64,000 nucleotides of DNA from a virus. Taxonomy: Duplodnaviria > Caudoviricetes. The stretch lies in the IMG/VR virus record IMGVR_UViG_3300010883_000022, positions 1,251 to 65,250 of that record; one strand, given 5' to 3'. Positions 1 through 64,000 of this stretch are shown one piece after another (position 1 is the first letter of the stretch; each line of letters begins with the position of its first letter). The notes beneath the pieces were generated by a model. It was not told the DNA's origin, made no database searches, and was given only the letters and a program-made list of their open reading frames with translations. A program made the translations under genes and the position numbers.

Positions 1-264
1 AGTCTTCTTCAACCACGATAACTCTAAATCCTTACTCTTATCATAAATAGTATTAGCTGAACCCCATACGTTTTTCAGTGAATCTCCGCTGAAACTGGAA
101 TTCCCTAATTGAGATACTATCTGTCTATGTAGCATATCATAGAGTCGTATCTCGTTTTGCTTTTGCATCTCTGTTAATAGTACTCGCACCTTAAAATCAT
201 CACGAGTACTTCTGGGATCTATCTGGCTAAAATCAATCAAGCCTTGCGCAGCAGCTTGTATCAT
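1..264 (-). CDS. Partial ORF (MIQAAAQGLIDFSQ..., open to window edge); possible GT-type extension of the tail assembly chaperone
   Basis: ATG at 264 overlaps the upstream stop (TAATG); 88 open codons to position 1; absent from the ORF track because truncated. Confidence 0.7.
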   Translation of the reverse strand, partial: MIQAAAQGLIDFSQIDPRSTRDDFKVRVLLTEMQKQNEIRLYDMLHRQIVSQLGNSSFSGDSLKNVWGSANTIYDKSKDLELSWLKKT

Positions 265-1325
265 TAAAGCTGCTGTGCGATCCCTTTCCAAAAATCCGAA
301 TCATCTACTCTCGCCTCCAGCATCTCCACAAGGCGTTGGAACCGTTGATGCTCCAACCCTACAACCCTGCGCATTGATTCGCTAACAAGCGCGTTGTCAT
401 GTAACCAATTTTCTAGTACGGGTAACGCTGTCTGCGCGGGATCTTCGAGGCCCGGTGCGTCCCATTCTATATCCTGGACGGCTGGGACGACATGCACAAT
501 AGCCGGCGTGGATATCTGCTCTATCGACATCGCTAACCGGTAGTTCGTGAATATGCGATAAAACTCTCCTTGATCCGGTATCAACCCGTCGCGGAAGTCA
601 TACGACGTTTGCTGTAGCGCAAGATCGGCTTCTTCCGTTAGTAGCGTCCTGTATCGGACAGTTACCGATTCCCCGAATAGGTTTACGTCTTTATAGAAAC
701 GTGTACCTCCCAAGATAGACGAGAGGAAGTCCCGTTTATCCTGTATCGCGGGTTCTGGTACTTCTTTGTTGTGTAAATCCCAGCCGCAGTGTTTACACTG
801 CTTTGCGTTTTGAAGATTAGTGCCTAGGCGGTTACTTGTTGCGGCTGCCGCTGGTTGCTCGGGTGCCTGTGATGGATCATCTACAAGCTCCACACCCTCA
901 TCGGTATCTGGCTGAGACGCTATTTGCAGGGCTTCTGCTACACCTGGTGCTGCTATTTCAGGCGGTGTAATCTGCGCGGGTTGTGCTTCAGTCGTAGTGC
1001 GCAGTTCCTCAAATGCCGCGGTTAGCTCATCTTGTCGTTCTTGGGGTAAATCATCAAAATTGACCATCTCAGGTGCTGTGGCTTTTGCGCCGCTTTCCGT
1101 TAGATCAACTACGGCTTTATCCTGCTCCGCAGCTACCGCGGCCAAGTAGGTTTTCAAGTCTGGTACCGCGTCACCTTCTTGCCAGCCTGCGTTCTTAAGG
1201 AATTCAAGCTCCTCCGGCATCAACCGCATCTTCTCACCCGGGGGAAGTGGTAATTTGTTTACTGGCGCTGCTACTTCCTGTGCAGACGGCGCTGCTTTCT
1301 TTCTAAGGTCTAATTTCTTATCCAT
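264..1325 (-). CDS. Probable tail/baseplate assembly chaperone
   Basis: Start moved to MDKKL (SD GAAGGAG); acidic N-half, CKHC motif, C-terminal VTVRYRTLLTEE segment; lies downstream of tube and spike genes. Confidence 0.5.
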   Translation of the reverse strand: MDKKLDLRKKAAPSAQEVAAPVNKLPLPPGEKMRLMPEELEFLKNAGWQEGDAVPDLKTYLAAVAAEQDKAVVDLTESGAKATAPEMVNFDDLPQERQDELTAAFEELRTTTEAQPAQITPPEIAAPGVAEALQIASQPDTDEGVELVDDPSQAPEQPAAAATSNRLGTNLQNAKQCKHCGWDLHNKEVPEPAIQDKRDFLSSILGGTRFYKDVNLFGESVTVRYRTLLTEEADLALQQTSYDFRDGLIPDQGEFYRIFTNYRLAMSIEQISTPAIVHVVPAVQDIEWDAPGLEDPAQTALPVLENWLHDNALVSESMRRVVGLEHQRFQRLVEMLEARVDDSDFWKGIAQQL

Positions 1326-1365
1326 TGCATCATCTCCTTCTCGTTCCACGTGGTTAACTAGTTTT

Positions 1366-4260
1366 TTACTGGACGATAACCCTATAGTTACCATCAAGCT
1401 TTAAATTGTTTTTAGATTTATTAGGCATAAACGACCACGGTTCTTTATCCGCATCGTCTCCTCGGTAAGGCATGCCTGTCTTCTTGCCGGACATAGGGTC
1501 GTCTCGCATAACCTCAACGGTGGTCAAGTCCCCTGATCCGCTTGCTTCTACAAACCCTAGATCCGGCTGTACTAGGTTTTTGTCTTCTTTCCACGACTTT
1601 TTACCTGGGTATGGGTAAGTCACTAAGCCGTCTTCTTCTTCTTCCGCGTTGGCCTTTACAGCATTTTCTTTCCATTTTCCTGTGGAACCTCCGCCAGATA
1701 TCCGTGACATTTGTTGCCACCTATCTTCAAAGAGTACAAACTCCTCTGTTAGGTATTGCTTGTCATCTCTCAGACTTACGCCTATTTTCTTAATCGTTTC
1801 GTTGTCTCCCGGTTTTTTAGTTTCATACAGTTTGGTGGTGAAGCGCTCACTGTACTCCGACATACCCTTTGTAGCTAGCTCCGCCTGCCTATCTTCTGTA
1901 ACGGCTTGCAAACCTTCTTTTTGTTTTGTCACATCTGCCGCTTTCATCTTACCTACCATGCCGCCAGACGGGGATCCGTACCCACCGTCCAGCACAAAGT
2001 CACCGCTTTTACTAATCTTGTACCCGTTAATCATCGCGTTACCGTTGATATTACAACTAGCGCCTATAGTACACGCCGTAGGGCGGAACTCGTACGCAGA
2101 GTAGATTTGGCCAACTGTTTTTCCCGTTCCTTCGCAGAACCACCAAAAGACGGCGTCGCGGACAAAATGTTCGTGGTACCCGGCGTTCGTCTTATAGGCG
2201 CCTTTTCCTTGGTTGCAGTCCATCGTGATGTCCCCTAGGGACGACTCATCGAGTCCTGCACGTACGTAGACACTCGGTCCTATAACAACTGCTGGTGCTT
2301 TTGATGACTTAATCATTACACCGCCAGAGACTACGTCCTCGCCTAACTTAGGTGCGAAATCATACTTCTCTACGCCCCGGGATTCCATGAGTAACCCGCC
2401 TTTGCCTGAATTACCCGCAAGCAATTGCATATTCTTTTCAGCCTTAATACGTACATCTTTATCGCTCGCCGTAACATCGATGGAGTTCTTAGCTTTAATG
2501 ATCGCGTCTTGTCCCGCCCATACGTTCGTGTTACGTCCGGACTTGAGCCATATGTCGCCAGGTGCAGATAAGAATATTTGCCCGCCTGTCATGCGAAGCT
2601 CTGCGCCAAACCCGTCGGCAATGACGATACCACCATCCTCCAGGAGGTCTATTGAGGACGTATTAGGGTAATACCCGCCAACACCCTCAGGGTTATCGTC
2701 GTAACGGTGGTCTATTGTCTCTGGTTCAATGGCTTTAGGGGGCTCTAAGTATTGCTTCTTAGCTAGCGAAGAGAAATCCATCTTTGATTGGAAGCTTGCC
2801 TTATCTCCTTCTTTGAGTGGGCTGCCTGCCTCGTCTGCAGTTCCCCAATCATGTTTATGGTAGAGATATGCTTGATTGGACTCCATATTAAATGTGAAAG
2901 CGTGGGAGTCCATAACACTAGCTGCGCGTATTAAGAATACAGGCGCGCCTGAATCCGATTGGTCGAACTGCACCTTTTGCGCCCACTCTGTGGATTCTTT
3001 TAGTTCGTCACGTATTTCATGGGCGGGGATCTGCTGAGATGAGGATACGTTATTGGCCCAATCTTCTACACCCGCGAACCTATAGTTCGTTTCTGAGTCT
3101 GCGCCCTTGTCTACATCGCTAACCGTCTCAGGGCGTGCCATCCGTTTGAAGTTAGCCATTGGTACGTGCTTGGCTATGGTGATAGCCTTAGCACTGCGCA
3201 AGTTGTACCGACCTGTTAGTAATATGTCTTCCGAGAATACGAGAGGACCCAACTTGTCCGGATCTGTGCTGTACCGGTATTCACCTGTTTTGCCGTAAGG
3301 GAGTTGTACACGCCGTTGTCCGCCTTGACCTAAGTACCCTTGTACATGGGTAACACGGTGGAACGGCATTTGGTCATCGTGTACAGGTTCTCGTTCAGCG
3401 TAATACGGCGTATCTATCTGGGATTGCTCCGCAGTATTATCCTTGCTGGGTGTCGTCGCATGCCCAAATACTCCTTTATGCTCCCACGGGTAGGGTGTGA
3501 AGCCGTGGATATGCGTAAACTCACCTTGGTCGTTTAATGCTTCTAATTCTGAGCCAGCTGTTCGTATCTGTAAGTTGTTCCCTGCAAGGCGCAGCATGTT
3601 GTCGTACATGAAGGCGAAGACGCCGCATGATTCATTCACAGCCATTTGAAGCATAAACGGATCCAGGAATATCCTTAACCCTGTTTCAGTTATGTAGCCC
3701 CACTCCCCTGCGGAAGTACCATCTACAGGGCGGTCTGCGGAGAAGTCGATAACGCCTGAACCGCCTGCCATTGTTGTGGGGAATTTGTGCGCGTCGTCTA
3801 CTTTAGGACCGCAGCGGCTAGACAAGGTGATCGCGTCGCCTCGCTTTTCCCGGGCGTCTATTGCGAACGGAGGGGCGCAGCCGATGATCGTCCCGTACTC
3901 TAGCTGCGGGTGGACCATGATCCAGACATGCGAGCCTGGCACGATACTAGAGAGAGAGCGTGCTCCCGTGAATGTGTTGGAAGCCTCGCTTAAAGCCGCA
4001 CACCCTATTATTCCAATGGGTGGCTCAGCTTGAACCTTATAGAAGTGCATGGACCCAAGCGTATCCACAACAACACCTGTGACAATCTTTGTTGTTTGGT
4101 CTAGGCTTTGCGTGGTCATAGCCGCGCGGCTGAGCATGCCCGAATCTATCTTGTCATCGCCTGCTTCTGGCTTTTCTATTTGTTTATCACGAAGTTGCCG
4201 TGTAACGCGTTGAGCGCGTAACGGGTCTACCGCTCCTGCAATGAGGATTTTATCTGCCAT
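1366..4260 (-). CDS. Baseplate central spike protein (gp5/VgrG-like)
   Basis: OB-fold-like N-terminus (GVVVDT...YKVQ...VPGSHVWIM) and short-period beta-strand repeats (GQIFLSAPGDIWLKSGRNTNVWAGQDAIIKAKNSIDVTA); tail context. Confidence 0.6.
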   Translation of the reverse strand: MADKILIAGAVDPLRAQRVTRQLRDKQIEKPEAGDDKIDSGMLSRAAMTTQSLDQTTKIVTGVVVDTLGSMHFYKVQAEPPIGIIGCAALSEASNTFTGARSLSSIVPGSHVWIMVHPQLEYGTIIGCAPPFAIDAREKRGDAITLSSRCGPKVDDAHKFPTTMAGGSGVIDFSADRPVDGTSAGEWGYITETGLRIFLDPFMLQMAVNESCGVFAFMYDNMLRLAGNNLQIRTAGSELEALNDQGEFTHIHGFTPYPWEHKGVFGHATTPSKDNTAEQSQIDTPYYAEREPVHDDQMPFHRVTHVQGYLGQGGQRRVQLPYGKTGEYRYSTDPDKLGPLVFSEDILLTGRYNLRSAKAITIAKHVPMANFKRMARPETVSDVDKGADSETNYRFAGVEDWANNVSSSQQIPAHEIRDELKESTEWAQKVQFDQSDSGAPVFLIRAASVMDSHAFTFNMESNQAYLYHKHDWGTADEAGSPLKEGDKASFQSKMDFSSLAKKQYLEPPKAIEPETIDHRYDDNPEGVGGYYPNTSSIDLLEDGGIVIADGFGAELRMTGGQIFLSAPGDIWLKSGRNTNVWAGQDAIIKAKNSIDVTASDKDVRIKAEKNMQLLAGNSGKGGLLMESRGVEKYDFAPKLGEDVVSGGVMIKSSKAPAVVIGPSVYVRAGLDESSLGDITMDCNQGKGAYKTNAGYHEHFVRDAVFWWFCEGTGKTVGQIYSAYEFRPTACTIGASCNINGNAMINGYKISKSGDFVLDGGYGSPSGGMVGKMKAADVTKQKEGLQAVTEDRQAELATKGMSEYSERFTTKLYETKKPGDNETIKKIGVSLRDDKQYLTEEFVLFEDRWQQMSRISGGGSTGKWKENAVKANAEEEEDGLVTYPYPGKKSWKEDKNLVQPDLGFVEASGSGDLTTVEVMRDDPMSGKKTGMPYRGDDADKEPWSFMPNKSKNNLKLDGNYRVIVQ

Positions 4261-4301
4261 ATTGTGGCACCTTCCGGCGAGGTTATGGGCATAAAGCCCC
4301 A

Positions 4302-4333
4302 GTACCGGAGGCGTACCATAACGCCTCCAGTAC
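4302..4333. other. Intergenic hairpin between tube and spike genes
   Basis: GTAC-C-GGAGGCGT...ACGCCTCC-A-GTAC inverted repeat; no clear U-tract. Confidence 0.5.
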
Positions 4334-4370
4334 CAGAATACCGTTTAACGAAGTATACGTTATGACTTAA

Positions 4371-4853
4371 TTAAGAGTAAGACAAGGCTACAAACATTAA
4401 CTGAACTTGTTCGTTAATGATCATATCTTGCGCTTGCACTGTAAAGCCCATAGACGTAATGACTGCGTTATGGATAGTAAAGCCAGCTTTCGCAAAATTA
4501 GAACTGGCACCGCTATCGCAACCAGCTTCTAACGAGAAGTTGATGGTGTTGTCTGCAGCTTTACAGACATCCCCGAACTTCTTGTAGAAACCAATCTGTA
4601 ATGCTCGTGGACCAAAGACACGGCCTAACGTGGCTTGACCCTGTGTTCTCCCACCTACGTAGTAAGTGTTCTGAGAACCAATTTCAAATAAACGGGTAAT
4701 TTGCTGCGAGTAGTTCACAGACAGGTTTTGTGTTAGTAAGCCAACACCCCCTGCTTGTAGATCTCCCCCACCAGCAAAAACAACTTTAGCGGAATCAGCT
4801 GAAAACGACCCTTTGAAGTCGTGTCCTCCGCGTGAAAATACATCAGTAGGCAT
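4371..4853 (-). CDS. Tail tube protein
   Basis: Start MPTDVF after GGAGG; directly follows sheath; QNLSVNYSQQITRLFEIGS and NAVITSMGFTVQAQDMIINEQV are tube-like. Confidence 0.75.
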   Translation of the reverse strand: MPTDVFSRGGHDFKGSFSADSAKVVFAGGGDLQAGGVGLLTQNLSVNYSQQITRLFEIGSQNTYYVGGRTQGQATLGRVFGPRALQIGFYKKFGDVCKAADNTINFSLEAGCDSGASSNFAKAGFTIHNAVITSMGFTVQAQDMIINEQVQLMFVALSYS

Positions 4854-4921
4854 AAGTAAAACCTCCATGTTTAAAGCACAAATTGCCAAGCCTGCGCCAG
4901 GTTGTCGGTATAAAAACCGGT

Positions 4922-4951
4922 AAAAGGTAGCCGCCTATTGAGACGGCTACC
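4922..4951 (-). terminator. Rho-independent terminator after sheath gene
   Basis: GGTAGCCGTCT-CAAT-AGGCGGCTACC followed by TTTT on minus strand. Confidence 0.65.
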
Positions 4952-4970
4952 CGGCACCAAATAATGATAA

Positions 4971-7694
4971 TTAAACTACCAAGTGAACTTCGATATTGTT
5001 CATCGGGTACGGGATCTCAAGTTCGAGTACAATCACGACACGATCTTTCAATAAGGCGTGCTGCCTTAATTGAGTGATCACGCCATCAATGAGCTGGCCT
5101 CCAAGCGTGTCCGTAAATCCGTTGGCTTTCAAGAAGTCAATTGACGCGGTTACCTCTACAGAGAGAATATCCAACGCAGACGGTGTAACATTGGAACGCC
5201 CAATGTACGGTGAAAGCCGGTTAAGGAACAAGTACGACATCGAGTCTACATTACGAACGACTTGCTCTTCTCTACGGTTCAAGTCAGTCGAATCCGTGGT
5301 CAGCGCATGTCGCGTAAGAATGTTGCCCTCGTCATCTTGGGTAACAATCCAAACGCCACTATTAGCCATAATGTTCAACTGATCCCCGTTAAAGAGGTCC
5401 CGTGAACGAGATGCATCGTCGAAGCCGGATATCTGGATGTTTGTCAGGCCCTGGTGCGGCACGACGCCACTCGAGAGACCCGCCAAAGCTGCGGCCAAGT
5501 AGAACCCGTCCGCCAACTCTCCGCCCTGGTTAATGTTATCCGGCCACACAGCGCGGACCCGACGATTACCCCAAGCGCCTGCATTCAATGCAATTGCTGC
5601 GGCTAGCTCGTCTTTGTCCCGCGTATGGCGGATCTCAACCCGCTCAGCGTCCGTAATCGTTCCGGCATGGGCTGTCGTAAGGATTAAAGAGTCATCGCCG
5701 AGAACGCTATCAACGACAAACTCAGTATAAGTCTCGTTGCCATGCCCGTCTTCGTCGAAGAGATACCGAACGATATCCCCCGGCTCCGTACGGTTCGCTG
5801 CGCTGTCGAGGTCGACATTTGCACTGGTGACTACGAGCTTGGAGTACTGAGTTCCAGCAGTGGCCGGATCATCAATCAGCGTCGCCAAAACTACCGCACT
5901 ATCAGACGAAGTAGCAGCTCCGGCAACTTCAATGGCGTCATCCGCGTCAGCAACGGTCCACATAACACGCCAGCGACCAGCTGTTGCACTGGACTGGCTA
6001 TTTACGTGACCTTCAACCAAGTCCAAGACGGTCTTGTTGTGAGTCAGCGGAACCAGGCCGTACACATCATCGCGACCAACACCAAGAGCCAACGCCTCGG
6101 CCCATTCGTCGTTGTCGCTAGGGTCTGAAACTGCAGTGTACTTAACCCAAGTACCATTGGAGTTGGACAACGCCTTGTAGACGCCCCACTTCAATGGATT
6201 GTCCGGGTCTAATGGCCCGTCCATTCCATCAATGTCTGCAGTATCTTGCAGAGCCGCAATTGCGCCGACCTTGGTCGACAACCATTCACGATACTCCACA
6301 AAAACATCACCCTGCGTGACATCCAGTGCTACCAGATCACCGCCACTATCTACCCAGTCAGCATCATAAGCGTCGATTGCGCTGTTGATGGTGACCTGAG
6401 AAGCGGTTGTGGACCAGTTATCCACACCGGCGGCACTAAGGCGATTAAACGGAACCTCGATGTCCTTCTTGATGGAAAGCCAGAGGTCTACGTTAGTAGC
6501 GGCCGCCAGCGTGGCATTCATTGAATGCGCCATCTCCAGGATATTAAAGTCACCATCTGCCGCAGCAGTAGCTGCAAAGCGGAACTTATCGCCCTTAAAC
6601 AGGCCAGTCGCGTGGTCGAACTCGATAGTAAGCCCGAAGTTTCCAATTGAAACAGGTGTCGCTGTAGCGGACACCGCGCTCGGACCCGAGGCATCGACAC
6701 CGTTGGTGGTTGTCACCTGGATCTTAGCGTCAGTTCCGTATAAAGCACCTTCAACTACCTCAATAATGTAGGTAGTGTCTTTCGTGCCGGTATACGTCCC
6801 AGCAGCCGTGCCAAGGTTGGCCGTGGTAGTCTGGTCAATCGTCCAAGTGAAAACATCCCCAACTTCCAGGTTCTTGTCGCTACCGAACTCAGTAAACGCA
6901 AGCGTGAGCCCGCGCACTCCGACTGCTTTGGACACGCCAGTAAGGGCGGGCACAAAATTAAGGTGGTCGTCGTCACCGGAGCCAGAAACAATGTCCACAA
7001 TAGCTGTGGAAAAGACCGTGCCCGTTGACCCCTGGGTAACGGTAAGGGTGTACGTATCTGTTTGCACACCGGTCTCAAAGATCTTATAGCTACTCTCATC
7101 TACCCCTAAGGTTGACGAGGTGACATTACTACCGCCTGCAGCGCCCGCCGTTGTTGCCGCTCCAGCCGCTGTAGCGACATTAGCAGCATCTTCGGTGGCG
7201 TTTGTCACAATAGATGCGCCAACCTGGGTTGCGAGAACATTCTTAACGTAGGTGTTAAGCGTTTCTCCCGCACCTTTTACTTTGACACGGTCCCCGGCCT
7301 TCACGTCGCGCAAAATCGCAGCCGTTCTGGCGTAGGCACCGTTATCTTTAAAGTTAGTCGCGCTAGACGAAATGCGATTCGCATAACTAGCGACCGGCGC
7401 AACTGTCGCGGCACCTTCAAGCTCCGCATGGAACTGAAGATACGCATCGTCAATAAAGACTTTGACGTAGCTAATGTCTATGACAGACCCCGTATCTTTA
7501 TCCGGCCAATTGTAAGCCGTATTCGAGTCTTTGTCGTAAGCGCCGATATCAATATCTAGTTTCTCATCAGCGTCCGCGTATCGGTGGAGATCGGCGTGTC
7601 CTCCAATAATAAACGCACGTAATGGATTTGTCAGTTCGGCTGGGATCAGGTTGAATTCCTGGAAGACCAGCGCTTGTGGTAATACGTAAGCCAT
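4971..7694 (-). CDS. Contractile tail sheath protein
   Basis: 907 aa; sheath-type C-terminus (REEQVVRNVD...DRVVIVLELEIPYPMNNIEVHL); upstream of tube; long Thr/Ala-rich inserted domains. Confidence 0.85.
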   Translation of the reverse strand: MAYVLPQALVFQEFNLIPAELTNPLRAFIIGGHADLHRYADADEKLDIDIGAYDKDSNTAYNWPDKDTGSVIDISYVKVFIDDAYLQFHAELEGAATVAPVASYANRISSSATNFKDNGAYARTAAILRDVKAGDRVKVKGAGETLNTYVKNVLATQVGASIVTNATEDAANVATAAGAATTAGAAGGSNVTSSTLGVDESSYKIFETGVQTDTYTLTVTQGSTGTVFSTAIVDIVSGSGDDDHLNFVPALTGVSKAVGVRGLTLAFTEFGSDKNLEVGDVFTWTIDQTTTANLGTAAGTYTGTKDTTYIIEVVEGALYGTDAKIQVTTTNGVDASGPSAVSATATPVSIGNFGLTIEFDHATGLFKGDKFRFAATAAADGDFNILEMAHSMNATLAAATNVDLWLSIKKDIEVPFNRLSAAGVDNWSTTASQVTINSAIDAYDADWVDSGGDLVALDVTQGDVFVEYREWLSTKVGAIAALQDTADIDGMDGPLDPDNPLKWGVYKALSNSNGTWVKYTAVSDPSDNDEWAEALALGVGRDDVYGLVPLTHNKTVLDLVEGHVNSQSSATAGRWRVMWTVADADDAIEVAGAATSSDSAVVLATLIDDPATAGTQYSKLVVTSANVDLDSAANRTEPGDIVRYLFDEDGHGNETYTEFVVDSVLGDDSLILTTAHAGTITDAERVEIRHTRDKDELAAAIALNAGAWGNRRVRAVWPDNINQGGELADGFYLAAALAGLSSGVVPHQGLTNIQISGFDDASRSRDLFNGDQLNIMANSGVWIVTQDDEGNILTRHALTTDSTDLNRREEQVVRNVDSMSYLFLNRLSPYIGRSNVTPSALDILSVEVTASIDFLKANGFTDTLGGQLIDGVITQLRQHALLKDRVVIVLELEIPYPMNNIEVHLVV

Positions 7695-7728
7695 TTTTTA
7701 TGCCTCCGTGCTAGCTTAAATTATGTGA

Positions 7729-8355
7729 TCATGGTTCGAACGTTTGTAATACTACACGCTTGAGCTTAGGAGCATGGGGTTTAATCGTCCATGTCTCCTC
7801 GTGGGCGTAACTAATTGTTACTGGAACAACATAATGTGTCACTGATTCCTCTAACCCACTAAGCGGCCCAATTTCGGCTACGGCGAACCGATGTAAGTCG
7901 AGCTCCCGGCGGATGTATGAGGAAAAAGACACCAGGTGCCTGTAAACCTCAGCCGCCAACTTCTCACATTCTGCTCCTGCCCGCGCTAGGCAGAATATCG
8001 TGTGAGAACCAGACATAAACGTGGCATAGTGATCGTATCCATCAGGAGAAGGAATCCCCATGATTTGATCGTTAATTCCACGTCGTTCTACTCGCCACCC
8101 GTTTCGCTTAATAATAAGCGCTGGGCGGGAACCCGCTTGGTCTGGGTTCCACCGAGTAATGCTTTCAATCAGGATAGTACTACTAGCGCCTGACGTCCAA
8201 AGGTAATCTTCAAGACTGCGATCCTCAATTTGATCCTTTTCGGCAAAATGTTCCATGAACAATTGCCTTAAAAACCCCGTCATAAGAAGTGGGCGCATTC
8301 CCAATGAACAAAGAGAGCTTGCGCGCTCAACTCTAACTTCCGGAGATGTCGGCAT
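7729..8355 (-). CDS. Putative tail terminator/neck protein
   Basis: Start MPTSPE after GGAGG; position just upstream of sheath; RPALIIKR...YVVPVTISY pattern. Confidence 0.55.
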   Translation of the reverse strand: MPTSPEVRVERASSLCSLGMRPLLMTGFLRQLFMEHFAEKDQIEDRSLEDYLWTSGASSTILIESITRWNPDQAGSRPALIIKRNGWRVERRGINDQIMGIPSPDGYDHYATFMSGSHTIFCLARAGAECEKLAAEVYRHLVSFSSYIRRELDLHRFAVAEIGPLSGLEESVTHYVVPVTISYAHEETWTIKPHAPKLKRVVLQTFEP

Positions 8356-8644
8356 CCGTGCCTCCGTGAGGAATCTCAGTACTCTTAACGTTACCTGGTT
8401 GCTTAGTAAACCTGACAACATCATCATCAGGTTCATCGTGCAAGGAAACTGTGCTCCTCATACGTATTTTAGGTAACAGGCTCGGCAAGGTGCTTTCTTG
8501 CCCTGGTTTTTTCTGTTTCGGGACCACGGGTTTATTCCGCCGGGGTTCCTGGTGCGGTAATTCCGCTTCTAAATCATCGGGTATCCATGGCATCTTTACA
8601 CCTAGCCTCATCTCTAAGGATACTACGGCATACCGGTTGTTCAC
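8333..8644 (-). CDS. Hypothetical protein
   Basis: Fills the gap in the neck cluster; start uncertain. Confidence 0.45.
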   Translation of the reverse strand: MNNRYAVVSLEMRLGVKMPWIPDDLEAELPHQEPRRNKPVVPKQKKPGQESTLPSLLPKIRMRSTVSLHDEPDDDVVRFTKQPGNVKSTEIPHGGTDADISGS

Positions 8645-8653
8645 AACCTATTT

Positions 8654-9466
8654 TTATGTAATTGTTACTTCATAAATGGGATCGTTAAACGCGGCTGGGC
8701 GTAATTCCACATTTACAATGATAGGAACACCCCGAATCTCTGCTGCATGCTGCACAGAATGTATGAAATAACGTTTATCAGATGTAGCGTCCACCCACAC
8801 ATCCTTCGTGTTTAATTGTGGAAATGCAACTGTGCGCCCAGATATTCTAACATCGTTAATGGTACCACGGTTTTGTAAGTCTGTCTTAATATGGTGTGTT
8901 TCAGGAGCAAGATCCATAAACATAGCGAGCGGACTGTAATAACCACCAACTTTAGATGTGCCCTTACCATCTGTATCAATTGTTTTAACAACCTCGCCAG
9001 TCAACGGATCAATAACTTGATGATCATCAATTGTTGTGCCCTCTTGCCATTTACGCTTTAGAAAAAACCCGTTAGGCGCCGCCTTCTTCTCGAGCCGCAA
9101 AAGTTCTTTTCGAATAATCGACTTAGCAAGCAACCAATCTCGCTGTGATAGCAATCCGTATGTTGCTACAGGCTGAGACAAATATGTACCACCGGACGTG
9201 GTCAGCTTGACCCGATAATGTGTCGTTAATCGCTTACCGTACACACGTTTCGTGCTGTCTACCGCAAAAAATGTGTCCACAATTGCCGCACCCACGTCTG
9301 CCCAATCACCCGCCGTGCCAACACCTGTGGCCCCTACTTGAAGCTGAAATGTATGCGGGGTCGCATCGGTAAAGGTTTTCTGCAGCTCCCAAGATACCCG
9401 GGAACCACCGCCTACGAGATGGTCGACGCTAACACGATTAAAAACTGCATCTCTAGTAGTTGGCAT
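8654..9466 (-). CDS. Putative head closure/neck protein
   Basis: SD GGAGG; C-terminal FPQLNTKDVWVDATSDKRYFIHSV beta-barrel-like segment; synteny. Confidence 0.55.
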   Translation of the reverse strand: MPTTRDAVFNRVSVDHLVGGGSRVSWELQKTFTDATPHTFQLQVGATGVGTAGDWADVGAAIVDTFFAVDSTKRVYGKRLTTHYRVKLTTSGGTYLSQPVATYGLLSQRDWLLAKSIIRKELLRLEKKAAPNGFFLKRKWQEGTTIDDHQVIDPLTGEVVKTIDTDGKGTSKVGGYYSPLAMFMDLAPETHHIKTDLQNRGTINDVRISGRTVAFPQLNTKDVWVDATSDKRYFIHSVQHAAEIRGVPIIVNVELRPAAFNDPIYEVTIT

Positions 9467-9469
9467 ATA

Positions 9470-10327
9470 CTACCCTCCGTAGTTATATGGGGAATCAAGT
9501 CCGCCGTACCCTGCACTTAGATTAAGCGACACCTTCTTTGTGCGTGCAAACTGTTCCCACTCTTGTTTCATCTGCGCAGCTTTTTGTTCATAGTCGTTGG
9601 CTTTGTTCTTATCGTCGATCTGCATCCCGCCTGCGCTGTATTGAAGACGATTACGCCTGTAGTGCTCAGCAGCTATGGAGAATAGGTTTGCGCAAATTGC
9701 GATTAACCAGTGATACCGCCAGGGAAATGTCTGCGATGAATACGTGTTATTCAAAGGCGGCAAGATCTCATTCCAGAAACGCACCGGTAAAGTAATTGCC
9801 GCTGCAATCTCACTCATATCAAAGTCAACCGTGTCTAGTAATTCGTTCTCTTGCGAGTAATCACGTAAGAATAAACGAATCTCAGCTAGTGATGGCGGCC
9901 CTATAGAGTCGCTTAAAGACCCGAATAGACCCTCATCAACAACAACCCACAGCGTATTAGAAAATAGCATGCGGGCGCTGGCATCCAGGACGGCAAACTC
10001 GCCTATGTAAATACCAGGGGTATCCTTAACGGCGGCCGGTATTTCACAGCGAATCTCGCCGTCTGCTGCTGTTGTAACCGTACAGTCTGCCGTAGGCACA
10101 CTTGCCGCGCTGGTGATTGTCACCGCATCTTTGAACTTAGCTTTAACAGTGGTCGATGAGTAATCAGCGTGGCTGAGATCAACCGGGTTTCCGGCATTAT
10201 CGTGCAGCGTAACGTCAGCAAAAGCATACTGACCTGATTTAGTAGCAAGCACACGGCGCTTCAGCGGAACTGCAGCACCGCCAAAGTGATTAACGCCTCC
10301 TTGATCTGCGATATCGTTAAGGGCCAT
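9470..10327 (-). CDS. Putative head-tail adaptor with N-terminal Ig/BppU-like domain
   Basis: DNAGNPVDLS...TPGIYIGEF domain, then helical EIRLFLRD...YSAGGMQIDDKNK adaptor-like domain. Confidence 0.55.
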   Translation of the reverse strand: MALNDIADQGGVNHFGGAAVPLKRRVLATKSGQYAFADVTLHDNAGNPVDLSHADYSSTTVKAKFKDAVTITSAASVPTADCTVTTAADGEIRCEIPAAVKDTPGIYIGEFAVLDASARMLFSNTLWVVVDEGLFGSLSDSIGPPSLAEIRLFLRDYSQENELLDTVDFDMSEIAAAITLPVRFWNEILPPLNNTYSSQTFPWRYHWLIAICANLFSIAAEHYRRNRLQYSAGGMQIDDKNKANDYEQKAAQMKQEWEQFARTKKVSLNLSAGYGGLDSPYNYGG

Positions 10328-10346
10328 CCGTGGTCCTCCTTAGGTA

Positions 10347-11687
10347 TTAGCGAAGAAGCGGCGATCCCGCAATTCTTCGTTTGTCCTTAATAGCTATTAA
10401 ATCTGTGTTTGAATACAACATATTTGAATTGGCGTGCTGGGCATCGGGGTGCTCATCCCAACGGCGAGCTGTGTGAAAACAGGCAGTGTAGCCCTTTTCT
10501 CCAACAGGGGCCGCTGTGTCTGCGTTCTCAAAAAGCAAAAAGGAATTGCTGTTCCAAAAACTTTTGTACGTAGGTACCTGAAAAGCCGCGCGCCCGTCTG
10601 TACTAGGCACAGACAAAGATAACCAACCCCCCGGCGCTAACTTTTCCCACACTGTATTAATCCAAGAAAGCACATCTTCTCCCGCCATATATTGAAGCAC
10701 ATCTTTTGCGCGTACCCAACCTATTGAATTATCGACCAGGTCCTTCACATCTAAATAATGTGACACCCCCTCCGATGCCCTATTAGCAACAACTAGTACT
10801 GGCAACCCGCGCCTTCGACAATCTTCATTAACGATAGCATGTGTTCTTTGATGTGCTATATCTCCTTCAACTTTTTGTATCTCCTTATTCATCAGCGAAA
10901 TGCTTCTACTACCACTCCACTGACGATAGAGATACAGGCATTTATCAATATGATGAAAATCAACCCCGGCTAAGTATGTTCTGCTTACTAAATCAAAGTC
11001 GTCACATACGCAGTACTTGGGATCGTGCCCACCAACTTTATTGTACGCTTCTTTACTCCATACACGCACGTGATTTGGCGTTGTAAATATTCTGTGTAAG
11101 GAATCTGCAGTCGGCGGGAACGCCCGGCTCGCTAAAAAATCCGCCCCGTTAAGAACTACGGGGTAGCTCTCCCACCCATTGTCTTCTGGGTAAGTAATAG
11201 ACGACCCATCTTCTCTGAAGGACGCAAAGTTTGAATACAAGAACCCGGCGCCAGTCTTTTTGTACGCCTTAACAACTTCAAAAAGCGCATCAGTTGATAG
11301 TATATCATCGTGGTCGAGCTCAACATATAACTGACCACTGCATTGATAAGCGGCAAACTTTTTCAAACTACCGATACTGACATCCGCGCCGGCATCGATA
11401 GGAAAATATGTCACCTTTACACGGGAATCTTTACGAATTACCGCCGGTATATCCGTAATCTTTTCTAGCGCCCCGTTGGGAACAAGCACCCACTCCCAAT
11501 TAGAATACACCTGGGCACGCAGTGACTCGTAGCATTCTTTCAGGTGTACGATGTTATCCGTAGGTGTAAAGACGCTCACAAGCAAATCTTTCTTCTTGCT
11601 TGTAGGAGTTCTTTTCTCTGTCGCCTTCCTGGCTGGTTTCTTTGGCGCCCTCCTGGCTACCTTCTTCTTCTTTGGGGTAGCTGCCAC
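10347..11687 (-). CDS. GT2 glycosyltransferase fused to a degenerate SAM-methyltransferase-like domain
   Basis: VSVFTPT, ELDHDD, VGGHD...CDDFDL; C-terminal LAPGGWLSLSVP; GTG start at 11687 follows AGGAG; K/A/P-rich N-tail. Confidence 0.8.
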   Translation of the reverse strand: MAATPKKKKVARRAPKKPARKATEKRTPTSKKKDLLVSVFTPTDNIVHLKECYESLRAQVYSNWEWVLVPNGALEKITDIPAVIRKDSRVKVTYFPIDAGADVSIGSLKKFAAYQCSGQLYVELDHDDILSTDALFEVVKAYKKTGAGFLYSNFASFREDGSSITYPEDNGWESYPVVLNGADFLASRAFPPTADSLHRIFTTPNHVRVWSKEAYNKVGGHDPKYCVCDDFDLVSRTYLAGVDFHHIDKCLYLYRQWSGSRSISLMNKEIQKVEGDIAHQRTHAIVNEDCRRRGLPVLVVANRASEGVSHYLDVKDLVDNSIGWVRAKDVLQYMAGEDVLSWINTVWEKLAPGGWLSLSVPSTDGRAAFQVPTYKSFWNSNSFLLFENADTAAPVGEKGYTACFHTARRWDEHPDAQHANSNMLYSNTDLIAIKDKRRIAGSPLLR

Positions 11688-11704
11688 TCTCTTTGCTCCT
11701 ATAT

Positions 11705-11744
11705 AAAAAACAGGCTGGTACACACGTAGTATACCAGCCTGTTT
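11705..11744 (-). terminator. Rho-independent terminator after head genes
   Basis: 13-bp perfect inverted repeat AAACAGGCTGGTA/TACCAGCCTGTTT with a T-run on minus strand. Confidence 0.7.
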
Positions 11745-11771
11745 AGAAATTCAAGTATCTCAACACCGCGA

Positions 11772-12152
11772 CTAGGCATGCCCAGTAACTGTGTCGTACG
11801 CACCCCAATCAAGATCTGCGACAGCATACGACCCGGCGGCGGGAGCAACTGTCTTAACGTCATCATTAGATGCGTCGAGGGTAACCTGCAACGGATCAGT
11901 AATGATCACGAGATACGGATCCCCACCTGTCCCGACTCCGGTAATTGGGTCGATGGGCTCCTGAAGAGCGGCGTTCAGCGCCTTCTCTTTACGAGGATTG
12001 CCCGCAACGAGTGACTTCAAATCACCAACGAACGTATAGTATTCGTCCTTTGCCAGAGACACGCCGTGCGGCCCCAAGAAACCAAAAAAGATATCTTCAT
12101 CAAGACCCGAAGAGTTTCGGACTTTGGTACGAAGTGATAAAAGATCTGCCAT
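11772..12152 (-). CDS. Hypothetical virion protein
   Basis: SD GGAGGT; in head module. Confidence 0.7.
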   Translation of the reverse strand: MADLLSLRTKVRNSSGLDEDIFFGFLGPHGVSLAKDEYYTFVGDLKSLVAGNPRKEKALNAALQEPIDPITGVGTGGDPYLVIITDPLQVTLDASNDDVKTVAPAAGSYAVADLDWGAYDTVTGHA

Positions 12153-12168
12153 AGTATATTACCTCCGA

Positions 12169-12570
12169 TTACTGTTGCTGGATCTGGTCAACCAATATGT
12201 TGGCCGCGACAGCATCCTGATATGTTAACGACGCTTCCTTCAAAAGAGGATCGCTTGCCATTTCATGAATGGCATTCTGCAGAGAAGAATCTGGCTGTGC
12301 ATTTTCTCCATAAACAGCACGATCCAACTCTTGGCCGGCCGCGTCTAAAAATTCATTCCGTTGCCCAGCAGACTTGGTTTGTTCCTGCCTCTGTGCAACT
12401 CTCAGCTTATCGCTCAAGTCCAACAGTTGCTGAGCTTCTTGCTCATTTTGCGGAACAACACCATAGTCTTCGGCCAGCTTATTAAAAAAGACCGGCGCAT
12501 GAACATTATCGAACAGGACGCTTTGGGCCTGGTCGGGTGTCAATTCCGGCACTTGCTGACTTTGCGACAT
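12169..12570 (-). CDS. Hypothetical head-associated protein with K-x-A motifs
   Basis: SD GGGAG; NKLA, TKSA, LKEA. Confidence 0.7.
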   Translation of the reverse strand: MSQSQQVPELTPDQAQSVLFDNVHAPVFFNKLAEDYGVVPQNEQEAQQLLDLSDKLRVAQRQEQTKSAGQRNEFLDAAGQELDRAVYGENAQPDSSLQNAIHEMASDPLLKEASLTYQDAVAANILVDQIQQQ

Positions 12571-12610
12571 AGTGAGTATCTCCCAAATTTGTAACGCATA
12601 ACAGGATTAA

Positions 12611-12634
12611 GCGGAGCCCTTGATTGGGCTCCGC
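12611..12634 (-). terminator. GC-rich hairpin after the major capsid gene (terminator or stabiliser)
   Basis: GCGGAGCCC-6nt-GGGCTCCGC; weak U-tract. Confidence 0.55.
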
Positions 12635-12646
12635 CATCCCTGTTTC

Positions 12647-13579
12647 TTACGTGAAGTTAGCGCGGGCAAGACCACTGGTGTGACCAATGGTTCCGCCTGC
12701 AGTTTCATAGGCGAAGAACTCAAGCATGTAAGCTTCCCGCTTGATGTACATAGTCGTATCCTCAAGCAAGTAGTTCTTACCAATGAACTTGGGATCCGCG
12801 AACTGGTAAATGGTGTCGTCAGCAACAAAACCGGTTCCGCGCTTGATCGTGATGATCCAGCGACAGTTCAGCAGTTCAGCTTCCGACCAACCATTCTTCA
12901 GGGTGTCCTGGCTGAAATCACCACCAGCCTCGTCACGACCCCACTTCATGATCTCTTTGATCGTCACGTTGTTGACCAAGATCGTGTTAACTTCCAGGTG
13001 ACTGGGAGTTGACGGCATGATCTTCAACGATTCGACAACCGTGTCACGAGTGATACCGCCAACAATATTCTTATGCTGGACGACACCTGACGTGGGAGTT
13101 GCGACACCCACAGTACCGATCGCTGTATTAACAGCGGCGAGGAACTTAGAGTCCTCTTCGGCCAACATGTCCTTGATAGCGTTGTCGCTAAGGACCTGCC
13201 GAATGTCCATGACGTAGGTACGCAGTTCATCAACATCTTTGGTGAAGCGCGGGGTCACGATACGATCGAACATAACCCGGTAGCGCGGTCCGCGGATGTA
13301 CAAGTTAATCGGCAAGGTTGCAAACGGGATCGAGATGGCCGCGGGGCTATCAGGTTCCTTGTCCACAATCTTGACCGGCTTGTCGGTATCGACCTGACGA
13401 TCCAGTTCGTCGTTGCTAATCTGCAACGGCGGAAGGATGCGGCGGTAAAACCCGTCTTCCCGCATCTTCGTACGAGTAAAATCATTCACCGCATCAATAG
13501 CGGTTTTCTCCATTCCTGGAGTCGAAAGCTGCTCAAACAGAGTCTCGTTGAGCAGTTGAGCTTCTGACTTATTAGTCAT
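12647..13579 (-). CDS. Major capsid protein (HK97 fold, inferred)
   Basis: 310 aa; follows protease, scaffold and decoration genes; strong RBS and downstream hairpin; short leader ending EKTA. Confidence 0.8.
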   Translation of the reverse strand: MTNKSEAQLLNETLFEQLSTPGMEKTAIDAVNDFTRTKMREDGFYRRILPPLQISNDELDRQVDTDKPVKIVDKEPDSPAAISIPFATLPINLYIRGPRYRVMFDRIVTPRFTKDVDELRTYVMDIRQVLSDNAIKDMLAEEDSKFLAAVNTAIGTVGVATPTSGVVQHKNIVGGITRDTVVESLKIMPSTPSHLEVNTILVNNVTIKEIMKWGRDEAGGDFSQDTLKNGWSEAELLNCRWIITIKRGTGFVADDTIYQFADPKFIGKNYLLEDTTMYIKREAYMLEFFAYETAGGTIGHTSGLARANFT

Positions 13580-14233
13580 GGTTTATTAACCTCCGTGTTC
13601 AATTTCATTTTAAAAGTAACATGCTCAACAGGGAGCTTAGCTTTGTCCCGGAAGATACACAGGCCAGAATCGCAGTACGCTAATGCCATGTGAGTTCGTG
13701 TTCGTACCAGTAGAAACAACACCGCAAACCGCCTGGTCAGTCCCAGTTGCGCTTGTTGAATCAAGTTCCCACGGCACCGACAACGCAGTTCCAGCATCAT
13801 CCTCGTTATTGAGGAACCCACCAATAGTCGCACTAGCGTTAGATACCGCAGCGCCAAGCAAATTGCCAGGAACATACGTCTGGGCAATGAACTCAGACGA
13901 TTCCAGTTCGTACGCGCCAGTAGCAACCAAACCGGACATTGCGCCCGTAGGAGCAACCGCGGTCCAGTAGTCACCGCCAGGATTAGCGACATCAGAATCG
14001 TCACTGCTATTCAGCAGGAAGATTGCCATACCAGTATTGCTGACGCCCGACTCATATTCGCCGACACTATTAAGATGAACAACACGACCCTGTTCGTACG
14101 GGTCAACGGTCACGTTAGCAGAAAGTTTAGCTGAATGATCAAGCGCGGCTTCGTGAAACCAGCCCTTGCACGCATCCAACGTGTGATCAAACATTTGACT
14201 AGGATTAACCATGGTTTATTAACCTCCGTGTTC
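13577..14233 (-). repeat. Identical 24-nt translation initiation region at 13577-13600 and 14210-14233
   Basis: GAACACGGAGGTTAATAAACCATG precedes both the decoration and capsid genes. Confidence 0.95.
13637..14212 (-). CDS. Capsid decoration/cement protein
   Basis: Immediately upstream of MCP with identical RBS; beta-rich small protein. Confidence 0.6.
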   Translation of the reverse strand: MVNPSQMFDHTLDACKGWFHEAALDHSAKLSANVTVDPYEQGRVVHLNSVGEYESGVSNTGMAIFLLNSSDDSDVANPGGDYWTAVAPTGAMSGLVATGAYELESSEFIAQTYVPGNLLGAAVSNASATIGGFLNNEDDAGTALSVPWELDSTSATGTDQAVCGVVSTGTNTNSHGISVLRFWPVYLPGQS

Positions 14234-14267
14234 GGATTTTTAATTTCGGAATAAAGTGGCCACCGCA

Positions 14268-14669
14268 TTAGTAGCCTAAAAGGGCCTCGCGATATCGACG
14301 GTCGGACTCTTTTTCGTTAGAAGTCGGAACGCCTGCAAACGGGCTGGTAAGGCTGTCATATGCGGCAGACTTAACAGTACCCGTCGGAGTACCCAACTGG
14401 CCGGCTTCCGCACCTATGCGGTGGTCGGCGACTTTCTCAAGGATTTCTAGCGCCTTGATCGGATCCCGGAGCATATCAGCCGCTGCTGACTTTTCATGCT
14501 CGTCAATTCGTTCATTACGCGCCAGCGCGTCAACTACAGCAGGGATTAACTCAGCGTACTTCTGCTGCACGGCCTGCTTCTCAGCTAGGACCGTTTCTGC
14601 TTTATCAAGCGCAGCAGAAGACCAAGCAATCTGCTCGATGACCTTCTGTTGAAGGGTTTTATTGGACAT
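14268..14669 (-). CDS. Helical scaffold-like protein
   Basis: Start MSNKTL after GGAGG; EKQA, EKSA, EKVA, VKSA. Confidence 0.65.
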   Translation of the reverse strand: MSNKTLQQKVIEQIAWSSAALDKAETVLAEKQAVQQKYAELIPAVVDALARNERIDEHEKSAAADMLRDPIKALEILEKVADHRIGAEAGQLGTPTGTVKSAAYDSLTSPFAGVPTSNEKESDRRYREALLGY

Positions 14670-14706
14670 AATTGTCATCCTCCGTGTGATCAATGTTAAT
14701 GCTTAC

Positions 14707-16053
14707 TCACCCAACAAGCTCGAGTACATGAGCTTTCATTAGGTCTCGAATTTTTCTTTCACGGTCATTTGTAGCTTCCTTAAACTGAAACTTTCCAGAC
14801 CGTTTAAACGACGTCAATGCTGAAGCCAACTTAGCGCCCTCTGCACCGGCTGCCCCCAATTCCTCACCCGGAACACCGGATTCCTGCAAAGCCATTGCTA
14901 GCTGCGCTAACAACTCTTCATCAGAAACAGGCTCTGGACCAGATTCAACGAGTTGCTGAATAGCTTCTGCAATCTCAGCGTCACCGACTTGGTCGCCTCC
15001 GCCAAGTCCCCCGCCGAGTTCTCCGCCAAGTCCCCCGCCAAGTTCTCCGCCGAGCTCTTCGCCGAGTCCTCCGCCAAGTTCTCCGCCAAGTCCCCCGCCA
15101 AGTTCTTCGCCGAGTCCTCCGCCGCCTTCGCCGGCCATCTGAGCAAGCAGTGCAGCTTCGTCACCACCTTCTTCCATGCCGGACGATTCGTCGCCGAACC
15201 CATCGTGATCTTCACCTTCAGCTTCACCGCCAAAAGCAGGATCTTCAAGGGGATGCTCGCCAATCTTTTCAGCTTCATGCGCCAACGTATGCAGATAACT
15301 TCCCACCAAATCCGCATCGTATGATGCATCTTTGATCGTCTGTTCAATGGTAGCTGCCGATCGCTCTTCTTCGGACATCTTTTCCATTCCAAGAACAGAA
15401 GCCAACTGGTACCCCGCGTCAGCAGCTTGCTGCGCTGCGGGAGCTACTGCAGCCTGCTTTACGGCAGGGGGCGCCACTTGCTGCTGATACTGGGGAGCTT
15501 CAACTAGCGGCGCCTGGGCTTTTTTTTGAATGTGTACCTCGCCAAAACCATAACCATTTGCGAAGTCAGCCAAAATATCGTTGCCTAGATTCAAGGCAGC
15601 TGTTTTAGCTTGCCAGAAATTCGCGCCTGTGCACGCGCTTTCCAATGATCCAAACTTTTCACCATCTTTAGTGTCAGCAGGATGCGCTGTACCCGGATCA
15701 TCTTTGTCACCCTTAAAGTCGTTCTCGACCGAGGGGTCTTCTCCGGTGGCGCTTTGCTGCGTGCCCATATTGAGCTGCCGGTCATCTTGAGCCGGTCCCG
15801 CATCGCCTTCGCTAAGGTCGTCTGGTGATTTACCGGGAATGTCATTTTTGACATCAGCTGAATTCTCAGCAGACCGGGCCCCTTCCGAGGCATCAGCAGT
15901 ACTGTCGTCTACTTTAGCTGACGGGTGCGAAGACTCTCCTGCGTACCCACCAGCTTCCGTATTAGCTGCTGCTGTTTTTTCAGCGGCAACTTCTTTCATG
16001 AAATCGTTCAACTGCTCAAAATATTGAGCGGTTTGGACTGAAGAACTGGTCAT
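14707..16053 (-). CDS. Acidic scaffold/core protein
   Basis: Between protease and capsid; D/E/G rich; EKTA, VKQA, EKMS, AKLA. Confidence 0.6.
   Translation of the reverse strand: MTSSSVQTAQYFEQLNDFMKEVAAEKTAAANTEAGGYAGESSHPSAKVDDSTADASEGARSAENSADVKNDIPGKSPDDLSEGDAGPAQDDRQLNMGTQQSATGEDPSVENDFKGDKDDPGTAHPADTKDGEKFGSLESACTGANFWQAKTAALNLGNDILADFANGYGFGEVHIQKKAQAPLVEAPQYQQQVAPPAVKQAAVAPAAQQAADAGYQLASVLGMEKMSEEERSAATIEQTIKDASYDADLVGSYLHTLAHEAEKIGEHPLEDPAFGGEAEGEDHDGFGDESSGMEEGGDEAALLAQMAGEGGGGLGEELGGGLGGELGGGLGEELGGELGGGLGGELGGGLGGGDQVGDAEIAEAIQQLVESGPEPVSDEELLAQLAMALQESGVPGEELGAAGAEGAKLASALTSFKRSGKFQFKEATNDRERKIRDLMKAHVLELVG
14995..15125 (-). repeat. Coding 12-nt tandem repeat (GGGL/GEEL/GGEL)
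   Basis: GGGLGEELGGGLGGELGGGLGEELGGELGGGLGGELGGGLGG in the translation. Confidence 0.9.
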
Positions 16054-16100
16054 ATTTAGTCACTCCTTTGACGGCAAATTGCTCGTGTCCTGTGCTATAC

Positions 16101-17543
16101 CTAATTTTGCAGGATACTAAGCGTTAATGTCAACGATAATTCCGCGCTTTGCGGTTCCATTTGAGTAAATGCGGCAACTTTATATAACGCATACTGCCGC
16201 GCAAGTTCTTCGCCGGGACCAGTAAAGGCTGCTGCCTTTTCCACACCCGGCAAAGGATTAACTCCTCTAAGTGTTGCCTTACGTATTCTACTCTCTATAT
16301 GATTTGATTTCAAAGAGTAGTCTGCTGCCAACGTGTTAGCAAGCTTACGATACTCTCCCATGTGTGTAGTTTCAGTGCTGATGAACGGATTGTTGCGAGC
16401 TGCTGTTTCAAAACTGCCATCCGTCAACATGCGATCATAAACACCAAAAAGATGTTGCTTAACTTGTGGTGCAACCGATGCAGCCTTTTCTGTATCTCCT
16501 TGTACCATAACAAGAAATTCTTCCACAGGTAATACAATTCCTTGTTCTGCCAGTGCACGAGTCATTTGAGCAACTTTAGTCGTCGTTACAAATTGCGCTC
16601 CAGGAATATTCACGGAAGTCCGTACTTCTGGTGAAAATGCCACAGATTTGTGCGCCCATTCTGAAACGCGCCCTTCTGCATCACTTAATTGCTGCGCCAG
16701 TTTAAGTTGCGCAATTACAGCAGAAGAAAGCTTCCCATCAAGAGAAAAATCTAACGGCATGGACAACTGCATATTCTCAGCAATTTCCGCTCCAGAAATA
16801 GTTGTCCCGTCCGAAGCCGCCTTCTCTAGTTGCCCCATTGTATAGGCAATACGATCAGCTGGCCTAAATACTTTGGAAATATCAAAAAATGTTGGGTCAG
16901 GATTATCTGCGTGAAGAATATGCCCACTCTCTAACACCGTACCAATTTTAGATGCAAGTCCGCCGTGCTTGCAAAGAGCGCCCGTACAATACTCACTACG
17001 ATTGCGCGCTTTGTTACCACAGCCACTACAAACATCGAACGGTACGCGACAAGCCATACTAACAGCAATATCATCACCATTAGCAAGTTTTTCCATCTCT
17101 TCGTCTGCAAGCAACCCGCCATTTCGTTTCGCCGCTTCCTTAGTGCTGTTAAGCGCAACAAGGAGCTCAATCCGCTTCATATCCGGATTGTAATTCGAAG
17201 CTTTAATAAGTCCGAAGCTTTTGTCCGGGTTCTTATTCTTATGGTTACGATACCAACGCGCATGCTTTACGAACGTATTATGATCTCGCTTACACGTTGC
17301 TTCTTTAAATCCATCGCCATTACGATTCGGCCCGTAGAACTCCGTTGAACCAACCGCAATGAGGTGTACAGGAATATCCCCCTCATCTAATTTGACGTTC
17401 TGGATCTCATCGGCAAACCGGTGACCTGCTCGTTTAATAAACGAACTTAAGTCGCTGCCTTTAAGGCCTTGGCTAGAAACTTTAATCAGTTGCGCAATAG
17501 GCTCGTCAAACGGCCATGCGCCTGGTGTGATGATTTTTAACAT
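16101..17543 (-). CDS. Prohead maturation protease with Cys-rich insert
   Basis: GPNRNGDGF, YRNH, VSMACRVPFDVCSGCGN, FFDISKVFRPAD; heads the capsid operon. Confidence 0.7.
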   Translation of the reverse strand: MLKIITPGAWPFDEPIAQLIKVSSQGLKGSDLSSFIKRAGHRFADEIQNVKLDEGDIPVHLIAVGSTEFYGPNRNGDGFKEATCKRDHNTFVKHARWYRNHKNKNPDKSFGLIKASNYNPDMKRIELLVALNSTKEAAKRNGGLLADEEMEKLANGDDIAVSMACRVPFDVCSGCGNKARNRSEYCTGALCKHGGLASKIGTVLESGHILHADNPDPTFFDISKVFRPADRIAYTMGQLEKAASDGTTISGAEIAENMQLSMPLDFSLDGKLSSAVIAQLKLAQQLSDAEGRVSEWAHKSVAFSPEVRTSVNIPGAQFVTTTKVAQMTRALAEQGIVLPVEEFLVMVQGDTEKAASVAPQVKQHLFGVYDRMLTDGSFETAARNNPFISTETTHMGEYRKLANTLAADYSLKSNHIESRIRKATLRGVNPLPGVEKAAAFTGPGEELARQYALYKVAAFTQMEPQSAELSLTLTLSILQN

Positions 17544-17545
17544 GG

Positions 17546-19030
17546 TTAGTGTTTGCCCTCCGTACGATCTGATTCTGCAAGCTCCGCGAGAAGACCAGCG
17601 AACAACGGCAGATGAGCAAGCCGGCGCAGCGCCGGGTTACGCCCAAACTTCCCGCGCAATGAGTTTTTCGGTACCTCGATGTCGCCGGCGCCGCCGCGGC
17701 CTTTTATACTGGTAGCCACGTCGGATATAACACCAGGGGGCGTTCGTTGGGCGCCGGGCAGCTTACGTCGTAGATTCTGCAACCACCTCGGGCCGCTCAT
17801 TGGTACGCCGCTGCTTAAGTTCGCAAGCGTATTCGGGGCGAACTGCATGCCGCCAGGAACAGGTTTAACTGTGGTATCGCCTAGAAGTTCAACGAGGTCG
17901 CGCTGTCTATATGCCGTCCCGTCGATCTGCACAGTCCCGCCATTTATCAAGTGCTGCAAATCACCCTGACTCGCATCCCGCACCCAATTCTTTACTCCCT
18001 GCGTTCTTGCTGCGGTCGCGTCAACCGGGATACGACCTGGCGCCACTGCCTCTACAGCATCAACCCCCGGTCGGCCGGGTCGGCTGGCCGAACCAGGATC
18101 ATCTATAACTTGGTTATATGTTCCATCAGGCTGAAGGATGGTGCCGTCTTTATATGTAGGTGGCCTGGCTGGCACCGCATGGACCTCAGGGACCGCGGCC
18201 GCCGCTGCCGTGCCGGTGCCCGGGGCATCCATCATCGGCACGTCCATGCCGGCAACTTGATGGCGAACCGCTTCAGGCAGCGCGGTTCTTACAGCCTGAG
18301 TCCTAGCCTTGATAGCCGGTTTGGTCGCATTTTTGAGATCAACCCGATTGCCACGTCCTTCAATCAGGGATAACCCACCGTGACCTAACCCTGATGTCAC
18401 GATGCCCGCTGCCGCCGGGCCACGGAGGATACCGTTTTCGTCGTAAGATGCTGGCAGGAGCGTATCCAGTACTTTCCCGCCGGGATATATCAAACCACTT
18501 GCAACGTTTGTGGCAGCATTGACGGCGTTATGAATCAAGCCCTTGTCGGCTCCTTCGGCATTCGCGAGCGCCTCCGCCTGGGCGACTGCGTTGGCGGCTT
18601 CCACTTGCGCCGCCGTACCCTCACCTGTAGTGCCTCCGTGTGGCAGTTGGCCGCCACCTGCAATGCTCAAAGCATTACTAACTCCACCCACCTGATCGTT
18701 CAGGTACGCGCCGCCAGCACCCAGTCCACCACCGGTTAATGCGCCCCACAGGACATTCGAGTAATCCCGATTCTTCTTCTTTTTCCGCTCTTCATTAAGC
18801 GCTGCAAGAAGACCGCCAGTACCCGCACCAGCAAGACCATAGGCCAATGGCTTCGATGTTGTGAGACCTGTTTTAAAGTCTTCCCAACTGTAAGCTTGCT
18901 TAGCGAAAGCAGTGTTCAATGTGTTTACCAACGTTGGCGACGCCTTACGCATTGCACGAATCTGATAAATGTATGCAGTAGCTTCTTTCGGCGTACCGAG
19001 AAGCACATGCGCAGGAATATTACTCATCAC
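17546..19030 (-). CDS. Glycine-zipper internal virion (ejection) protein
   Basis: AKQA then YGLAGAGTGGLLAAL-basic linker-LWGALTGGGLGAGGAYL; no Cys. Confidence 0.6.
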   Translation of the reverse strand: MMSNIPAHVLLGTPKEATAYIYQIRAMRKASPTLVNTLNTAFAKQAYSWEDFKTGLTTSKPLAYGLAGAGTGGLLAALNEERKKKKNRDYSNVLWGALTGGGLGAGGAYLNDQVGGVSNALSIAGGGQLPHGGTTGEGTAAQVEAANAVAQAEALANAEGADKGLIHNAVNAATNVASGLIYPGGKVLDTLLPASYDENGILRGPAAAGIVTSGLGHGGLSLIEGRGNRVDLKNATKPAIKARTQAVRTALPEAVRHQVAGMDVPMMDAPGTGTAAAAAVPEVHAVPARPPTYKDGTILQPDGTYNQVIDDPGSASRPGRPGVDAVEAVAPGRIPVDATAARTQGVKNWVRDASQGDLQHLINGGTVQIDGTAYRQRDLVELLGDTTVKPVPGGMQFAPNTLANLSSGVPMSGPRWLQNLRRKLPGAQRTPPGVISDVATSIKGRGGAGDIEVPKNSLRGKFGRNPALRRLAHLPLFAGLLAELAESDRTEGKH

Positions 19031-19039
19031 CCCAGCTCC

Positions 19040-21619
19040 TTATGAATTCCGAAGTTCTCTAGACTGGTTCTCCCAGCGCGCGTCCTGCCGTGCCTTATCC
19101 GCAGCTGCCTGGCCATCGCTAGGATGAAATTCAGGTAAGCGGCTCCGAATTTTGCCTGGCGGGCTCTCATCTTTAATGGCACCTACAAGACTGCCGCCCG
19201 CGGCCCTCCCAAGGCCCACACCCTTGCCAATCACAGAACCCGCGGCCTGCCCACCACCAGTAATACGTTTACCAGCGTCACTCAAAACAGATCCAATGCG
19301 CGCTCCTTCTTCGTCGTGTAGTCGGTCTTGCCCTGCAGTTAAGCTGCGTCCACCGCCACCGAGGCTGCCAGGTGCGTGGACCGGCTTGGAGTAGTCGGCA
19401 GCTGTAGCTGCAAGATCTTTTTCATTTCCTATGATATTTGCACCGATATCACGTGGATCCATAATCCCACCACCACCTTCCACTCCTGCCAGATGCTGTC
19501 TAATCAAATTGCGCATCAATAGGGGGGAGTCTGCAGCGCGCGGGGCTAACTGAACAATCTCATTGTAAGCTTCCGTGACCATGTTCGGATCTTCTTGGCT
19601 AATGATCGGATCATTTGCCATCATACTCTCAAGCTGCGCCCGTACGACAATCCGCTTCAGTTCTTCTTGATGCGAAGGATCGTCTAGTTCTTCTACGTAA
19701 TCTTCAACTGCTTCCTCCTGAGCCGACTGGGTAGCATCGCCGCCTCGCTGAACGCCCTTAAGCAGATGACTCAGCGCAAAAATGCTACCTACGCTCGATT
19801 GCTTCGAGTGCGCGGTTTTACCTACCTGCTCTAAAAGAGATGGATCAGCATCAAAACCTTCGACTCCACCCATCCGCAGCGGCCGTGCGGGCGGGTCCCT
19901 GTCTCCGGGAACCTCGTCGAAGTCGCGTCCTCTTCGCAGCCCCAAGTCACCGGCTTCCAGGTCCCTGTCTCCGGGAACCTCATCGAAGTCGCGTCCTCTT
20001 CGCAGCCCCAAGTCACCGGCTGCCGGGGTAGTCAAGTTGGGCATGTACTCTGCCCCACCTGGATTAATGTCTGCGCCGGGTCGCTGGTCGGGATCAAATG
20101 GTAGTACTGCGCCCTCGTCGAGGATGCCGTCAGCGTTGCTGTCAAACGGACTACGAGCGTGCATACCAGGAATAGGCGGACGAATATCCCCGACCACGGT
20201 CTGCTCACTGTCCAGGATACCGTCGCCATTTAAGTCAGTGTCGCTCGGGCGGAACTGCGGGCCGCCGGGGACAGGTTTAAATTCGGCATCGGCGGGTGGT
20301 GTGGTTGCGCCTTGCCGGGACGGATCCTGCGCAGGGTCATATGCCTGCTCTGCTGGCGTTTCCGCGGCTGGTGGCGTGGGCTTGAGCTTGTTTAAGTCAG
20401 CCAGGCCCTGGTCATACCCGCCTGGATCCTGGAGCGCGGGCTTCTTAACCTCCGGCGTCCCAGCAAATGCGTCATATGCGACCCCACCACCTAGGCCTAC
20501 GGCGCCGCCCATCGCAAGGTCGCCCAGTAAGCTGGAGCGCTCCTCATCTTCTTCCTTATCCTTGTTCTTAAAATAATTGAGTGCGCCTCCGGCCGCTAAA
20601 CCTGCGCCTGCGCCATACAACGGCGCCATTGATGCCTGCTTATCGTCAGTCGCCGGCAAGGGTAGATCCAATACAGATCGTCCTTGCCTGGGGGAAAAAG
20701 GGCGGATTTGGTCCTCTGCCTTCTTGGTGACATGCTGAGCAAGCTCATGAAGAGTGCGCTGCTTATCGTGTACGTCGGCGGCGAGTTTGATGCTCTCGCG
20801 AATCCATTTCCAAGGCGCCTGGTTCGGCTGCACCTCCACAAGACCGGCACTCTTCTCCTGCCGCTTCTTTTTCTTCTCCTCCATCCACTGCTCATGTGTG
20901 GAGCTAGGGTGGATGGCAGAACAATTGTGCTTAGCCTCTTTACTGAATTGCGGCACGGTTCGAGAAAGCTGGTTAAGAATAGCGCGCCCCATGCCCCCGT
21001 GCTGGATCTCTACAGCATCGCAAGCGTCGTCAAAAGACACGCCGCCCGGAGTACGGAAGTAATTGCTAAGCTTCTCAAAGTTGCTTGTAAGTAGATCCTT
21101 GGCGCGAGCAACCTCTCGCCGGCACTCTTCGAACCGACGCTTATCGAAATCAACGGAGTGGATCGCTTTCTTGATCGCCGTGTGTGACTCTCCCGCGTAT
21201 GGCTCCGGAGGCGTATCGACCAGTTTCCAGTCGACCTTGCGCGCGGATATGTGAGCTGCTTCTTTACGCTGCGCAAATATCGGCGCTCGCGTGTACTCAT
21301 CATCAACGATAGTCTCGTCGCGCTTTTGCGCAGCAGACTTAACATTCGTCGGATACAACCGCCCCATAATATCCTGCTGATCTGCCAGCTCAAACGTTGC
21401 AGCCTTATCAAACGGACTTTCCGCTGCCATACGCTGCTTACCCGTACGCCCGGTGTTATATGCAGACACCATCAAGTTGATATGCCCCGCAGGGATATCA
21501 TGCTCCGAGGCGGCCTTCACGATGGCGTCATTAGGGCTTGTGCCCTCGTTGACGGCATCCGCAACCGATTCCAGGGCAGTCAGAACTCTACTTTCAGCTT
21601 CCTTGCTCAGTTTTTTCAT
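19040..21619 (-). CDS. Large multi-segment internal virion protein
   Basis: More than 10 K-x-A/S motifs, glycine-zipper pair after DKQA, DxNxDG motifs. Confidence 0.65.
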   Translation of the reverse strand: MKKLSKEAESRVLTALESVADAVNEGTSPNDAIVKAASEHDIPAGHINLMVSAYNTGRTGKQRMAAESPFDKAATFELADQQDIMGRLYPTNVKSAAQKRDETIVDDEYTRAPIFAQRKEAAHISARKVDWKLVDTPPEPYAGESHTAIKKAIHSVDFDKRRFEECRREVARAKDLLTSNFEKLSNYFRTPGGVSFDDACDAVEIQHGGMGRAILNQLSRTVPQFSKEAKHNCSAIHPSSTHEQWMEEKKKKRQEKSAGLVEVQPNQAPWKWIRESIKLAADVHDKQRTLHELAQHVTKKAEDQIRPFSPRQGRSVLDLPLPATDDKQASMAPLYGAGAGLAAGGALNYFKNKDKEEDEERSSLLGDLAMGGAVGLGGGVAYDAFAGTPEVKKPALQDPGGYDQGLADLNKLKPTPPAAETPAEQAYDPAQDPSRQGATTPPADAEFKPVPGGPQFRPSDTDLNGDGILDSEQTVVGDIRPPIPGMHARSPFDSNADGILDEGAVLPFDPDQRPGADINPGGAEYMPNLTTPAAGDLGLRRGRDFDEVPGDRDLEAGDLGLRRGRDFDEVPGDRDPPARPLRMGGVEGFDADPSLLEQVGKTAHSKQSSVGSIFALSHLLKGVQRGGDATQSAQEEAVEDYVEELDDPSHQEELKRIVVRAQLESMMANDPIISQEDPNMVTEAYNEIVQLAPRAADSPLLMRNLIRQHLAGVEGGGGIMDPRDIGANIIGNEKDLAATAADYSKPVHAPGSLGGGGRSLTAGQDRLHDEEGARIGSVLSDAGKRITGGGQAAGSVIGKGVGLGRAAGGSLVGAIKDESPPGKIRSRLPEFHPSDGQAAADKARQDARWENQSRELRNS
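19894..20021 (-). repeat. 62-nt in-frame duplication, period 66 nt (AGDLGLRRGRDFDEVPGDRD x2)
   Basis: Copies at 19894-19955 and 19960-20021, one mismatch. Confidence 0.95.
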
Positions 21620-22562
21620 GGGACGTCATTTCTGGAAATGATAGGGAATTAAGGGTCTCTTCTAAACCAGGTGGCACTTCACCAGTAGCGATCATCAGTA
21701 ACTCATGTGTTCGTAATTCGTGTCCCTGCTTATCGAACATGGACAGGGCCGGGAAATCCTCATCGTTTGCGCGCCTACCAACAAGCATCTTCGGCGCTAG
21801 TTCAAGTAACGCCTCCACATTAGCAAGAAGTTGGCTACTACCAGCGCCACCCGCCTCTGCAGTCTTTTCTATCTCAACAAACTTGGTCCAAATATGTAGT
21901 AGGTCGGCCTGTGTAAAACTGTTAACTGGCATTGTTCGGGCTGCGATCGCTTGCTTCCTTATAATCGAGCCCATCCCGTCATCTTTCCACGCCGCCTTTA
22001 CCTGCGTTTGATTCTCCGGCGCGGTCACATCAATAGCTTGACCAATTAATGAATCCAACATTAAGGAACCATATGCATAAGCATACCATTTCCATAGTTT
22101 ATCGTATTCCCGCTCCGTAAATCCACGGTGCATTTCACGACCAATCGCCGTGTGATACACATAACCAGGTGTATCTAACTTGTCCTCTACATTATAGAAC
22201 AATTTTTCGTACATTTGCACGGTTCCAGGTTCAACACCTAAACGCAGTGAAATGCCCGGGGAATCGTCTCGCGACAACAAACGCGCCTCTAGTTCACTCT
22301 TATACGGGTTGCCTTCGTCCTGATATATGTCGTGCGCCCAGTACAGGTCCGAGGAATTATTCATTAACGATCTACGGTCTGCATCATCATCACAAGTATC
22401 TAATTGCCGTTTAAACGAAGCCGCCTGCCGTACCCACTCATCATCAATTCGCCGATTAAACGAAAGCTGCTCTGTTGTAGGCGTATTTTCCGCTAAGAGA
22501 CAGGCGCGTTGCCAGCGCCAATCCGTTGGACGCCTCGGGTTGTTGGGGGAAATTTCTAACAT
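21594..22562 (-). CDS. Hypothetical protein
   Basis: Likely start MLEISP via TAATG overlap; about 322 aa. Confidence 0.75.
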   Translation of the reverse strand: MLEISPNNPRRPTDWRWQRACLLAENTPTTEQLSFNRRIDDEWVRQAASFKRQLDTCDDDADRRSLMNNSSDLYWAHDIYQDEGNPYKSELEARLLSRDDSPGISLRLGVEPGTVQMYEKLFYNVEDKLDTPGYVYHTAIGREMHRGFTEREYDKLWKWYAYAYGSLMLDSLIGQAIDVTAPENQTQVKAAWKDDGMGSIIRKQAIAARTMPVNSFTQADLLHIWTKFVEIEKTAEAGGAGSSQLLANVEALLELAPKMLVGRRANDEDFPALSMFDKQGHELRTHELLMIATGEVPPGLEETLNSLSFPEMTSHEKTEQGS

Positions 22563-22858
22563 TAGATGATCATCCACCAAACCTTGTTATCAGACCCGGA
22601 CTCCGCAATAGCGTAGAGAAGATCTGGGTTCCGGGTAGGAATAACAACTGTTTCACCGGCAATAACCGGATACCCGTCGGTTCCGTCCGCATCATCCGCG
22701 GTAACCGACGAAGAGTTGCCAATATAAACCGTAGAGCCGTTATCCGCAGGCGCTGTAATTTGGACACCGCGACGAGCCTTCACACCAGTAGCCATAACAG
22801 CTACGGCGCTTGTACCAATACTACTTTTACGACCTGTCCAAATTTGCCTGGTTGCCAT
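22562..22858 (-). CDS. Small beta-rich virion protein
   Basis: Start MATRQIW; GVQITAPADNGSTVYIG...GYPVIAGETVVI. Confidence 0.65.
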   Translation of the reverse strand: MATRQIWTGRKSSIGTSAVAVMATGVKARRGVQITAPADNGSTVYIGNSSSVTADDADGTDGYPVIAGETVVIPTRNPDLLYAIAESGSDNKVWWMII

Positions 22859-22859
22859 T

Positions 22860-23141
22860 TTATAACCCCAAAAAATCCAACACGGTCTCAACGATATTAG
22901 ACTCAGTGTCTAACGTAAATCGGCGGTATGTTGCTCCGTGTGCGGACAGTGAAAAGTGCACCCCTAATTTATCCTTAGTAGTGCCCGAGGGACTCGTCGG
23001 CGGGACTACCCGCGACCGTGCTGATAGCGTTGGTGCAGAAAACGTAGAAGATATTGCCGTAGCGGGAGCCATCACAGACGAGGCTGTCGTCGTGGCTCCG
23101 CTCAAATCCAACGGCTCTGTAATATCAATTACGATAGACAT
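22860..23141 (-). CDS. Hypothetical Ser/Thr-rich protein
   Basis: Start MSIVIDI via TAATG overlap. Confidence 0.6.
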   Translation of the reverse strand: MSIVIDITEPLDLSGATTTASSVMAPATAISSTFSAPTLSARSRVVPPTSPSGTTKDKLGVHFSLSAHGATYRRFTLDTESNIVETVLDFLGL

Positions 23142-23557
23142 TAGGTGATATTCACAATCCCTTCTGCAGCCCACTGAATAGTAAATGTACCGGACGTAAC
23201 TGTCTGCGCACCATCGAAATCAATAGAGCAGATCAACGGCTTGCCAGTGGCGGTATCGGAATAAATGACGGCGTGATAAGCCGTGAAGGATGCGCTAGTC
23301 CACTCAGCATTAGCTGCATCAAAAACACCCTCATTATCGCTGTCGTCCTGGGTTACCGTTTTGCTTCCAAGCGCAGCGCCGCCTGCGGTATAACCTGTTC
23401 CGCTAATTTCATTGGCATCCGGGGTGGCCCAGCCCAACGCACTAGCTGCAAACGAATGAGTAGTAGTCAGCAACGCGCAATTAACTGTATCGTTAACAAG
23501 GTCGATAGTTTTTTTCATAATTTCAGTTTTAAACTGATTATATACACCAGAAACCAT
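23141..23557 (-). CDS. Tail-fibre-associated structural protein
   Basis: NEISGTGYTAGG...DFDGAQTVTSGTFTIQW, a pattern typical of small phage tail proteins; SD AGGAG. Confidence 0.7.
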   Translation of the reverse strand: MVSGVYNQFKTEIMKKTIDLVNDTVNCALLTTTHSFAASALGWATPDANEISGTGYTAGGAALGSKTVTQDDSDNEGVFDAANAEWTSASFTAYHAVIYSDTATGKPLICSIDFDGAQTVTSGTFTIQWAAEGIVNIT

Positions 23558-23559
23558 AA

Positions 23560-23739
23560 TTATTTCTCCTCATTTTGTGTCTTAGACTTCGTAGAAATGC
23601 GAGGCACTTGAATTGTACAGTCTTTTCTACCATTTTCATGATAAGTTTCTATGACTGTTAACGGCACAATAACTTCGCGCTCTTCTCCGCCTTCATTAAT
23701 TGTAATCTTGCCTTCGCATACTTTAGTTTCTTGCCTCAT
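23560..23739 (-). CDS. Hypothetical 59-aa protein (MRQETKVCEG...)
   Basis: Below ORF-track cutoff; ATGA overlap, SD AAGGAGGT, fills the gap exactly. Confidence 0.7.
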   Translation of the reverse strand: MRQETKVCEGKITINEGGEEREVIVPLTVIETYHENGRKDCTIQVPRISTKSKTQNEEK

Positions 23740-25568
23740 AGCGTAACCTCCTTCTTACGATTAACATTTGGAGGCGCGCCTTGAACAGATGAAACTGCCG
23801 ATAACACACCAGGTACTACTTTAGCCACGGAAAGCGGAGCTTGATGTGTAGCCGCAGCTACCACCTCCGCCGCGGCGCTGTACTTAACTTGAACAACTGG
23901 CGCCACAACCGTAGCAGATGCCGCAACCACAGAAATACTCAGCGGAGTATCAACCTCCGGCGCATTAACGGATGCCGTTACCGAAAGTACTGCAGCTGAA
24001 ACAACCCCATCTATAATAACAGATGGGGTGGGTATTGAAGAAACGGCATTCAAAGCAGCTGAAACCGTTTTTGTACAATCTATTTGAATTGCGGGGGCTT
24101 GTGCGGTCGCTGCCGCTGATATTTCGCTAGGGGCTACCAAGATCTTATATAGCGCGGGGTCGACTACGGTTGCTGTAGAAGATAAGGCAGTAGCACCCGC
24201 AGAAATGCCCAGGGCTGGTACTGGCGCCTGTGCAGAAGAAGTTACAGACAGCACACCATCTTTCTCTGAAATATCTACTGTTACGTTGGGAGACGGTATA
24301 GTTTGGTCAGCACCGATATCCCACGTATCTCCCTCGTCGTCTCTATCCCTACCGTCTATGTCAAAATTTACATTCGCAGGGGTAGTCCCTAAATCAGTGC
24401 CCGCGCCAATAGCATCTGATCCATCTTTTAAGTGTAAATCCTCAGATCCACCTGTTATTGACACAAACTGATCTGCAGTAGTTTTACTTGCTAAAGATCC
24501 AGTGCCACCGGCTGTCGCGTCGGATGACATGTTGTACTGCATCACTGCCGAAGCTGGCTCGTTAAAGCAGTCGGCCGTTCCGGATGAAGAACCAGACACG
24601 CCCATACTAATACAGTTTTTGACAGTCTTATTAGCGTGGTTCTTTATCTGAAAAGCGTTGGTGTTTCCTGAAGCACTATTGTTGTTCGCGTTATATCCCG
24701 TGCAGTTATAAAAATTTTGAGTATAAGTGCTCGAACCATTCATTTTAAAAAAGTCACAATAGCCGCTCGTACCGCCTGAGGTTAAGTCATACGCAATACA
24801 GTTCAAAATATCTGTATTGCCGTCGGCCCAGAAAGCGCGACTGTGGGTTCCCGTATCGCCGCCGGTAACCGTGGTAGCAATACTATGCGCAATACAACCA
24901 AGAAAAGTGCTCGTCGTAGTGCTACTTGTATCCGTTTTAAAAGCTCCACGAATACATTCGTTGTCTGACATGTCTATCTCAAGCCATTCAACTGTAGTGG
25001 GGGCTATTGCTACCTCAATACATTCCCCAACATCTACGGTTCTAACTATTCTTGCACCTGTACCAGCCGTACCATCGTGCCGCTGGGAGCTCGGCACTGT
25101 CAAAACCCGGGAAGCCAGGCTTACAGTATCTCCCCCGTCTATTGTTACGTCCTCGTTAAAAGCGGAGTCGTTATACATCGAACCCTGCGCAATGTCGCTT
25201 GAAGCGTACAGATCACTGTCGTCTAGGTCGGCTTCCCACGCGCTGATCGTGGAGTAATACCGAGAAAACGTGCCGTCCGCCTGGGAGAACATCATGTTGT
25301 AAAGCAAGCACGGCGACGTGTCACCCGACATCATATCGTCGGTTACGTACACCATTGTGATATCTGCGCCAGACACAGCCGTCACACGGTATGTAAACTC
25401 AGCACCCATGCCACCTTCGTCTGTAAAGACACACTTATCTCCAACACTCACGCCAGAAGGAGTTGATACAAAAGTCACAACGTAGGGAGAGCTCGAGCCG
25501 CTGCAAGAGTCCGGAACTCCCGTAGCGATACTGCTGTTAGAACCTATGCTTGTAATAATAGTGGCCAT
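23736..25568 (-). CDS. Tail fibre/spike with beta-helix region
   Basis: Start MATIITS; NCIAY/NCTGY/NCISM repeats, DLHLKDGSDAIGAG...DIDG...WDIGADQ, Ala/Val/Pro-rich C-terminal repeats. Confidence 0.7.
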   Translation of the reverse strand: MATIITSIGSNSSIATGVPDSCSGSSSPYVVTFVSTPSGVSVGDKCVFTDEGGMGAEFTYRVTAVSGADITMVYVTDDMMSGDTSPCLLYNMMFSQADGTFSRYYSTISAWEADLDDSDLYASSDIAQGSMYNDSAFNEDVTIDGGDTVSLASRVLTVPSSQRHDGTAGTGARIVRTVDVGECIEVAIAPTTVEWLEIDMSDNECIRGAFKTDTSSTTTSTFLGCIAHSIATTVTGGDTGTHSRAFWADGNTDILNCIAYDLTSGGTSGYCDFFKMNGSSTYTQNFYNCTGYNANNNSASGNTNAFQIKNHANKTVKNCISMGVSGSSSGTADCFNEPASAVMQYNMSSDATAGGTGSLASKTTADQFVSITGGSEDLHLKDGSDAIGAGTDLGTTPANVNFDIDGRDRDDEGDTWDIGADQTIPSPNVTVDISEKDGVLSVTSSAQAPVPALGISAGATALSSTATVVDPALYKILVAPSEISAAATAQAPAIQIDCTKTVSAALNAVSSIPTPSVIIDGVVSAAVLSVTASVNAPEVDTPLSISVVAASATVVAPVVQVKYSAAAEVVAAATHQAPLSVAKVVPGVLSAVSSVQGAPPNVNRKKEVTL

Positions 25569-25575
25569 GCAACAC

Positions 25576-26406
25576 CTATACCGCCACGACGCCAGTTGCA
25601 ACCTTATCTACATGGATGTCATCCATGTGACTTATCTGATTAGATTGCTGTCCGACACGTCCGTCTAAAATTTTATTTTTATTACGAATGTCATCCACAT
25701 TAATGCTCAAACTATTGGCAATATCCCAGTAAGGAACCTGCCATTGTTTCTTAGCAATTAATACGGGAGATTCGTCCGGATCGGCGGGGGACGTAGAAAC
25801 ACTGCGCGCACGCTCCCCGCAAGTACCGTCTGAAACTTCCACGTTAGATCCATTGCGGTGTCCGCAACAATCTAACGGAAGAAAACCGCGCTTCTCTCTA
25901 TCACTAAACGGCCATTGAGAGAAATGCTTTTTCAAATTATCACTATGTGTTTCAATCTGCTTCCAAACGATATCTACTGCAGGCCTATCTCGGGAGACGT
26001 TGCCGCCATACCACACTTCGTCCCCGTGCGCCGTACCAAATATTTTATGGTTTGAATTCTTCAAACGGCGACGAATAAACTTATTGACATACATAGCCTC
26101 CCCCGCCTCATTAGGCGTGTCGCTAATGATGTCAACTTCTTCGGTTAAAAGGTTAAACCTCTCAACTTCGCGCTCGCTGTCGTGGACGTGGGTAAACCGG
26201 TACTTGCTAGTAAGCTCCATGTACTTTTCTAACAACGTACCGCGATCACGAAGACCCACCGTATTAAAGCCAAAATTTTTAGTATGGCAGATCATTTCTG
26301 CGTGGCAGAAATGTATTTGGACGGAAGATATAGCACAAACTATATCTCCGTCCTGGTAAGTCTTCTGGTCGTCAGTTACGGAACCAACTTTTACTAACAG
26401 CTCCAC
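25576..26406 (-). CDS. Hypothetical protein (possible fibre partner)
   Basis: GTG start with AGGAGG. Confidence 0.75.
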   Translation of the reverse strand: MELLVKVGSVTDDQKTYQDGDIVCAISSVQIHFCHAEMICHTKNFGFNTVGLRDRGTLLEKYMELTSKYRFTHVHDSEREVERFNLLTEEVDIISDTPNEAGEAMYVNKFIRRRLKNSNHKIFGTAHGDEVWYGGNVSRDRPAVDIVWKQIETHSDNLKKHFSQWPFSDREKRGFLPLDCCGHRNGSNVEVSDGTCGERARSVSTSPADPDESPVLIAKKQWQVPYWDIANSLSINVDDIRNKNKILDGRVGQQSNQISHMDDIHVDKVATGVVAV

Positions 26407-26436
26407 GTCCGCCCTCCTGTAACATCCATGCCAGCA

Positions 26437-26826
26437 TCATGTAGGCTGCGTAATAAGTTCTCCCGCGACGGCAACGTCCCACGTTTCAGCGCCTGCCGCA
26501 GTAGCAGTCATCTTCAGGTAAATTTTTCTTGTGGGAACCGATAGCGTTCCCTCCATATTCTTATGAAGGTAATTTATCTGGAACAAAGTTACAGAGTCTC
26601 CAGCGAGGGCAGATTGGTCTGGAATAACCGTATGCTTAACACTCTCATCCGCAGTAGATGACGAGATATCTTTGTTGTATAGCGCAACAGTATACGCAAT
26701 ATCCGTACCTGATAATTGCTGCACAGTCAGCTTCTTAATCACGGCCTCCTGCGGAAAATCCAAAGAGAACACTTCAGACGAGCCTGCAGCACTGGTGAGG
26801 GCGTAATGAGTTTCATAAACTTTCAC
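26437..26826 (-). CDS. Hypothetical beta-rich virion protein
   Basis: GTG start with AAGGAG. Confidence 0.7.
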   Translation of the reverse strand: MKVYETHYALTSAAGSSEVFSLDFPQEAVIKKLTVQQLSGTDIAYTVALYNKDISSSTADESVKHTVIPDQSALAGDSVTLFQINYLHKNMEGTLSVPTRKIYLKMTATAAGAETWDVAVAGELITQPT

Positions 26827-26839
26827 GAGTTATTTCTCC

Positions 26840-29218
26840 TTATGTTCCCGCAATCGGGCCGAGGTCGACTCCGAGCGATCCTTCTTCTGGATAAGGGTCG
26901 ACGCTCTTCTGCTTAAGGAAGAGCACCAAGTCGCCCATAGATTCAAATGTATTGCGCAAACTATCCTCTAGCTCAGGCATATCAGCTTTGCCATAACGAT
27001 CGCCAAAGTCATCCTGGTGGAAGTAGAACATGAAGAGAATGCGACCAACGCGATCCATCCCCTTCATCAAGTCACCAAGATATTTGTCTACCATGGAATC
27101 CTGTCGAACAGCTTTCAACATAGAGCCAATCATGGCCGTATCAAAAACGTCCTTCTGGCCAAGCTGCGCTGCTTGCTGTGCGCCCTGCATTGCCATCGGA
27201 TCGGGTACTGCCGTCGGATCGTACTGAGAGGGATCTCCGCGATACATATCCGCAACAGGTTGTTCTGCGCTCATGGGGAACTGCGCAGGCACCTGCCCAC
27301 CAATCACATCCGTTGTACCCATCTGTGGCCCCGGGAAGCCTGGCGCCGTCGGGCCTGGCTGCAAGAAGGGATCCTGCGCCTGCTTCACATATTCTGCGTA
27401 CTTCACACGATAACGAGCTTTACGTTGCTGCTCGGCCTCACGCAACATTGCACGCGCCTGCTTCTCGCGGAACCCGTGATCTTTGATCAATGCGATGAAC
27501 GCCTGCTTCGGCTCCATGCGCAGATTGTTAAGCTCTACTTCATAACCACTGTGATAGATAGTCAGCTCGGCCGTCTTGGCCATGATCATCATCTCAGCAT
27601 CAGCAATGTTGCCCGGAGCTAGCGGCTCTTTACTGTCGGAATCAAAATCATCCGCGGGCTTAGCTACCGGAATGGCATAAAAATCTTCCGGAACAAACAC
27701 ATCACCCTGGGAAGCAACTAACTTGGAACCACCTTTACCCTTAAGATGAATTCGCTGTCCGTCTCTATAAGGACTGTATTCGTCATCCCATTCTGCTCGA
27801 CTAAAATCTCGGTGGCCGGCCTCGTAAACAGCGCGCCCACGTTCAGCATGAGTGTGAAAATTAACGTTGTAAACAATTTTGCCGTCTGCATCCCCGATAG
27901 TACTCTCAACACGGAAAGGAACCGTGCACTCACCTGTGCGCCCGCACAGCATATAAGTGCTTCCTTTACTAAGGCTATCAGGAACCGACAACCCCTCGAG
28001 CCAGTCGGTGTACTCATCGCCCTCTACCTTAGAGACCGCCCACACTCGCGTGGGGTGTACGTTGATCCAGTCCTTCTTCCCGCCGCCTTCCGAGCGAACA
28101 AGCGTAGCAAACTTAAACCGCCCATTCGGCCCCATCGGGGCGAGTGCAATAAAACAGCGCTCAATATCACCAGTATTTGTCAGAACCTCGTACAAGCCAG
28201 ACTCAGCTGGGTTGAACAACTTCTTCTCTACCTGCGTATTATAAGCAACGCTGACCTCGTCCCCCGCGCGCTCATCCTTGATTAGAACACCGTCACGCAG
28301 AAGCTTTTCCTGGTCTTCCTCATCAGGGCCCTCGGGGAGCGTTTCCGACCTCGTGTAGTCGATCGTGATGATTTCCAGTGCGCCAGTTTTAATCGGGTGT
28401 GGGATAGTTGTATCGATCACGGAACCGGTACGAGATGTACGCTTACCTGTCGGTTGCGCGGGCGTTAACACATTAGAAGCGTTCTTGTGTAGTTCGCAGG
28501 CTTCCTTGAGTGCGCCAGAAAGTTTATCGCCATATAGCTCAGTCGCCGCCTTAAACACCGACGGGTAGCGATTAGCGACCTCGTACATAAACTTCACAGA
28601 ATTCCCGCCCTCAGCAGCAACCACCGCCGGGAAGGTGCGCATATTTGCAAACTTTTCTTGCTCCGCGGGCGGCGTCGTCGCCATATATGCCCAAACGGGG
28701 AGGAAGTCCTCTACCCATGCAGGGTATGCAGAACTACTCTTCACCCTATTACTTGATAGTTGCTGCAAACTCGGACTCCTCACGCCGAGTTGGTGCGTAT
28801 CCTTATCTGTCCCGTCGCCAAGAATGTTAGGTTTGCGACTAAGGAGATAATTTAACCAGTTCTCCTTGAGGGGCACGAATACATCCTGATCTTTGATGTA
28901 CAAGAGCTCGTGGCCTTTGAGCTCTCCGCGCAGGAAAAAGATGGGCACGTACAGCCACATCGAACCGACCTTGAAGCCTACAACTCCAGCGGCCTTAGTA
29001 TTTTCCTGGTTGCGCTCCAGGAGCTGAAACCCAACCTCAAAATCAAGCAGACTGGGCGCCTTATCTCTTAAGTATGCATGAGCAAGATTACTCAGCGCCT
29101 GTTCAAACGGGATATCCTGCCCATCTCCACCGAGTTCGGCTTGCTTAGCCCACCCGCGCTGTTGATTATTCAGGGACAGTAGACTTTTTTGTGTACTGTG
29201 AGATAGTTGCAAGACCAT
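26840..29218 (-). CDS. Large putative virion protein with K-x-A motifs
   Basis: 792 aa; AKQA, VKSS, EKFA, AKTA, VKYA, VKQA delimit segments. Confidence 0.7.
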   Translation of the reverse strand: MVLQLSHSTQKSLLSLNNQQRGWAKQAELGGDGQDIPFEQALSNLAHAYLRDKAPSLLDFEVGFQLLERNQENTKAAGVVGFKVGSMWLYVPIFFLRGELKGHELLYIKDQDVFVPLKENWLNYLLSRKPNILGDGTDKDTHQLGVRSPSLQQLSSNRVKSSSAYPAWVEDFLPVWAYMATTPPAEQEKFANMRTFPAVVAAEGGNSVKFMYEVANRYPSVFKAATELYGDKLSGALKEACELHKNASNVLTPAQPTGKRTSRTGSVIDTTIPHPIKTGALEIITIDYTRSETLPEGPDEEDQEKLLRDGVLIKDERAGDEVSVAYNTQVEKKLFNPAESGLYEVLTNTGDIERCFIALAPMGPNGRFKFATLVRSEGGGKKDWINVHPTRVWAVSKVEGDEYTDWLEGLSVPDSLSKGSTYMLCGRTGECTVPFRVESTIGDADGKIVYNVNFHTHAERGRAVYEAGHRDFSRAEWDDEYSPYRDGQRIHLKGKGGSKLVASQGDVFVPEDFYAIPVAKPADDFDSDSKEPLAPGNIADAEMMIMAKTAELTIYHSGYEVELNNLRMEPKQAFIALIKDHGFREKQARAMLREAEQQRKARYRVKYAEYVKQAQDPFLQPGPTAPGFPGPQMGTTDVIGGQVPAQFPMSAEQPVADMYRGDPSQYDPTAVPDPMAMQGAQQAAQLGQKDVFDTAMIGSMLKAVRQDSMVDKYLGDLMKGMDRVGRILFMFYFHQDDFGDRYGKADMPELEDSLRNTFESMGDLVLFLKQKSVDPYPEEGSLGVDLGPIAGT

Positions 29219-29315
29219 GCTTTTGACTCCGTCCGTGGAAGTTACCGCCCTACATAAAGGGCCGCATTCTTATACTAACAATTCTAATAAACTGAATATA
29301 CCTCTTACCCGATAT

Positions 29316-31190
29316 CTATTTCCAACCTTTACTCAAACCAGAGCGCCCAAAGGTCTCGCCAGACATCAAGGAAGGAACATAACTAGTTCCGCTTGTATCG
29401 CTCACATCTCCACGGTGAAGACCTGAAAGTAAGCTACCCTGCCCACGTTTCTGCCTGGCGCCCATCATCCTAGCCGCCCAATCAGGATCGTACTCCAGTG
29501 ATTTTTCTGCTGGACGCATTTCCGGCTGAAATCGCGGAGGCTCGTCATGAACTTCCAGCCTATCAACCCCGAACTGTTTGAAATCTTTCAACATGCTCGG
29601 GCGAATCTTTGTACCAATAGTATAATGCAAGACGGGTCTCTCCAGATACTTTCCTTTTGCCTGGCGGTAATCAATTACCTGACTTCCTGGCCGCGCTTGG
29701 TACTGATTAACAAAGGAACTATACGGAATTATATCACCCGGCACATAGTCACCGACCTCTTCATCTATCCGAACGTGGTCGATCAACCCCCGGGATACCA
29801 GCTCAATATTACGCCTATGCACACTAATTCCCGCGTCAGCGTAGGCATCGCTTAGGCTCCCCACAAGGTACCTGCGCCCTTCTCCGATGCCCTTATGTTG
29901 CACAATTTCTGCCGGATTGGGGACGCCTGCAGAAAGCACATCGCCGGCCTCTACCGTGTCGCCCGGCTTTACATTTACTTGGAGGCCTGGTTTCACGTAA
30001 TGTTGCTCGCCCTGAATCGTTACGTAACTGCCCCCTTGAGGAGCCGCTTCAACCTTTTGTACTTTTCCATCAACTTGGGCATGCGCTGCGCCGTGCTTAA
30101 ATGTCTTGGGAACATTGACCAACTGGTTAATCAACGCAAAACCGCTGACACCTGCGGCAGCTCCCGCTACACCACCAGAGTGCTTAGATGAAATCTGCGC
30201 TTGGGTGAGCGGCTCAGAAACAGCTTGTGCAGCAGCCATTCCTACATAATCACCAATAGGGGATAGCCCACCGCGCTCTCTCGAGCCCACATCCCGCGCA
30301 TAAACACCGCCATCTGCCGGGCCACCTACCAACGGACTCCGGATAAGGATTTGCTTAGTCCCACCCTTCCGCAGCTCCTTCAGAATTTTCTGCGTTAATA
30401 CCGTGTTACGCTTATAACCACCCGCGGGTAATGCAAGAAGTGCGCCCTCGCTATCCATATCATCCGTATCAACGGGTAGTCCCAGTCGCGCAGCACCCGT
30501 TTCTTTATCGTCGTCTAAAGCGCTAACTAACAATCGGTGCGTTGCGCGGTTCATTTGCTTGGCCATGTACCCAGCATCAGCCGTAGCCAACTTAACATCA
30601 GTGATGCCTTTGCGCGCACCGTATGTACTAGCCCAATACTCCACAGGATTTAAACCCTCAGAGTAACTGCTAAGTACTGGGATGGGCAGCGGGCGGTCCT
30701 GGCCGTCCACATATATCCCATCGCCCGCAAGCAATCCGCGCAAGCTCCGCGCGTTGCCGCGGGACCCCGATGCGACCTGGCTCGCGAGGGGATTATTTTC
30801 TCGGGTACTTTCCTGATAAATCGCATCAATGAGCGGTTCGTTAGCGGCACCAACAGCTTTAAGGATCTCTTCGTCTTTGCGCTTATCACTAAGCTTAGGG
30901 TTGCTATGAATAGCGGCAATCTTACGACGAAGCGGTCCGTATGCTTTTTGCGCAGCTAATGATTTGCGCATATGCTTCAAACCAAATGAAGTCCCGCCAG
31001 TAGAGTAAGCAACATCACGACCAACATCGGACAACTCTTTAGCAATCTGACGGTACTGTTCAGGATACTTCTCTGCTACTTCCTGCAACAACGCATCGAT
31101 GCCCTTCTTGTCGAGCTTGCGATTGTAGTCTCGCAAGTTCGCGGGGAGGGTCTCGTTGACCATCAATTGTCCGATAGTTGTATTCAACAT
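29316..31190 (-). CDS. rpoC: RNA polymerase beta-prime C-terminal subunit
   Basis: TTIGQ..N..LP, SGSRG, EGLNPVEYW...GARKG..D...TADAGY (bridge helix), AAQAVSEPLTQ...KHSGG (trigger loop), VHRRNIELV. Confidence 0.92.
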   Translation of the reverse strand: MLNTTIGQLMVNETLPANLRDYNRKLDKKGIDALLQEVAEKYPEQYRQIAKELSDVGRDVAYSTGGTSFGLKHMRKSLAAQKAYGPLRRKIAAIHSNPKLSDKRKDEEILKAVGAANEPLIDAIYQESTRENNPLASQVASGSRGNARSLRGLLAGDGIYVDGQDRPLPIPVLSSYSEGLNPVEYWASTYGARKGITDVKLATADAGYMAKQMNRATHRLLVSALDDDKETGAARLGLPVDTDDMDSEGALLALPAGGYKRNTVLTQKILKELRKGGTKQILIRSPLVGGPADGGVYARDVGSRERGGLSPIGDYVGMAAAQAVSEPLTQAQISSKHSGGVAGAAAGVSGFALINQLVNVPKTFKHGAAHAQVDGKVQKVEAAPQGGSYVTIQGEQHYVKPGLQVNVKPGDTVEAGDVLSAGVPNPAEIVQHKGIGEGRRYLVGSLSDAYADAGISVHRRNIELVSRGLIDHVRIDEEVGDYVPGDIIPYSSFVNQYQARPGSQVIDYRQAKGKYLERPVLHYTIGTKIRPSMLKDFKQFGVDRLEVHDEPPRFQPEMRPAEKSLEYDPDWAARMMGARQKRGQGSLLSGLHRGDVSDTSGTSYVPSLMSGETFGRSGLSKGWK

Positions 31191-31214
31191 CCGTGTTTAC
31201 CTATCAACGACTAC

Positions 31215-31601
31215 CTACGCTTGGAACGAACTTCCGCAACCGCATGACTTAACAGCATTTGGATTTTCGAAAGTGAACCCCCGTTTGTCTAGTCCGTCGT
31301 GCCAATCAATAACCGTACCATCTAGGTACAGGGCGCTCTTCTTATCAACGACGACATCAACACCATGCTGGGTGTACCTATTGTCGGCTGATTTATCAAA
31401 TTCAGATTCGAATTTGAGCGAATAACTGAATCCGCTACATCCGCCGCCTTCTACACCGACTCGCAAGAAGGTTGCCGCATCGAGTACGATCTGCAGGAAG
31501 ATGGCGTCGGCTGGTGCCTGGGCCATCAGGGCAGCATTGACCTGGTCTGTCTTAACTTTTGTGACTTCTGCCGCTGCTTTTTCCGTTATAGAAACTGGCA
31601 T
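31215..31601 (-). CDS. iscA: A-type Fe-S carrier (IscA/HesB family)
   Basis: [40 protein letters not shown]. Confidence 0.93.
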
Positions 31602-31604
31602 AAT

Positions 31605-32177
31605 TTATGCACTTCCCCAGCTATTAAATACTGTTGTATATGGTTTCAAATGGTCAATAATATCTTCGAGCATCAGGACATCAGAAATACACTTCTTAGT
31701 AATCTGGTCCATCGCTTTTTTATCGCCGTCAAGAATGGCCCGTAACCAAACCTGACCATCCACATTCTTTTTCTGATTAACTCCCAGCACAGATGCGATG
31801 CGCTCTAGGCTGTTGTAGCCCAACCTCAAACTTTTGCGCGCGATCTTTACCGGATCTACAATCTTAAAATCAGGCAACGGCGGAAGATCGTTAACTAACA
31901 ACCTGGTACGCAAGAAAGGCAGATCGAAATCTACCCCGTTATGCGCTACCAAGATGTCGTACTTCTTCAACTCATTTGCTACTGCTTCAACAATCTTCGA
32001 ATCATCCGACCGGGCTTTCGCCCAGTTTGGATTCAACTTATCAGCTCGAAACACTGTAGGCTTCTTAAACGGTGTCTTGATAACAGCCGCCAGAATAATC
32101 CCAAAATCTGCCTGTAACGAACTACACTCTAGATCAAAGCACGCAGATCCAATCATATGCCGCTTTGTGCCACTCAT
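31605..32177 (-). CDS. DEDD/RNase H-like 3'-5' exonuclease (YprB-like)
   Basis: FDLECS, VAHNGVDFDLPFL, CISDV. Confidence 0.85.
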   Translation of the reverse strand: MSGTKRHMIGSACFDLECSSLQADFGIILAAVIKTPFKKPTVFRADKLNPNWAKARSDDSKIVEAVANELKKYDILVAHNGVDFDLPFLRTRLLVNDLPPLPDFKIVDPVKIARKSLRLGYNSLERIASVLGVNQKKNVDGQVWLRAILDGDKKAMDQITKKCISDVLMLEDIIDHLKPYTTVFNSWGSA

Positions 32178-32208
32178 ATAAGTTCCCTCGCTTCCTTGCT
32201 CAGTACAT

Positions 32209-32448
32209 TTATGGCCTAATACGCGGAGATATATCTACCTCGTCCACTAGGACAGTTTTATTAACCCCCAATGATTCAAGTAATGAATTGAAGTCCTTAT
32301 CTCCAACCTGCGACGTATAGTACGCACCTGGATGAAATTCAACTATCAACGAAAGTGGGTTACCAGTTTCTTCATCATATACGACAACCCGGGTAGTTTT
32401 TACCTTTAAAGGCTTGCCGTTCTCATCAAATAATTCTGCACGTAACAC
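32209..32448 (-). CDS. Hypothetical protein
   Basis: 79 aa, tightly packed in operon. Confidence 0.65.
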   Translation of the reverse strand: MLRAELFDENGKPLKVKTTRVVVYDEETGNPLSLIVEFHPGAYYTSQVGDKDFNSLLESLGVNKTVLVDEVDISPRIRP

Positions 32449-32450
32449 AC

Positions 32451-33227
32451 TTATTGACCCCGACTATTCGCATTACGCGCCATCTGTGCAAGTGCCGCAG
32501 TCCTATTAAAAATATCCGCTGCAGAAGGGGATATGCGCGCTTCACCAGTAGAACCAGTAAACGGCGAACCAACTGTTGGTACCCCTGACAACTCTTCAGA
32601 AACCTTAAGCATGTCACCACCGCCGCCGCCGTCGCCCATCGGAGGCCCGCCTCCGGCTTCAGGGCCCATTGGCATTGCTGGTTGAATTGCCTCGATCGGT
32701 TTGATCGCACTGCCTGGACCGGCAAGATCTACTGGCGGCGCCTCCAGGCCGTCAGCACCTTCGGGAGCCGTAGTGCCTTCCGGTGGCGGACCAAGCAAAG
32801 CTTCCGGAGGTAAACTAACGCCCATCGCGTTAGAAATGGCAACAATCAGCTTTTCCATGTTGTACAGCTTGGTGTTCAATTCTTCCGGATCAAATTTCTT
32901 TGCCTTGGCTCCGGCAGGACCCATAGCTCCGACGCCACCGCTGACGCCGGCATTAGAAAGCTCCTCCTGAATAATACTCCTAACATCCTCCGTAGGCGGA
33001 GGCGGCGGAGCATCCATTGGCGGCTCCATCGGAGGAGGTCCGCCCATTGCGGGATCACCGCCCATTGGAGGTCCACCCATTGGAGGTCCACCCATTGGAG
33101 GTGCGCCGCCCATTGCGGGATCACCGCCCATTGCGGGATCACCGCCCATGGGTCCGCCGGGAGGAACAATCCCCTGTTTCTCAAGCTGCCATGTTGCGAG
33201 CTTCAAAAGTTCTCTATTAATACCCAT
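32451..33227 (-). CDS. Pro/Gly/Met-rich low-complexity virion/scaffold-like protein
   Basis: GDPAMG/GPPMG repeats (about 33035-33155); LKLA, EKQG, LKVS. Confidence 0.7.
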   Translation of the reverse strand: MGINRELLKLATWQLEKQGIVPPGGPMGGDPAMGGDPAMGGAPPMGGPPMGGPPMGGDPAMGGPPPMEPPMDAPPPPPTEDVRSIIQEELSNAGVSGGVGAMGPAGAKAKKFDPEELNTKLYNMEKLIVAISNAMGVSLPPEALLGPPPEGTTAPEGADGLEAPPVDLAGPGSAIKPIEAIQPAMPMGPEAGGGPPMGDGGGGGDMLKVSEELSGVPTVGSPFTGSTGEARISPSAADIFNRTAALAQMARNANSRGQ

Positions 33228-33238
33228 TTCAAGGTCTC

Positions 33239-36200
33239 CTAACCGTTTAATATTGTTACTTGCTGACCTGCATCAATTTCACCACGGCGATAAGCACGAA
33301 TAGCCTCTGCCTTTGAAGAAAAAGTTCTAGGGCCTTTTCTATTCTTCTTTGTAGAGGCTGCGTACAAACCACCTGTATATTCCTGAGACGGCTTGTAATG
33401 CACATTAAAATCACGCGCTGAAAACAAATTACGAGATGGCATTAGTTTGTTAATCGCCTCGTCCACTGCACTTGATGATACAGGTACATGATACTGCATT
33501 GCATCCCCGTCAAAATCTGCGTTAAAACCCCCGACAATAAGCGGGCTTACCTGCATTGTGTCATTTTTTACCAGCTGAGGCCAGAAAGCCATAACACCAT
33601 ACCGATGAAGTACCGGCGCACGATTAATGACAACAGGACGCTTAGACATAATTTTGAGCAACTCTTTGCGCGCAACAGCAGAGCGATCCTTTACCGCACG
33701 TGCTGCATCTAACTTGGGAATACCGCGCCTACCCAGATCTCTAATAATAAGCGGCTGATAAACCTCCCACGCTTTTTCCTCAGGTATCCCAACTTGATCC
33801 ATATCCAAATCAGGATTAGGCGTGATAGCTGCCCTACCTACTAAGTCGGTCGTATTGCTCAGTAGCTTTCTTTGCACAACGCTGTATTTTGGATTTTTAC
33901 CGAAAACTTCCCGAAGGATCCCGCGAACTTGTTTTTCTTGAGCATCACTACTAATAGGATCTCCCAAACCCGTTACTGCTTTAAATGCATCATAAACAGA
34001 TAGCCGTTCTTCACCAATATCATCAGATTTCTTAGCGTTCTCGCGTAGAAACTTATTGGCTTCAAACAAATCTCGGTACAAGTAATTCGTGTCGGAAACC
34101 AGCTGGTTTCCTGAGCCTTGCATAACACTTATTGGACGAAATGCAGGGGGCAACACGGGTGCACGAGAAAGCATCCAATCCCGCGGATGTAGCTTCTGTT
34201 TCTCTGCGCCTTTAAAGTATCGCAAACGCTTCACAGCAGCATTACGCTTCTCACCTTTACTCGACTTGACATCTTCTCGCGCCTGCGCTGTTGCCTGCTT
34301 CAAGTTTATCTTATCCAACGCATGCGCAATTGCGCGAGAACCTGTCTGCCCCTGGAATTCTTGCTTACCGGATAAGATATCCCGGAAATTAGATTCCGTA
34401 AGCCCCAGCACGCGCATGATAGGTTCTTGCATTGCTGGGTTTGGCATAGGCTCAGCAAGACGAATAAACGACCACTTATTGCCACCGTGCCCGCCCGTCG
34501 CCGAAGGATCAAACAAACCACCCTTTAACGGCTTTAGACCCTGCTTCCAGTCGACAGTGTTGGAACCCGTAATCTCTCTATCGCCGGCTAACTTGGTTAC
34601 ATCTGCCTCCGTCATAGCCAACAGATGAGTGCGCGTTCCCTTCCGAACTGGGTTGATTCCCGCCGCCCGCAGCTGATTCACAAATTTCTCATAAACCATG
34701 GGAACCTTTGGTGTCGCGGGCTTGAACCCCGCCTGGAATGCCGACCAGTAATCAGGATTCATTTGTCCCCGAATCATCTTCGCGTCCCTGATAACCTCAG
34801 TAGCGCCATGCGAAAGCAACGCGTTAAGCTCAAGCATTCCAATCGTCTTAGCACCTTCCTCGCCACCTTTAGACGGACGCCCCTCTGACGTGTATCCCCC
34901 AAAGCTACGCCCTGTTCCCTTAGACTCGGCAACGTGGTGCAATTTCATGAAAAAGCGATTACCAACAAAGACATCATTAATCTGGCGCCCGTTAGTGGGG
35001 TCCGTAATCGTTTCCAGATCCTGTATATCATTTGCTTCAAGTTCGCGCATTGCGAACTCGGTGAGGTCTTCAATATTTTCAAAATCCTGGATCTTATATG
35101 GCTTCCCCGTCCGCTCTGCAATTTTACCAAGCGCCGCTTCTATCATTTGCGCAGGATTAGTTCGGCTAATAATACCGAGCGGATTTAACAATAGTTCAGA
35201 AGAACGACCATCAGCCGCTACGGGCATTTCTTCATCTGGAATGATCTCAGAGATAACGCCCTTATCACCGTACCTACCTGAAAGCTTATCGCCCACTTTT
35301 GCCGTAGCCGTAGACTTAACCGTAACTAGGATTCCGTGCTTGGTTTTGGCAACATCTGTGACAATGCCGGGCGCATGGTGGGACCACATTTGGGTTTTAT
35401 CAATGTACTTGGGGGCCCGCCCACGGGAGACCTGGTTAGCTGTCCGTTCTCGTTCTCGGACAACAAGTGCCAACGGATCTCCGCTGTTGACGGTCGTTCC
35501 TGGTTTAATGACTCCGTCATTGTCCATTTTCTCCAAAGTAGTGCGATCAAATTTGCCAGGAAACATAGCGGTGAAACCAGCCTTGCTAGTCCGCACCTTT
35601 TCCTCAGAAAAATCGACCGTGGTCTTGTACATATGTTGCGAAGACAACCGGTTAGCAAACGATTCACTAATAACAACGGCATCCTCGAAATTAAGGCCGC
35701 GAAATGGAACGTATGCTACACGTGCATTTAACCCAAGAGCCGTCGTTCCCTTGTCGTCTACGAAATTAGACTTAGCTAACAATGCGCCCTTCGGAAACCG
35801 CTGCCCCTTCTGAACAACAACATCCTGATGAATATACGTTTTACGGTTATATGGATAGTTGTCGTACAGCTCTATCGTCTCAACAGCACCGTTACCATAT
35901 TTAACAGTGATCTCATCTTTATCGACCTTCGTAACAACCCCGCCATGCTTTGCGCGAACGGCGCCCATTTTAGTTCCATACCGATTTTCAAAACTATCAT
36001 CCTCACCCGGAATACCCGCTTGAACCAACGGAGCTTCCGCATTATCCAGCGGGAGTGCTTGCGTTAACATCCTGGCCGCCATCACAGATCTCTGCGCCTT
36101 AGTTGCCGATTTCATCGGGATCATATTGGCAAGAAAAGAAAAAGCGCCCTCCATATGCGGAACCTCGTAATCAACCGCGTGAGGAGACACGTGCCGAACA

Positions 36201-37693
36201 GTGCCGCCAGACATGGCAGCTACCCGTGATTTACCCGATCGCAGCTCTCCTGGAAAAGCCACAACAGAAGACGTAATAGTCTCCGGGTCTCGCCACACCG
36301 TTTCACCGCTGCGAACATCTCGCATCTTTGTGTAAATCTTACCGTCCCGTCCTTTACGCGCATTACCCGCCATACGAAGATCGACGCCCGCACGCTCTGA
36401 CTCAGGGGTTATGATCGGATCAATGAAACCAAAGTGGCTGGACTGAACATTCCGCGCTTCCGCGGGCACACCACGTGCGCTCTGAATGCCGCCATCGCCC
36501 ATCTTTGAAACACGGCTTTGCTGCTCAAAGATTTGCGCAGGATTGATCCCTTCCAACGGCTGCGCCAGAGAACCAAACAACACCGAATCCAGGCTCTTAT
36601 TCATCAAGCCCGTACCAATACTCTGCACGTTTTTCTTAGATGTGGCTTTCCAAAGTGCGCGGTTAAGCAAACCTTTATTCTTGCCAATACGCTCTGCAAG
36701 CAAATCCTCAGGACCCAAAAAACGCATGAACGCCAAGGAGTCCCGATCATCAACCTCGGCCGGGTCTAATCCCAATTTAGCTAGTACAGCTGGATCCGCT
36801 CTATTCTGAATAGCCAATAGCTTCCGAGTACTAGCAAGTAAACTTTCAACAGTTACTCGCTTAGTTGGTTTACCCAGCGTCCGCTCTGTTGTTGCGGGAT
36901 CCAACTCCATCTTTGCAAATGCCTTAGCAATTGCTTCCTGGCGAGATCGCGCGTCCGTATCAACACCGCCGAGAACAAACTTCTTATAGATCTTCGCCAA
37001 GTCCGCTGGAGACGCCTTTTGCATATTCGCCGAGGCGAGCTCGCCCCAAGCTGTCTGTAGTTCCTTATCCGTCGCGCCCATTGCGCGGAGAATAGAAATC
37101 AAGGGGATATTCGCGTTACCTACGTTCGCCTTAAAAAGGCCCGTTGCGGGGTCCAAATGGATACGATGCGATAAACCCGTACCAGGCTTTACGTTTATGC
37201 TGGATTCAAGCTCGCCGTTTTCTTTTTCCCGATGATAAACTCCGGGTCGCAGTCGCATTTGATTAGACAACGTATACTCATTGCCGTTGCGGATAAACGT
37301 GCCGCGGCTAGAAAAGTAAGGCACCTGCGCAACCGTTGCGCGCTTATTATCAAGCACCGTCCCGGAAGCATTATCAACTAGCTGCCAAGTACCGCGTAAA
37401 CTACGGCGCAGGTTACGTTGCTCCAAAAGCGCGCGTTTTTGATCAGCGAGAGAAATTTCCTTCTCATCGTCGTCGTAATCTACGTCAACAAGTTGTAACG
37501 TATGCGTCTGGTTAGAAACTGGTTCAATCGCGCGCGCAGCTGCTCGCACATTTTCATAAATGCCGCGCCGCACCGCCGCAGAATCCCCAAATTCTCGAAG
37601 GCCTGCGGGCGCACGAGAGGAAGGCGCCAACGGCTTCGCGGGTGGTGTCACCAACGACGGGGGCGGATTGCGGGGATCAAGTACACTTGGCAT
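33239..37693 (-). CDS. rpoBC: RNA polymerase beta fused to beta-prime N-terminal half
   Basis: Beta: GTFIRNG, HFGFIDPIITPES, NFEDAVVIS, GDKLSGRYGDKG, NPLGIISRTN, MKLHH. Beta-prime: VLPPAFRP, NRAPVLHR, NADFDGDAM. One uninterrupted frame. Confidence 0.95.
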   Translation of the reverse strand: MPSVLDPRNPPPSLVTPPAKPLAPSSRAPAGLREFGDSAAVRRGIYENVRAAARAIEPVSNQTHTLQLVDVDYDDDEKEISLADQKRALLEQRNLRRSLRGTWQLVDNASGTVLDNKRATVAQVPYFSSRGTFIRNGNEYTLSNQMRLRPGVYHREKENGELESSINVKPGTGLSHRIHLDPATGLFKANVGNANIPLISILRAMGATDKELQTAWGELASANMQKASPADLAKIYKKFVLGGVDTDARSRQEAIAKAFAKMELDPATTERTLGKPTKRVTVESLLASTRKLLAIQNRADPAVLAKLGLDPAEVDDRDSLAFMRFLGPEDLLAERIGKNKGLLNRALWKATSKKNVQSIGTGLMNKSLDSVLFGSLAQPLEGINPAQIFEQQSRVSKMGDGGIQSARGVPAEARNVQSSHFGFIDPIITPESERAGVDLRMAGNARKGRDGKIYTKMRDVRSGETVWRDPETITSSVVAFPGELRSGKSRVAAMSGGTVRHVSPHAVDYEVPHMEGAFSFLANMIPMKSATKAQRSVMAARMLTQALPLDNAEAPLVQAGIPGEDDSFENRYGTKMGAVRAKHGGVVTKVDKDEITVKYGNGAVETIELYDNYPYNRKTYIHQDVVVQKGQRFPKGALLAKSNFVDDKGTTALGLNARVAYVPFRGLNFEDAVVISESFANRLSSQHMYKTTVDFSEEKVRTSKAGFTAMFPGKFDRTTLEKMDNDGVIKPGTTVNSGDPLALVVRERERTANQVSRGRAPKYIDKTQMWSHHAPGIVTDVAKTKHGILVTVKSTATAKVGDKLSGRYGDKGVISEIIPDEEMPVAADGRSSELLLNPLGIISRTNPAQMIEAALGKIAERTGKPYKIQDFENIEDLTEFAMRELEANDIQDLETITDPTNGRQINDVFVGNRFFMKLHHVAESKGTGRSFGGYTSEGRPSKGGEEGAKTIGMLELNALLSHGATEVIRDAKMIRGQMNPDYWSAFQAGFKPATPKVPMVYEKFVNQLRAAGINPVRKGTRTHLLAMTEADVTKLAGDREITGSNTVDWKQGLKPLKGGLFDPSATGGHGGNKWSFIRLAEPMPNPAMQEPIMRVLGLTESNFRDILSGKQEFQGQTGSRAIAHALDKINLKQATAQAREDVKSSKGEKRNAAVKRLRYFKGAEKQKLHPRDWMLSRAPVLPPAFRPISVMQGSGNQLVSDTNYLYRDLFEANKFLRENAKKSDDIGEERLSVYDAFKAVTGLGDPISSDAQEKQVRGILREVFGKNPKYSVVQRKLLSNTTDLVGRAAITPNPDLDMDQVGIPEEKAWEVYQPLIIRDLGRRGIPKLDAARAVKDRSAVARKELLKIMSKRPVVINRAPVLHRYGVMAFWPQLVKNDTMQVSPLIVGGFNADFDGDAMQYHVPVSSSAVDEAINKLMPSRNLFSARDFNVHYKPSQEYTGGLYAASTKKNRKGPRTFSSKAEAIRAYRRGEIDAGQQVTILNG

Positions 37694-37708
37694 TTAATGG
37701 CCTCAAAT

Positions 37709-38806
37709 TCAGACGGACGCCGAAATGGGCTCGTCTTCTTTTTCTTCATGCAAAACCTCCGCACCCGGAGTGAGGTAAATCGGCTGAGGGCGTCGGCGAG
37801 CTAAATCAGCTTTGCGTCGACGCATTGCTTCACTTAGCGGGCTCTTGCTGCGCGATTTGTTACGCGTCCAGTTATACGCCATCATTCCTGTAGGTATTCC
37901 AGAAATTGCAGCCATCATAGTGAGCAATCCCCCATACTGCTTAAGGCCCTTAGTGATGTCTCCGGTGGTAACATTTTCTAGACCACCAAGATTAGGCTGC
38001 GGAAACTCGATTCTTGGTACCTCCGCCAGCTTAACAAAACCAGCGTACAGTTCGTCCAACGACGAGCCTAATACGGAAGCTTCCTTACTCGCCTCAAATT
38101 GCTCTGCAATAGCCGTTTCATATTCGTCTTTGGCATCTCGTACAGCTTCTTCCCGCAACCGCTTTCTACGGCGCGAAGCAAGGTAATCACCCAGAGCATT
38201 TCCGCCCCAAAAACCACCCAAGCCTAAGCCAACCATCGCGGGCCATTTGGCTATGGGAGCCGAATCACTGCCCAACCACGAGGTCTCGGCCTCTAGCTTG
38301 TTCGCTTCATTATATGGGCTCGCTGATTGCTGTGCGGCTTTATCCAGCCGATCTTCTTCATCCTCTTCCGGTTTCCGCCGACTAACAAATTTACGTTGCG
38401 GTACCGAAAGCTCCATGGGCAGGGAAGATGTGCCAGCTCCCGCCATTTGCGCCACACTCGGACGCCTTAAGGCTTTGACTAACGAAGCTCCGCCGCCAAG
38501 CAACGCCGCCCCGCCGCCCACCGCAAGAAGCTGCATCAGGTTTTTGTTGTACAGCAACTCTGGGTCGCTCAGGATAGTCGACGGAGTCGTCTCGTAAAGC
38601 AGACTAGATTCTTTGCGCATATCCTGCGCGTGCTTAATCAAGTCCGGAGCAATGTCGATGTAAAGGCGCTCGTTTGCAAAAGAGCCCCCCGTCGCCTCGG
38701 ACTGCTTGCGCATATCCTGCGCATGCTTGATCAAATCCGGAGCAATATCAATGTAAAGGCGCTCATCATCGATTGAGGCGGACTGTTTGTGTATTTGTTT
38801 CTGCAT
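37709..38806 (-). CDS. Glycine-zipper internal virion protein with duplicated N-terminal tag
   Basis: ERLYIDIAPDLIKHAQDMRK x2; three Gly-rich hydrophobic helices; no Cys. Confidence 0.65.
   Translation of the reverse strand: MQKQIHKQSASIDDERLYIDIAPDLIKHAQDMRKQSEATGGSFANERLYIDIAPDLIKHAQDMRKESSLLYETTPSTILSDPELLYNKNLMQLLAVGGGAALLGGGASLVKALRRPSVAQMAGAGTSSLPMELSVPQRKFVSRRKPEEDEEDRLDKAAQQSASPYNEANKLEAETSWLGSDSAPIAKWPAMVGLGLGGFWGGNALGDYLASRRRKRLREEAVRDAKDEYETAIAEQFEASKEASVLGSSLDELYAGFVKLAEVPRIEFPQPNLGGLENVTTGDITKGLKQYGGLLTMMAAISGIPTGMMAYNWTRNKSRSKSPLSEAMRRRKADLARRRPQPIYLTPGAEVLHEEKEDEPISASV
38613..38764 (-). repeat. 59-nt coding duplication, period 93 nt
   Basis: Copies 38613-38671 and 38706-38764; 5 differences, all synonymous. 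Confidence 0.95.
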
Positions 38807-39179
38807 CGGTTACCCCGCGATAATTAGGCGATTTACCCTTGGGAAGTTCCCCGTAAATCTGATTCCATTCTAAGTATACTCGCCAACTTCCGTGCTCCTC
38901 ATCAAAGAGGCGCTCAATATGTATCAACTGATACCACCCGTTTGATGCGCGATCACGTATCTGACGATATTCTTTTAATTCATCCGCGTTCCACAGCTCA
39001 AACATCCTGCAGTGGAAATCAAACGCTAGTGGTATCTCTTCTGTTTCGTCTGACGTCAGCGTTGGAGGAACACTTGTACCCCTGAAAGGAAATCCAGAAG
39101 TAGTTCCTGGCCAATGTAACTGTCCGCCATGTGCGCTATCAGTGCCACCACGTTCACCAAAATATTTCAATATGCCCAT
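38766..39179 (-). CDS. Hypothetical protein
   Basis: 137 aa, SD GAGGA. Confidence 0.75.
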   Translation of the reverse strand: MGILKYFGERGGTDSAHGGQLHWPGTTSGFPFRGTSVPPTLTSDETEEIPLAFDFHCRMFELWNADELKEYRQIRDRASNGWYQLIHIERLFDEEHGSWRVYLEWNQIYGELPKGKSPNYRGVTDAETNTQTVRLNR

Positions 39180-39189
39180 TTATTCCTCA

Positions 39190-39672
39190 CTAGATCCTAG
39201 ACCAACGATTCGCATCTTCTTCTTCCCTCTTACGTTTAAGCTTAAGCATCCCTGCGCGGCGTCGCGTGGAAGCCGCCTCCCTACTAAGCGACTGAACAAG
39301 CTCTGCTGCTTGAATATCTTGAATTTCTTCTGGAGTAGACTCACCCTGTGCACCCATAACCGGATCAAACTCATTACGAAGCTTACCTGCGAGCATGCCA
39401 CCGCCCGCGCCCGCAATAGCGCCGCCGCCCAATGCCAACCACGGAGCCTTCACCAAAAGATTAAGAACACTGCCAGCCAGATTTGCCCCGGCCTGGAGAG
39501 GACCAAAGGCCTGCTTCACAAGCTGTTCTTCCTCGGGAGTCGCGTTTGCACACCTGTGATGCAGAACGTGCGCAGCCTTGGTCCGCGCAGTGATCTCGTC
39601 TGCGCCCAAACCCTCTTCTTCGCACCGGATTAAAAAACCCGTTTTAAACGCTTCTCTTGGTGTAAGTGGCAT
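39190..39672 (-). CDS. Glycine-zipper internal virion protein
   Basis: FKTGFLIRC leader, TKAA/VKQA, ALGGGAIAGAGGGMLAG. Confidence 0.65.
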   Translation of the reverse strand: MPLTPREAFKTGFLIRCEEEGLGADEITARTKAAHVLHHRCANATPEEEQLVKQAFGPLQAGANLAGSVLNLLVKAPWLALGGGAIAGAGGGMLAGKLRNEFDPVMGAQGESTPEEIQDIQAAELVQSLSREAASTRRRAGMLKLKRKREEEDANRWSRI

Positions 39673-39687
39673 CCGTGCGGACTCCCC

Positions 39688-40113
39688 TCAAGGAATAATT
39701 ATGTTGGTATCTTCTTCTAAACCCGGCATCATAAAGGTACGAGGACGCTTCATCTCATGCTTTTGGATGTACGCACAAACTTTAGGATCCAGGGGGTCGC
39801 CTTGAGCTTTTGCCTGTTTTGCGCACGCAAGCATGCACTCAACTAACGATATCATAGCGTCCCGTTCTTGGACCGCCGTCATTTTTTTCCACTCATTTCC
39901 AGCTCTTGTTGCAATATCCCCAAGCCTTTGCGCATCGGCGTTGAACGACGATGTGCGCTCCAACCAGTCCCGCCGACTACATGTAGTAAACGATCCATCG
40001 TCTTTGTCTTCGATATAAATGAAACCGTTTTCCGGCCAAAATATCAAACTCAGGTATTCGTAACGATTCCCACGCTTTCGCGGCTTCGTGGGAAATAATG
40101 ACTTATCAACCAT
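39688..40113 (-). CDS. Hypothetical protein
   Basis: 141 aa in operon orientation. Confidence 0.7.
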   Translation of the reverse strand: MVDKSLFPTKPRKRGNRYEYLSLIFWPENGFIYIEDKDDGSFTTCSRRDWLERTSSFNADAQRLGDIATRAGNEWKKMTAVQERDAMISLVECMLACAKQAKAQGDPLDPKVCAYIQKHEMKRPRTFMMPGLEEDTNIIIP

Positions 40114-40196
40114 AAACCCAGTTCCTATATAAATATGCGCCTATAACTAGCATAACTGAATTGAAATCCCCAAGCCACAGTATACTGTGTTACGGG

Positions 40197-40463
40197 CTAC
40201 CCGGGGAAATCTCGCGGATCCGTTTTCCACTCACCCCAATCGTCTGGTCGCTCACCGTCGTCGCAAGGCTTCCACCAATCTGCAGAATCCGCATGTGCGC
40301 GCTGGCGCCTGCTATTGCGCCGTTGCGTGGCCCCCCGCATTTCTCGGCGCCGGGCCTTGGTTTCCGCAAGTCCGTATGAAAGGCATGTAACGTACATACC
40401 CAGCAAAACCCCCACAACAAACACAAGCGAAAACAAAAGAGCGACAAGTACGTTCACAGTCAT
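40197..40463 (-). CDS. Small membrane protein
   Basis: N-terminal hydrophobic helix. Confidence 0.6.
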   Translation of the reverse strand: MTVNVLVALLFSLVFVVGVLLGMYVTCLSYGLAETKARRREMRGATQRRNSRRQRAHADSADWWKPCDDGERPDDWGEWKTDPRDFPG

Positions 40464-40465
40464 AA

Positions 40466-40918
40466 TTAACCCTGGCCATCGCGTGGGGAAAGCGGCTTTA
40501 CAAAATAAATGCCGCGGTTCTCGTAAACGGTCTTCTGATCTGCTTCGTTCCCAAACAACCAGTTGATAATCATCTTGGTCACGATAGATATCACAATATT
40601 AATGAACAACATGAAAACGATGCTCCCAACCACACCATATTTCTTCTTCGTGTGCCCATATAGGTGCGCCTTTAATTCTTTTCTTGCCTGTTTGCGATCC
40701 TTAAAACCGCCGTCTCCATATGGGCGGGTAGCCCACCACTGCATAGCCTCCTGAGTAAGCTCGTCAGATAGCTTCGCTTTGCGCCCTGACAAGTTGTTCT
40801 CTCGCTTAATCCAAAATTGAACTGCAGGTAATGTATAGCCAGTAGGTTTCTGCATCATAATATCCACCTCGACATGACACGCCGCATGGGCACCGTCAAC
40901 GTATCTGTTACTTCCCAT
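40466..40918 (-). CDS. Membrane protein
   Basis: C-terminal TM helix GVVGSIVFMLFINIVISIV. Confidence 0.65.
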   Translation of the reverse strand: MGSNRYVDGAHAACHVEVDIMMQKPTGYTLPAVQFWIKRENNLSGRKAKLSDELTQEAMQWWATRPYGDGGFKDRKQARKELKAHLYGHTKKKYGVVGSIVFMLFINIVISIVTKMIINWLFGNEADQKTVYENRGIYFVKPLSPRDGQG

Positions 40919-41651
40919 GGGATTTGTTCGGAATACTTAAAACCGCTCCGGCCGCTTTATAATCCTTTTCAATTTTTAACAACGTTTCGTACTGAATCTT
41001 GGAGATGGGTTGCACAGCAGTTGTTTGCTTAGCGTACAACTCAATACACTCCGGGCAGTCCCCAAACCCCTGCAGCCCAGGTGTGGGGTGCGCATGTTTC
41101 TTTGCGTAGTGATTCGTATACATCTCAGTTTGCAACAGCGTATACGAAAAAGAAGCATGCGACTCAAGCAACAACGTAATAGAAGCTAGCTCTTCTTCAA
41201 CATTAATCGGGGGCTCCGCCTCTTCAATTGGAAACGGGCTTGCTGGAAGCCCGCGCGTAACCCGCGCCATGTCACGCAACGTTTTCAAACGAGCCACCGG
41301 AATCCAAACAATACCCCCTTTCTTAGTCCCCCACAGATCGCCGCATTCAGGACAAAGGTCCTGGAAAGACGTATGCGGCTTGGTGTAGTGCTGGGTACGT
41401 AAGTGAGTATCTGAAATAACGCGATACCGAGAAGCTATGAGTTCCAAGGTGTTATAAATCTTGGAAAATGCGTCGTCTAGCTCATCGTTATCGGCCGTAT
41501 GCGCAGCAAGCTCGTTCTTTAACGCAACATTTTGTGAGTAGAGCCCGACGCAGAAACTCATACAAAGACAAATCACAAAAGTTATTGCTAACCTAAATGC
41601 AATTTGCCTCAAATCTGTAGTAACGTTAATCCAACGATCCATGCTATGCAT
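40908..41651 (-). CDS. Membrane-anchored protein with two His/Cys repeats
   Basis: TM helix, coiled coil, HYTKPH...CPEC and HYAKKH...CPEC. Confidence 0.7.
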   Translation of the reverse strand: MHSMDRWINVTTDLRQIAFRLAITFVICLCMSFCVGLYSQNVALKNELAAHTADNDELDDAFSKIYNTLELIASRYRVISDTHLRTQHYTKPHTSFQDLCPECGDLWGTKKGGIVWIPVARLKTLRDMARVTRGLPASPFPIEEAEPPINVEEELASITLLLESHASFSYTLLQTEMYTNHYAKKHAHPTPGLQGFGDCPECIELYAKQTTAVQPISKIQYETLLKIEKDYKAAGAVLSIPNKSHGK

Positions 41652-41668
41652 CCTTGCAGCAGGAGTAG

Positions 41669-42013
41669 TTAGGACACAACTTTGAGTGTTGCGTCCGGTA
41701 AACCGTCAATTTCAATGACGATCTTTTCTTCGGAGATCAGTGCGCCAACAATATCCCCCTTCAACCAACCTGATAAGTTCACCCGGGGAAGCGTTCCGTT
41801 CAGTGTAATCTTTAACTTAGTAGGAGTATCTTCCAAAATAGAAAGATCAAGATTCAAAACTTCAGGACCTTCGATAGTCACACGCTTTCCAATCCTAACC
41901 CCGTTGCCGCTCATAATAGATTGCAACTTCCCAATAACCTCTCTGATCGTATCTTTGCCTCCTTCAATATCTGGTAATTTAGGTCCAAATCCATGCCGCT
42001 CGTCACTAAACAT
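41669..42013 (-). CDS. Hypothetical protein
   Basis: 114 aa, SD GAGGA. Confidence 0.7.
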   Translation of the reverse strand: MFSDERHGFGPKLPDIEGGKDTIREVIGKLQSIMSGNGVRIGKRVTIEGPEVLNLDLSILEDTPTKLKITLNGTLPRVNLSGWLKGDIVGALISEEKIVIEIDGLPDATLKVVS

Positions 42014-42016
42014 TAC

Positions 42017-42484
42017 TCATCCTCTTAGGCCTAGGAATAGTCGACTCAACCAACTACTGTTTTTCATAGCTTGCATATACGCTTTCTTTTGCTGCGCACG
42101 AGTTAACAGCACTGGGCAGGAACACTTGCCGTGCTTTTCCTCGCATGCACAGTAATACCCAGGGGAATCACACTTACACTTGTGCGCAGCAGGGGCGTCT
42201 GCTCCGTGGTACGGACACTCAGTTGTGTGCCCATCACCATGGGTAATAACGCCCGTACCCTTACATGGGCACTTATCCTTGTCAGGATGTGGAACAAGAT
42301 CCGGAACATCTACGGGATCTTTCGTGGCCAGGGAGGAAACCCCAAGCTGTACCGAGATCGTCGGCACCCAGTTTATACAAGAAGACCTCGGAACAGCTAT
42401 AGGAACTGCTGCAGATGGTGCTATCGCAGAAAATACGCCAAAGGCCACTGCAACACCAGTAAAAACTATTGCTGAATTACGCAT
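42017..42484 (-). CDS. Secreted/membrane Cys-rich protein
   Basis: Signal-like N-terminus; CPCKGTG...CPYH; CKC...CAC...CSC. Confidence 0.7.
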   Translation of the reverse strand: MRNSAIVFTGVAVAFGVFSAIAPSAAVPIAVPRSSCINWVPTISVQLGVSSLATKDPVDVPDLVPHPDKDKCPCKGTGVITHGDGHTTECPYHGADAPAAHKCKCDSPGYYCACEEKHGKCSCPVLLTRAQQKKAYMQAMKNSSWLSRLFLGLRG

Positions 42485-42500
42485 GTTAACGTCTCCATGT

Positions 42501-42671
42501 CTACGTATGCATCAAACGAAGCATCGCCAAGCTATGCCGCAATGATTCATTATCACTGTGCGCACCTACTTCTTCATCAAGCCGCTTAAACAGTTCACGT
42601 GCTACGTCTACACTAATATACTCACGAACTATCTTAGCAATCTGCTGCGCTTCCACATTTGTGGTTGGCAT
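42501..42671 (-). CDS. Hypothetical 56-aa protein (MPTTNVEAQQ...)
   Basis: Read manually; fills the gap on the coding strand. Confidence 0.6.
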   Translation of the reverse strand: MPTTNVEAQQIAKIVREYISVDVARELFKRLDEEVGAHSDNESLRHSLAMLRLMHT

Positions 42672-42696
42672 TTAATTGATCCAATCATCGCACGAG

Positions 42697-43638
42697 TTAA
42701 CCCCACAACGAACCGCCATAATCAGGCAGTTTACGCGGTGGGAAACCATCTACACTAGAAAAGACCCACGTACCCCGAGCCTTAATCATTTGTTCAACAG
42801 TACGCTTCTTCACCCAAAAACTACCTTCAGGCTGGTCAAAAGAGCGGGGGCCGCCGTTCCAATGCCCCCAACTATTCTGCACCAATATCCCAGGACCGCC
42901 ACTTTGTTTCGTGTCGTTGCAAGCAATGAAGGTCATTGCGTGGTTCCACCCGCCCTTCAATTTAGCGTACCCGTCGGCATCCCGCCGAGACGAGAACCCG
43001 ATACCACTACAGACTGTCATCGCGTAGCCATTAGCAAGCGCGTCCCTGGCCTCTTCCCAGGATGTCACCAGAGAAACAGTGCGCACCTGATGCTTCTGCC
43101 CCTCCGTACTAACTTCCGAAGGAACACCCCTGCGCCCCCACTTATCCCCAGTAGCGCTGTCGTATACCGAGAAATCAACAAACCCATAGTCTTTGCGCAG
43201 AAGGATGCCGCCCTCATCATGCACAAATCGCGCCGCCGCTGAACAGGACATGCCCTGCCCGCCGTGGCCTCGCGCACCATAAATAGCCTCAGTGGCGCCC
43301 CTGCAGATAAACTCCTCGGGCTCGTTATCAACATCGATCTCTACAGCACGAGTAACATCAACCGCATTACGCGTTGCGTGGCTTACACAATCACCGGTTG
43401 TCTGGCTTTCTGCGGGGCCAAACCCCGCATCAAACTTTACTAAGGATTTGAACGGTAAAGAGATCTTTCCTTTGCCACTTTCTTCAAGTGCGTGCGCTGC
43501 AGCGCCAAAAACAGGATGCGGAAGCTCACCAAGCAATCGAGCCACATCCTCAGGATTGCACTTAGAACCAACAAAACCTTCGGAATAAGCCTTCCAAAGA
43601 TTGCGCGGCGTCGGATTTACAGGAAATTCTAAAGACAT
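42697..43638 (-). CDS. Papain-like (C1) cysteine peptidase
   Basis: QTTGDCVSHA (Gln/Cys), WNHAM (His), QNSWG (Asn). Confidence 0.88.
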   Translation of the reverse strand: MSLEFPVNPTPRNLWKAYSEGFVGSKCNPEDVARLLGELPHPVFGAAAHALEESGKGKISLPFKSLVKFDAGFGPAESQTTGDCVSHATRNAVDVTRAVEIDVDNEPEEFICRGATEAIYGARGHGGQGMSCSAAARFVHDEGGILLRKDYGFVDFSVYDSATGDKWGRRGVPSEVSTEGQKHQVRTVSLVTSWEEARDALANGYAMTVCSGIGFSSRRDADGYAKLKGGWNHAMTFIACNDTKQSGGPGILVQNSWGHWNGGPRSFDQPEGSFWVKKRTVEQMIKARGTWVFSSVDGFPPRKLPDYGGSLWG

Positions 43639-43657
43639 ACGGTTACCTCCAGTAGTC

Positions 43658-44128
43658 TTACTTTACCACGTCTATAGTCATATTCTGAACATTACTAGTA
43701 ACCCGCGTAACCCGGGTTACTCCCATACGAAAAAGAGTTGCTTCAAGCCAGGGAAAACTCAGGGAAATATGATGAAAATTGCCGGGATAATCCTGCCCCC
43801 CGTTAATGATCTTTGACAATCTTTCCCAACTTATCTCACCTGACTTTGCTTGATGAAAATACGTCGTACATATCTTCTCTATATCCGGAGTCTTGATAAG
43901 CAAACGGCCGCCCGGTCGTAAAACTCGCAGCCACTCGGCTAATGCTTTCTCATACTCATAAATACTGAAATGCTCAATAATGTCGAGCGCTACAACTTCA
44001 TCCACACTCTCGTCAGCATAATCCAGATTCCGCACATCTCCGCGCACAACACCGGGAATGTCCCGCTCATCTATGTTGATATACCCTTCCTTGATGTCAG
44101 GGCCGCAGCCCACGTTAAGCTTAAGCAT
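43658..44128 (-). CDS. Class I SAM-dependent methyltransferase
   Basis: LNVGCG, DIIEHF, RVLRPGG. Confidence 0.88.
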   Translation of the reverse strand: MLKLNVGCGPDIKEGYINIDERDIPGVVRGDVRNLDYADESVDEVVALDIIEHFSIYEYEKALAEWLRVLRPGGRLLIKTPDIEKICTTYFHQAKSGEISWERLSKIINGGQDYPGNFHHISLSFPWLEATLFRMGVTRVTRVTSNVQNMTIDVVK

Positions 44129-44130
44129 GC

Positions 44131-44790
44131 TTACAATCCCCCCAAGTACTGATCTCCGGGGATCTCCTTATGCGGTTGCCAGGTGCTATCGCCCCGTCTC
44201 CAACCTATATGTAACGTAGTTCCCGGCAAAACGTAAAAAGAAAAAGCGCTATCAAGACGAGCCATAGCCCCGATAATGTGCCAATCATATTGCTGATTTC
44301 GCGGTAGTGGGCGTAATTTCTGCCAATCTTCAGTGCGCATCACAGCTGTACCAGCAGTGCATTTCTTCTTAATGATCCACTCACGACCATGCACTGTAGT
44401 GCGCCCGACCTCTGCATGGTCTGTACTGTTATGACCTTTAGCTAGAAAACACGATGGGTTCTCTTTGAGCATTCTGATGTAAGTGCTAAGCGGCTCTAAA
44501 TACATGAAATCATGGTCGGTAGTAAGGATGTACTTATACAACTCATCGACGTTATCAGGGATGGCGTCTTGATACCCGCCGCCAATATTTCTATTGGTGT
44601 CGAAAAGGGTTTTCTCCACACCTTCTATGTTATTGATAACAGAAACTGTCTCAGCATTTGATCCGTTATCAATAATATGAATGTCTGCCGTAATAACATC
44701 CTCAGCAATGCGCGCCTTTAATGACTCCACCGTCTGCACTAGAAAGTCCGGGCGATTCCAGGAGATGACGTAGATACCTAAATCCTTCAC
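44131..44790 (-). CDS. GT2-like glycosyltransferase
   Basis: VISWNRP, IIDNGS, TDHD. Confidence 0.78.
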   Translation of the reverse strand: MKDLGIYVISWNRPDFLVQTVESLKARIAEDVITADIHIIDNGSNAETVSVINNIEGVEKTLFDTNRNIGGGYQDAIPDNVDELYKYILTTDHDFMYLEPLSTYIRMLKENPSCFLAKGHNSTDHAEVGRTTVHGREWIIKKKCTAGTAVMRTEDWQKLRPLPRNQQYDWHIIGAMARLDSAFSFYVLPGTTLHIGWRRGDSTWQPHKEIPGDQYLGGL

Positions 44791-45386
44791 GGTAAAGTCC
44801 TATCCACCAAGTGAGCTTGAAACGCTTCAAACCGCTCACAAAGTTCAAAAGGACCCCTATGATACATGCGCGGTGGATACGCATAACAATTACTAATCTG
44901 ATCATCTGCCAACAATCGCACTAGCTCTATACTACTGTGAACAAACCCCGGAAGGATGCAACTAAGCCGCCCATACAGATCAAACGAGGTATCAGCTGCG
45001 AAGACAGGGTAGGTCGTCTTACTAATGATGGGGCCTGCGTCAAAATTCTCCACCATCTTGTGAAAAGTGATGCCCTGCTCCCTATCCCCGTTAACAAGCG
45101 TGTGCGCCAAGATATCCAGGCCCCCATAATCAGGAAGAAGGCCGGTGTGCACGTTGTACGCGTTCTCGATGTCAACCAGTTTGCGATCCCACTGAATTGA
45201 CAACTTGATGTCGTGCTCAACATCAAAACTATCTAATACAGGTAACGAGATGTTCCCCGGGAATGCCGGACTTCTAGACGGGACATAGCCCACCAAGTTA
45301 TAGAAGCCCGCGAGGTGCTCAACCACAAGTTCGGTGAGATAAGATGATCCCAGGATGATTATTTTGTAATCCATTACTAACTCCAC
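44787..45386 (-). CDS. Sugar N-formyltransferase (Fmt-like)
   Basis: NVHTGLLPDYGG, GITFHKM..FDAGPII. Confidence 0.85.
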   Translation of the reverse strand: MELVMDYKIIILGSSYLTELVVEHLAGFYNLVGYVPSRSPAFPGNISLPVLDSFDVEHDIKLSIQWDRKLVDIENAYNVHTGLLPDYGGLDILAHTLVNGDREQGITFHKMVENFDAGPIISKTTYPVFAADTSFDLYGRLSCILPGFVHSSIELVRLLADDQISNCYAYPPRMYHRGPFELCERFEAFQAHLVDRTLP

Positions 45387-45390
45387 GCAA

Positions 45391-46515
45391 CTACCAACCC
45401 TCTTTTATACAGTCAACGATATGCTGACGATCCTCGTCGCTTACCCACCAACCACAAGGAATACAAATCATGTCCTGACTAAGTATATCCATACTTGGCA
45501 GCGCCGCACGAAACTCTTTAAGACAATGATGCTTATCGTTTCGATCGTGCACCTGACTAACACCAATGCCGCACCCCTTCATCTTTTTAACGAAGCCCGG
45601 ACGGCCGCTCACGCGCAGTGTATACACCCAGTACGATGATGACCTATCTGAACTAGTTTCCAGCAGCTGAACACCAGGAGTACCAGCCAACTGCTCATCG
45701 AAAAACTGCCCGTTACTGCGATGATGTGCCACCAACTCAGAAACATGCGGAAAGTTACACAAACCAATAGAGGCGTTCACATCATTCATATGATACTTGA
45801 ACCCCCACTCCTCGATATTCTGCTCGCAGCGGAAATCAAGGCTTCGAGTCCTATCCAACCCGTACCACCGCAACCTTTTTGCGCGCTGATGCTCTTCATA
45901 GCTCGGTGACACAAGTAAGCCACCGTCTACCGTCGTGAAGTGCTTGATAGCCTGGAAGCTGAAGCAGCACGCATTCCCATGATTGCCCAGCAGCTTATCC
46001 TTGTACGTTGCGCCCCACGCATGTGCACAGTCTTCTATGACTGTAGGATAAAACCCGTAAAGATCCTGACAACGAATCTGCAGTTCCTTAAGTGCATCCA
46101 AATCACAGGGGTACCCACCCCAGTGCACAACCATGATAGCCTTGGTCTTAGGACTCAGCTTCCTAGCCAAATCATTTAAACACATATTACAAGTGCCCGG
46201 ATCAACGTCGACCCAGCGAAGGCGCGCCCCTGTTGCAAGGATCGCAAAGTTGGTGGCTGTGCAGGTCAACGGAGTAGTTAGCACCTCGTCGTCCGGCCCC
46301 AGGTCACACATGTGCGCAGCAAGCGTTAACGCCGATGTGCCGCTGTTAAGCGTATTCAAATACGGCGTACCCAGGTAATCAGACAACGTAACTTCAAACT
46401 CTTCTACCCGAGGCCCCTGCCCAATATATCCGGACAAAAGCGTATCAGAGACTGCGCTCGAAACGTCCTCCGACATAAAAACTTTGAACAAGGGAATATT
46501 CTTTTCCGACGCCAC
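45391..46515 (-). CDS. DegT/DnrJ/EryC1/StrS PLP sugar aminotransferase
   Basis: NSGTSAL, IEDCAHA, FSFQAIKHFTTVDGG. Confidence 0.93.
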   Translation of the reverse strand: MASEKNIPLFKVFMSEDVSSAVSDTLLSGYIGQGPRVEEFEVTLSDYLGTPYLNTLNSGTSALTLAAHMCDLGPDDEVLTTPLTCTATNFAILATGARLRWVDVDPGTCNMCLNDLARKLSPKTKAIMVVHWGGYPCDLDALKELQIRCQDLYGFYPTVIEDCAHAWGATYKDKLLGNHGNACCFSFQAIKHFTTVDGGLLVSPSYEEHQRAKRLRWYGLDRTRSLDFRCEQNIEEWGFKYHMNDVNASIGLCNFPHVSELVAHHRSNGQFFDEQLAGTPGVQLLETSSDRSSSYWVYTLRVSGRPGFVKKMKGCGIGVSQVHDRNDKHHCLKEFRAALPSMDILSQDMICIPCGWWVSDEDRQHIVDCIKEGW

Positions 46516-46517
46516 AA

Positions 46518-47405
46518 CTACGCCCCTCCCAAGATATGAAAACCACCGGAATCCCGCTCACAAGTAGATGCCGGCGCAAGTCCCAACAACTGCCCGCGTT
46601 CAAGTTGAACCTGATGACCCATGATTGCGCCTATGGGTAATTCAGCCGGAGCAAACACAAGTGGGCGCGGTATAAGAGAGTTATCCAAGTAGATAATGTT
46701 CTTCTCAGCCGTTGTCGGATTCCTCGTACAATGCATAAAAGAAATACAATAATCAGCAGACATGCTGCGGATACTCAGTCCTTTATTAGCAAAAGATCTT
46801 AAGTATCCCACCTGTGTCGCCGGGCCCTCCCGCATAACATCTGGCGGTAGATGGAAAGAACCACCGTACTTGTTAAATAGGTCAACGTTAATAAGCCCAA
46901 TAGAGCAAGCAGCATGCGGTCCCCACTTAGAAGGATCCAACCAATGTCCAACACAGATTAAAACTGATTCCTTATCTACATCAGTTGAATAGCTGTAGGA
47001 CAACCATTCCTTGTCAAAGCCACGCATGACTGGAAGATAGTCATCTTCAAAAAGAAATGCGAAGTTAATACCTTCACAATGTTGCTGAAGCGCGAGATTC
47101 CACCCACCGTAAGACCAGTGCGCGGGATTTTGCTTACTAAAAACAACGGTCGGGATGCCCGTTTCCTGCTCAAAAGCAGCAGCCTTATCCTCCAAGAGAA
47201 GGAAGTGCTCTTCGTGGCCCGGGTCTAGACTGCAAACAAGGACTACCTTGTCCAGACAAGTGGCATATCTACGAAGAGCCTCGAGATACGTATCCGCGTG
47301 GCAACGTGCATGACTGTGATTAACACGATTGTGCGCGCCATCATATGACTCTGGCCTACCAAAATAGACCGCACAAATATACGCCACACGGTTTCCTTGC
47401 CACAT
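46518..47405 (-). CDS. Putative glycosyltransferase-like protein
   Basis: SYGGW, FLFEDDY; glycan cassette context. Confidence 0.55.
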   Translation of the reverse strand: MWQGNRVAYICAVYFGRPESYDGAHNRVNHSHARCHADTYLEALRRYATCLDKVVLVCSLDPGHEEHFLLLEDKAAAFEQETGIPTVVFSKQNPAHWSYGGWNLALQQHCEGINFAFLFEDDYLPVMRGFDKEWLSYSYSTDVDKESVLICVGHWLDPSKWGPHAACSIGLINVDLFNKYGGSFHLPPDVMREGPATQVGYLRSFANKGLSIRSMSADYCISFMHCTRNPTTAEKNIIYLDNSLIPRPLVFAPAELPIGAIMGHQVQLERGQLLGLAPASTCERDSGGFHILGGA

Positions 47406-47407
47406 AC

Positions 47408-47893
47408 TTAAGGGGCTCCATTTTTAATACTCCACGCAATTGCGCGAAATATGTTAACAGCTGCCGCCCGCTTCTCCGCAGACAGCTGAACATCTTCGAG
47501 CCCCAAATGCTCCTCGAGAACCGCGTCCTTTACTGCACCGAACCCAGGGTACTTACCAACAAGTTCCGTACGCTGCAACATCAGCTTCTCTGCCCGCATA
47601 AAGCCTTCTCGGATCGTGCCGGTTGTCTTTATGATATCAGTGTCACGATCGATGACGTCCGCAAAGTCGGCATAAAACTGCGCAGTGTCAGCGGCATCTA
47701 CGGGATCAGAAATAAGACCCCGTAAAGCTTTCGTGGCCTCTTTAAGCTCTGCAGTCGGCTCAGCTATTTCCGTACGATAGTGCCCATCATGCAAAGCCGG
47801 GGGCGGATCAGGCTCCGAGTTCCTGGGAAACAAACAACCCGGGCACGTCAAAACAACCAACAACAATAACGACATAGTATTGCGTAGCATCAT
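47408..47893 (-). CDS. Predicted lipoprotein
   Basis: LLLLVVLTCPGC lipobox-like N-terminus followed by a Pro linker. Confidence 0.65.
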   Translation of the reverse strand: MMLRNTMSLLLLVVLTCPGCLFPRNSEPDPPPALHDGHYRTEIAEPTAELKEATKALRGLISDPVDAADTAQFYADFADVIDRDTDIIKTTGTIREGFMRAEKLMLQRTELVGKYPGFGAVKDAVLEEHLGLEDVQLSAEKRAAAVNIFRAIAWSIKNGAP

Positions 47894-48303
47894 AAGAAAA
47901 AGACTCCCTGCTCTTTACCTGCGGGCGGGTCGACGGAACCTTCCGCCACAGGTTCTCGCTTGGTTATAGTAGCGCCGCCCTGCATCACCAACCGCAGCGT
48001 TGCCATCACCTCATGATTAGCTTGCATACGTTCCGCAAGACGATGCAGCGCACTCAGATCCTTCCGCGCCTCAGCATCAATAAACTGAGAATCAAAAGAA
48101 ACTACTTGCGAATCTAGGACAGGACGCAGTGTAAGCCCCCAACACACAGCGGCCACGCCAGCAGCTATACACGCGCCGGCCTGCGCCAACCAAGTAGCTG
48201 TGGGGACGTCACCACCAGCCCTAACAGCAATGGCGATTACCGCGTAGTTTACAAGAACAACTCCAACAACCATCAGCAGTGGAGACAGTCTCTTTTTAGA
48301 CAT
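47890..48303 (-). CDS. Two-TM membrane protein
   Basis: Two N-terminal hydrophobic helices. Confidence 0.65.
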   Translation of the reverse strand: MSKKRLSPLLMVVGVVLVNYAVIAIAVRAGGDVPTATWLAQAGACIAAGVAAVCWGLTLRPVLDSQVVSFDSQFIDAEARKDLSALHRLAERMQANHEVMATLRLVMQGGATITKREPVAEGSVDPPAGKEQGVFFL

Positions 48304-48324
48304 TAACGCACTTTCCTTTGATTC

Positions 48325-48561
48325 CTAAACCGTCGGTGTGACGGGCTTGTTACTTGCAATAAACTTGCGAACAAAGTTAGCGGCCACAGCCCATCCAGCT
48401 GCAACAATAGGAGTCCACAGACCAAAATCGGTGCCAGAAACCCATTCGCTACCATACGTAAGCGCCGCACCTGCAAGTGCGATCAACATACCCTTACCAA
48501 GCTTCGTCAAATCGACTGAATTAATTGAGAAGCTACCGCTTCCATCACTAGGAACTGCCAT
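48325..48561 (-). CDS. Putative holin
   Basis: Start MAVPSD after AAGGAG; 78 aa, 2 TM helices, basic C-terminus. Confidence 0.55.
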   Translation of the reverse strand: MAVPSDGSGSFSINSVDLTKLGKGMLIALAGAALTYGSEWVSGTDFGLWTPIVAAGWAVAANFVRKFIASNKPVTPTV

Positions 48562-48580
48562 TTGAAGATCTCCTTGACTA

Positions 48581-49774
48581 TTAAAAAATTGCGCGAGCTG
48601 CTGCACTAAGCAACCCACCCCATAAACCTACTTGCTGTAGTTTCTTTTGTCCTTTTGAGTTAAGGCCCGCCAGGCCTCCCGCAACCTTACCGGCAATAAT
48701 ACCAGAAAGCGCGCCAGATCCAGCGCCCCAGGCTATTCTTGCAATATCCATGGGGGATACCCAACTTGACTTTCTAGCCGCTGCTGCGCCACTTACCATC
48801 CCCGCCATAGCACCAACTGCCGGAGGAGGCGTATACATAGGAGCATAGCGAGAACCGTAGGGATCTCGCGTTCCAAACGAATTAGGTCGCTGTATCGCGT
48901 GGCTAATCACAGGATTGCCCACTGCATCCAACGGAGAATGCACCTCAAACATGCTTTTATTCAATTGCCCAATAAACTGCGGTGCGTTGATCGTAGGGCG
49001 GAACATGGAACCAACGCCCCCAATCATTGCCATCTTATCAAAGAACTTTTCAACATCACCGTCAGCCGAGTCTGCAGATGCAGTACGAACAGACCTTCCC
49101 GGATCCCGCGGTCTGTTGTACTTACCCCAATAGTTACCTCCGTGCGCATCCTGTTTGCCCTTGGCAATCCATAAAGGCAAAGCCGCTCCCGCAGCCCCGC
49201 CAGCCATCGCCAACCCAGGCGCCCACCAGTCCGACTCTTCATCATCGAAATACTCAGGAGCAAGTGCTTTAAGCGGCTTCCGAACAAGCCAGCTAAGTCC
49301 TGTACCAAGCCCGTAGCCCGCCAACCCACCAAGCGCAGCTCCCGTGAGTGCGCCAGTGGCCGTATTATGGCCCCCGATAAGCTTCCCGGGCGCATCCCAA
49401 ATCTTTTTTGGAATACCAGCTACATCACTGATCATCATCGGCTTCTTAACTTCTGCGCCCGTCTTCAAATAAACCCAGCCCTCGGGGTCTTCCGGCGCTT
49501 CCGAAGAAACATGAACAGACGCAATCGTGTCCATACATGCGAGCTTCTCCCATCTCCGATGATCAAAGTCTTTGTTATCCTTAACAACCCAAAGCTCATT
49601 ACGTAGCGGGGCCAATAGGGCATGGCCCGCTCCCTCTGGGAAGCGAGCCGTTGCCACTTTGATTAAAACAGCCGCAGGGGTACCAGCCTTAACATACTCT
49701 GCCACCCGCGCCGGCACCTGCTGCCAGTGATGCCTGTCAGCTGCTGCCTCCAATGAACCACGGATATCTTCCAT
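48581..49774 (-). CDS. Glycine-zipper internal virion protein
   Basis: Start MEDIRG; IKVA, EKLA, LKTG, DKMA; GALTGAALGGLAGYGLG and further zippers. Confidence 0.65.
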   Translation of the reverse strand: MEDIRGSLEAAADRHHWQQVPARVAEYVKAGTPAAVLIKVATARFPEGAGHALLAPLRNELWVVKDNKDFDHRRWEKLACMDTIASVHVSSEAPEDPEGWVYLKTGAEVKKPMMISDVAGIPKKIWDAPGKLIGGHNTATGALTGAALGGLAGYGLGTGLSWLVRKPLKALAPEYFDDEESDWWAPGLAMAGGAAGAALPLWIAKGKQDAHGGNYWGKYNRPRDPGRSVRTASADSADGDVEKFFDKMAMIGGVGSMFRPTINAPQFIGQLNKSMFEVHSPLDAVGNPVISHAIQRPNSFGTRDPYGSRYAPMYTPPPAVGAMAGMVSGAAAARKSSWVSPMDIARIAWGAGSGALSGIIAGKVAGGLAGLNSKGQKKLQQVGLWGGLLSAAARAIF

Positions 49775-49781
49775 ATCTGAA

Positions 49782-50765
49782 TTACTTCCTATCCACGGGA
49801 AGTGGAACAAGCTCTAGTTTCGGAGAGCTAGGCTTCATGTTGATAGTCCTAATCCTATACGGAAACTTCATGGGAGTAAGTGTAATTCCCTTACTTCCAT
49901 CTTTACCGCCCACAAAGTTAGTACCCACGTCCTCGATCGGCATGGCCTTCAACTTTTCTTCTGACGGCATCTTAACCGCGGGATCCAGCGCCCAAGAAAC
50001 ACCGGCACGCGCTGCCCAGTCACGCATACGACGCGCAGGAACAATAAGATTGAACCCCTCGCCAGCGCCTCGGACCAACATCCCGACGTAACGACCATCT
50101 TCCAGGTAGACACCCCCACCACTTGAGCCAGGAAATGCCGTTACCGTAGTCTGGTCGTAAACCGTCTTGCCGATAAGTCTGCCATGTTGACTCATTATGC
50201 CTGTCGTCATGGAATTGCTTCCCTGCTGACCGAGTAACGAGCCTACGTGAAGGAGGCGAGTGCCCAGCGTAGGAATAGACTTATCCAGGTAAAAACGCGC
50301 GGTCGTCTTGATGAAGCCCTTCTTACGAACACGCAAGAGAGCCAGGTCCTCGCCGTGGTCAGCATTTGAATAACGGATCACTTCCGCATCCATTTCAAGC
50401 CGCCCAACAGTGCGCCCCTCGTCAATCAACGTCTTGACGACTTTAGCGTCCTTAAACTCCACAACAGTGCGCGGAGTACCTGTCTTAGGGTCAACAACTG
50501 AACGAGTAGTGCGCAAGCCATCGACTACGTGCGCTGCTGTCCAGATATAGGTGATATTATCACGATTAAACGCAACACCCGAGCCCTCAGAGCGGTCAGC
50601 GCGAATCGTGACTGAGATATCCTGTAGATAATCAGGAATACCGTCCGTAGCCTCGACTTCTGCCGCGCTGGCAATACAACAACTACCAGGAATAGACGGA
50701 AGAAGTGTGGCCGATAAGCCAATAGCTAAAAAAAATGCCAATACAGTTGATTTGAGAAAGTTCAT
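49782..50765 (-). CDS. Trypsin-like (S1) serine protease with signal peptide
   Basis: WTAAHV, DLALLRV, PGSSGGG. Confidence 0.92.
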   Translation of the reverse strand: MNFLKSTVLAFFLAIGLSATLLPSIPGSCCIASAAEVEATDGIPDYLQDISVTIRADRSEGSGVAFNRDNITYIWTAAHVVDGLRTTRSVVDPKTGTPRTVVEFKDAKVVKTLIDEGRTVGRLEMDAEVIRYSNADHGEDLALLRVRKKGFIKTTARFYLDKSIPTLGTRLLHVGSLLGQQGSNSMTTGIMSQHGRLIGKTVYDQTTVTAFPGSSGGGVYLEDGRYVGMLVRGAGEGFNLIVPARRMRDWAARAGVSWALDPAVKMPSEEKLKAMPIEDVGTNFVGGKDGSKGITLTPMKFPYRIRTINMKPSSPKLELVPLPVDRK

Positions 50766-50796
50766 CCTTGAATTCTCCTTTAACTTCCATGTTATG

Positions 50797-51885
50797 TTAC
50801 GTAGTTCGAGCAGGCTTTCCTTGCCGCCATCTCATCGCATTAGCCCACTCATCCATATTAGGTTGTTCTGCATGAACAGCAAACCTATTAGACGACGACG
50901 GAGCATCCGGTACCGAATACTGCATCCCAGATGGTTTATGCAACCAAGTAGACTCATTGCCTGTACTAGAGTGTAACTCAAATTCATGCGGATTACGACG
51001 CATGACATCATAGAACACACCCCCCATACCCTGATCCCACGATGCACCAGGGCCTCCTTGTGGATTATACCCCGCATTAAAGTTCGGCTGACCGACTGGG
51101 CCAGATGTCTGCTCGCCCCACGGGGAATCTACTGCTGCTGTAGGCTGGTTTTGCGCTGCAGCGCCCCAAGCACGGTTGCGCGAGTCTACGCCCTCTCGGT
51201 GCGCGATCGCAGCCTGTATGTTCCTAAACTGTGTAGCGTGATCTCTTTCCTCTCCCTTGCGCTTCATCCCACGCCCTGCCCAACTCTTAAGCGTAGAACC
51301 AACATCACCCTTCCAGAAAGAACCCTCGCTTGGGCGTGTAAGCGCTGTGTTAGGTAACTCATTAGCCCACTCGCCTACACTCTCATATTCCCCGAAGAAG
51401 CCCTCGGCGGGCGTGTTGGCTGTGAACGAGCGCATAGTGGGATTACCGCGCGGAGTAAAAACCCCGCCCTGGAGGGCCGCCGCCCTCTTAAGCAACCCAG
51501 GAAGATCAAGGATGATGTCGCGATCCAGAGCCTGCTTCACTGCTTCAATATCTTCTGGTAAAGCAGTTACAGCTTGAACCTCTTCTTCCCCCTCGTCTTG
51601 TAACTTAGCAACACGATGGCGCCCATCCCACAGAGTACCCGCTTCATCAACGATGACCGGAAACTTTGTGTCAGCATCTGCATAACGCTTCTTTTGAAAC
51701 CCAGTGTTACGAGAGCGATTAATCTTGGGGAGCGAGATCTTGCGTGCCTCTCTGTCCTTGAGCCGCTCTATAAGCGCAAGTATGTCATACGACGTATCTC
51801 CACGTGTGGTTGTATGCGTGCGTGTATGCCCAGCCTGCTTAAGCAACCCAGGAAGATCGAGGATGATATCGCGTTCTATACTCAT
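50797..51885 (-). CDS. Two-module protein: tag + ParB/Srx-like domain + tag + unknown domain
   Basis: RDIILDLPGLLKxA x2; PVIVD...LWDGRHRV. Confidence 0.65.
   Translation of the reverse strand: MSIERDIILDLPGLLKQAGHTRTHTTTRGDTSYDILALIERLKDREARKISLPKINRSRNTGFQKKRYADADTKFPVIVDEAGTLWDGRHRVAKLQDEGEEEVQAVTALPEDIEAVKQALDRDIILDLPGLLKRAAALQGGVFTPRGNPTMRSFTANTPAEGFFGEYESVGEWANELPNTALTRPSEGSFWKGDVGSTLKSWAGRGMKRKGEERDHATQFRNIQAAIAHREGVDSRNRAWGAAAQNQPTAAVDSPWGEQTSGPVGQPNFNAGYNPQGGPGASWDQGMGGVFYDVMRRNPHEFELHSSTGNESTWLHKPSGMQYSVPDAPSSSNRFAVHAEQPNMDEWANAMRWRQGKPARTT
51487..51873 (-). repeat. 36-nt coding repeat at 51487-51522 and 51838-51873
   Basis: Encodes RDIILDLPGLLK; 2 differences, both synonymous. Confidence 0.93.
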
Positions 51886-52007
51886 GCCAGCATCCCAGCC
51901 AGGAATTCAATAAACGAAAATATGCCGCCCACAAGGAGCAGCAGCACAACCACCGCCGATATTAGTGCAAACAGGTAAAAGAGCGCCTTGTAGTATAACC
52001 GTTCCAT
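51882..52007 (-). CDS. 41-aa single-TM protein (MERLYYKALF...)
   Basis: SD GGAGGT; ATGA overlap with next gene. Confidence 0.7.
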   Translation of the reverse strand: MERLYYKALFYLFALISAVVVLLLLVGGIFSFIEFLAGMLA

Positions 52008-52031
52008 GAGCACCTCCCTGTGCATATAGAC

Positions 52032-52061
52032 ATTCTACCGCACAGACCAAACCGGGCTCAA
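52032..52061 (-). promoter_or_regulatory. Possible sigma70-type promoter
   Basis: TTGAGC-18nt-TAGAAT in an intergenic gap. Confidence 0.35.
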
Positions 52062-52075
52062 CTGGATAATTTCAA

Positions 52076-52792
52076 CTACCACTCGATCCACCTAATATCT
52101 TCCTTTATAGAAAGTGCGCCCGGCTTGCTATACATGGGCCGGTAGTACGTGCAATCCGGGGCATAATAGTGCGTTACCTGACTATACCTTGTTGCGCCTT
52201 CACGAGTTATCTTAGTTCCGCCGTGTAGAAAATTAGAAGCCCAGATAAACGCCTGACCTTTGGAGCATGTAAATACCTTTGCTTCAAGATTCTCCCGCGC
52301 AATCACGCTTGCCATATAAGCCTCGTACTCTTTACAGGGCTTGCGCGCTTCTATTGGGGGTGGCACTACACCTACATCACTCATCACATACTCTGGCAAC
52401 CGGTGGCTGCCTGGATAATAGAACAACGGACCCTGATCTTCTTTAACATCCTCCAGAGCAACCCAAACGCCACACATGCGGCCAGCAGGAATAGTATTGA
52501 AATGAATTGTGTCACTGTGGGCAGGCTGCTCTGTCCCATACTTGAAGTTCATTGCCTGCCAAGGCTTCATCGGAAAGTCGTACAGCGCCTCAAGCGTTTT
52601 AAGAATCCGCGGAGCCAATACAATTTGCTTCACACAGTTGTAAATATGCACCAAATCATACATTCGCTTTGATTTAGAAGAAAAAGCAGAAGAAGTTACC
52701 TCGCGCGCCTCATCTAGCCAGTGCTCATCAATTTGCGGATCAAATACAAGATACCCATCACGGTCAAACCGTTGTTTTTCCGTCAACTCCAT
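52076..52792 (-). CDS. PhyH-family 2OG-Fe(II) dioxygenase
   Basis: FDRDGYLV, QPAHSD, WVALED...GPLFYYPGSH, LHGG...RYS. Confidence 0.9.
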   Translation of the reverse strand: MELTEKQRFDRDGYLVFDPQIDEHWLDEAREVTSSAFSSKSKRMYDLVHIYNCVKQIVLAPRILKTLEALYDFPMKPWQAMNFKYGTEQPAHSDTIHFNTIPAGRMCGVWVALEDVKEDQGPLFYYPGSHRLPEYVMSDVGVVPPPIEARKPCKEYEAYMASVIARENLEAKVFTCSKGQAFIWASNFLHGGTKITREGATRYSQVTHYYAPDCTYYRPMYSKPGALSIKEDIRWIEW

Positions 52793-53264
52793 TACTTGCC
52801 ACTCCTTGTGCGCCTGAAAGCTTCACAAACGCGTCTTCTATGTCCGAACAACTGGAATACCACTCATTTCGAATATGGTACTGCTTAAATTTGCTATGTA
52901 ACGCACGTTCCAGCGAGCGGCTGCCCACCACAAAGTACAATAAGCGCAAAGGATGCGCATTTGCCGTCGATAAAGTGCGCAAACGGCGTTTTGGATTTGA
53001 TGATAAGCCAATTTTAACCTCATCGGCCTGGTTGGCCATGAGATACACATATGTCTTAACTGTGCGCCGAGGAAGCGGCCGCCTTCGCAACAAACCAGCC
53101 ACCGCCTCATACATTTCACGGTGATGCCGCGACTCTTGCACCTGAAAAAGAGCCACAAGCGCATCGTACTCCGCTAAAAGCGCCACATCTTCCTTCTTTA
53201 TAAGCTCCGCGAACCTTCCACGAAGCTTATCCGCACGTACAGCGTAATTCCGTTCACGTTCCAT
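52764..53264 (-). CDS. GIY-YIG superfamily (T5orf172-like) protein
   Basis: YVYLM...VKIGLSSNPKRRL...LERALH...NEWY. Confidence 0.85.
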   Translation of the reverse strand: MERERNYAVRADKLRGRFAELIKKEDVALLAEYDALVALFQVQESRHHREMYEAVAGLLRRRPLPRRTVKTYVYLMANQADEVKIGLSSNPKRRLRTLSTANAHPLRLLYFVVGSRSLERALHSKFKQYHIRNEWYSSCSDIEDAFVKLSGAQGVASNGVDGKTTV

Positions 53265-53290
53265 AGTCTTCCCTGACTAGTACAACTGCG

Positions 53291-54235
53291 TTACCGCTTA
53301 AGCTTATACAATTCTACATCCATTAATCGTGAATAGGGCTGATTTTTACTCTTTAAACGACACTTCAACTCCGGAACGAACGCAAGCATATGGGTATCTT
53401 CTTCATCGTTGAGATTATTATCCCTAAAATGCCGCTCAAACCAATCATCGTCGTCATGCACACCGGAAGAAAGCCTGCCTCGTGCTCTGATCTTATGCCG
53501 AAACTCCTCTTCGGACCGCGTTGCGTAGTGATTAACGCGAAAAACGTCCCAAGAGGCCCGGGGAGTACCTGCATACGTGAGAAACGGCGCCGTCTGCGTC
53601 TCCGGAGTAAGGCAAATACCATGCGCATCCACAAAAGGATACTCCGCGCCAACGTCATCACACCCAGCCCGCCACATATGCGGATCTAATGACTTCACAA
53701 CACAAAGTGGATTAATAATGGGCTTCACATGCCTATTTTTCGTGTTATCAATTTTGCCTCGCCTCGTATAGTTCTCAATGACAAGCCCCGCGGGAGGGGT
53801 CACATGCCCATTCGTACCAAACATAGCCCAGTTGAGCACAACACCGGCAATCTCTCCCTGCTGCGCCAGAAAGTCGCTCAGTGTCACATCTGACATTTGC
53901 GCCAAGAACTCATCTGAATCAATAACAACAATCCAGTTTGCCACACCACGTAATCGTTTTAGTGCGTGGTCATATGCTGTTACCTGTGGATACGGCCCGC
54001 CCCCGCCTGGAGCGTATCTTCTACGTGGAAAATTCCACTCCACCAGCGTAACCTGTTTGTTCTTAATATACGGGGCCAGCACCTCCTTGTAATTATCTTG
54101 GCTCATGTGGCTATACAAGAAGAAATGCTCAATGCCGAGCATTAGATGGTACTCAAGCCACTCGTCAAGGATGTGCGCTTCATCCCTAAATATCATGCAA
54201 GCAGCGATATCAAAAGTCGTCGTATTTTTCGTCAT
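53291..54235 (-). CDS. GT92/GT2-like glycosyltransferase
   Basis: IFRDEA..LDEWLEYH...GIEHFFLY, IDSDEF, VNHYATRS. Confidence 0.85.
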   Translation of the reverse strand: MTKNTTTFDIAACMIFRDEAHILDEWLEYHLMLGIEHFFLYSHMSQDNYKEVLAPYIKNKQVTLVEWNFPRRRYAPGGGGPYPQVTAYDHALKRLRGVANWIVVIDSDEFLAQMSDVTLSDFLAQQGEIAGVVLNWAMFGTNGHVTPPAGLVIENYTRRGKIDNTKNRHVKPIINPLCVVKSLDPHMWRAGCDDVGAEYPFVDAHGICLTPETQTAPFLTYAGTPRASWDVFRVNHYATRSEEEFRHKIRARGRLSSGVHDDDDWFERHFRDNNLNDEEDTHMLAFVPELKCRLKSKNQPYSRLMDVELYKLKR

Positions 54236-54503
54236 CCGGCCCTTCCATCTCGTCCATTCCCTTTGGCAACTTCACGTCATACTCTACACCACACTTGGGA
54301 CATTGTACGTTACCAGGCACCACCATGAAGAACGTATTGTCGCTATCATGTGCGCCCATCTCCGGCGGAACTTCGCCCTCGTTCTCCTCTAGAAAATCAT
54401 CGAACGGCAACGGAGGCTGCGGAAATGCACCAAAGAACGATCGACGGCACCTGGGACAGTGCCAAGAGAACGCCCATTCGAGTTGTACAGTGGGACCAGC
54501 CAT
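54210..54503 (-). CDS. Small zinc-ribbon protein
   Basis: CPRC and CPKC. Confidence 0.7.
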   Translation of the reverse strand: MAGPTVQLEWAFSWHCPRCRRSFFGAFPQPPLPFDDFLEENEGEVPPEMGAHDSDNTFFMVVPGNVQCPKCGVEYDVKLPKGMDEMEGPDDEKYDDF

Positions 54504-56458
54504 TAAGCGTCCTTTTTCTCTACCGGTAGTTCATCAACAACTTCTAATGATAAGGACTCAAGTACCATTTCACACGGGCCTACGTGAGGATCAAAACGTA
54601 ATGCAGTTAGGGGATCGTCGGTGAAGAAGTGCGCCACATGCCGAGAAGACACCGAGTTTCCCTCTATCTCTAAACGGCAAGATTCGGGGGGCTTCTTTCC
54701 ACCTAGACCTGCCGTCGTCTCCCAATAAAAATACGCCATAACGTCTGCAGCAGACTTACAAACAATTACTACCCGTTTCCACCCTGCCGGGGCGGACACA
54801 GAAACACTCATTTGCGGATCCGCTCCCGCGCCAACGATTTTTACACCGTTAGGAAGATTGCTAAGACGTATGCCAAGCAAGCTCTTCCAAGAATCCCAGT
54901 CTTCTTCAGTTTTCCAATCCTTTACAACGGAATAAAATGGCGCACCTATATGCCAACACTCCATATCCCAATCCACCTTAACTATCTGCCTAAAAACATA
55001 CGGGCCCCGTTCTTTCGCTAATTCTATGAGGTGATCGAAAAACGCTCTCTCGTAATCCTGGTTGCCAGCGGCTAGATCCAACTCCCAGCCGGGCCGAATT
55101 ACGCGCAGTGTCGCCTCGTCAGGTACGTCAACAAATACAGATTGCTTCAAGCACTCCCGCCGCACGACAACACAACCAAAACCACCAGTTGCTGGGACCT
55201 CTACCACGCCGATCCCGGCACGATCCCGCCCCTTTCCTCGATTGCTACGATCGTGGACCACGTTAAAAAAATTGGCCGCGCGTTGATATCTAGATCTATG
55301 CGGCGCACTGACTAGTGCGACATGCGGACCCATGGATCGCAATAATTGTTCACAGACCTCTGGTACCGGCGGACGAATGTCATCCTCAAGGATCCAACAG
55401 TATGGCGTTACTAATATGCTAGATAAATAACAGTACATTTGCCGCATAGCTGCACGAACTTGCGCCTGCGTCTGTACACGGTCGTGGTCCGCTAAATTCG
55501 GCGGGCCCACCACATAACGAAGTAGTCGAACATCAGCGTAATCACAATCGGACACCCACGTGCGCACCGTTTCATGAAACGCGTCCGATTGACTTGTATC
55601 CATTAATACCAATTGGATTTGATCATGCGGCCAGGTTTGCTTCTCCAAAAACTCCGCTAAAGACGGCCACTGTTCACTGCGCCCAGAAAGCGGAATAAAC
55701 AATGTAATAGTTTCTGCAACCAAGTTGGCCAAATCAAAATAATGTTGCTCGTGATACGTTTGCGCTGCCAAGTTACCAGCACCCTCCCTCCAACACTTAT
55801 TCGACGGGGGAACGTGCTTTTGTAGGCGGAGGCGCTTGGCAGATCCTTCATGCTCTCGGTACTGATAAAGAGCGGGTTGTTTTACAGCCTGCCAGTAATA
55901 ACGCAAAACCCGCCGCCACATATACCAATCATCGTGAGAGTTAAGCTCAATCCGCACATTCCAAGCATCTGCATCCATTAACGCCGCACGCAATACGAGA
56001 GAGGCCGCGTGGATGTAGTTTACCCTCTGCAATAATTCACGATCGAACTGCTCGGGATACTTCTTATAAGCATCCGAAGCTCCAAAAGATTGCATGTCTG
56101 AGTAAACAACAGCAACATGCGGATCATTAAAGCAGGGCAACCCTGCAGATAAGTAATCTACAGGGAGGCGGTCGTCTGCGTCTAAAAAACACAACACCGC
56201 CTGTTCAGTAATCTCTGCGCCAATGCGCCGGTTTTCTTGCACGTTGCCCGTCGCAACTCGGTGGTACCTAACCCCACGATCGGCGAATACCTTTGCTACT
56301 TCCGGCGTATCGTCTGTGCTCGCGTCATCGATTACGACTATCTCCTTCGCCGGCCGTGTTTGCATCAAAACACTAGTGATAGCTTCCGCCAGATACCTAC
56401 CGTAATTGTGGCAGATAATCACAACCGATACGTCAAGCACGTCACTACGAACACTCAT
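54503..56458 (-). CDS. Double-domain GT2 glycosyltransferase
   Basis: CHNYGRYL, IDDASTD, FLDADD; second domain ILEDD, GFGCVVVRR. Confidence 0.85.
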   Translation of the reverse strand: MSVRSDVLDVSVVIICHNYGRYLAEAITSVLMQTRPAKEIVVIDDASTDDTPEVAKVFADRGVRYHRVATGNVQENRRIGAEITEQAVLCFLDADDRLPVDYLSAGLPCFNDPHVAVVYSDMQSFGASDAYKKYPEQFDRELLQRVNYIHAASLVLRAALMDADAWNVRIELNSHDDWYMWRRVLRYYWQAVKQPALYQYREHEGSAKRLRLQKHVPPSNKCWREGAGNLAAQTYHEQHYFDLANLVAETITLFIPLSGRSEQWPSLAEFLEKQTWPHDQIQLVLMDTSQSDAFHETVRTWVSDCDYADVRLLRYVVGPPNLADHDRVQTQAQVRAAMRQMYCYLSSILVTPYCWILEDDIRPPVPEVCEQLLRSMGPHVALVSAPHRSRYQRAANFFNVVHDRSNRGKGRDRAGIGVVEVPATGGFGCVVVRRECLKQSVFVDVPDEATLRVIRPGWELDLAAGNQDYERAFFDHLIELAKERGPYVFRQIVKVDWDMECWHIGAPFYSVVKDWKTEEDWDSWKSLLGIRLSNLPNGVKIVGAGADPQMSVSVSAPAGWKRVVIVCKSAADVMAYFYWETTAGLGGKKPPESCRLEIEGNSVSSRHVAHFFTDDPLTALRFDPHVGPCEMVLESLSLEVVDELPVEKKDA

Positions 56459-58983
56459 TATGCGTCTCGCCGGGTTAAAATTGTCAGGGCAGGAGCACGC
56501 ACAGTTTTGTGAATACTAAACTGAGGATACTTAGCAGCGATTGCAGTATGCACAGTACGATTATCCTCTATGACGTATACAAAGTTATCAGCTAAATGCT
56601 CGTAAAAACTATGTAATGTCATAAGAGCTGTTTCATCGGAATGGTACCCGTCGTCAGCCACGTACTTAACCTTGCGCCCCCTAAGAATCTTTTTCAAGTA
56701 CGAAGAGTTATCAACAAACTGATCGTACTCAGTTAGTTCAAGGTTATTATTCTGAAAAGCACCCTGCGCCTTTAGTGCGGGCAAGTTCTCTTCCGCGTAA
56801 GAAATATCAATATCAAGACCATAAACCGGATTAGCAGGAAACAGGTCCGCTAATGCTGCAAGCCCTGTCCCCTTCAGAATACCGACCTCAACAACAACAT
56901 CGGTATCATCTTTTTCCAATATGCTGGGTAAGTGCGCTGCATACTCATATGCGTACTTACCCAGGAGCATACGCTCTCCACCCCAGTTCTCCACTGACAC
57001 AGGCGGAGACGGCTCACTCGGGCTGAATTTGCGCCTTTTCACCTGGCGACCGTATAAAGGATGTGCGCCGCTTTCGGGGGCAGTCTCGGCACTAAACTCG
57101 TACATATAACACTGCTCTAACGTTATCAGCTTACAGGCAAGCTCCCACCGTGAAGACCCCTCCGTCGCACCGCAGTACTCAAAGTATTCTTCAAAAGCGA
57201 TCTTCGGGCGCTGTGCTACAACAATATCTTGACCAGTAAACGGGGGTACACACGCCGATTTACCGTCCACTTGTTCCATCAGAGATGCATGGCGACTCAC
57301 ACGATCCGGATCTACGCCGCTCCAACTACCAAAAAATAAATGAATTACATCTAGTTCTGTGTCCTTGTATAGCTTGCAATGCGCCGCAGCTGCATAGCCC
57401 AGGCAAGCTTCCGGGTCGGGGCGGCCGGCGTTATCCGGTCGCGATCGATGGTACCCGGCCCAAGTGTGTGGATACTCTGGCATACGAACAAACTGAAATG
57501 CTGATACATCTTCTTCCATCCGTTTCTGCACCCCATCATCTAACAGAAAACAAGAAGCTAACACACACCCGCCGGGACGAAGCACGCGCCTGATTTCTTG
57601 TAAATAATTCGCTACATCTGCCGGAAACATGTGCGTAAAAACAGAAGCAAGAAAAATAACATCAAAAGACTTATCATCAAATGGAAACGCGTACTTCGAT
57701 GGGCTATCTCCACACCCGTCCCGCCTATACGCAGCATTCGTGACGTCTGCATGAAAGAACCGCAGGTTAGGCCGCCGTGAAGTTATATTATGCGAGTGCC
57801 AATCAACCATATCTTCATTTACTTCTACTCCACAATATGACCCTGCAGGGCTTATATAATCCCACAAGACACGAGCTGTACGGCCAGCACCAAACCCAAG
57901 TTCTAATACATCAGAAGAAGGCGTTAATCCCGCATATTTTTTTAGGTACCCGCACCACTCTTCCGAAACACCGTATCGCTGCTGGATATCCTTATGAAAC
58001 AACAAGCCTCGATCGCTCGTAGGCCACAAGTCCATTGGGATATCGCGAGCGCCTGGGCTGTACTCTTCGTACAAATTCACATAATGCCGTGCGATATCCC
58101 GCGTCATATCCACAGCAGGAGATTCCGCTGCATGCTGCCCGTAACCACTACCGCCTGCCTGCCACAAACGCTGCACAAATCCCGGCAAATCAGGGCTCTC
58201 AATACCCCACTCTAAATACTCAATCAAATGCGCGGGCCTGGCTCCGTGATAATGCACTATGGGAGCTGCCTCAAACACGCCCATCCACGGACGCCAGTTA
58301 AATGTTCGGCGTAAAAACTTGATCCGCTTATCAAAGTGCTGGTTAATAACCCCCTCGTTCCACCCGCTCCCAATACTCCCCCACTCAAACCGCTTTGACG
58401 TAGCTACAAGTGCATCAAACTCCCGTATCCACGCTTGTACATTAATCAGCAAAACTCCAGCATTAATGTAGCGCCGTGACTGCGGCTTGGGACCGACTGG
58501 CCAACAAGATGCCTTCCCATAGCTAACACCTGCAATAAACTCGGGCCGCTCGACTTGAAGCAAAGGCACTGGATCCCGCTGAAAGATGACGTCCGTATCG
58601 GTGTAGAGGATGTAGTCCTCTTCCGGAAACAGCCCGGGTACGTCAAAGCGCATAAAGGTCCCGCAAAGCGATTGCGCAACGAACTGCAGTGGCAATCCCC
58701 GGGGGTTCTTCGGGGTAGGTGCACCAGGATCCGGCCAGAACGTCGGATCATCTGCGAGAGAGAACCTTTGCTGGATGCAGCGAACATCATGCGCTGCTAA
58801 GAAATCCAGGAATTCCGGTGCGTCCCCGTCATACATCACTGCGATGTCCAAGGACGTATTTGCGCGTGCCGACTGAATAGCCGCCATCGCCATCTCTACG
58901 GTCGGTGTGATGATCTTTTGCGGATTGTAGCACACGCCCCTAAATGGACGAGTGCCGTCTGCACAGCACATTACCCATAACAT
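56458..58983 (-). CDS. GT8-like glycosyltransferase fused to two SAM methyltransferase domains
   Basis: LYTDTDVIF, INAGVLLIN, IVHYHG; VLELGFGAGR...SVFTH...RVLRPGG; VEVGILKG...DDGYH. Confidence 0.85.
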   Translation of the reverse strand: MLWVMCCADGTRPFRGVCYNPQKIITPTVEMAMAAIQSARANTSLDIAVMYDGDAPEFLDFLAAHDVRCIQQRFSLADDPTFWPDPGAPTPKNPRGLPLQFVAQSLCGTFMRFDVPGLFPEEDYILYTDTDVIFQRDPVPLLQVERPEFIAGVSYGKASCWPVGPKPQSRRYINAGVLLINVQAWIREFDALVATSKRFEWGSIGSGWNEGVINQHFDKRIKFLRRTFNWRPWMGVFEAAPIVHYHGARPAHLIEYLEWGIESPDLPGFVQRLWQAGGSGYGQHAAESPAVDMTRDIARHYVNLYEEYSPGARDIPMDLWPTSDRGLLFHKDIQQRYGVSEEWCGYLKKYAGLTPSSDVLELGFGAGRTARVLWDYISPAGSYCGVEVNEDMVDWHSHNITSRRPNLRFFHADVTNAAYRRDGCGDSPSKYAFPFDDKSFDVIFLASVFTHMFPADVANYLQEIRRVLRPGGCVLASCFLLDDGVQKRMEEDVSAFQFVRMPEYPHTWAGYHRSRPDNAGRPDPEACLGYAAAAHCKLYKDTELDVIHLFFGSWSGVDPDRVSRHASLMEQVDGKSACVPPFTGQDIVVAQRPKIAFEEYFEYCGATEGSSRWELACKLITLEQCYMYEFSAETAPESGAHPLYGRQVKRRKFSPSEPSPPVSVENWGGERMLLGKYAYEYAAHLPSILEKDDTDVVVEVGILKGTGLAALADLFPANPVYGLDIDISYAEENLPALKAQGAFQNNNLELTEYDQFVDNSSYLKKILRGRKVKYVADDGYHSDETALMTLHSFYEHLADNFVYVIEDNRTVHTAIAAKYPQFSIHKTVRAPALTILTRRDA

Positions 58984-58987
58984 AATC

Positions 58988-59401
58988 CTAGGGCCACTCC
59001 ACGATTCCTAACGTTGACAACCACGGCAACATGGCCGTCCAGTACAAGAGTGTACTAGTAATCAGAAAGTAGTGCCAATAACGCCTCTTCCAGTTCAAGA
59101 AATACAGAAACAAAAGCGGGTAAATACACAGCCTACTTATCCAAAGAGACATGTAGATACCAAAGTACTTAATACAAAGGCTCATAGGCAGGAACGTTTC
59201 GCGCTGCCAATCATTTCCAATGTATTGCCTCGTAAGCTGCATATCGAGAGCGTGTATCACTACAAGTAGAAACACAAATAATAGCGAAATAGTTTTTGAT
59301 GGTCGGAAATTGTCATCCATGACAGAACCCGCGGTTGGAATAGGTCTAGCACACTCCCGATCTGGCGCGTCGTAATAACGCACCATCTCTTTCGTAACCA
59401 T
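58988..59401 (-). CDS. Multi-TM membrane protein (DUF5658-like)
   Basis: Three hydrophobic helices, LD..LT...E..P pattern. Confidence 0.55.
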   Translation of the reverse strand: MVTKEMVRYYDAPDRECARPIPTAGSVMDDNFRPSKTISLLFVFLLVVIHALDMQLTRQYIGNDWQRETFLPMSLCIKYFGIYMSLWISRLCIYPLLFLYFLNWKRRYWHYFLITSTLLYWTAMLPWLSTLGIVEWP

Positions 59402-59424
59402 TCACAGCGTCCTCCTTGACCCTG

Positions 59425-59766
59425 CTAGTGAACAAAAAGAAAAGGAATATAACTACAAAGAACGACTATCTGCACAATGATCAATGCCCATATTACGATG
59501 CCCAAGTTCTTGTAACGGCGCGCTCGAATCGCCGCGCAAATAAGCAGCGTGAGCGCGGTTCCAAATGTCTTGAAACCTACAAGAAGAGCAACACCGCCCC
59601 CATCCAGGTTAATGAGGTACTTGGCCATTGGATTCAACTCTACAGGACCTAGAGCGAATCCGGCACGCGCAGACATGTAGCTATCAAACGAGGAAATACC
59701 TGCAACGAGCACCATTGCAAGCCAAAAGGGGAACGCTTTCTGGAATAACTTAGACATTACTGGCAT
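59425..59766 (-). CDS. Multi-TM membrane protein (DUF5658-like)
   Basis: FDSYMS...ELNPMAKYLI, three TM helices. Confidence 0.6.
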   Translation of the reverse strand: MPVMSKLFQKAFPFWLAMVLVAGISSFDSYMSARAGFALGPVELNPMAKYLINLDGGGVALLVGFKTFGTALTLLICAAIRARRYKNLGIVIWALIIVQIVVLCSYIPFLFVH

Positions 59767-59800
59767 CCTTGCCCCGAGGCAGCGTCCTTGCCGCCTACGA

Positions 59801-60157
59801 TTAAGTGTCTGTATCTACATCATCAGTTATCTCTTCCTCAAGTATTGCTTTTTCATACCACCGGTAGACACGCCCGTAAGCGGTCTGCCACGCTGTTCCA
59901 TGGTGTGCTGTTTCGCAGAACCAGGACAGTACATGCGCGTACTCATGAAGTAGCACATGTACGTCCCGCTCTGCTCCATTGCTTTTACGGACAATAATAA
60001 CGAAGCGAGGATTAGGTCCGTCCTCTATGTACTGGCAGGAACCATGGGAGCTGTATCCCCTTTTTAATCGTACGTGTACCGTATGACCTGTGGGTAAATC
60101 TTCCCGTAGTCTCTTAGATACTTCGTAGAAAAACGCATATTTGGGATCTCGTGGCAT
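59801..60157 (-). CDS. Small HExxH zinc metallopeptidase-like protein
   Basis: LLHEYAH...HHGTAW. Confidence 0.75.
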   Translation of the reverse strand: MPRDPKYAFFYEVSKRLREDLPTGHTVHVRLKRGYSSHGSCQYIEDGPNPRFVIIVRKSNGAERDVHVLLHEYAHVLSWFCETAHHGTAWQTAYGRVYRWYEKAILEEEITDDVDTDT

Positions 60158-60192
60158 CCTTGCCTCCTGTGATAACCCACTACACTACTCCG

Positions 60193-60327
60193 TTAAAATA
60201 AAAACCGCTCCCACCAACCTTGCTTAGCTCCTATGAGATATAAACCAACTAACGCGCCGCCAATAAGGGCAGCCCGCCGAATAATCCGATGCTTCTTCAA
60301 AAACGCTAGTACAGGTCCATCAGCCAT
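60193..60327 (-). CDS. 44-aa single-TM protein (MADGPVLAFL...)
   Basis: SD AAGGAG; read manually. Confidence 0.65.
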   Translation of the reverse strand: MADGPVLAFLKKHRIIRRAALIGGALVGLYLIGAKQGWWERFLF

Positions 60328-60353
60328 TACCTAGCACTCCTTTGTGCAATAAG

Positions 60354-60602
60354 TTACTCCTTAGGACTACGAGACGATTTATCGAGCTGCTTCTCCAAAC
60401 GCTGCATAATCGCAGTGTTCGCAGAGATCACCTCCGTACAATTAGCAACTAACTCCTTTAACGTAGATGTGTAATCTTCTTCCAGCAAAGAAATGCGCTC
60501 GCTCATACGCGTTTCACGCTTCCACCCCTGCCAAGTAAAAAACACGACAAGAGCAACCATGATCCCGAACTCACGCAGAACCTCCATAAATGCTATATCC
60601 AT
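60354..60602 (-). CDS. TM plus coiled-coil protein (BhlA/holin-like architecture)
   Basis: EFGIMVALVVFFTW followed by heptad-rich tail. Confidence 0.55.
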   Translation of the reverse strand: MDIAFMEVLREFGIMVALVVFFTWQGWKRETRMSERISLLEEDYTSTLKELVANCTEVISANTAIMQRLEKQLDKSSRSPKE

Positions 60603-60906
60603 ATGTCGCTCTCCTACGCTTCCTTGCGATGATAAATACCCAAACCCCTCGGATACCCCTCCCCAAGGTCCATTATGAATGAAGGGCTACTCCATTCAAC
60701 CTGCGAAGGCATTCTAATGCCACAACCCCCGCTCTCCTCCCGCCGAACAGTCTTAGCTAACGACGGTTTCCCGAGCACGTAAGCCGCATCCTGCGAAGTC
60801 CGTGCTCCCTAACCTGGTGGTGACTCACCAAACCTGGGTATCTAAATTCTACCTTTTCGATCCACGAGACGGAATTATAAGGCCAAAGAGTGCGCCATTA
60901 CACAGG

Positions 60907-61122
60907 CTACGGCCACAATTCAGGCGAAAATTGAACACTTATATACGGCGCACACCGTGCACATATCTCAATCTTATCATGCGCATAGTCATCTAGTGGT
61001 TTCTTATAATCACAATGAAACTCACAAACAAAGCAACGGGCAGCAATGTGCGCAATGCCCCGGCGTACCGATACAACTGCATTGCGCCCGGGTTCTAGTA
61101 GCTTGTCGTCGCTTGGCATCAT
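60907..61122 (-). CDS. Small Cys-rich protein
   Basis: SD AAGGAGGT; CFVC and CARC. Confidence 0.65.
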   Translation of the reverse strand: MMPSDDKLLEPGRNAVVSVRRGIAHIAARCFVCEFHCDYKKPLDDYAHDKIEICARCAPYISVQFSPELWP

Positions 61123-61134
61123 ACCTCCTTTAAC

Positions 61135-61962
61135 TCAACGATACTCTGGGTGCCCGTCTGAGGAAAACTCAGAACGTATGTCACATCCGGAACTTGTAAA
61201 TTGTAATGCAGCGCCCGTCTTTAACGTGTGTGCCATCGCAGAAAAGCTGCTGAACTCACTTCCAATAATATGATCTGTGCGCGCAAGCAAGTACAAATCT
61301 GCAAGTGCCTTTTGCATAGACTCCTTCGAATGCCATTCGTAAGGATTTTGTTGGTGGTGAAATGCGCGTCCCGGAAAATGCTCTGCAAGCAACGACACAA
61401 CCCGCTCCTCCTCAGCAGATACAAACACCTCTGCCTGCGGAAATCGCTGGAAATACGCTGAGAGATTATCGATAAAGCTGTCAACTGATGAACGCTTACT
61501 CGTTACCGGGTGGGCCCGTATGGTGCGTATAGACACGCCGACAATCTGCTCTGCTTCGTCAATGGTTGGTAACAAGTTATCTATTAAAGCCTGCACAGGT
61601 TCGCTTGGGGTAAACTGCTTGGCGTACTGCCCAATACCCTCTATCAATGCTGTGCAGAAAAAGAAATACGAAGATACCTTTACGCGGTGCGCTTCTCCCG
61701 GAGACTCCTCCCACGGCACAGTCAAAGGCCCCAATGCGTGCCAATCTTCTGCAGAAACTTGCGCCCAATTATTGGACCACAAATCACTAAACGATGCTTG
61801 CGGGCTTAAGAACCCCCCTGAAAACTTAGCAGTACCCTTCTCAGGCGGCCAACAAACTACAAGGCGCCGATCGTCCCGCTGACATATAGCCAACGCAGAG
61901 CAAAGTGCGCGCCACCTGTTACATAGCCCGGCATGCGCATAAACCCACAGCTCTCGTTGCAT
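61135..61962 (-). CDS. Fucosyltransferase-like (NodZ/GT-B) glycosyltransferase
   Basis: AGLCNR, VGVSIR, ALADLYLLARTDHIIGSEFSSFS. Confidence 0.8.
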   Translation of the reverse strand: MQRELWVYAHAGLCNRWRALCSALAICQRDDRRLVVCWPPEKGTAKFSGGFLSPQASFSDLWSNNWAQVSAEDWHALGPLTVPWEESPGEAHRVKVSSYFFFCTALIEGIGQYAKQFTPSEPVQALIDNLLPTIDEAEQIVGVSIRTIRAHPVTSKRSSVDSFIDNLSAYFQRFPQAEVFVSAEEERVVSLLAEHFPGRAFHHQQNPYEWHSKESMQKALADLYLLARTDHIIGSEFSSFSAMAHTLKTGAALQFTSSGCDIRSEFSSDGHPEYR

Positions 61963-62549
61963 TAGATATCCTTGGGATCCTTCCTACTCTCTTCAACAGA
62001 TTTGCGCGACACCCTGTTCATAAGGTACAGCTCGTTAGAAAGCGTCATCATACGAGCAAAAGCATCAGCATCTGCCGCCTCCATGAAACACATATTATGC
62101 GGTAACACATCCACGTTAGACTGGCCGCGTAGAACTGACCCCGGCGCATCCTCCATATGGTGCACCACCATACCCGTATTTACAGCACGCCGCTCAGTTT
62201 TTCCATCCACCCCCGCGTAAGGGCCTGGGCCATAGATGCTCCAGAATATGTCTATCTCGTCTGGAGGTGCGCCTGGAGGCCAATAACAAATAGGCGCTGC
62301 AACATATGCCGTAGGATCCCCGTCGAACCTGGTCTGGCGCTCTACGTGCACTGCCGACAGTATCTGCATATGTACCTGCTTGTAATTCTTCGGTGTGCAA
62401 ACCTGCCGAAGATCACAAATCAGATCCAATAATGTATCACCTTCGTGCTGCATCCGTTCAGCCCCCGGTGTAAGAGAGAATGGTGTTATATCCATATACC
62501 TATTATACAGCCCATATCGTTCCTGCTCGTAGGACAGACCCGGGCCCAC
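61962..62549 (-). CDS. Hypothetical protein
   Basis: 195 aa; TAATG overlap downstream; start uncertain. Confidence 0.65.
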   Translation of the reverse strand: MGPGLSYEQERYGLYNRYMDITPFSLTPGAERMQHEGDTLLDLICDLRQVCTPKNYKQVHMQILSAVHVERQTRFDGDPTAYVAAPICYWPPGAPPDEIDIFWSIYGPGPYAGVDGKTERRAVNTGMVVHHMEDAPGSVLRGQSNVDVLPHNMCFMEAADADAFARMMTLSNELYLMNRVSRKSVEESRKDPKDI

Positions 62550-62563
62550 AAACCCTGATAGCT

Positions 62564-62607
62564 AAAAAAAGGACCGGATCCCTGGCCCGAAGGCCAAGAA
62601 TACCGGG
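62564..62607 (-). terminator. Rho-independent terminator with C(UUCG)G loop
   Basis: TTCTTGGCC-TTCG-GGCCAGGGA stem followed by T7. Confidence 0.8.
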
Positions 62608-62614
62608 CATGAAC

Positions 62615-62842
62615 TCAACCCTCCAGCTTCACAAGCCGCTCAACGATTTCCGCTTCCAGCTTCAGGATCCGGGCTGTGGAAGTTGCTGCCAGCTTCAGCG
62701 CCCGGTCGTTGGCGCGGTTCAAATCGGACTTGGTGTAGTGCAATACATCGCGCAGTCCATCGATAGCGAAGTACAGGTAAACAATCCAGGACGCCACGCC
62801 ACCAACCACAGCCAAACAGATCAGAAATACAAAAAACGTCAT
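62615..62842 (-). CDS. TM plus coiled-coil small protein
   Basis: SD AAGGAG; hydrophobic N-terminus. Confidence 0.7.
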   Translation of the reverse strand: MTFFVFLICLAVVGGVASWIVYLYFAIDGLRDVLHYTKSDLNRANDRALKLAATSTARILKLEAEIVERLVKLEG

Positions 62843-62872
62843 TGTACTGCTCCTTTTCTTGGGACATAAAAA

Positions 62873-62949
62873 AACGACGGTGAGGGTTTGAACCCCACGA
62901 CCTTTGTGTTCTTGTGATTACAATGCTCTCTCTTAATGCTACTTTCGTT
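62873..62949 (-). pseudogene. Degenerate tRNA / tRNA-like element
   Basis: 77 nt; T-arm TGGGG-TTCAAAC-CCTCA, GTAGC...AGAGC D-arm remnant, AGGTC variable loop, partial acceptor stem; no canonical anticodon loop. Confidence 0.6.
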
Positions 62950-62991
62950 CTTAATATATAGTGACGCATTTATGCCGTTTGTTTAGTGCAT

Positions 62992-63022
62992 AAAAAAAGC
63001 GCCACCCTATGACAGGTGACGC
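62992..63022 (-). terminator. Rho-independent terminator downstream of the structured region
   Basis: GCGTCACC...GGTGGCGC followed by T7. Confidence 0.8.
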
Positions 63023-63049
63023 CTTGTTATGCATAACAAACTGTTAAAT

Positions 63050-63389
63050 GCGGACTAGATTAATGCAGTCTGCCCGTGTCACGATTCGTGGAAGAAGGAA
63101 GGAAAACCACAAACCATATTCGCGGCGTCGACTTGGCGCTCGATCGGTTGGGTAGGAGTGCTACCCCGGTAAAGCTAAAACCCGCGCGCATTAATCTGGG
63201 ACCACAGGCACTTCCGGGTGATTACTCTGAGAAAGGGTTAAGCAAAGTAATCGTGGTCCGCAGGAAGCTAAACGGAAAAAACCGGTCGTGGCGTACCGGG
63301 ACATCCGTGTCCCTCCCTGGATTCGGGAGTGTAACTTATAGCTCACGAACCCTTGTGCGCTCTAAGTGCCAAACTCCCCACTTGTCCGC
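63050..63389 (-). ncRNA. Candidate ~340-nt structured ncRNA, family unassigned
   Basis: End-closing helix, several nested 5-10 bp helices, two 7-bp cross-domain pairings, downstream terminator. Confidence 0.65.
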
Positions 63390-63401
63390 GTGACCTCCTT
63401 A

Positions 63402-64000
63402 TTAAATAAGTCCGTTGGGAAACTGTTGTTTCAAGATCTGGAACATCTTTTGCTGCGTAGCCGGATCATTGATCCCCTTCAGCCCCAGGATGGAAAAATT
63501 AGGCGGGTTGGAATTCATTGCATCGTTAAGCATCTGTTTTTCCAGATCTTCCATCCCTCCTACTAGCTGCTGCGCTACTTCACCTGCTCGCGGACTATTC
63601 ATAGCTGCGGCTAGTGCTTCAGGGTTCTCAACAAGCGCCGTTACTTCGTCCGGATCTACTGTCCCGTTGCCGTCAGCATCACCAGGTAAGCCGCCCTGCT
63701 GGCCGCCCTGCTGCTGACCCTGCTGTTGCTGGCCTGGCTGTTGCTGACCCTGCTGTTGCCCCTGGTTATAAGCATCTAGCCGCTGCTGAACTCCTTCTTC
63801 TCCGATTGGCTCCCCTTGGCCATCATCTGGCGTACCCATTACACCATCAGGACCGGGAACAACCTCAGGACCAAGAAGAGATGCCTGCTGCAACTTCTTC
63901 AGCTCTTCCGGATCCATCGACGGAAGAAGCGCGTTAGGCTCGCCACCGGTCGTACCTGGCTGTGTACCTGGCTGTGTACCTGGCTGTGTACCTGGCTGTG
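63402..64000 (-). CDS. 3' part of a Gln/Gly/Pro-rich protein that begins beyond the window
   Basis: Frame stays open from 63917 to 64000; TQPG repeats, poly-Q, DADGNGTVD motif. Confidence 0.75.
   Translation of the reverse strand, partial: QPGTQPGTQPGTQPGTTGGEPNALLPSMDPEELKKLQQASLLGPEVVPGPDGVMGTPDDGQGEPIGEEGVQQRLDAYNQGQQQGQQQPGQQQQGQQQGGQQGGLPGDADGNGTVDPDEVTALVENPEALAAAMNSPRAGEVAQQLVGGMEDLEKQMLNDAMNSNPPNFSILGLKGINDPATQQKMFQILKQQFPNGLI
63953..64000 (-). repeat. 12-nt coding tandem repeat (TQPG)n, at least 4 copies
   Basis: TACCTGGCTGTG x4 to window edge. Confidence 0.95.

Follow-up and report, generated by a model that had tools for sequence, protein, structure and literature searches.

Does a gene-free gap close to one end of a phage genome fragment harbor the gene for a large structured RNA and, if so, what kind of RNA would it be? 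The fragment, from here on called the window, is the whole stretch of DNA that was analysed: 64,000 bases that run to the end of an IMG/VR record of 65,250 bases, estimated to be 31% complete. A preliminary description made from its letters alone had proposed an RNA of about 340 nt at positions 63050–63389, with a closing helix, several nested helices and two loop-loop pseudoknots.

Large RNAs with complex folds are rare, and most of the understood ones are ribozymes or the cores of major cellular machines. The orphan RNAs ROOL and GOLLD, 'ornate' RNAs that are common in phages and prophages, have sizes of ~500–800 nt and tRNA genes are their frequent neighbours. The pRNA of phage phi29, a family contained in Rfam, serves as an oligomeric scaffold on a protein machine. 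Bacterial RNase P RNA is characterized by helix P4 with the conserved motif GAGGAAAGUCC (CR-I) and its 3′ counterpart strand, and by S- and C-domains; tmRNA is characterized by a tRNA-like domain of acceptor and T-arm, a 3′ CCA and a frame for the tag. In the 3′ processing of M1 RNA the terminator is lost from the mature molecule. For ROOL, GOLLD, OLE and raiA, unexpected architectures were shown recently (PMC12286853, PMC12968392).

Materials and methods

Relatives of the locus were sought via a 195-aa protein encoded two genes downstream of the element. This protein has 13 relatives in the protein collection, and their alignment was scanned against metagenome contigs. The element was aligned in three sequences, the window and the loci L005 and L006 (alignment A3), and the consensus fold was calculated by RNAalifold. 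A covariance model (R1) was derived from the 137 best-conserved positions, covering domain C plus the hairpins D1 and D2. Contigs of RNA sequencing runs were mapped on positions 61500–64000; the four runs, from four studies, were chosen because they contain the stretch.

Genomic context of the element

All plausible genes of the window are located on the minus strand, and the features described below are on this strand as well unless stated otherwise. PHROG matches in the window include RNA-polymerase beta-subunit-like proteins, a DNA-polymerase exonuclease subunit and a homing-endonuclease-like protein. These matches, together with the marine origin of all sequencing runs that contain the stretch 62980–63420, point to an uncultured marine jumbo phage as the source. 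Even in the nearest isolates the large RNA-polymerase-like protein is no more than ~31% identical. A 1484-aa protein (33239–37693) matches several phage RNA-polymerase beta-subunit PHROGs and has phrog_25354 in common with a 624-aa protein (29316–31190). The homing-endonuclease-like reading frame is situated at 52764–53264; a homing endonuclease interrupts the homologous polymerase gene of the Vibrio phages D181 and D148.

The gene-free gap that contains the element comprises 559 bases between the stop codon of a G/P/Q-rich protein gene (63402–63404) and the start of a 75-aa membrane-protein gene at 62842. The upstream frame ends with TAA TAA, 13–18 nt before the closing helix P1. Its product is a large low-complexity protein (63402–64000 in the window; 590–2977 in L006, 795 aa) with repeats rich in G, A, P and Q, a hydrophobic stretch that is rich in glycine and a motif of the DADGDGK type, and it matched no family in Pfam or PHROG. 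The window ends in tandem repeats coding for QPGT, from which the contig break at this point may stem. Glycosyl- and methyltransferases and proteins without a known family constitute the neighbourhood, with no evident partner protein among them. Farther away, positions 54503–62549 are occupied by a run of glycosyltransferase and methyltransferase genes plus one for a SprT-like protein; a GT2 enzyme, a GT8 enzyme fused to two methyltransferase domains and an O-fucosyltransferase-like protein are among the members. This composition suggests a phage glycan- or protein-modification module.

Structure signal in the single sequence

The seven complementary segment pairs named in the preliminary description are all exact Watson-Crick complements, and the three hairpins at 63150–63166, 63282–63299 and 63298–63313 are all present in the window sequence. 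In 63050–63389 there are seven perfect stems of at least 7 bp, compared with 2.3 ± 1.5 in 500 dinucleotide shuffles (fraction reaching seven, 0.01), and one 10-bp stem, compared with 0.03 in the shuffles (fraction 0.032). The z-score of the minimum free energy is −3.61 for the minus strand within these boundaries, which were chosen by the preliminary description, so that the single-sequence statistics are somewhat flattering; over a wider segment of 376 nt it is −2.29 for the minus and −1.81 for the plus strand. The structure signal in the single sequence thus moderately exceeds chance.

Relatives and distribution

The scan of metagenome contigs with the alignment of the 195-aa protein yielded three loci, two of which (L005 and L006) reach far enough upstream. 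The element is present in both. They can be aligned with the window over the whole stretch between an AAGGAG immediately behind the upstream stop codon and position 62953, terminator included, with identities of 77% for L005 and 72% for L006 (blastn, window 63340–62958). These values are as high as those of the flanking coding DNA (70–79%). The upstream gene and the RNA occur together in three of three loci; the C-terminal parts of the upstream protein diverge among them while the RNA is kept. The gene directly downstream of the RNA is a different one in each of the three, and the 195-aa gene further down is common to the loci.

No relatives were found in IMG/VR by scans with flanking proteins or with DNA patterns taken from the invariant RNA blocks, scans from which the record of the window itself may have been omitted, and blastn gave no match among GenBank phages. 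Three IMG/VR relatives with a 47–52% identical RNA-polymerase-like protein contain neither the RNA, as judged by blastn, nor the flanking proteins. The model R1 finds only the window's own copy (E 8.2e-44), with no match at E up to 10 in three more distant IMG/VR relatives, two of them near-complete genomes. Since R1 finds nothing in these, the RNA family seems confined to a narrow phage clade. A pattern scan over 185,579 species genomes returned a single hit, L008, in which only the 21-nt pattern itself matches and which was taken as chance.

A conserved four-domain fold

The consensus fold of the three sequences consists of 94 base pairs, and 95.7% of 280 cells are paired. Changes on both sides were counted at 19 pairs, compared with 9.3 ± 2.0 in shuffles, none of 500 of which reached 19, in a control that ignores the relatedness of the sequences. 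When the partners were slid by 1–3 columns, only 1–3 pairs were changed on both sides. Compensation is exemplified by GGACCAC/GUGGUCC, which becomes GGGCCAC/GUGGCCC, and by GGGAGU/ACUCCC, which becomes GGGAGC/GCUCCU. Folded individually, L005 and L006 give z-scores of −2.74 and −5.37, respectively, and the same domain plan, with P1 closing four domains. Taken from the comparison of three related sequences, these are strong indications, as distinct from formal covariation of the R-scape type, that the fold is conserved and covarying.

The structured core of ~335–340 nt (63050–63389) is bounded by P1, in which the 5′ strand GCGGAC (63384–63389) pairs with the 3′ strand GUCCGC (63050–63055). Its six pairs are all kept in the three sequences, with one change from C-G to U-G. 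Domain A (63323–63380) is a hairpin with the outer stem GGGAGU/ACUCCC and a tip of variable length; its helix 2 has 12 pairs, 100% of them paired and two changed on both sides. In the window the tip is longer by 21 nt (63341–63361), a gap in both relatives in A3, although the stem below the tip is kept. Domain B (63261–63319, helices 3–5) contains the purine-rich CAGGGAG paired with CUUCCUG, a pairing replaced in L006 by the compensated CAAGAAG/CUUCUUG, and the inner hairpin 63282–63299 with a conserved GCCAC loop. Domain C (63199–63259) is composed of two stacked helices, helix 6 with eight pairs (one changed on both sides) and helix 7 with 10 pairs (four changed on both sides), together with a conserved apical loop of 12–13 nt, UUAA.C.CUUUCU, and the conserved internal loop CCCGGAAG.GCCU. 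Domain D (63057–63197, helices 9–14) is closed by the 10-bp helix 63188–63197/63057–63066 (helix 9), with two pairs changed on both sides and three on one side, the latter all being G-U pairs on the minus strand. It comprises the hairpins D1 (63168–63182) and D2 (63150–63166), a conserved single-stranded joint (63134–63149) and the long hairpin D3 (63067–63133). The apical loop of D3 consists of C and U only (63090–63106); its sequence drifts among the relatives and stays C/U-rich.

Most of the helices proposed for the window alone are thereby recovered from the relatives. The closing helix, the 10-bp helix, 63199–63205/63253–63259 and 63325–63330/63373–63378 are conserved in both, most of them with covariation, and 63220–63226/63246–63252 is conserved likewise and really extends to ~10 bp. 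Two of the three hairpins, 63150–63166 and 63282–63299, are found in the relatives too; 63298–63313 is not conserved.

The two pseudoknots fared differently. For the pairing of 63233–63239 with 63348–63354, the partner lies inside the 21-nt insertion and is lacking in both relatives. In the pairing of 63207–63213 with 63364–63370, two of the seven pairs, a middle and a terminal one, are lost in both relatives without compensation, the variable base being U, A or C, and positions 63364–63367 are used by the conserved stem of domain A. A large share of the unpaired bases in loops and joints is invariant, comprising UUAA.C.CUUUCU, CCCGGAAG.GCCU, GGGUUUUAGC and CGA.CGA.CGC. Among such conserved unpaired segments many alternative long-range pairings can be drawn; among the candidates in the three sequences are a pairing between the C/U loop of D3 and the purine strand of domain B, and one between the GCCAC loop and GUGGC.

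Strand and coding potential

The preliminary description had noted G-U pairs that form on the minus strand only, and both the G-U asymmetry and the consensus energy assign the RNA to the minus strand. The consensus energy amounts to −103.6 kcal/mol for the minus and −77.3 kcal/mol for the plus strand. There are 32 G-U cells and one A-C cell in the minus-strand structure, compared with 12 A-C cells in the best structure of the plus strand.

Reading frames of 37–105 aa can be drawn on either strand of the region. A 37-aa frame with its ATG at 63304 had been considered as an alternative explanation; its start codon is absent from both relatives, and 1–2-nt indels are distributed throughout the alignment (11 of 12 indel blocks). 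Frames of at least 40 aa common to the loci were found on neither strand. In L005 (865–900) and L006 (2986–3021), an ATG stands at the proper distance behind the conserved AAGGAG and opens an 11-codon frame, the same in both (MRMSWGAWHSI), that runs into domain A; in the window this ATG is missing through a 2-nt deletion.

Transcription, terminator and flanking elements

The stretch 62980–63420 is present at least partly in 20 marine runs from 16 studies, six of which are RNA libraries. In the DNA runs, 93–100% of the words of the wider stretch are present; roughly 14 further marine runs contain 35–54% of the sampled words. Contigs of all four mapped RNA runs lie on 63050–63381: one of X5 (63050–63378, depth 23.7), one of X6 (63075–63380, depth 26.3), one of X9 (63055–63281, depth 16.6) and two of X13 (63055–63205 and 63231–63381, depth 2 each). 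On the 2.5 kb there is one contig besides these, a 151-nt piece of X5 with depth 2. Five of the six mapped contigs are at least 99% identical to the window, and one of the six is located on a flanking gene. The uncovered flanks (61500–63049 and 63382–64000) were not counted as a higher level of the RNA relative to neighbouring mRNAs, as contig gaps prove nothing. The contig ends agree across studies, within 3 nt at the high end (63378/63380/63381) and within 5 nt at the low end (63050/63055/63055). These coincident ends are a weak hint at a discrete RNA, as contigs show neither strand nor level nor true ends.

The contig ends coincide with the closing helix, except that the 5′ strand of P1 is 3–6 nt outside every RNA contig. 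Either this strand (63384–63389) belongs to the precursor only, or the 5′ bases were lost in library making; loss of the last bases at the 5′ end is a property of second-strand synthesis. One of two variant positions in X13, 63116 (A to G on the plus strand), changes a U-G pair with 63082 into C-G. The X5 contig contains adapter read-through at 63378, which would give the strand only together with the library chemistry.

A strong minus-strand terminator, as had been predicted, was found by the terminator scan, though with its stem-loop at 63025–62996 instead of 62992–63022. It has a 12-bp stem, a 6-nt loop and a U-run (62989–63025 in total). The same scan detected the homologous site in L005, and by eye the stem is kept with changes in L006. 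The terminator is located ~25 nt downstream of the RNA, and the A/U-rich spacer in between contains a small palindromic hairpin that is itself A/U-rich, UUGUUAUGCAUAACAA (63024–63039); in L006 the stem of this hairpin is kept and the loop changed. On the other side of the RNA, the AAGGAG between the upstream stop codon and P1 (63395–63400) is invariant in the three sequences and could be part of a promoter, a relic ribosome-binding site or a processing signal.

Directly after the terminator follows a block conserved in all three loci, …AUGCACUAAACAA..GGCAUAAAUGCGUCACUAU (62953–62988), which occurs once in the window and may serve the downstream genes as promoter or operator. It repeats UUAUGCA and GCGUCAC, which are also found in the spacer and the terminator. 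Sigma-70-like promoters were not detected in 61500–64000.

Two further segments drew our attention. At 62880–62898 (with flanks, ~62870–62905) the hairpin GUGGGGUUCAAACCCUCAC is followed by CGUCG and a U-run, resembling a tRNA T-arm with the 3′ acceptor strand. ARAGORN called no tRNA here, and L005 and L006 lack the segment, for which a tRNA remnant, the relic of an attachment site and a second terminator are all conceivable. At 62552–62600, 49 nt are 98% identical to L006, at loci that are otherwise ~72–75% alike. They contain a GGCC-UUCG-GGCC hairpin as well as a stem with a U-run that resembles a terminator, and an invariant TATAAT (62502–62507) stands ahead of the 195-aa gene. Together these could form a conserved terminator-promoter unit or another small RNA element.

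Comparison with known RNA families

The preliminary description had left the RNA without assignment to a family, and this was borne out: 4227 models of Rfam 15 gave no match over the 64-kb window at gathering thresholds. At E up to 10, five weak matches were obtained in 62300–64000, none of which overlaps 63050–63389. Another five were obtained in L005 and L006; two mutually inconsistent ones overlap the RNA in L006, at 25.5 and 16.7 bits versus thresholds of 62 and 42, and none overlaps it in L005.

ARAGORN called neither a tRNA nor a tmRNA in the window, L001, L005 or L006, and the neighbourhood of phage tRNAs that had been brought up for comparison with ROOL and GOLLD is therefore not found here. 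The absence of tmRNA ends and of the RNase P motif was confirmed by ARAGORN and motif searches. For tmRNA, neither a T-loop motif within 3 mismatches nor an ACCA end was detected, and for bacterial RNase P RNA the CR-I motif was absent within 3 mismatches from all three sequences and no model matched at E up to 10. A group I or II intron was rejected because the TAA TAA before the RNA leaves no reading frame to be interrupted and no intron model matched; splice joints were not seen in the RNA contigs, which can miss them. Membership in ROOL or GOLLD was dismissed on account of the lack of a family match, the size of ~335 nt and the count of zero tRNAs.

The suggestion that a strong GGA hairpin might bind CsrA did not hold up. 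The hairpin in question, 63298–63313, is the one that is not conserved, and only three GGA triplets are common to all three sequences (alignment columns 11, 22 and 191, two inside helices and one unpaired; window total, seven), whereas a CsrA/RsmA sponge would present numerous GGA motifs in hairpin loops, preserved among its homologues. CsrB and RsmZ share with the element only a proposed mode, that of an abundant RNA titrating a protein.

In common with ROOL and GOLLD, this RNA is a large orphan of several domains that is carried by a phage, has no known protein partner and keeps many unpaired bases conserved; unlike them it has about half their size or less, no tRNA genes nearby and no Rfam match. 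The plan of the gene, in which a folded RNA with paired ends is followed by an A/U-rich spacer and an intrinsic terminator, is that of rnpB (M1 RNA), ssrA and ssrS, whereas neither sequence nor structure matches theirs and their defining motifs are absent here. With the phi29 pRNA and the T4 species 1 and 2 it has in common that it would be a stable phage RNA that is neither a tRNA nor an antisense regulator. Those RNAs have no sequence relationship to it and are much smaller; for the pRNA family no Rfam match was obtained here, and species 1 and 2 lie in a tRNA cluster, unlike the present RNA. According to PMC12968392, the raiA motif RNA is abundant, has a complex fold and is of unknown function. 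The likeness extends to these features, whereas raiA is bacterial and widespread and this RNA comes from three phage loci only and has no Rfam match. ROOL, GOLLD and OLE form homo-oligomeric RNA-only complexes, as stated in PMC12286853, and by analogy the phage RNA could work as a homo-oligomer as well.

Discussion

The element is, in our judgement, very probably a real, structured and expressed RNA. The earlier proposal of an unassigned functional RNA with tertiary structure stands with respect to the unassigned RNA, which has a conserved fold and no Rfam match, but not with respect to the tertiary pseudoknots. Because of the compensatory changes at 19 pairs, the lack of a conserved reading frame and the contigs in four of four RNA runs, we regard it as a new structured noncoding RNA family, on the basis of three sequences and contig-level RNA evidence. 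The novelty is relative to Rfam, as distinct from the marine 'psRNA' sets that Shi et al. reportedly described in 2009. No description of this RNA was found in the literature searched; the catalogue of IMG/VR candidate RNAs in PMC10690425, which could still list a fragment of it, has candidates that average 67 nt and required a match to at least 3 IMG/VR regions.

On balance we lean towards the view that the RNA has a gene of its own, is stable and belongs to a new family, and that its transcript is trimmed and acts in trans via its fold. The primary transcript would arise by read-through from the upstream gene or from a start shortly ahead of P1, and would end at the intrinsic terminator. A cut in the A/U-rich spacer and trimming as far as the base of P1, in the manner of cellular stable RNAs, would then yield an RNA of ~335 nt that outlasts the neighbouring mRNAs. 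The most speculative step is the last one, that the RNA might act in trans by virtue of its three-dimensional fold, as a scaffold or decoy that binds proteins or as a self-associating RNA particle, with contacts made through the invariant loops and joints and the exposed C/U-only loop. We hold the scaffold or decoy mode to be tentative and somewhat less than an even chance. The C/U loop (63090–63106) could bind a purine-rich RNA or a pyrimidine-tract-binding protein; alternatively, the purine strand of domain B, which in L006 changes together with the loop, could be its partner in a duplex or a triplex. The many invariant unpaired bases in loops and joints make us favour a fold-dependent role over an antisense role, and that the directly downstream gene differs in three of three loci speaks against a leader of one particular gene.

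The RNA might instead have no role of its own and be the stable leftover of a 3′-UTR element of the upstream G/P/Q-rich gene, which would block 3′ exonucleases or direct processing. Its start ~20 nt behind the upstream stop codon, the lack of a sigma-70-like promoter in 61500–64000 and the joint occurrence with the upstream gene in all three loci would fit. A terminator hairpin alone, however, would protect the mRNA, a covarying four-domain fold of 94 pairs far exceeds that need, and the RNA is kept where the C-termini of the upstream protein diverge, so that we consider this explanation unlikely. More unlikely still is a cis-acting leader, an attenuator or a sensor of the riboswitch kind, by which read-through of the terminator at 63025–62996 into the downstream genes would be controlled. 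The order of structured RNA, terminator and same-strand genes, the conserved block after the terminator and the many invariant unpaired bases, which could form a ligand pocket, are what such a device would display. Yet the gene it would control directly differs from locus to locus, no riboswitch family was matched in Rfam, and at 335 nt the RNA exceeds the known riboswitch aptamers in size. A candidate anti-terminator, GACGCC (63125–63130) with the 5′ strand of the terminator, is absent from L005, and by eye no conserved one was seen; that the RNA-run contigs stop short of the terminator is a weak point against it too.

The two remaining explanations would deny that the family is new or that there is an RNA at all. 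Size and the joining of the ends in P1 recall RNase P and other stable RNAs, and GUGGG at 63381, the high end of the contigs, resembles the 5′ consensus of group II introns. That the RNA is a far-diverged representative of one of the known classes (RNase P RNA, tmRNA, group I or II intron, 6S, ROOL or GOLLD), missed by the Rfam models, is nevertheless very improbable, given no overlapping Rfam match at E up to 10 in the window, no call by ARAGORN, CR-I and T-loop motifs absent within 3 mismatches from all three sequences, and two stop codons ahead of the RNA in place of an interrupted reading frame. Least of all do we expect that there is no RNA and that the stretch is a DNA-level element (an origin, a packaging or a protein-binding site), a set of chance helices or a small-protein gene. 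Single-sequence statistics that are only moderate and the frames of 37–105 aa would leave room for this, but the G-U pattern, which is asymmetric between the strands, and the compensatory changes indicate selection on an RNA, the stretch is present in contigs of RNA libraries, and starts and frames of the reading frames are not conserved.

The stand-alone gene for a stable RNA therefore remains our preferred reading, and the novelty claimed is that of an RNA family, the claim concerning the family and not a mechanism. A bolder idea, doubtful as we judge it, is that the element is the founding member of a new class of ~335-nt, four-domain phage RNAs made in quantity during infection by marine jumbo phages. 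Such RNAs would work by their own tertiary or quaternary structure, as a ribozyme or as a particle, of RNA alone or of RNA and protein, by which a host factor is captured, e.g. via the pyrimidine-only loop and the invariant joints. The reading of a single sequence located the RNA gene to within a few bases. The phage that carries it encodes its own multisubunit RNA-polymerase-like proteins, and the RNA adds to the orphans one further with a conserved fold and a hint of expression in the field, a target for structure determination and for the study of phage-host RNA biology.
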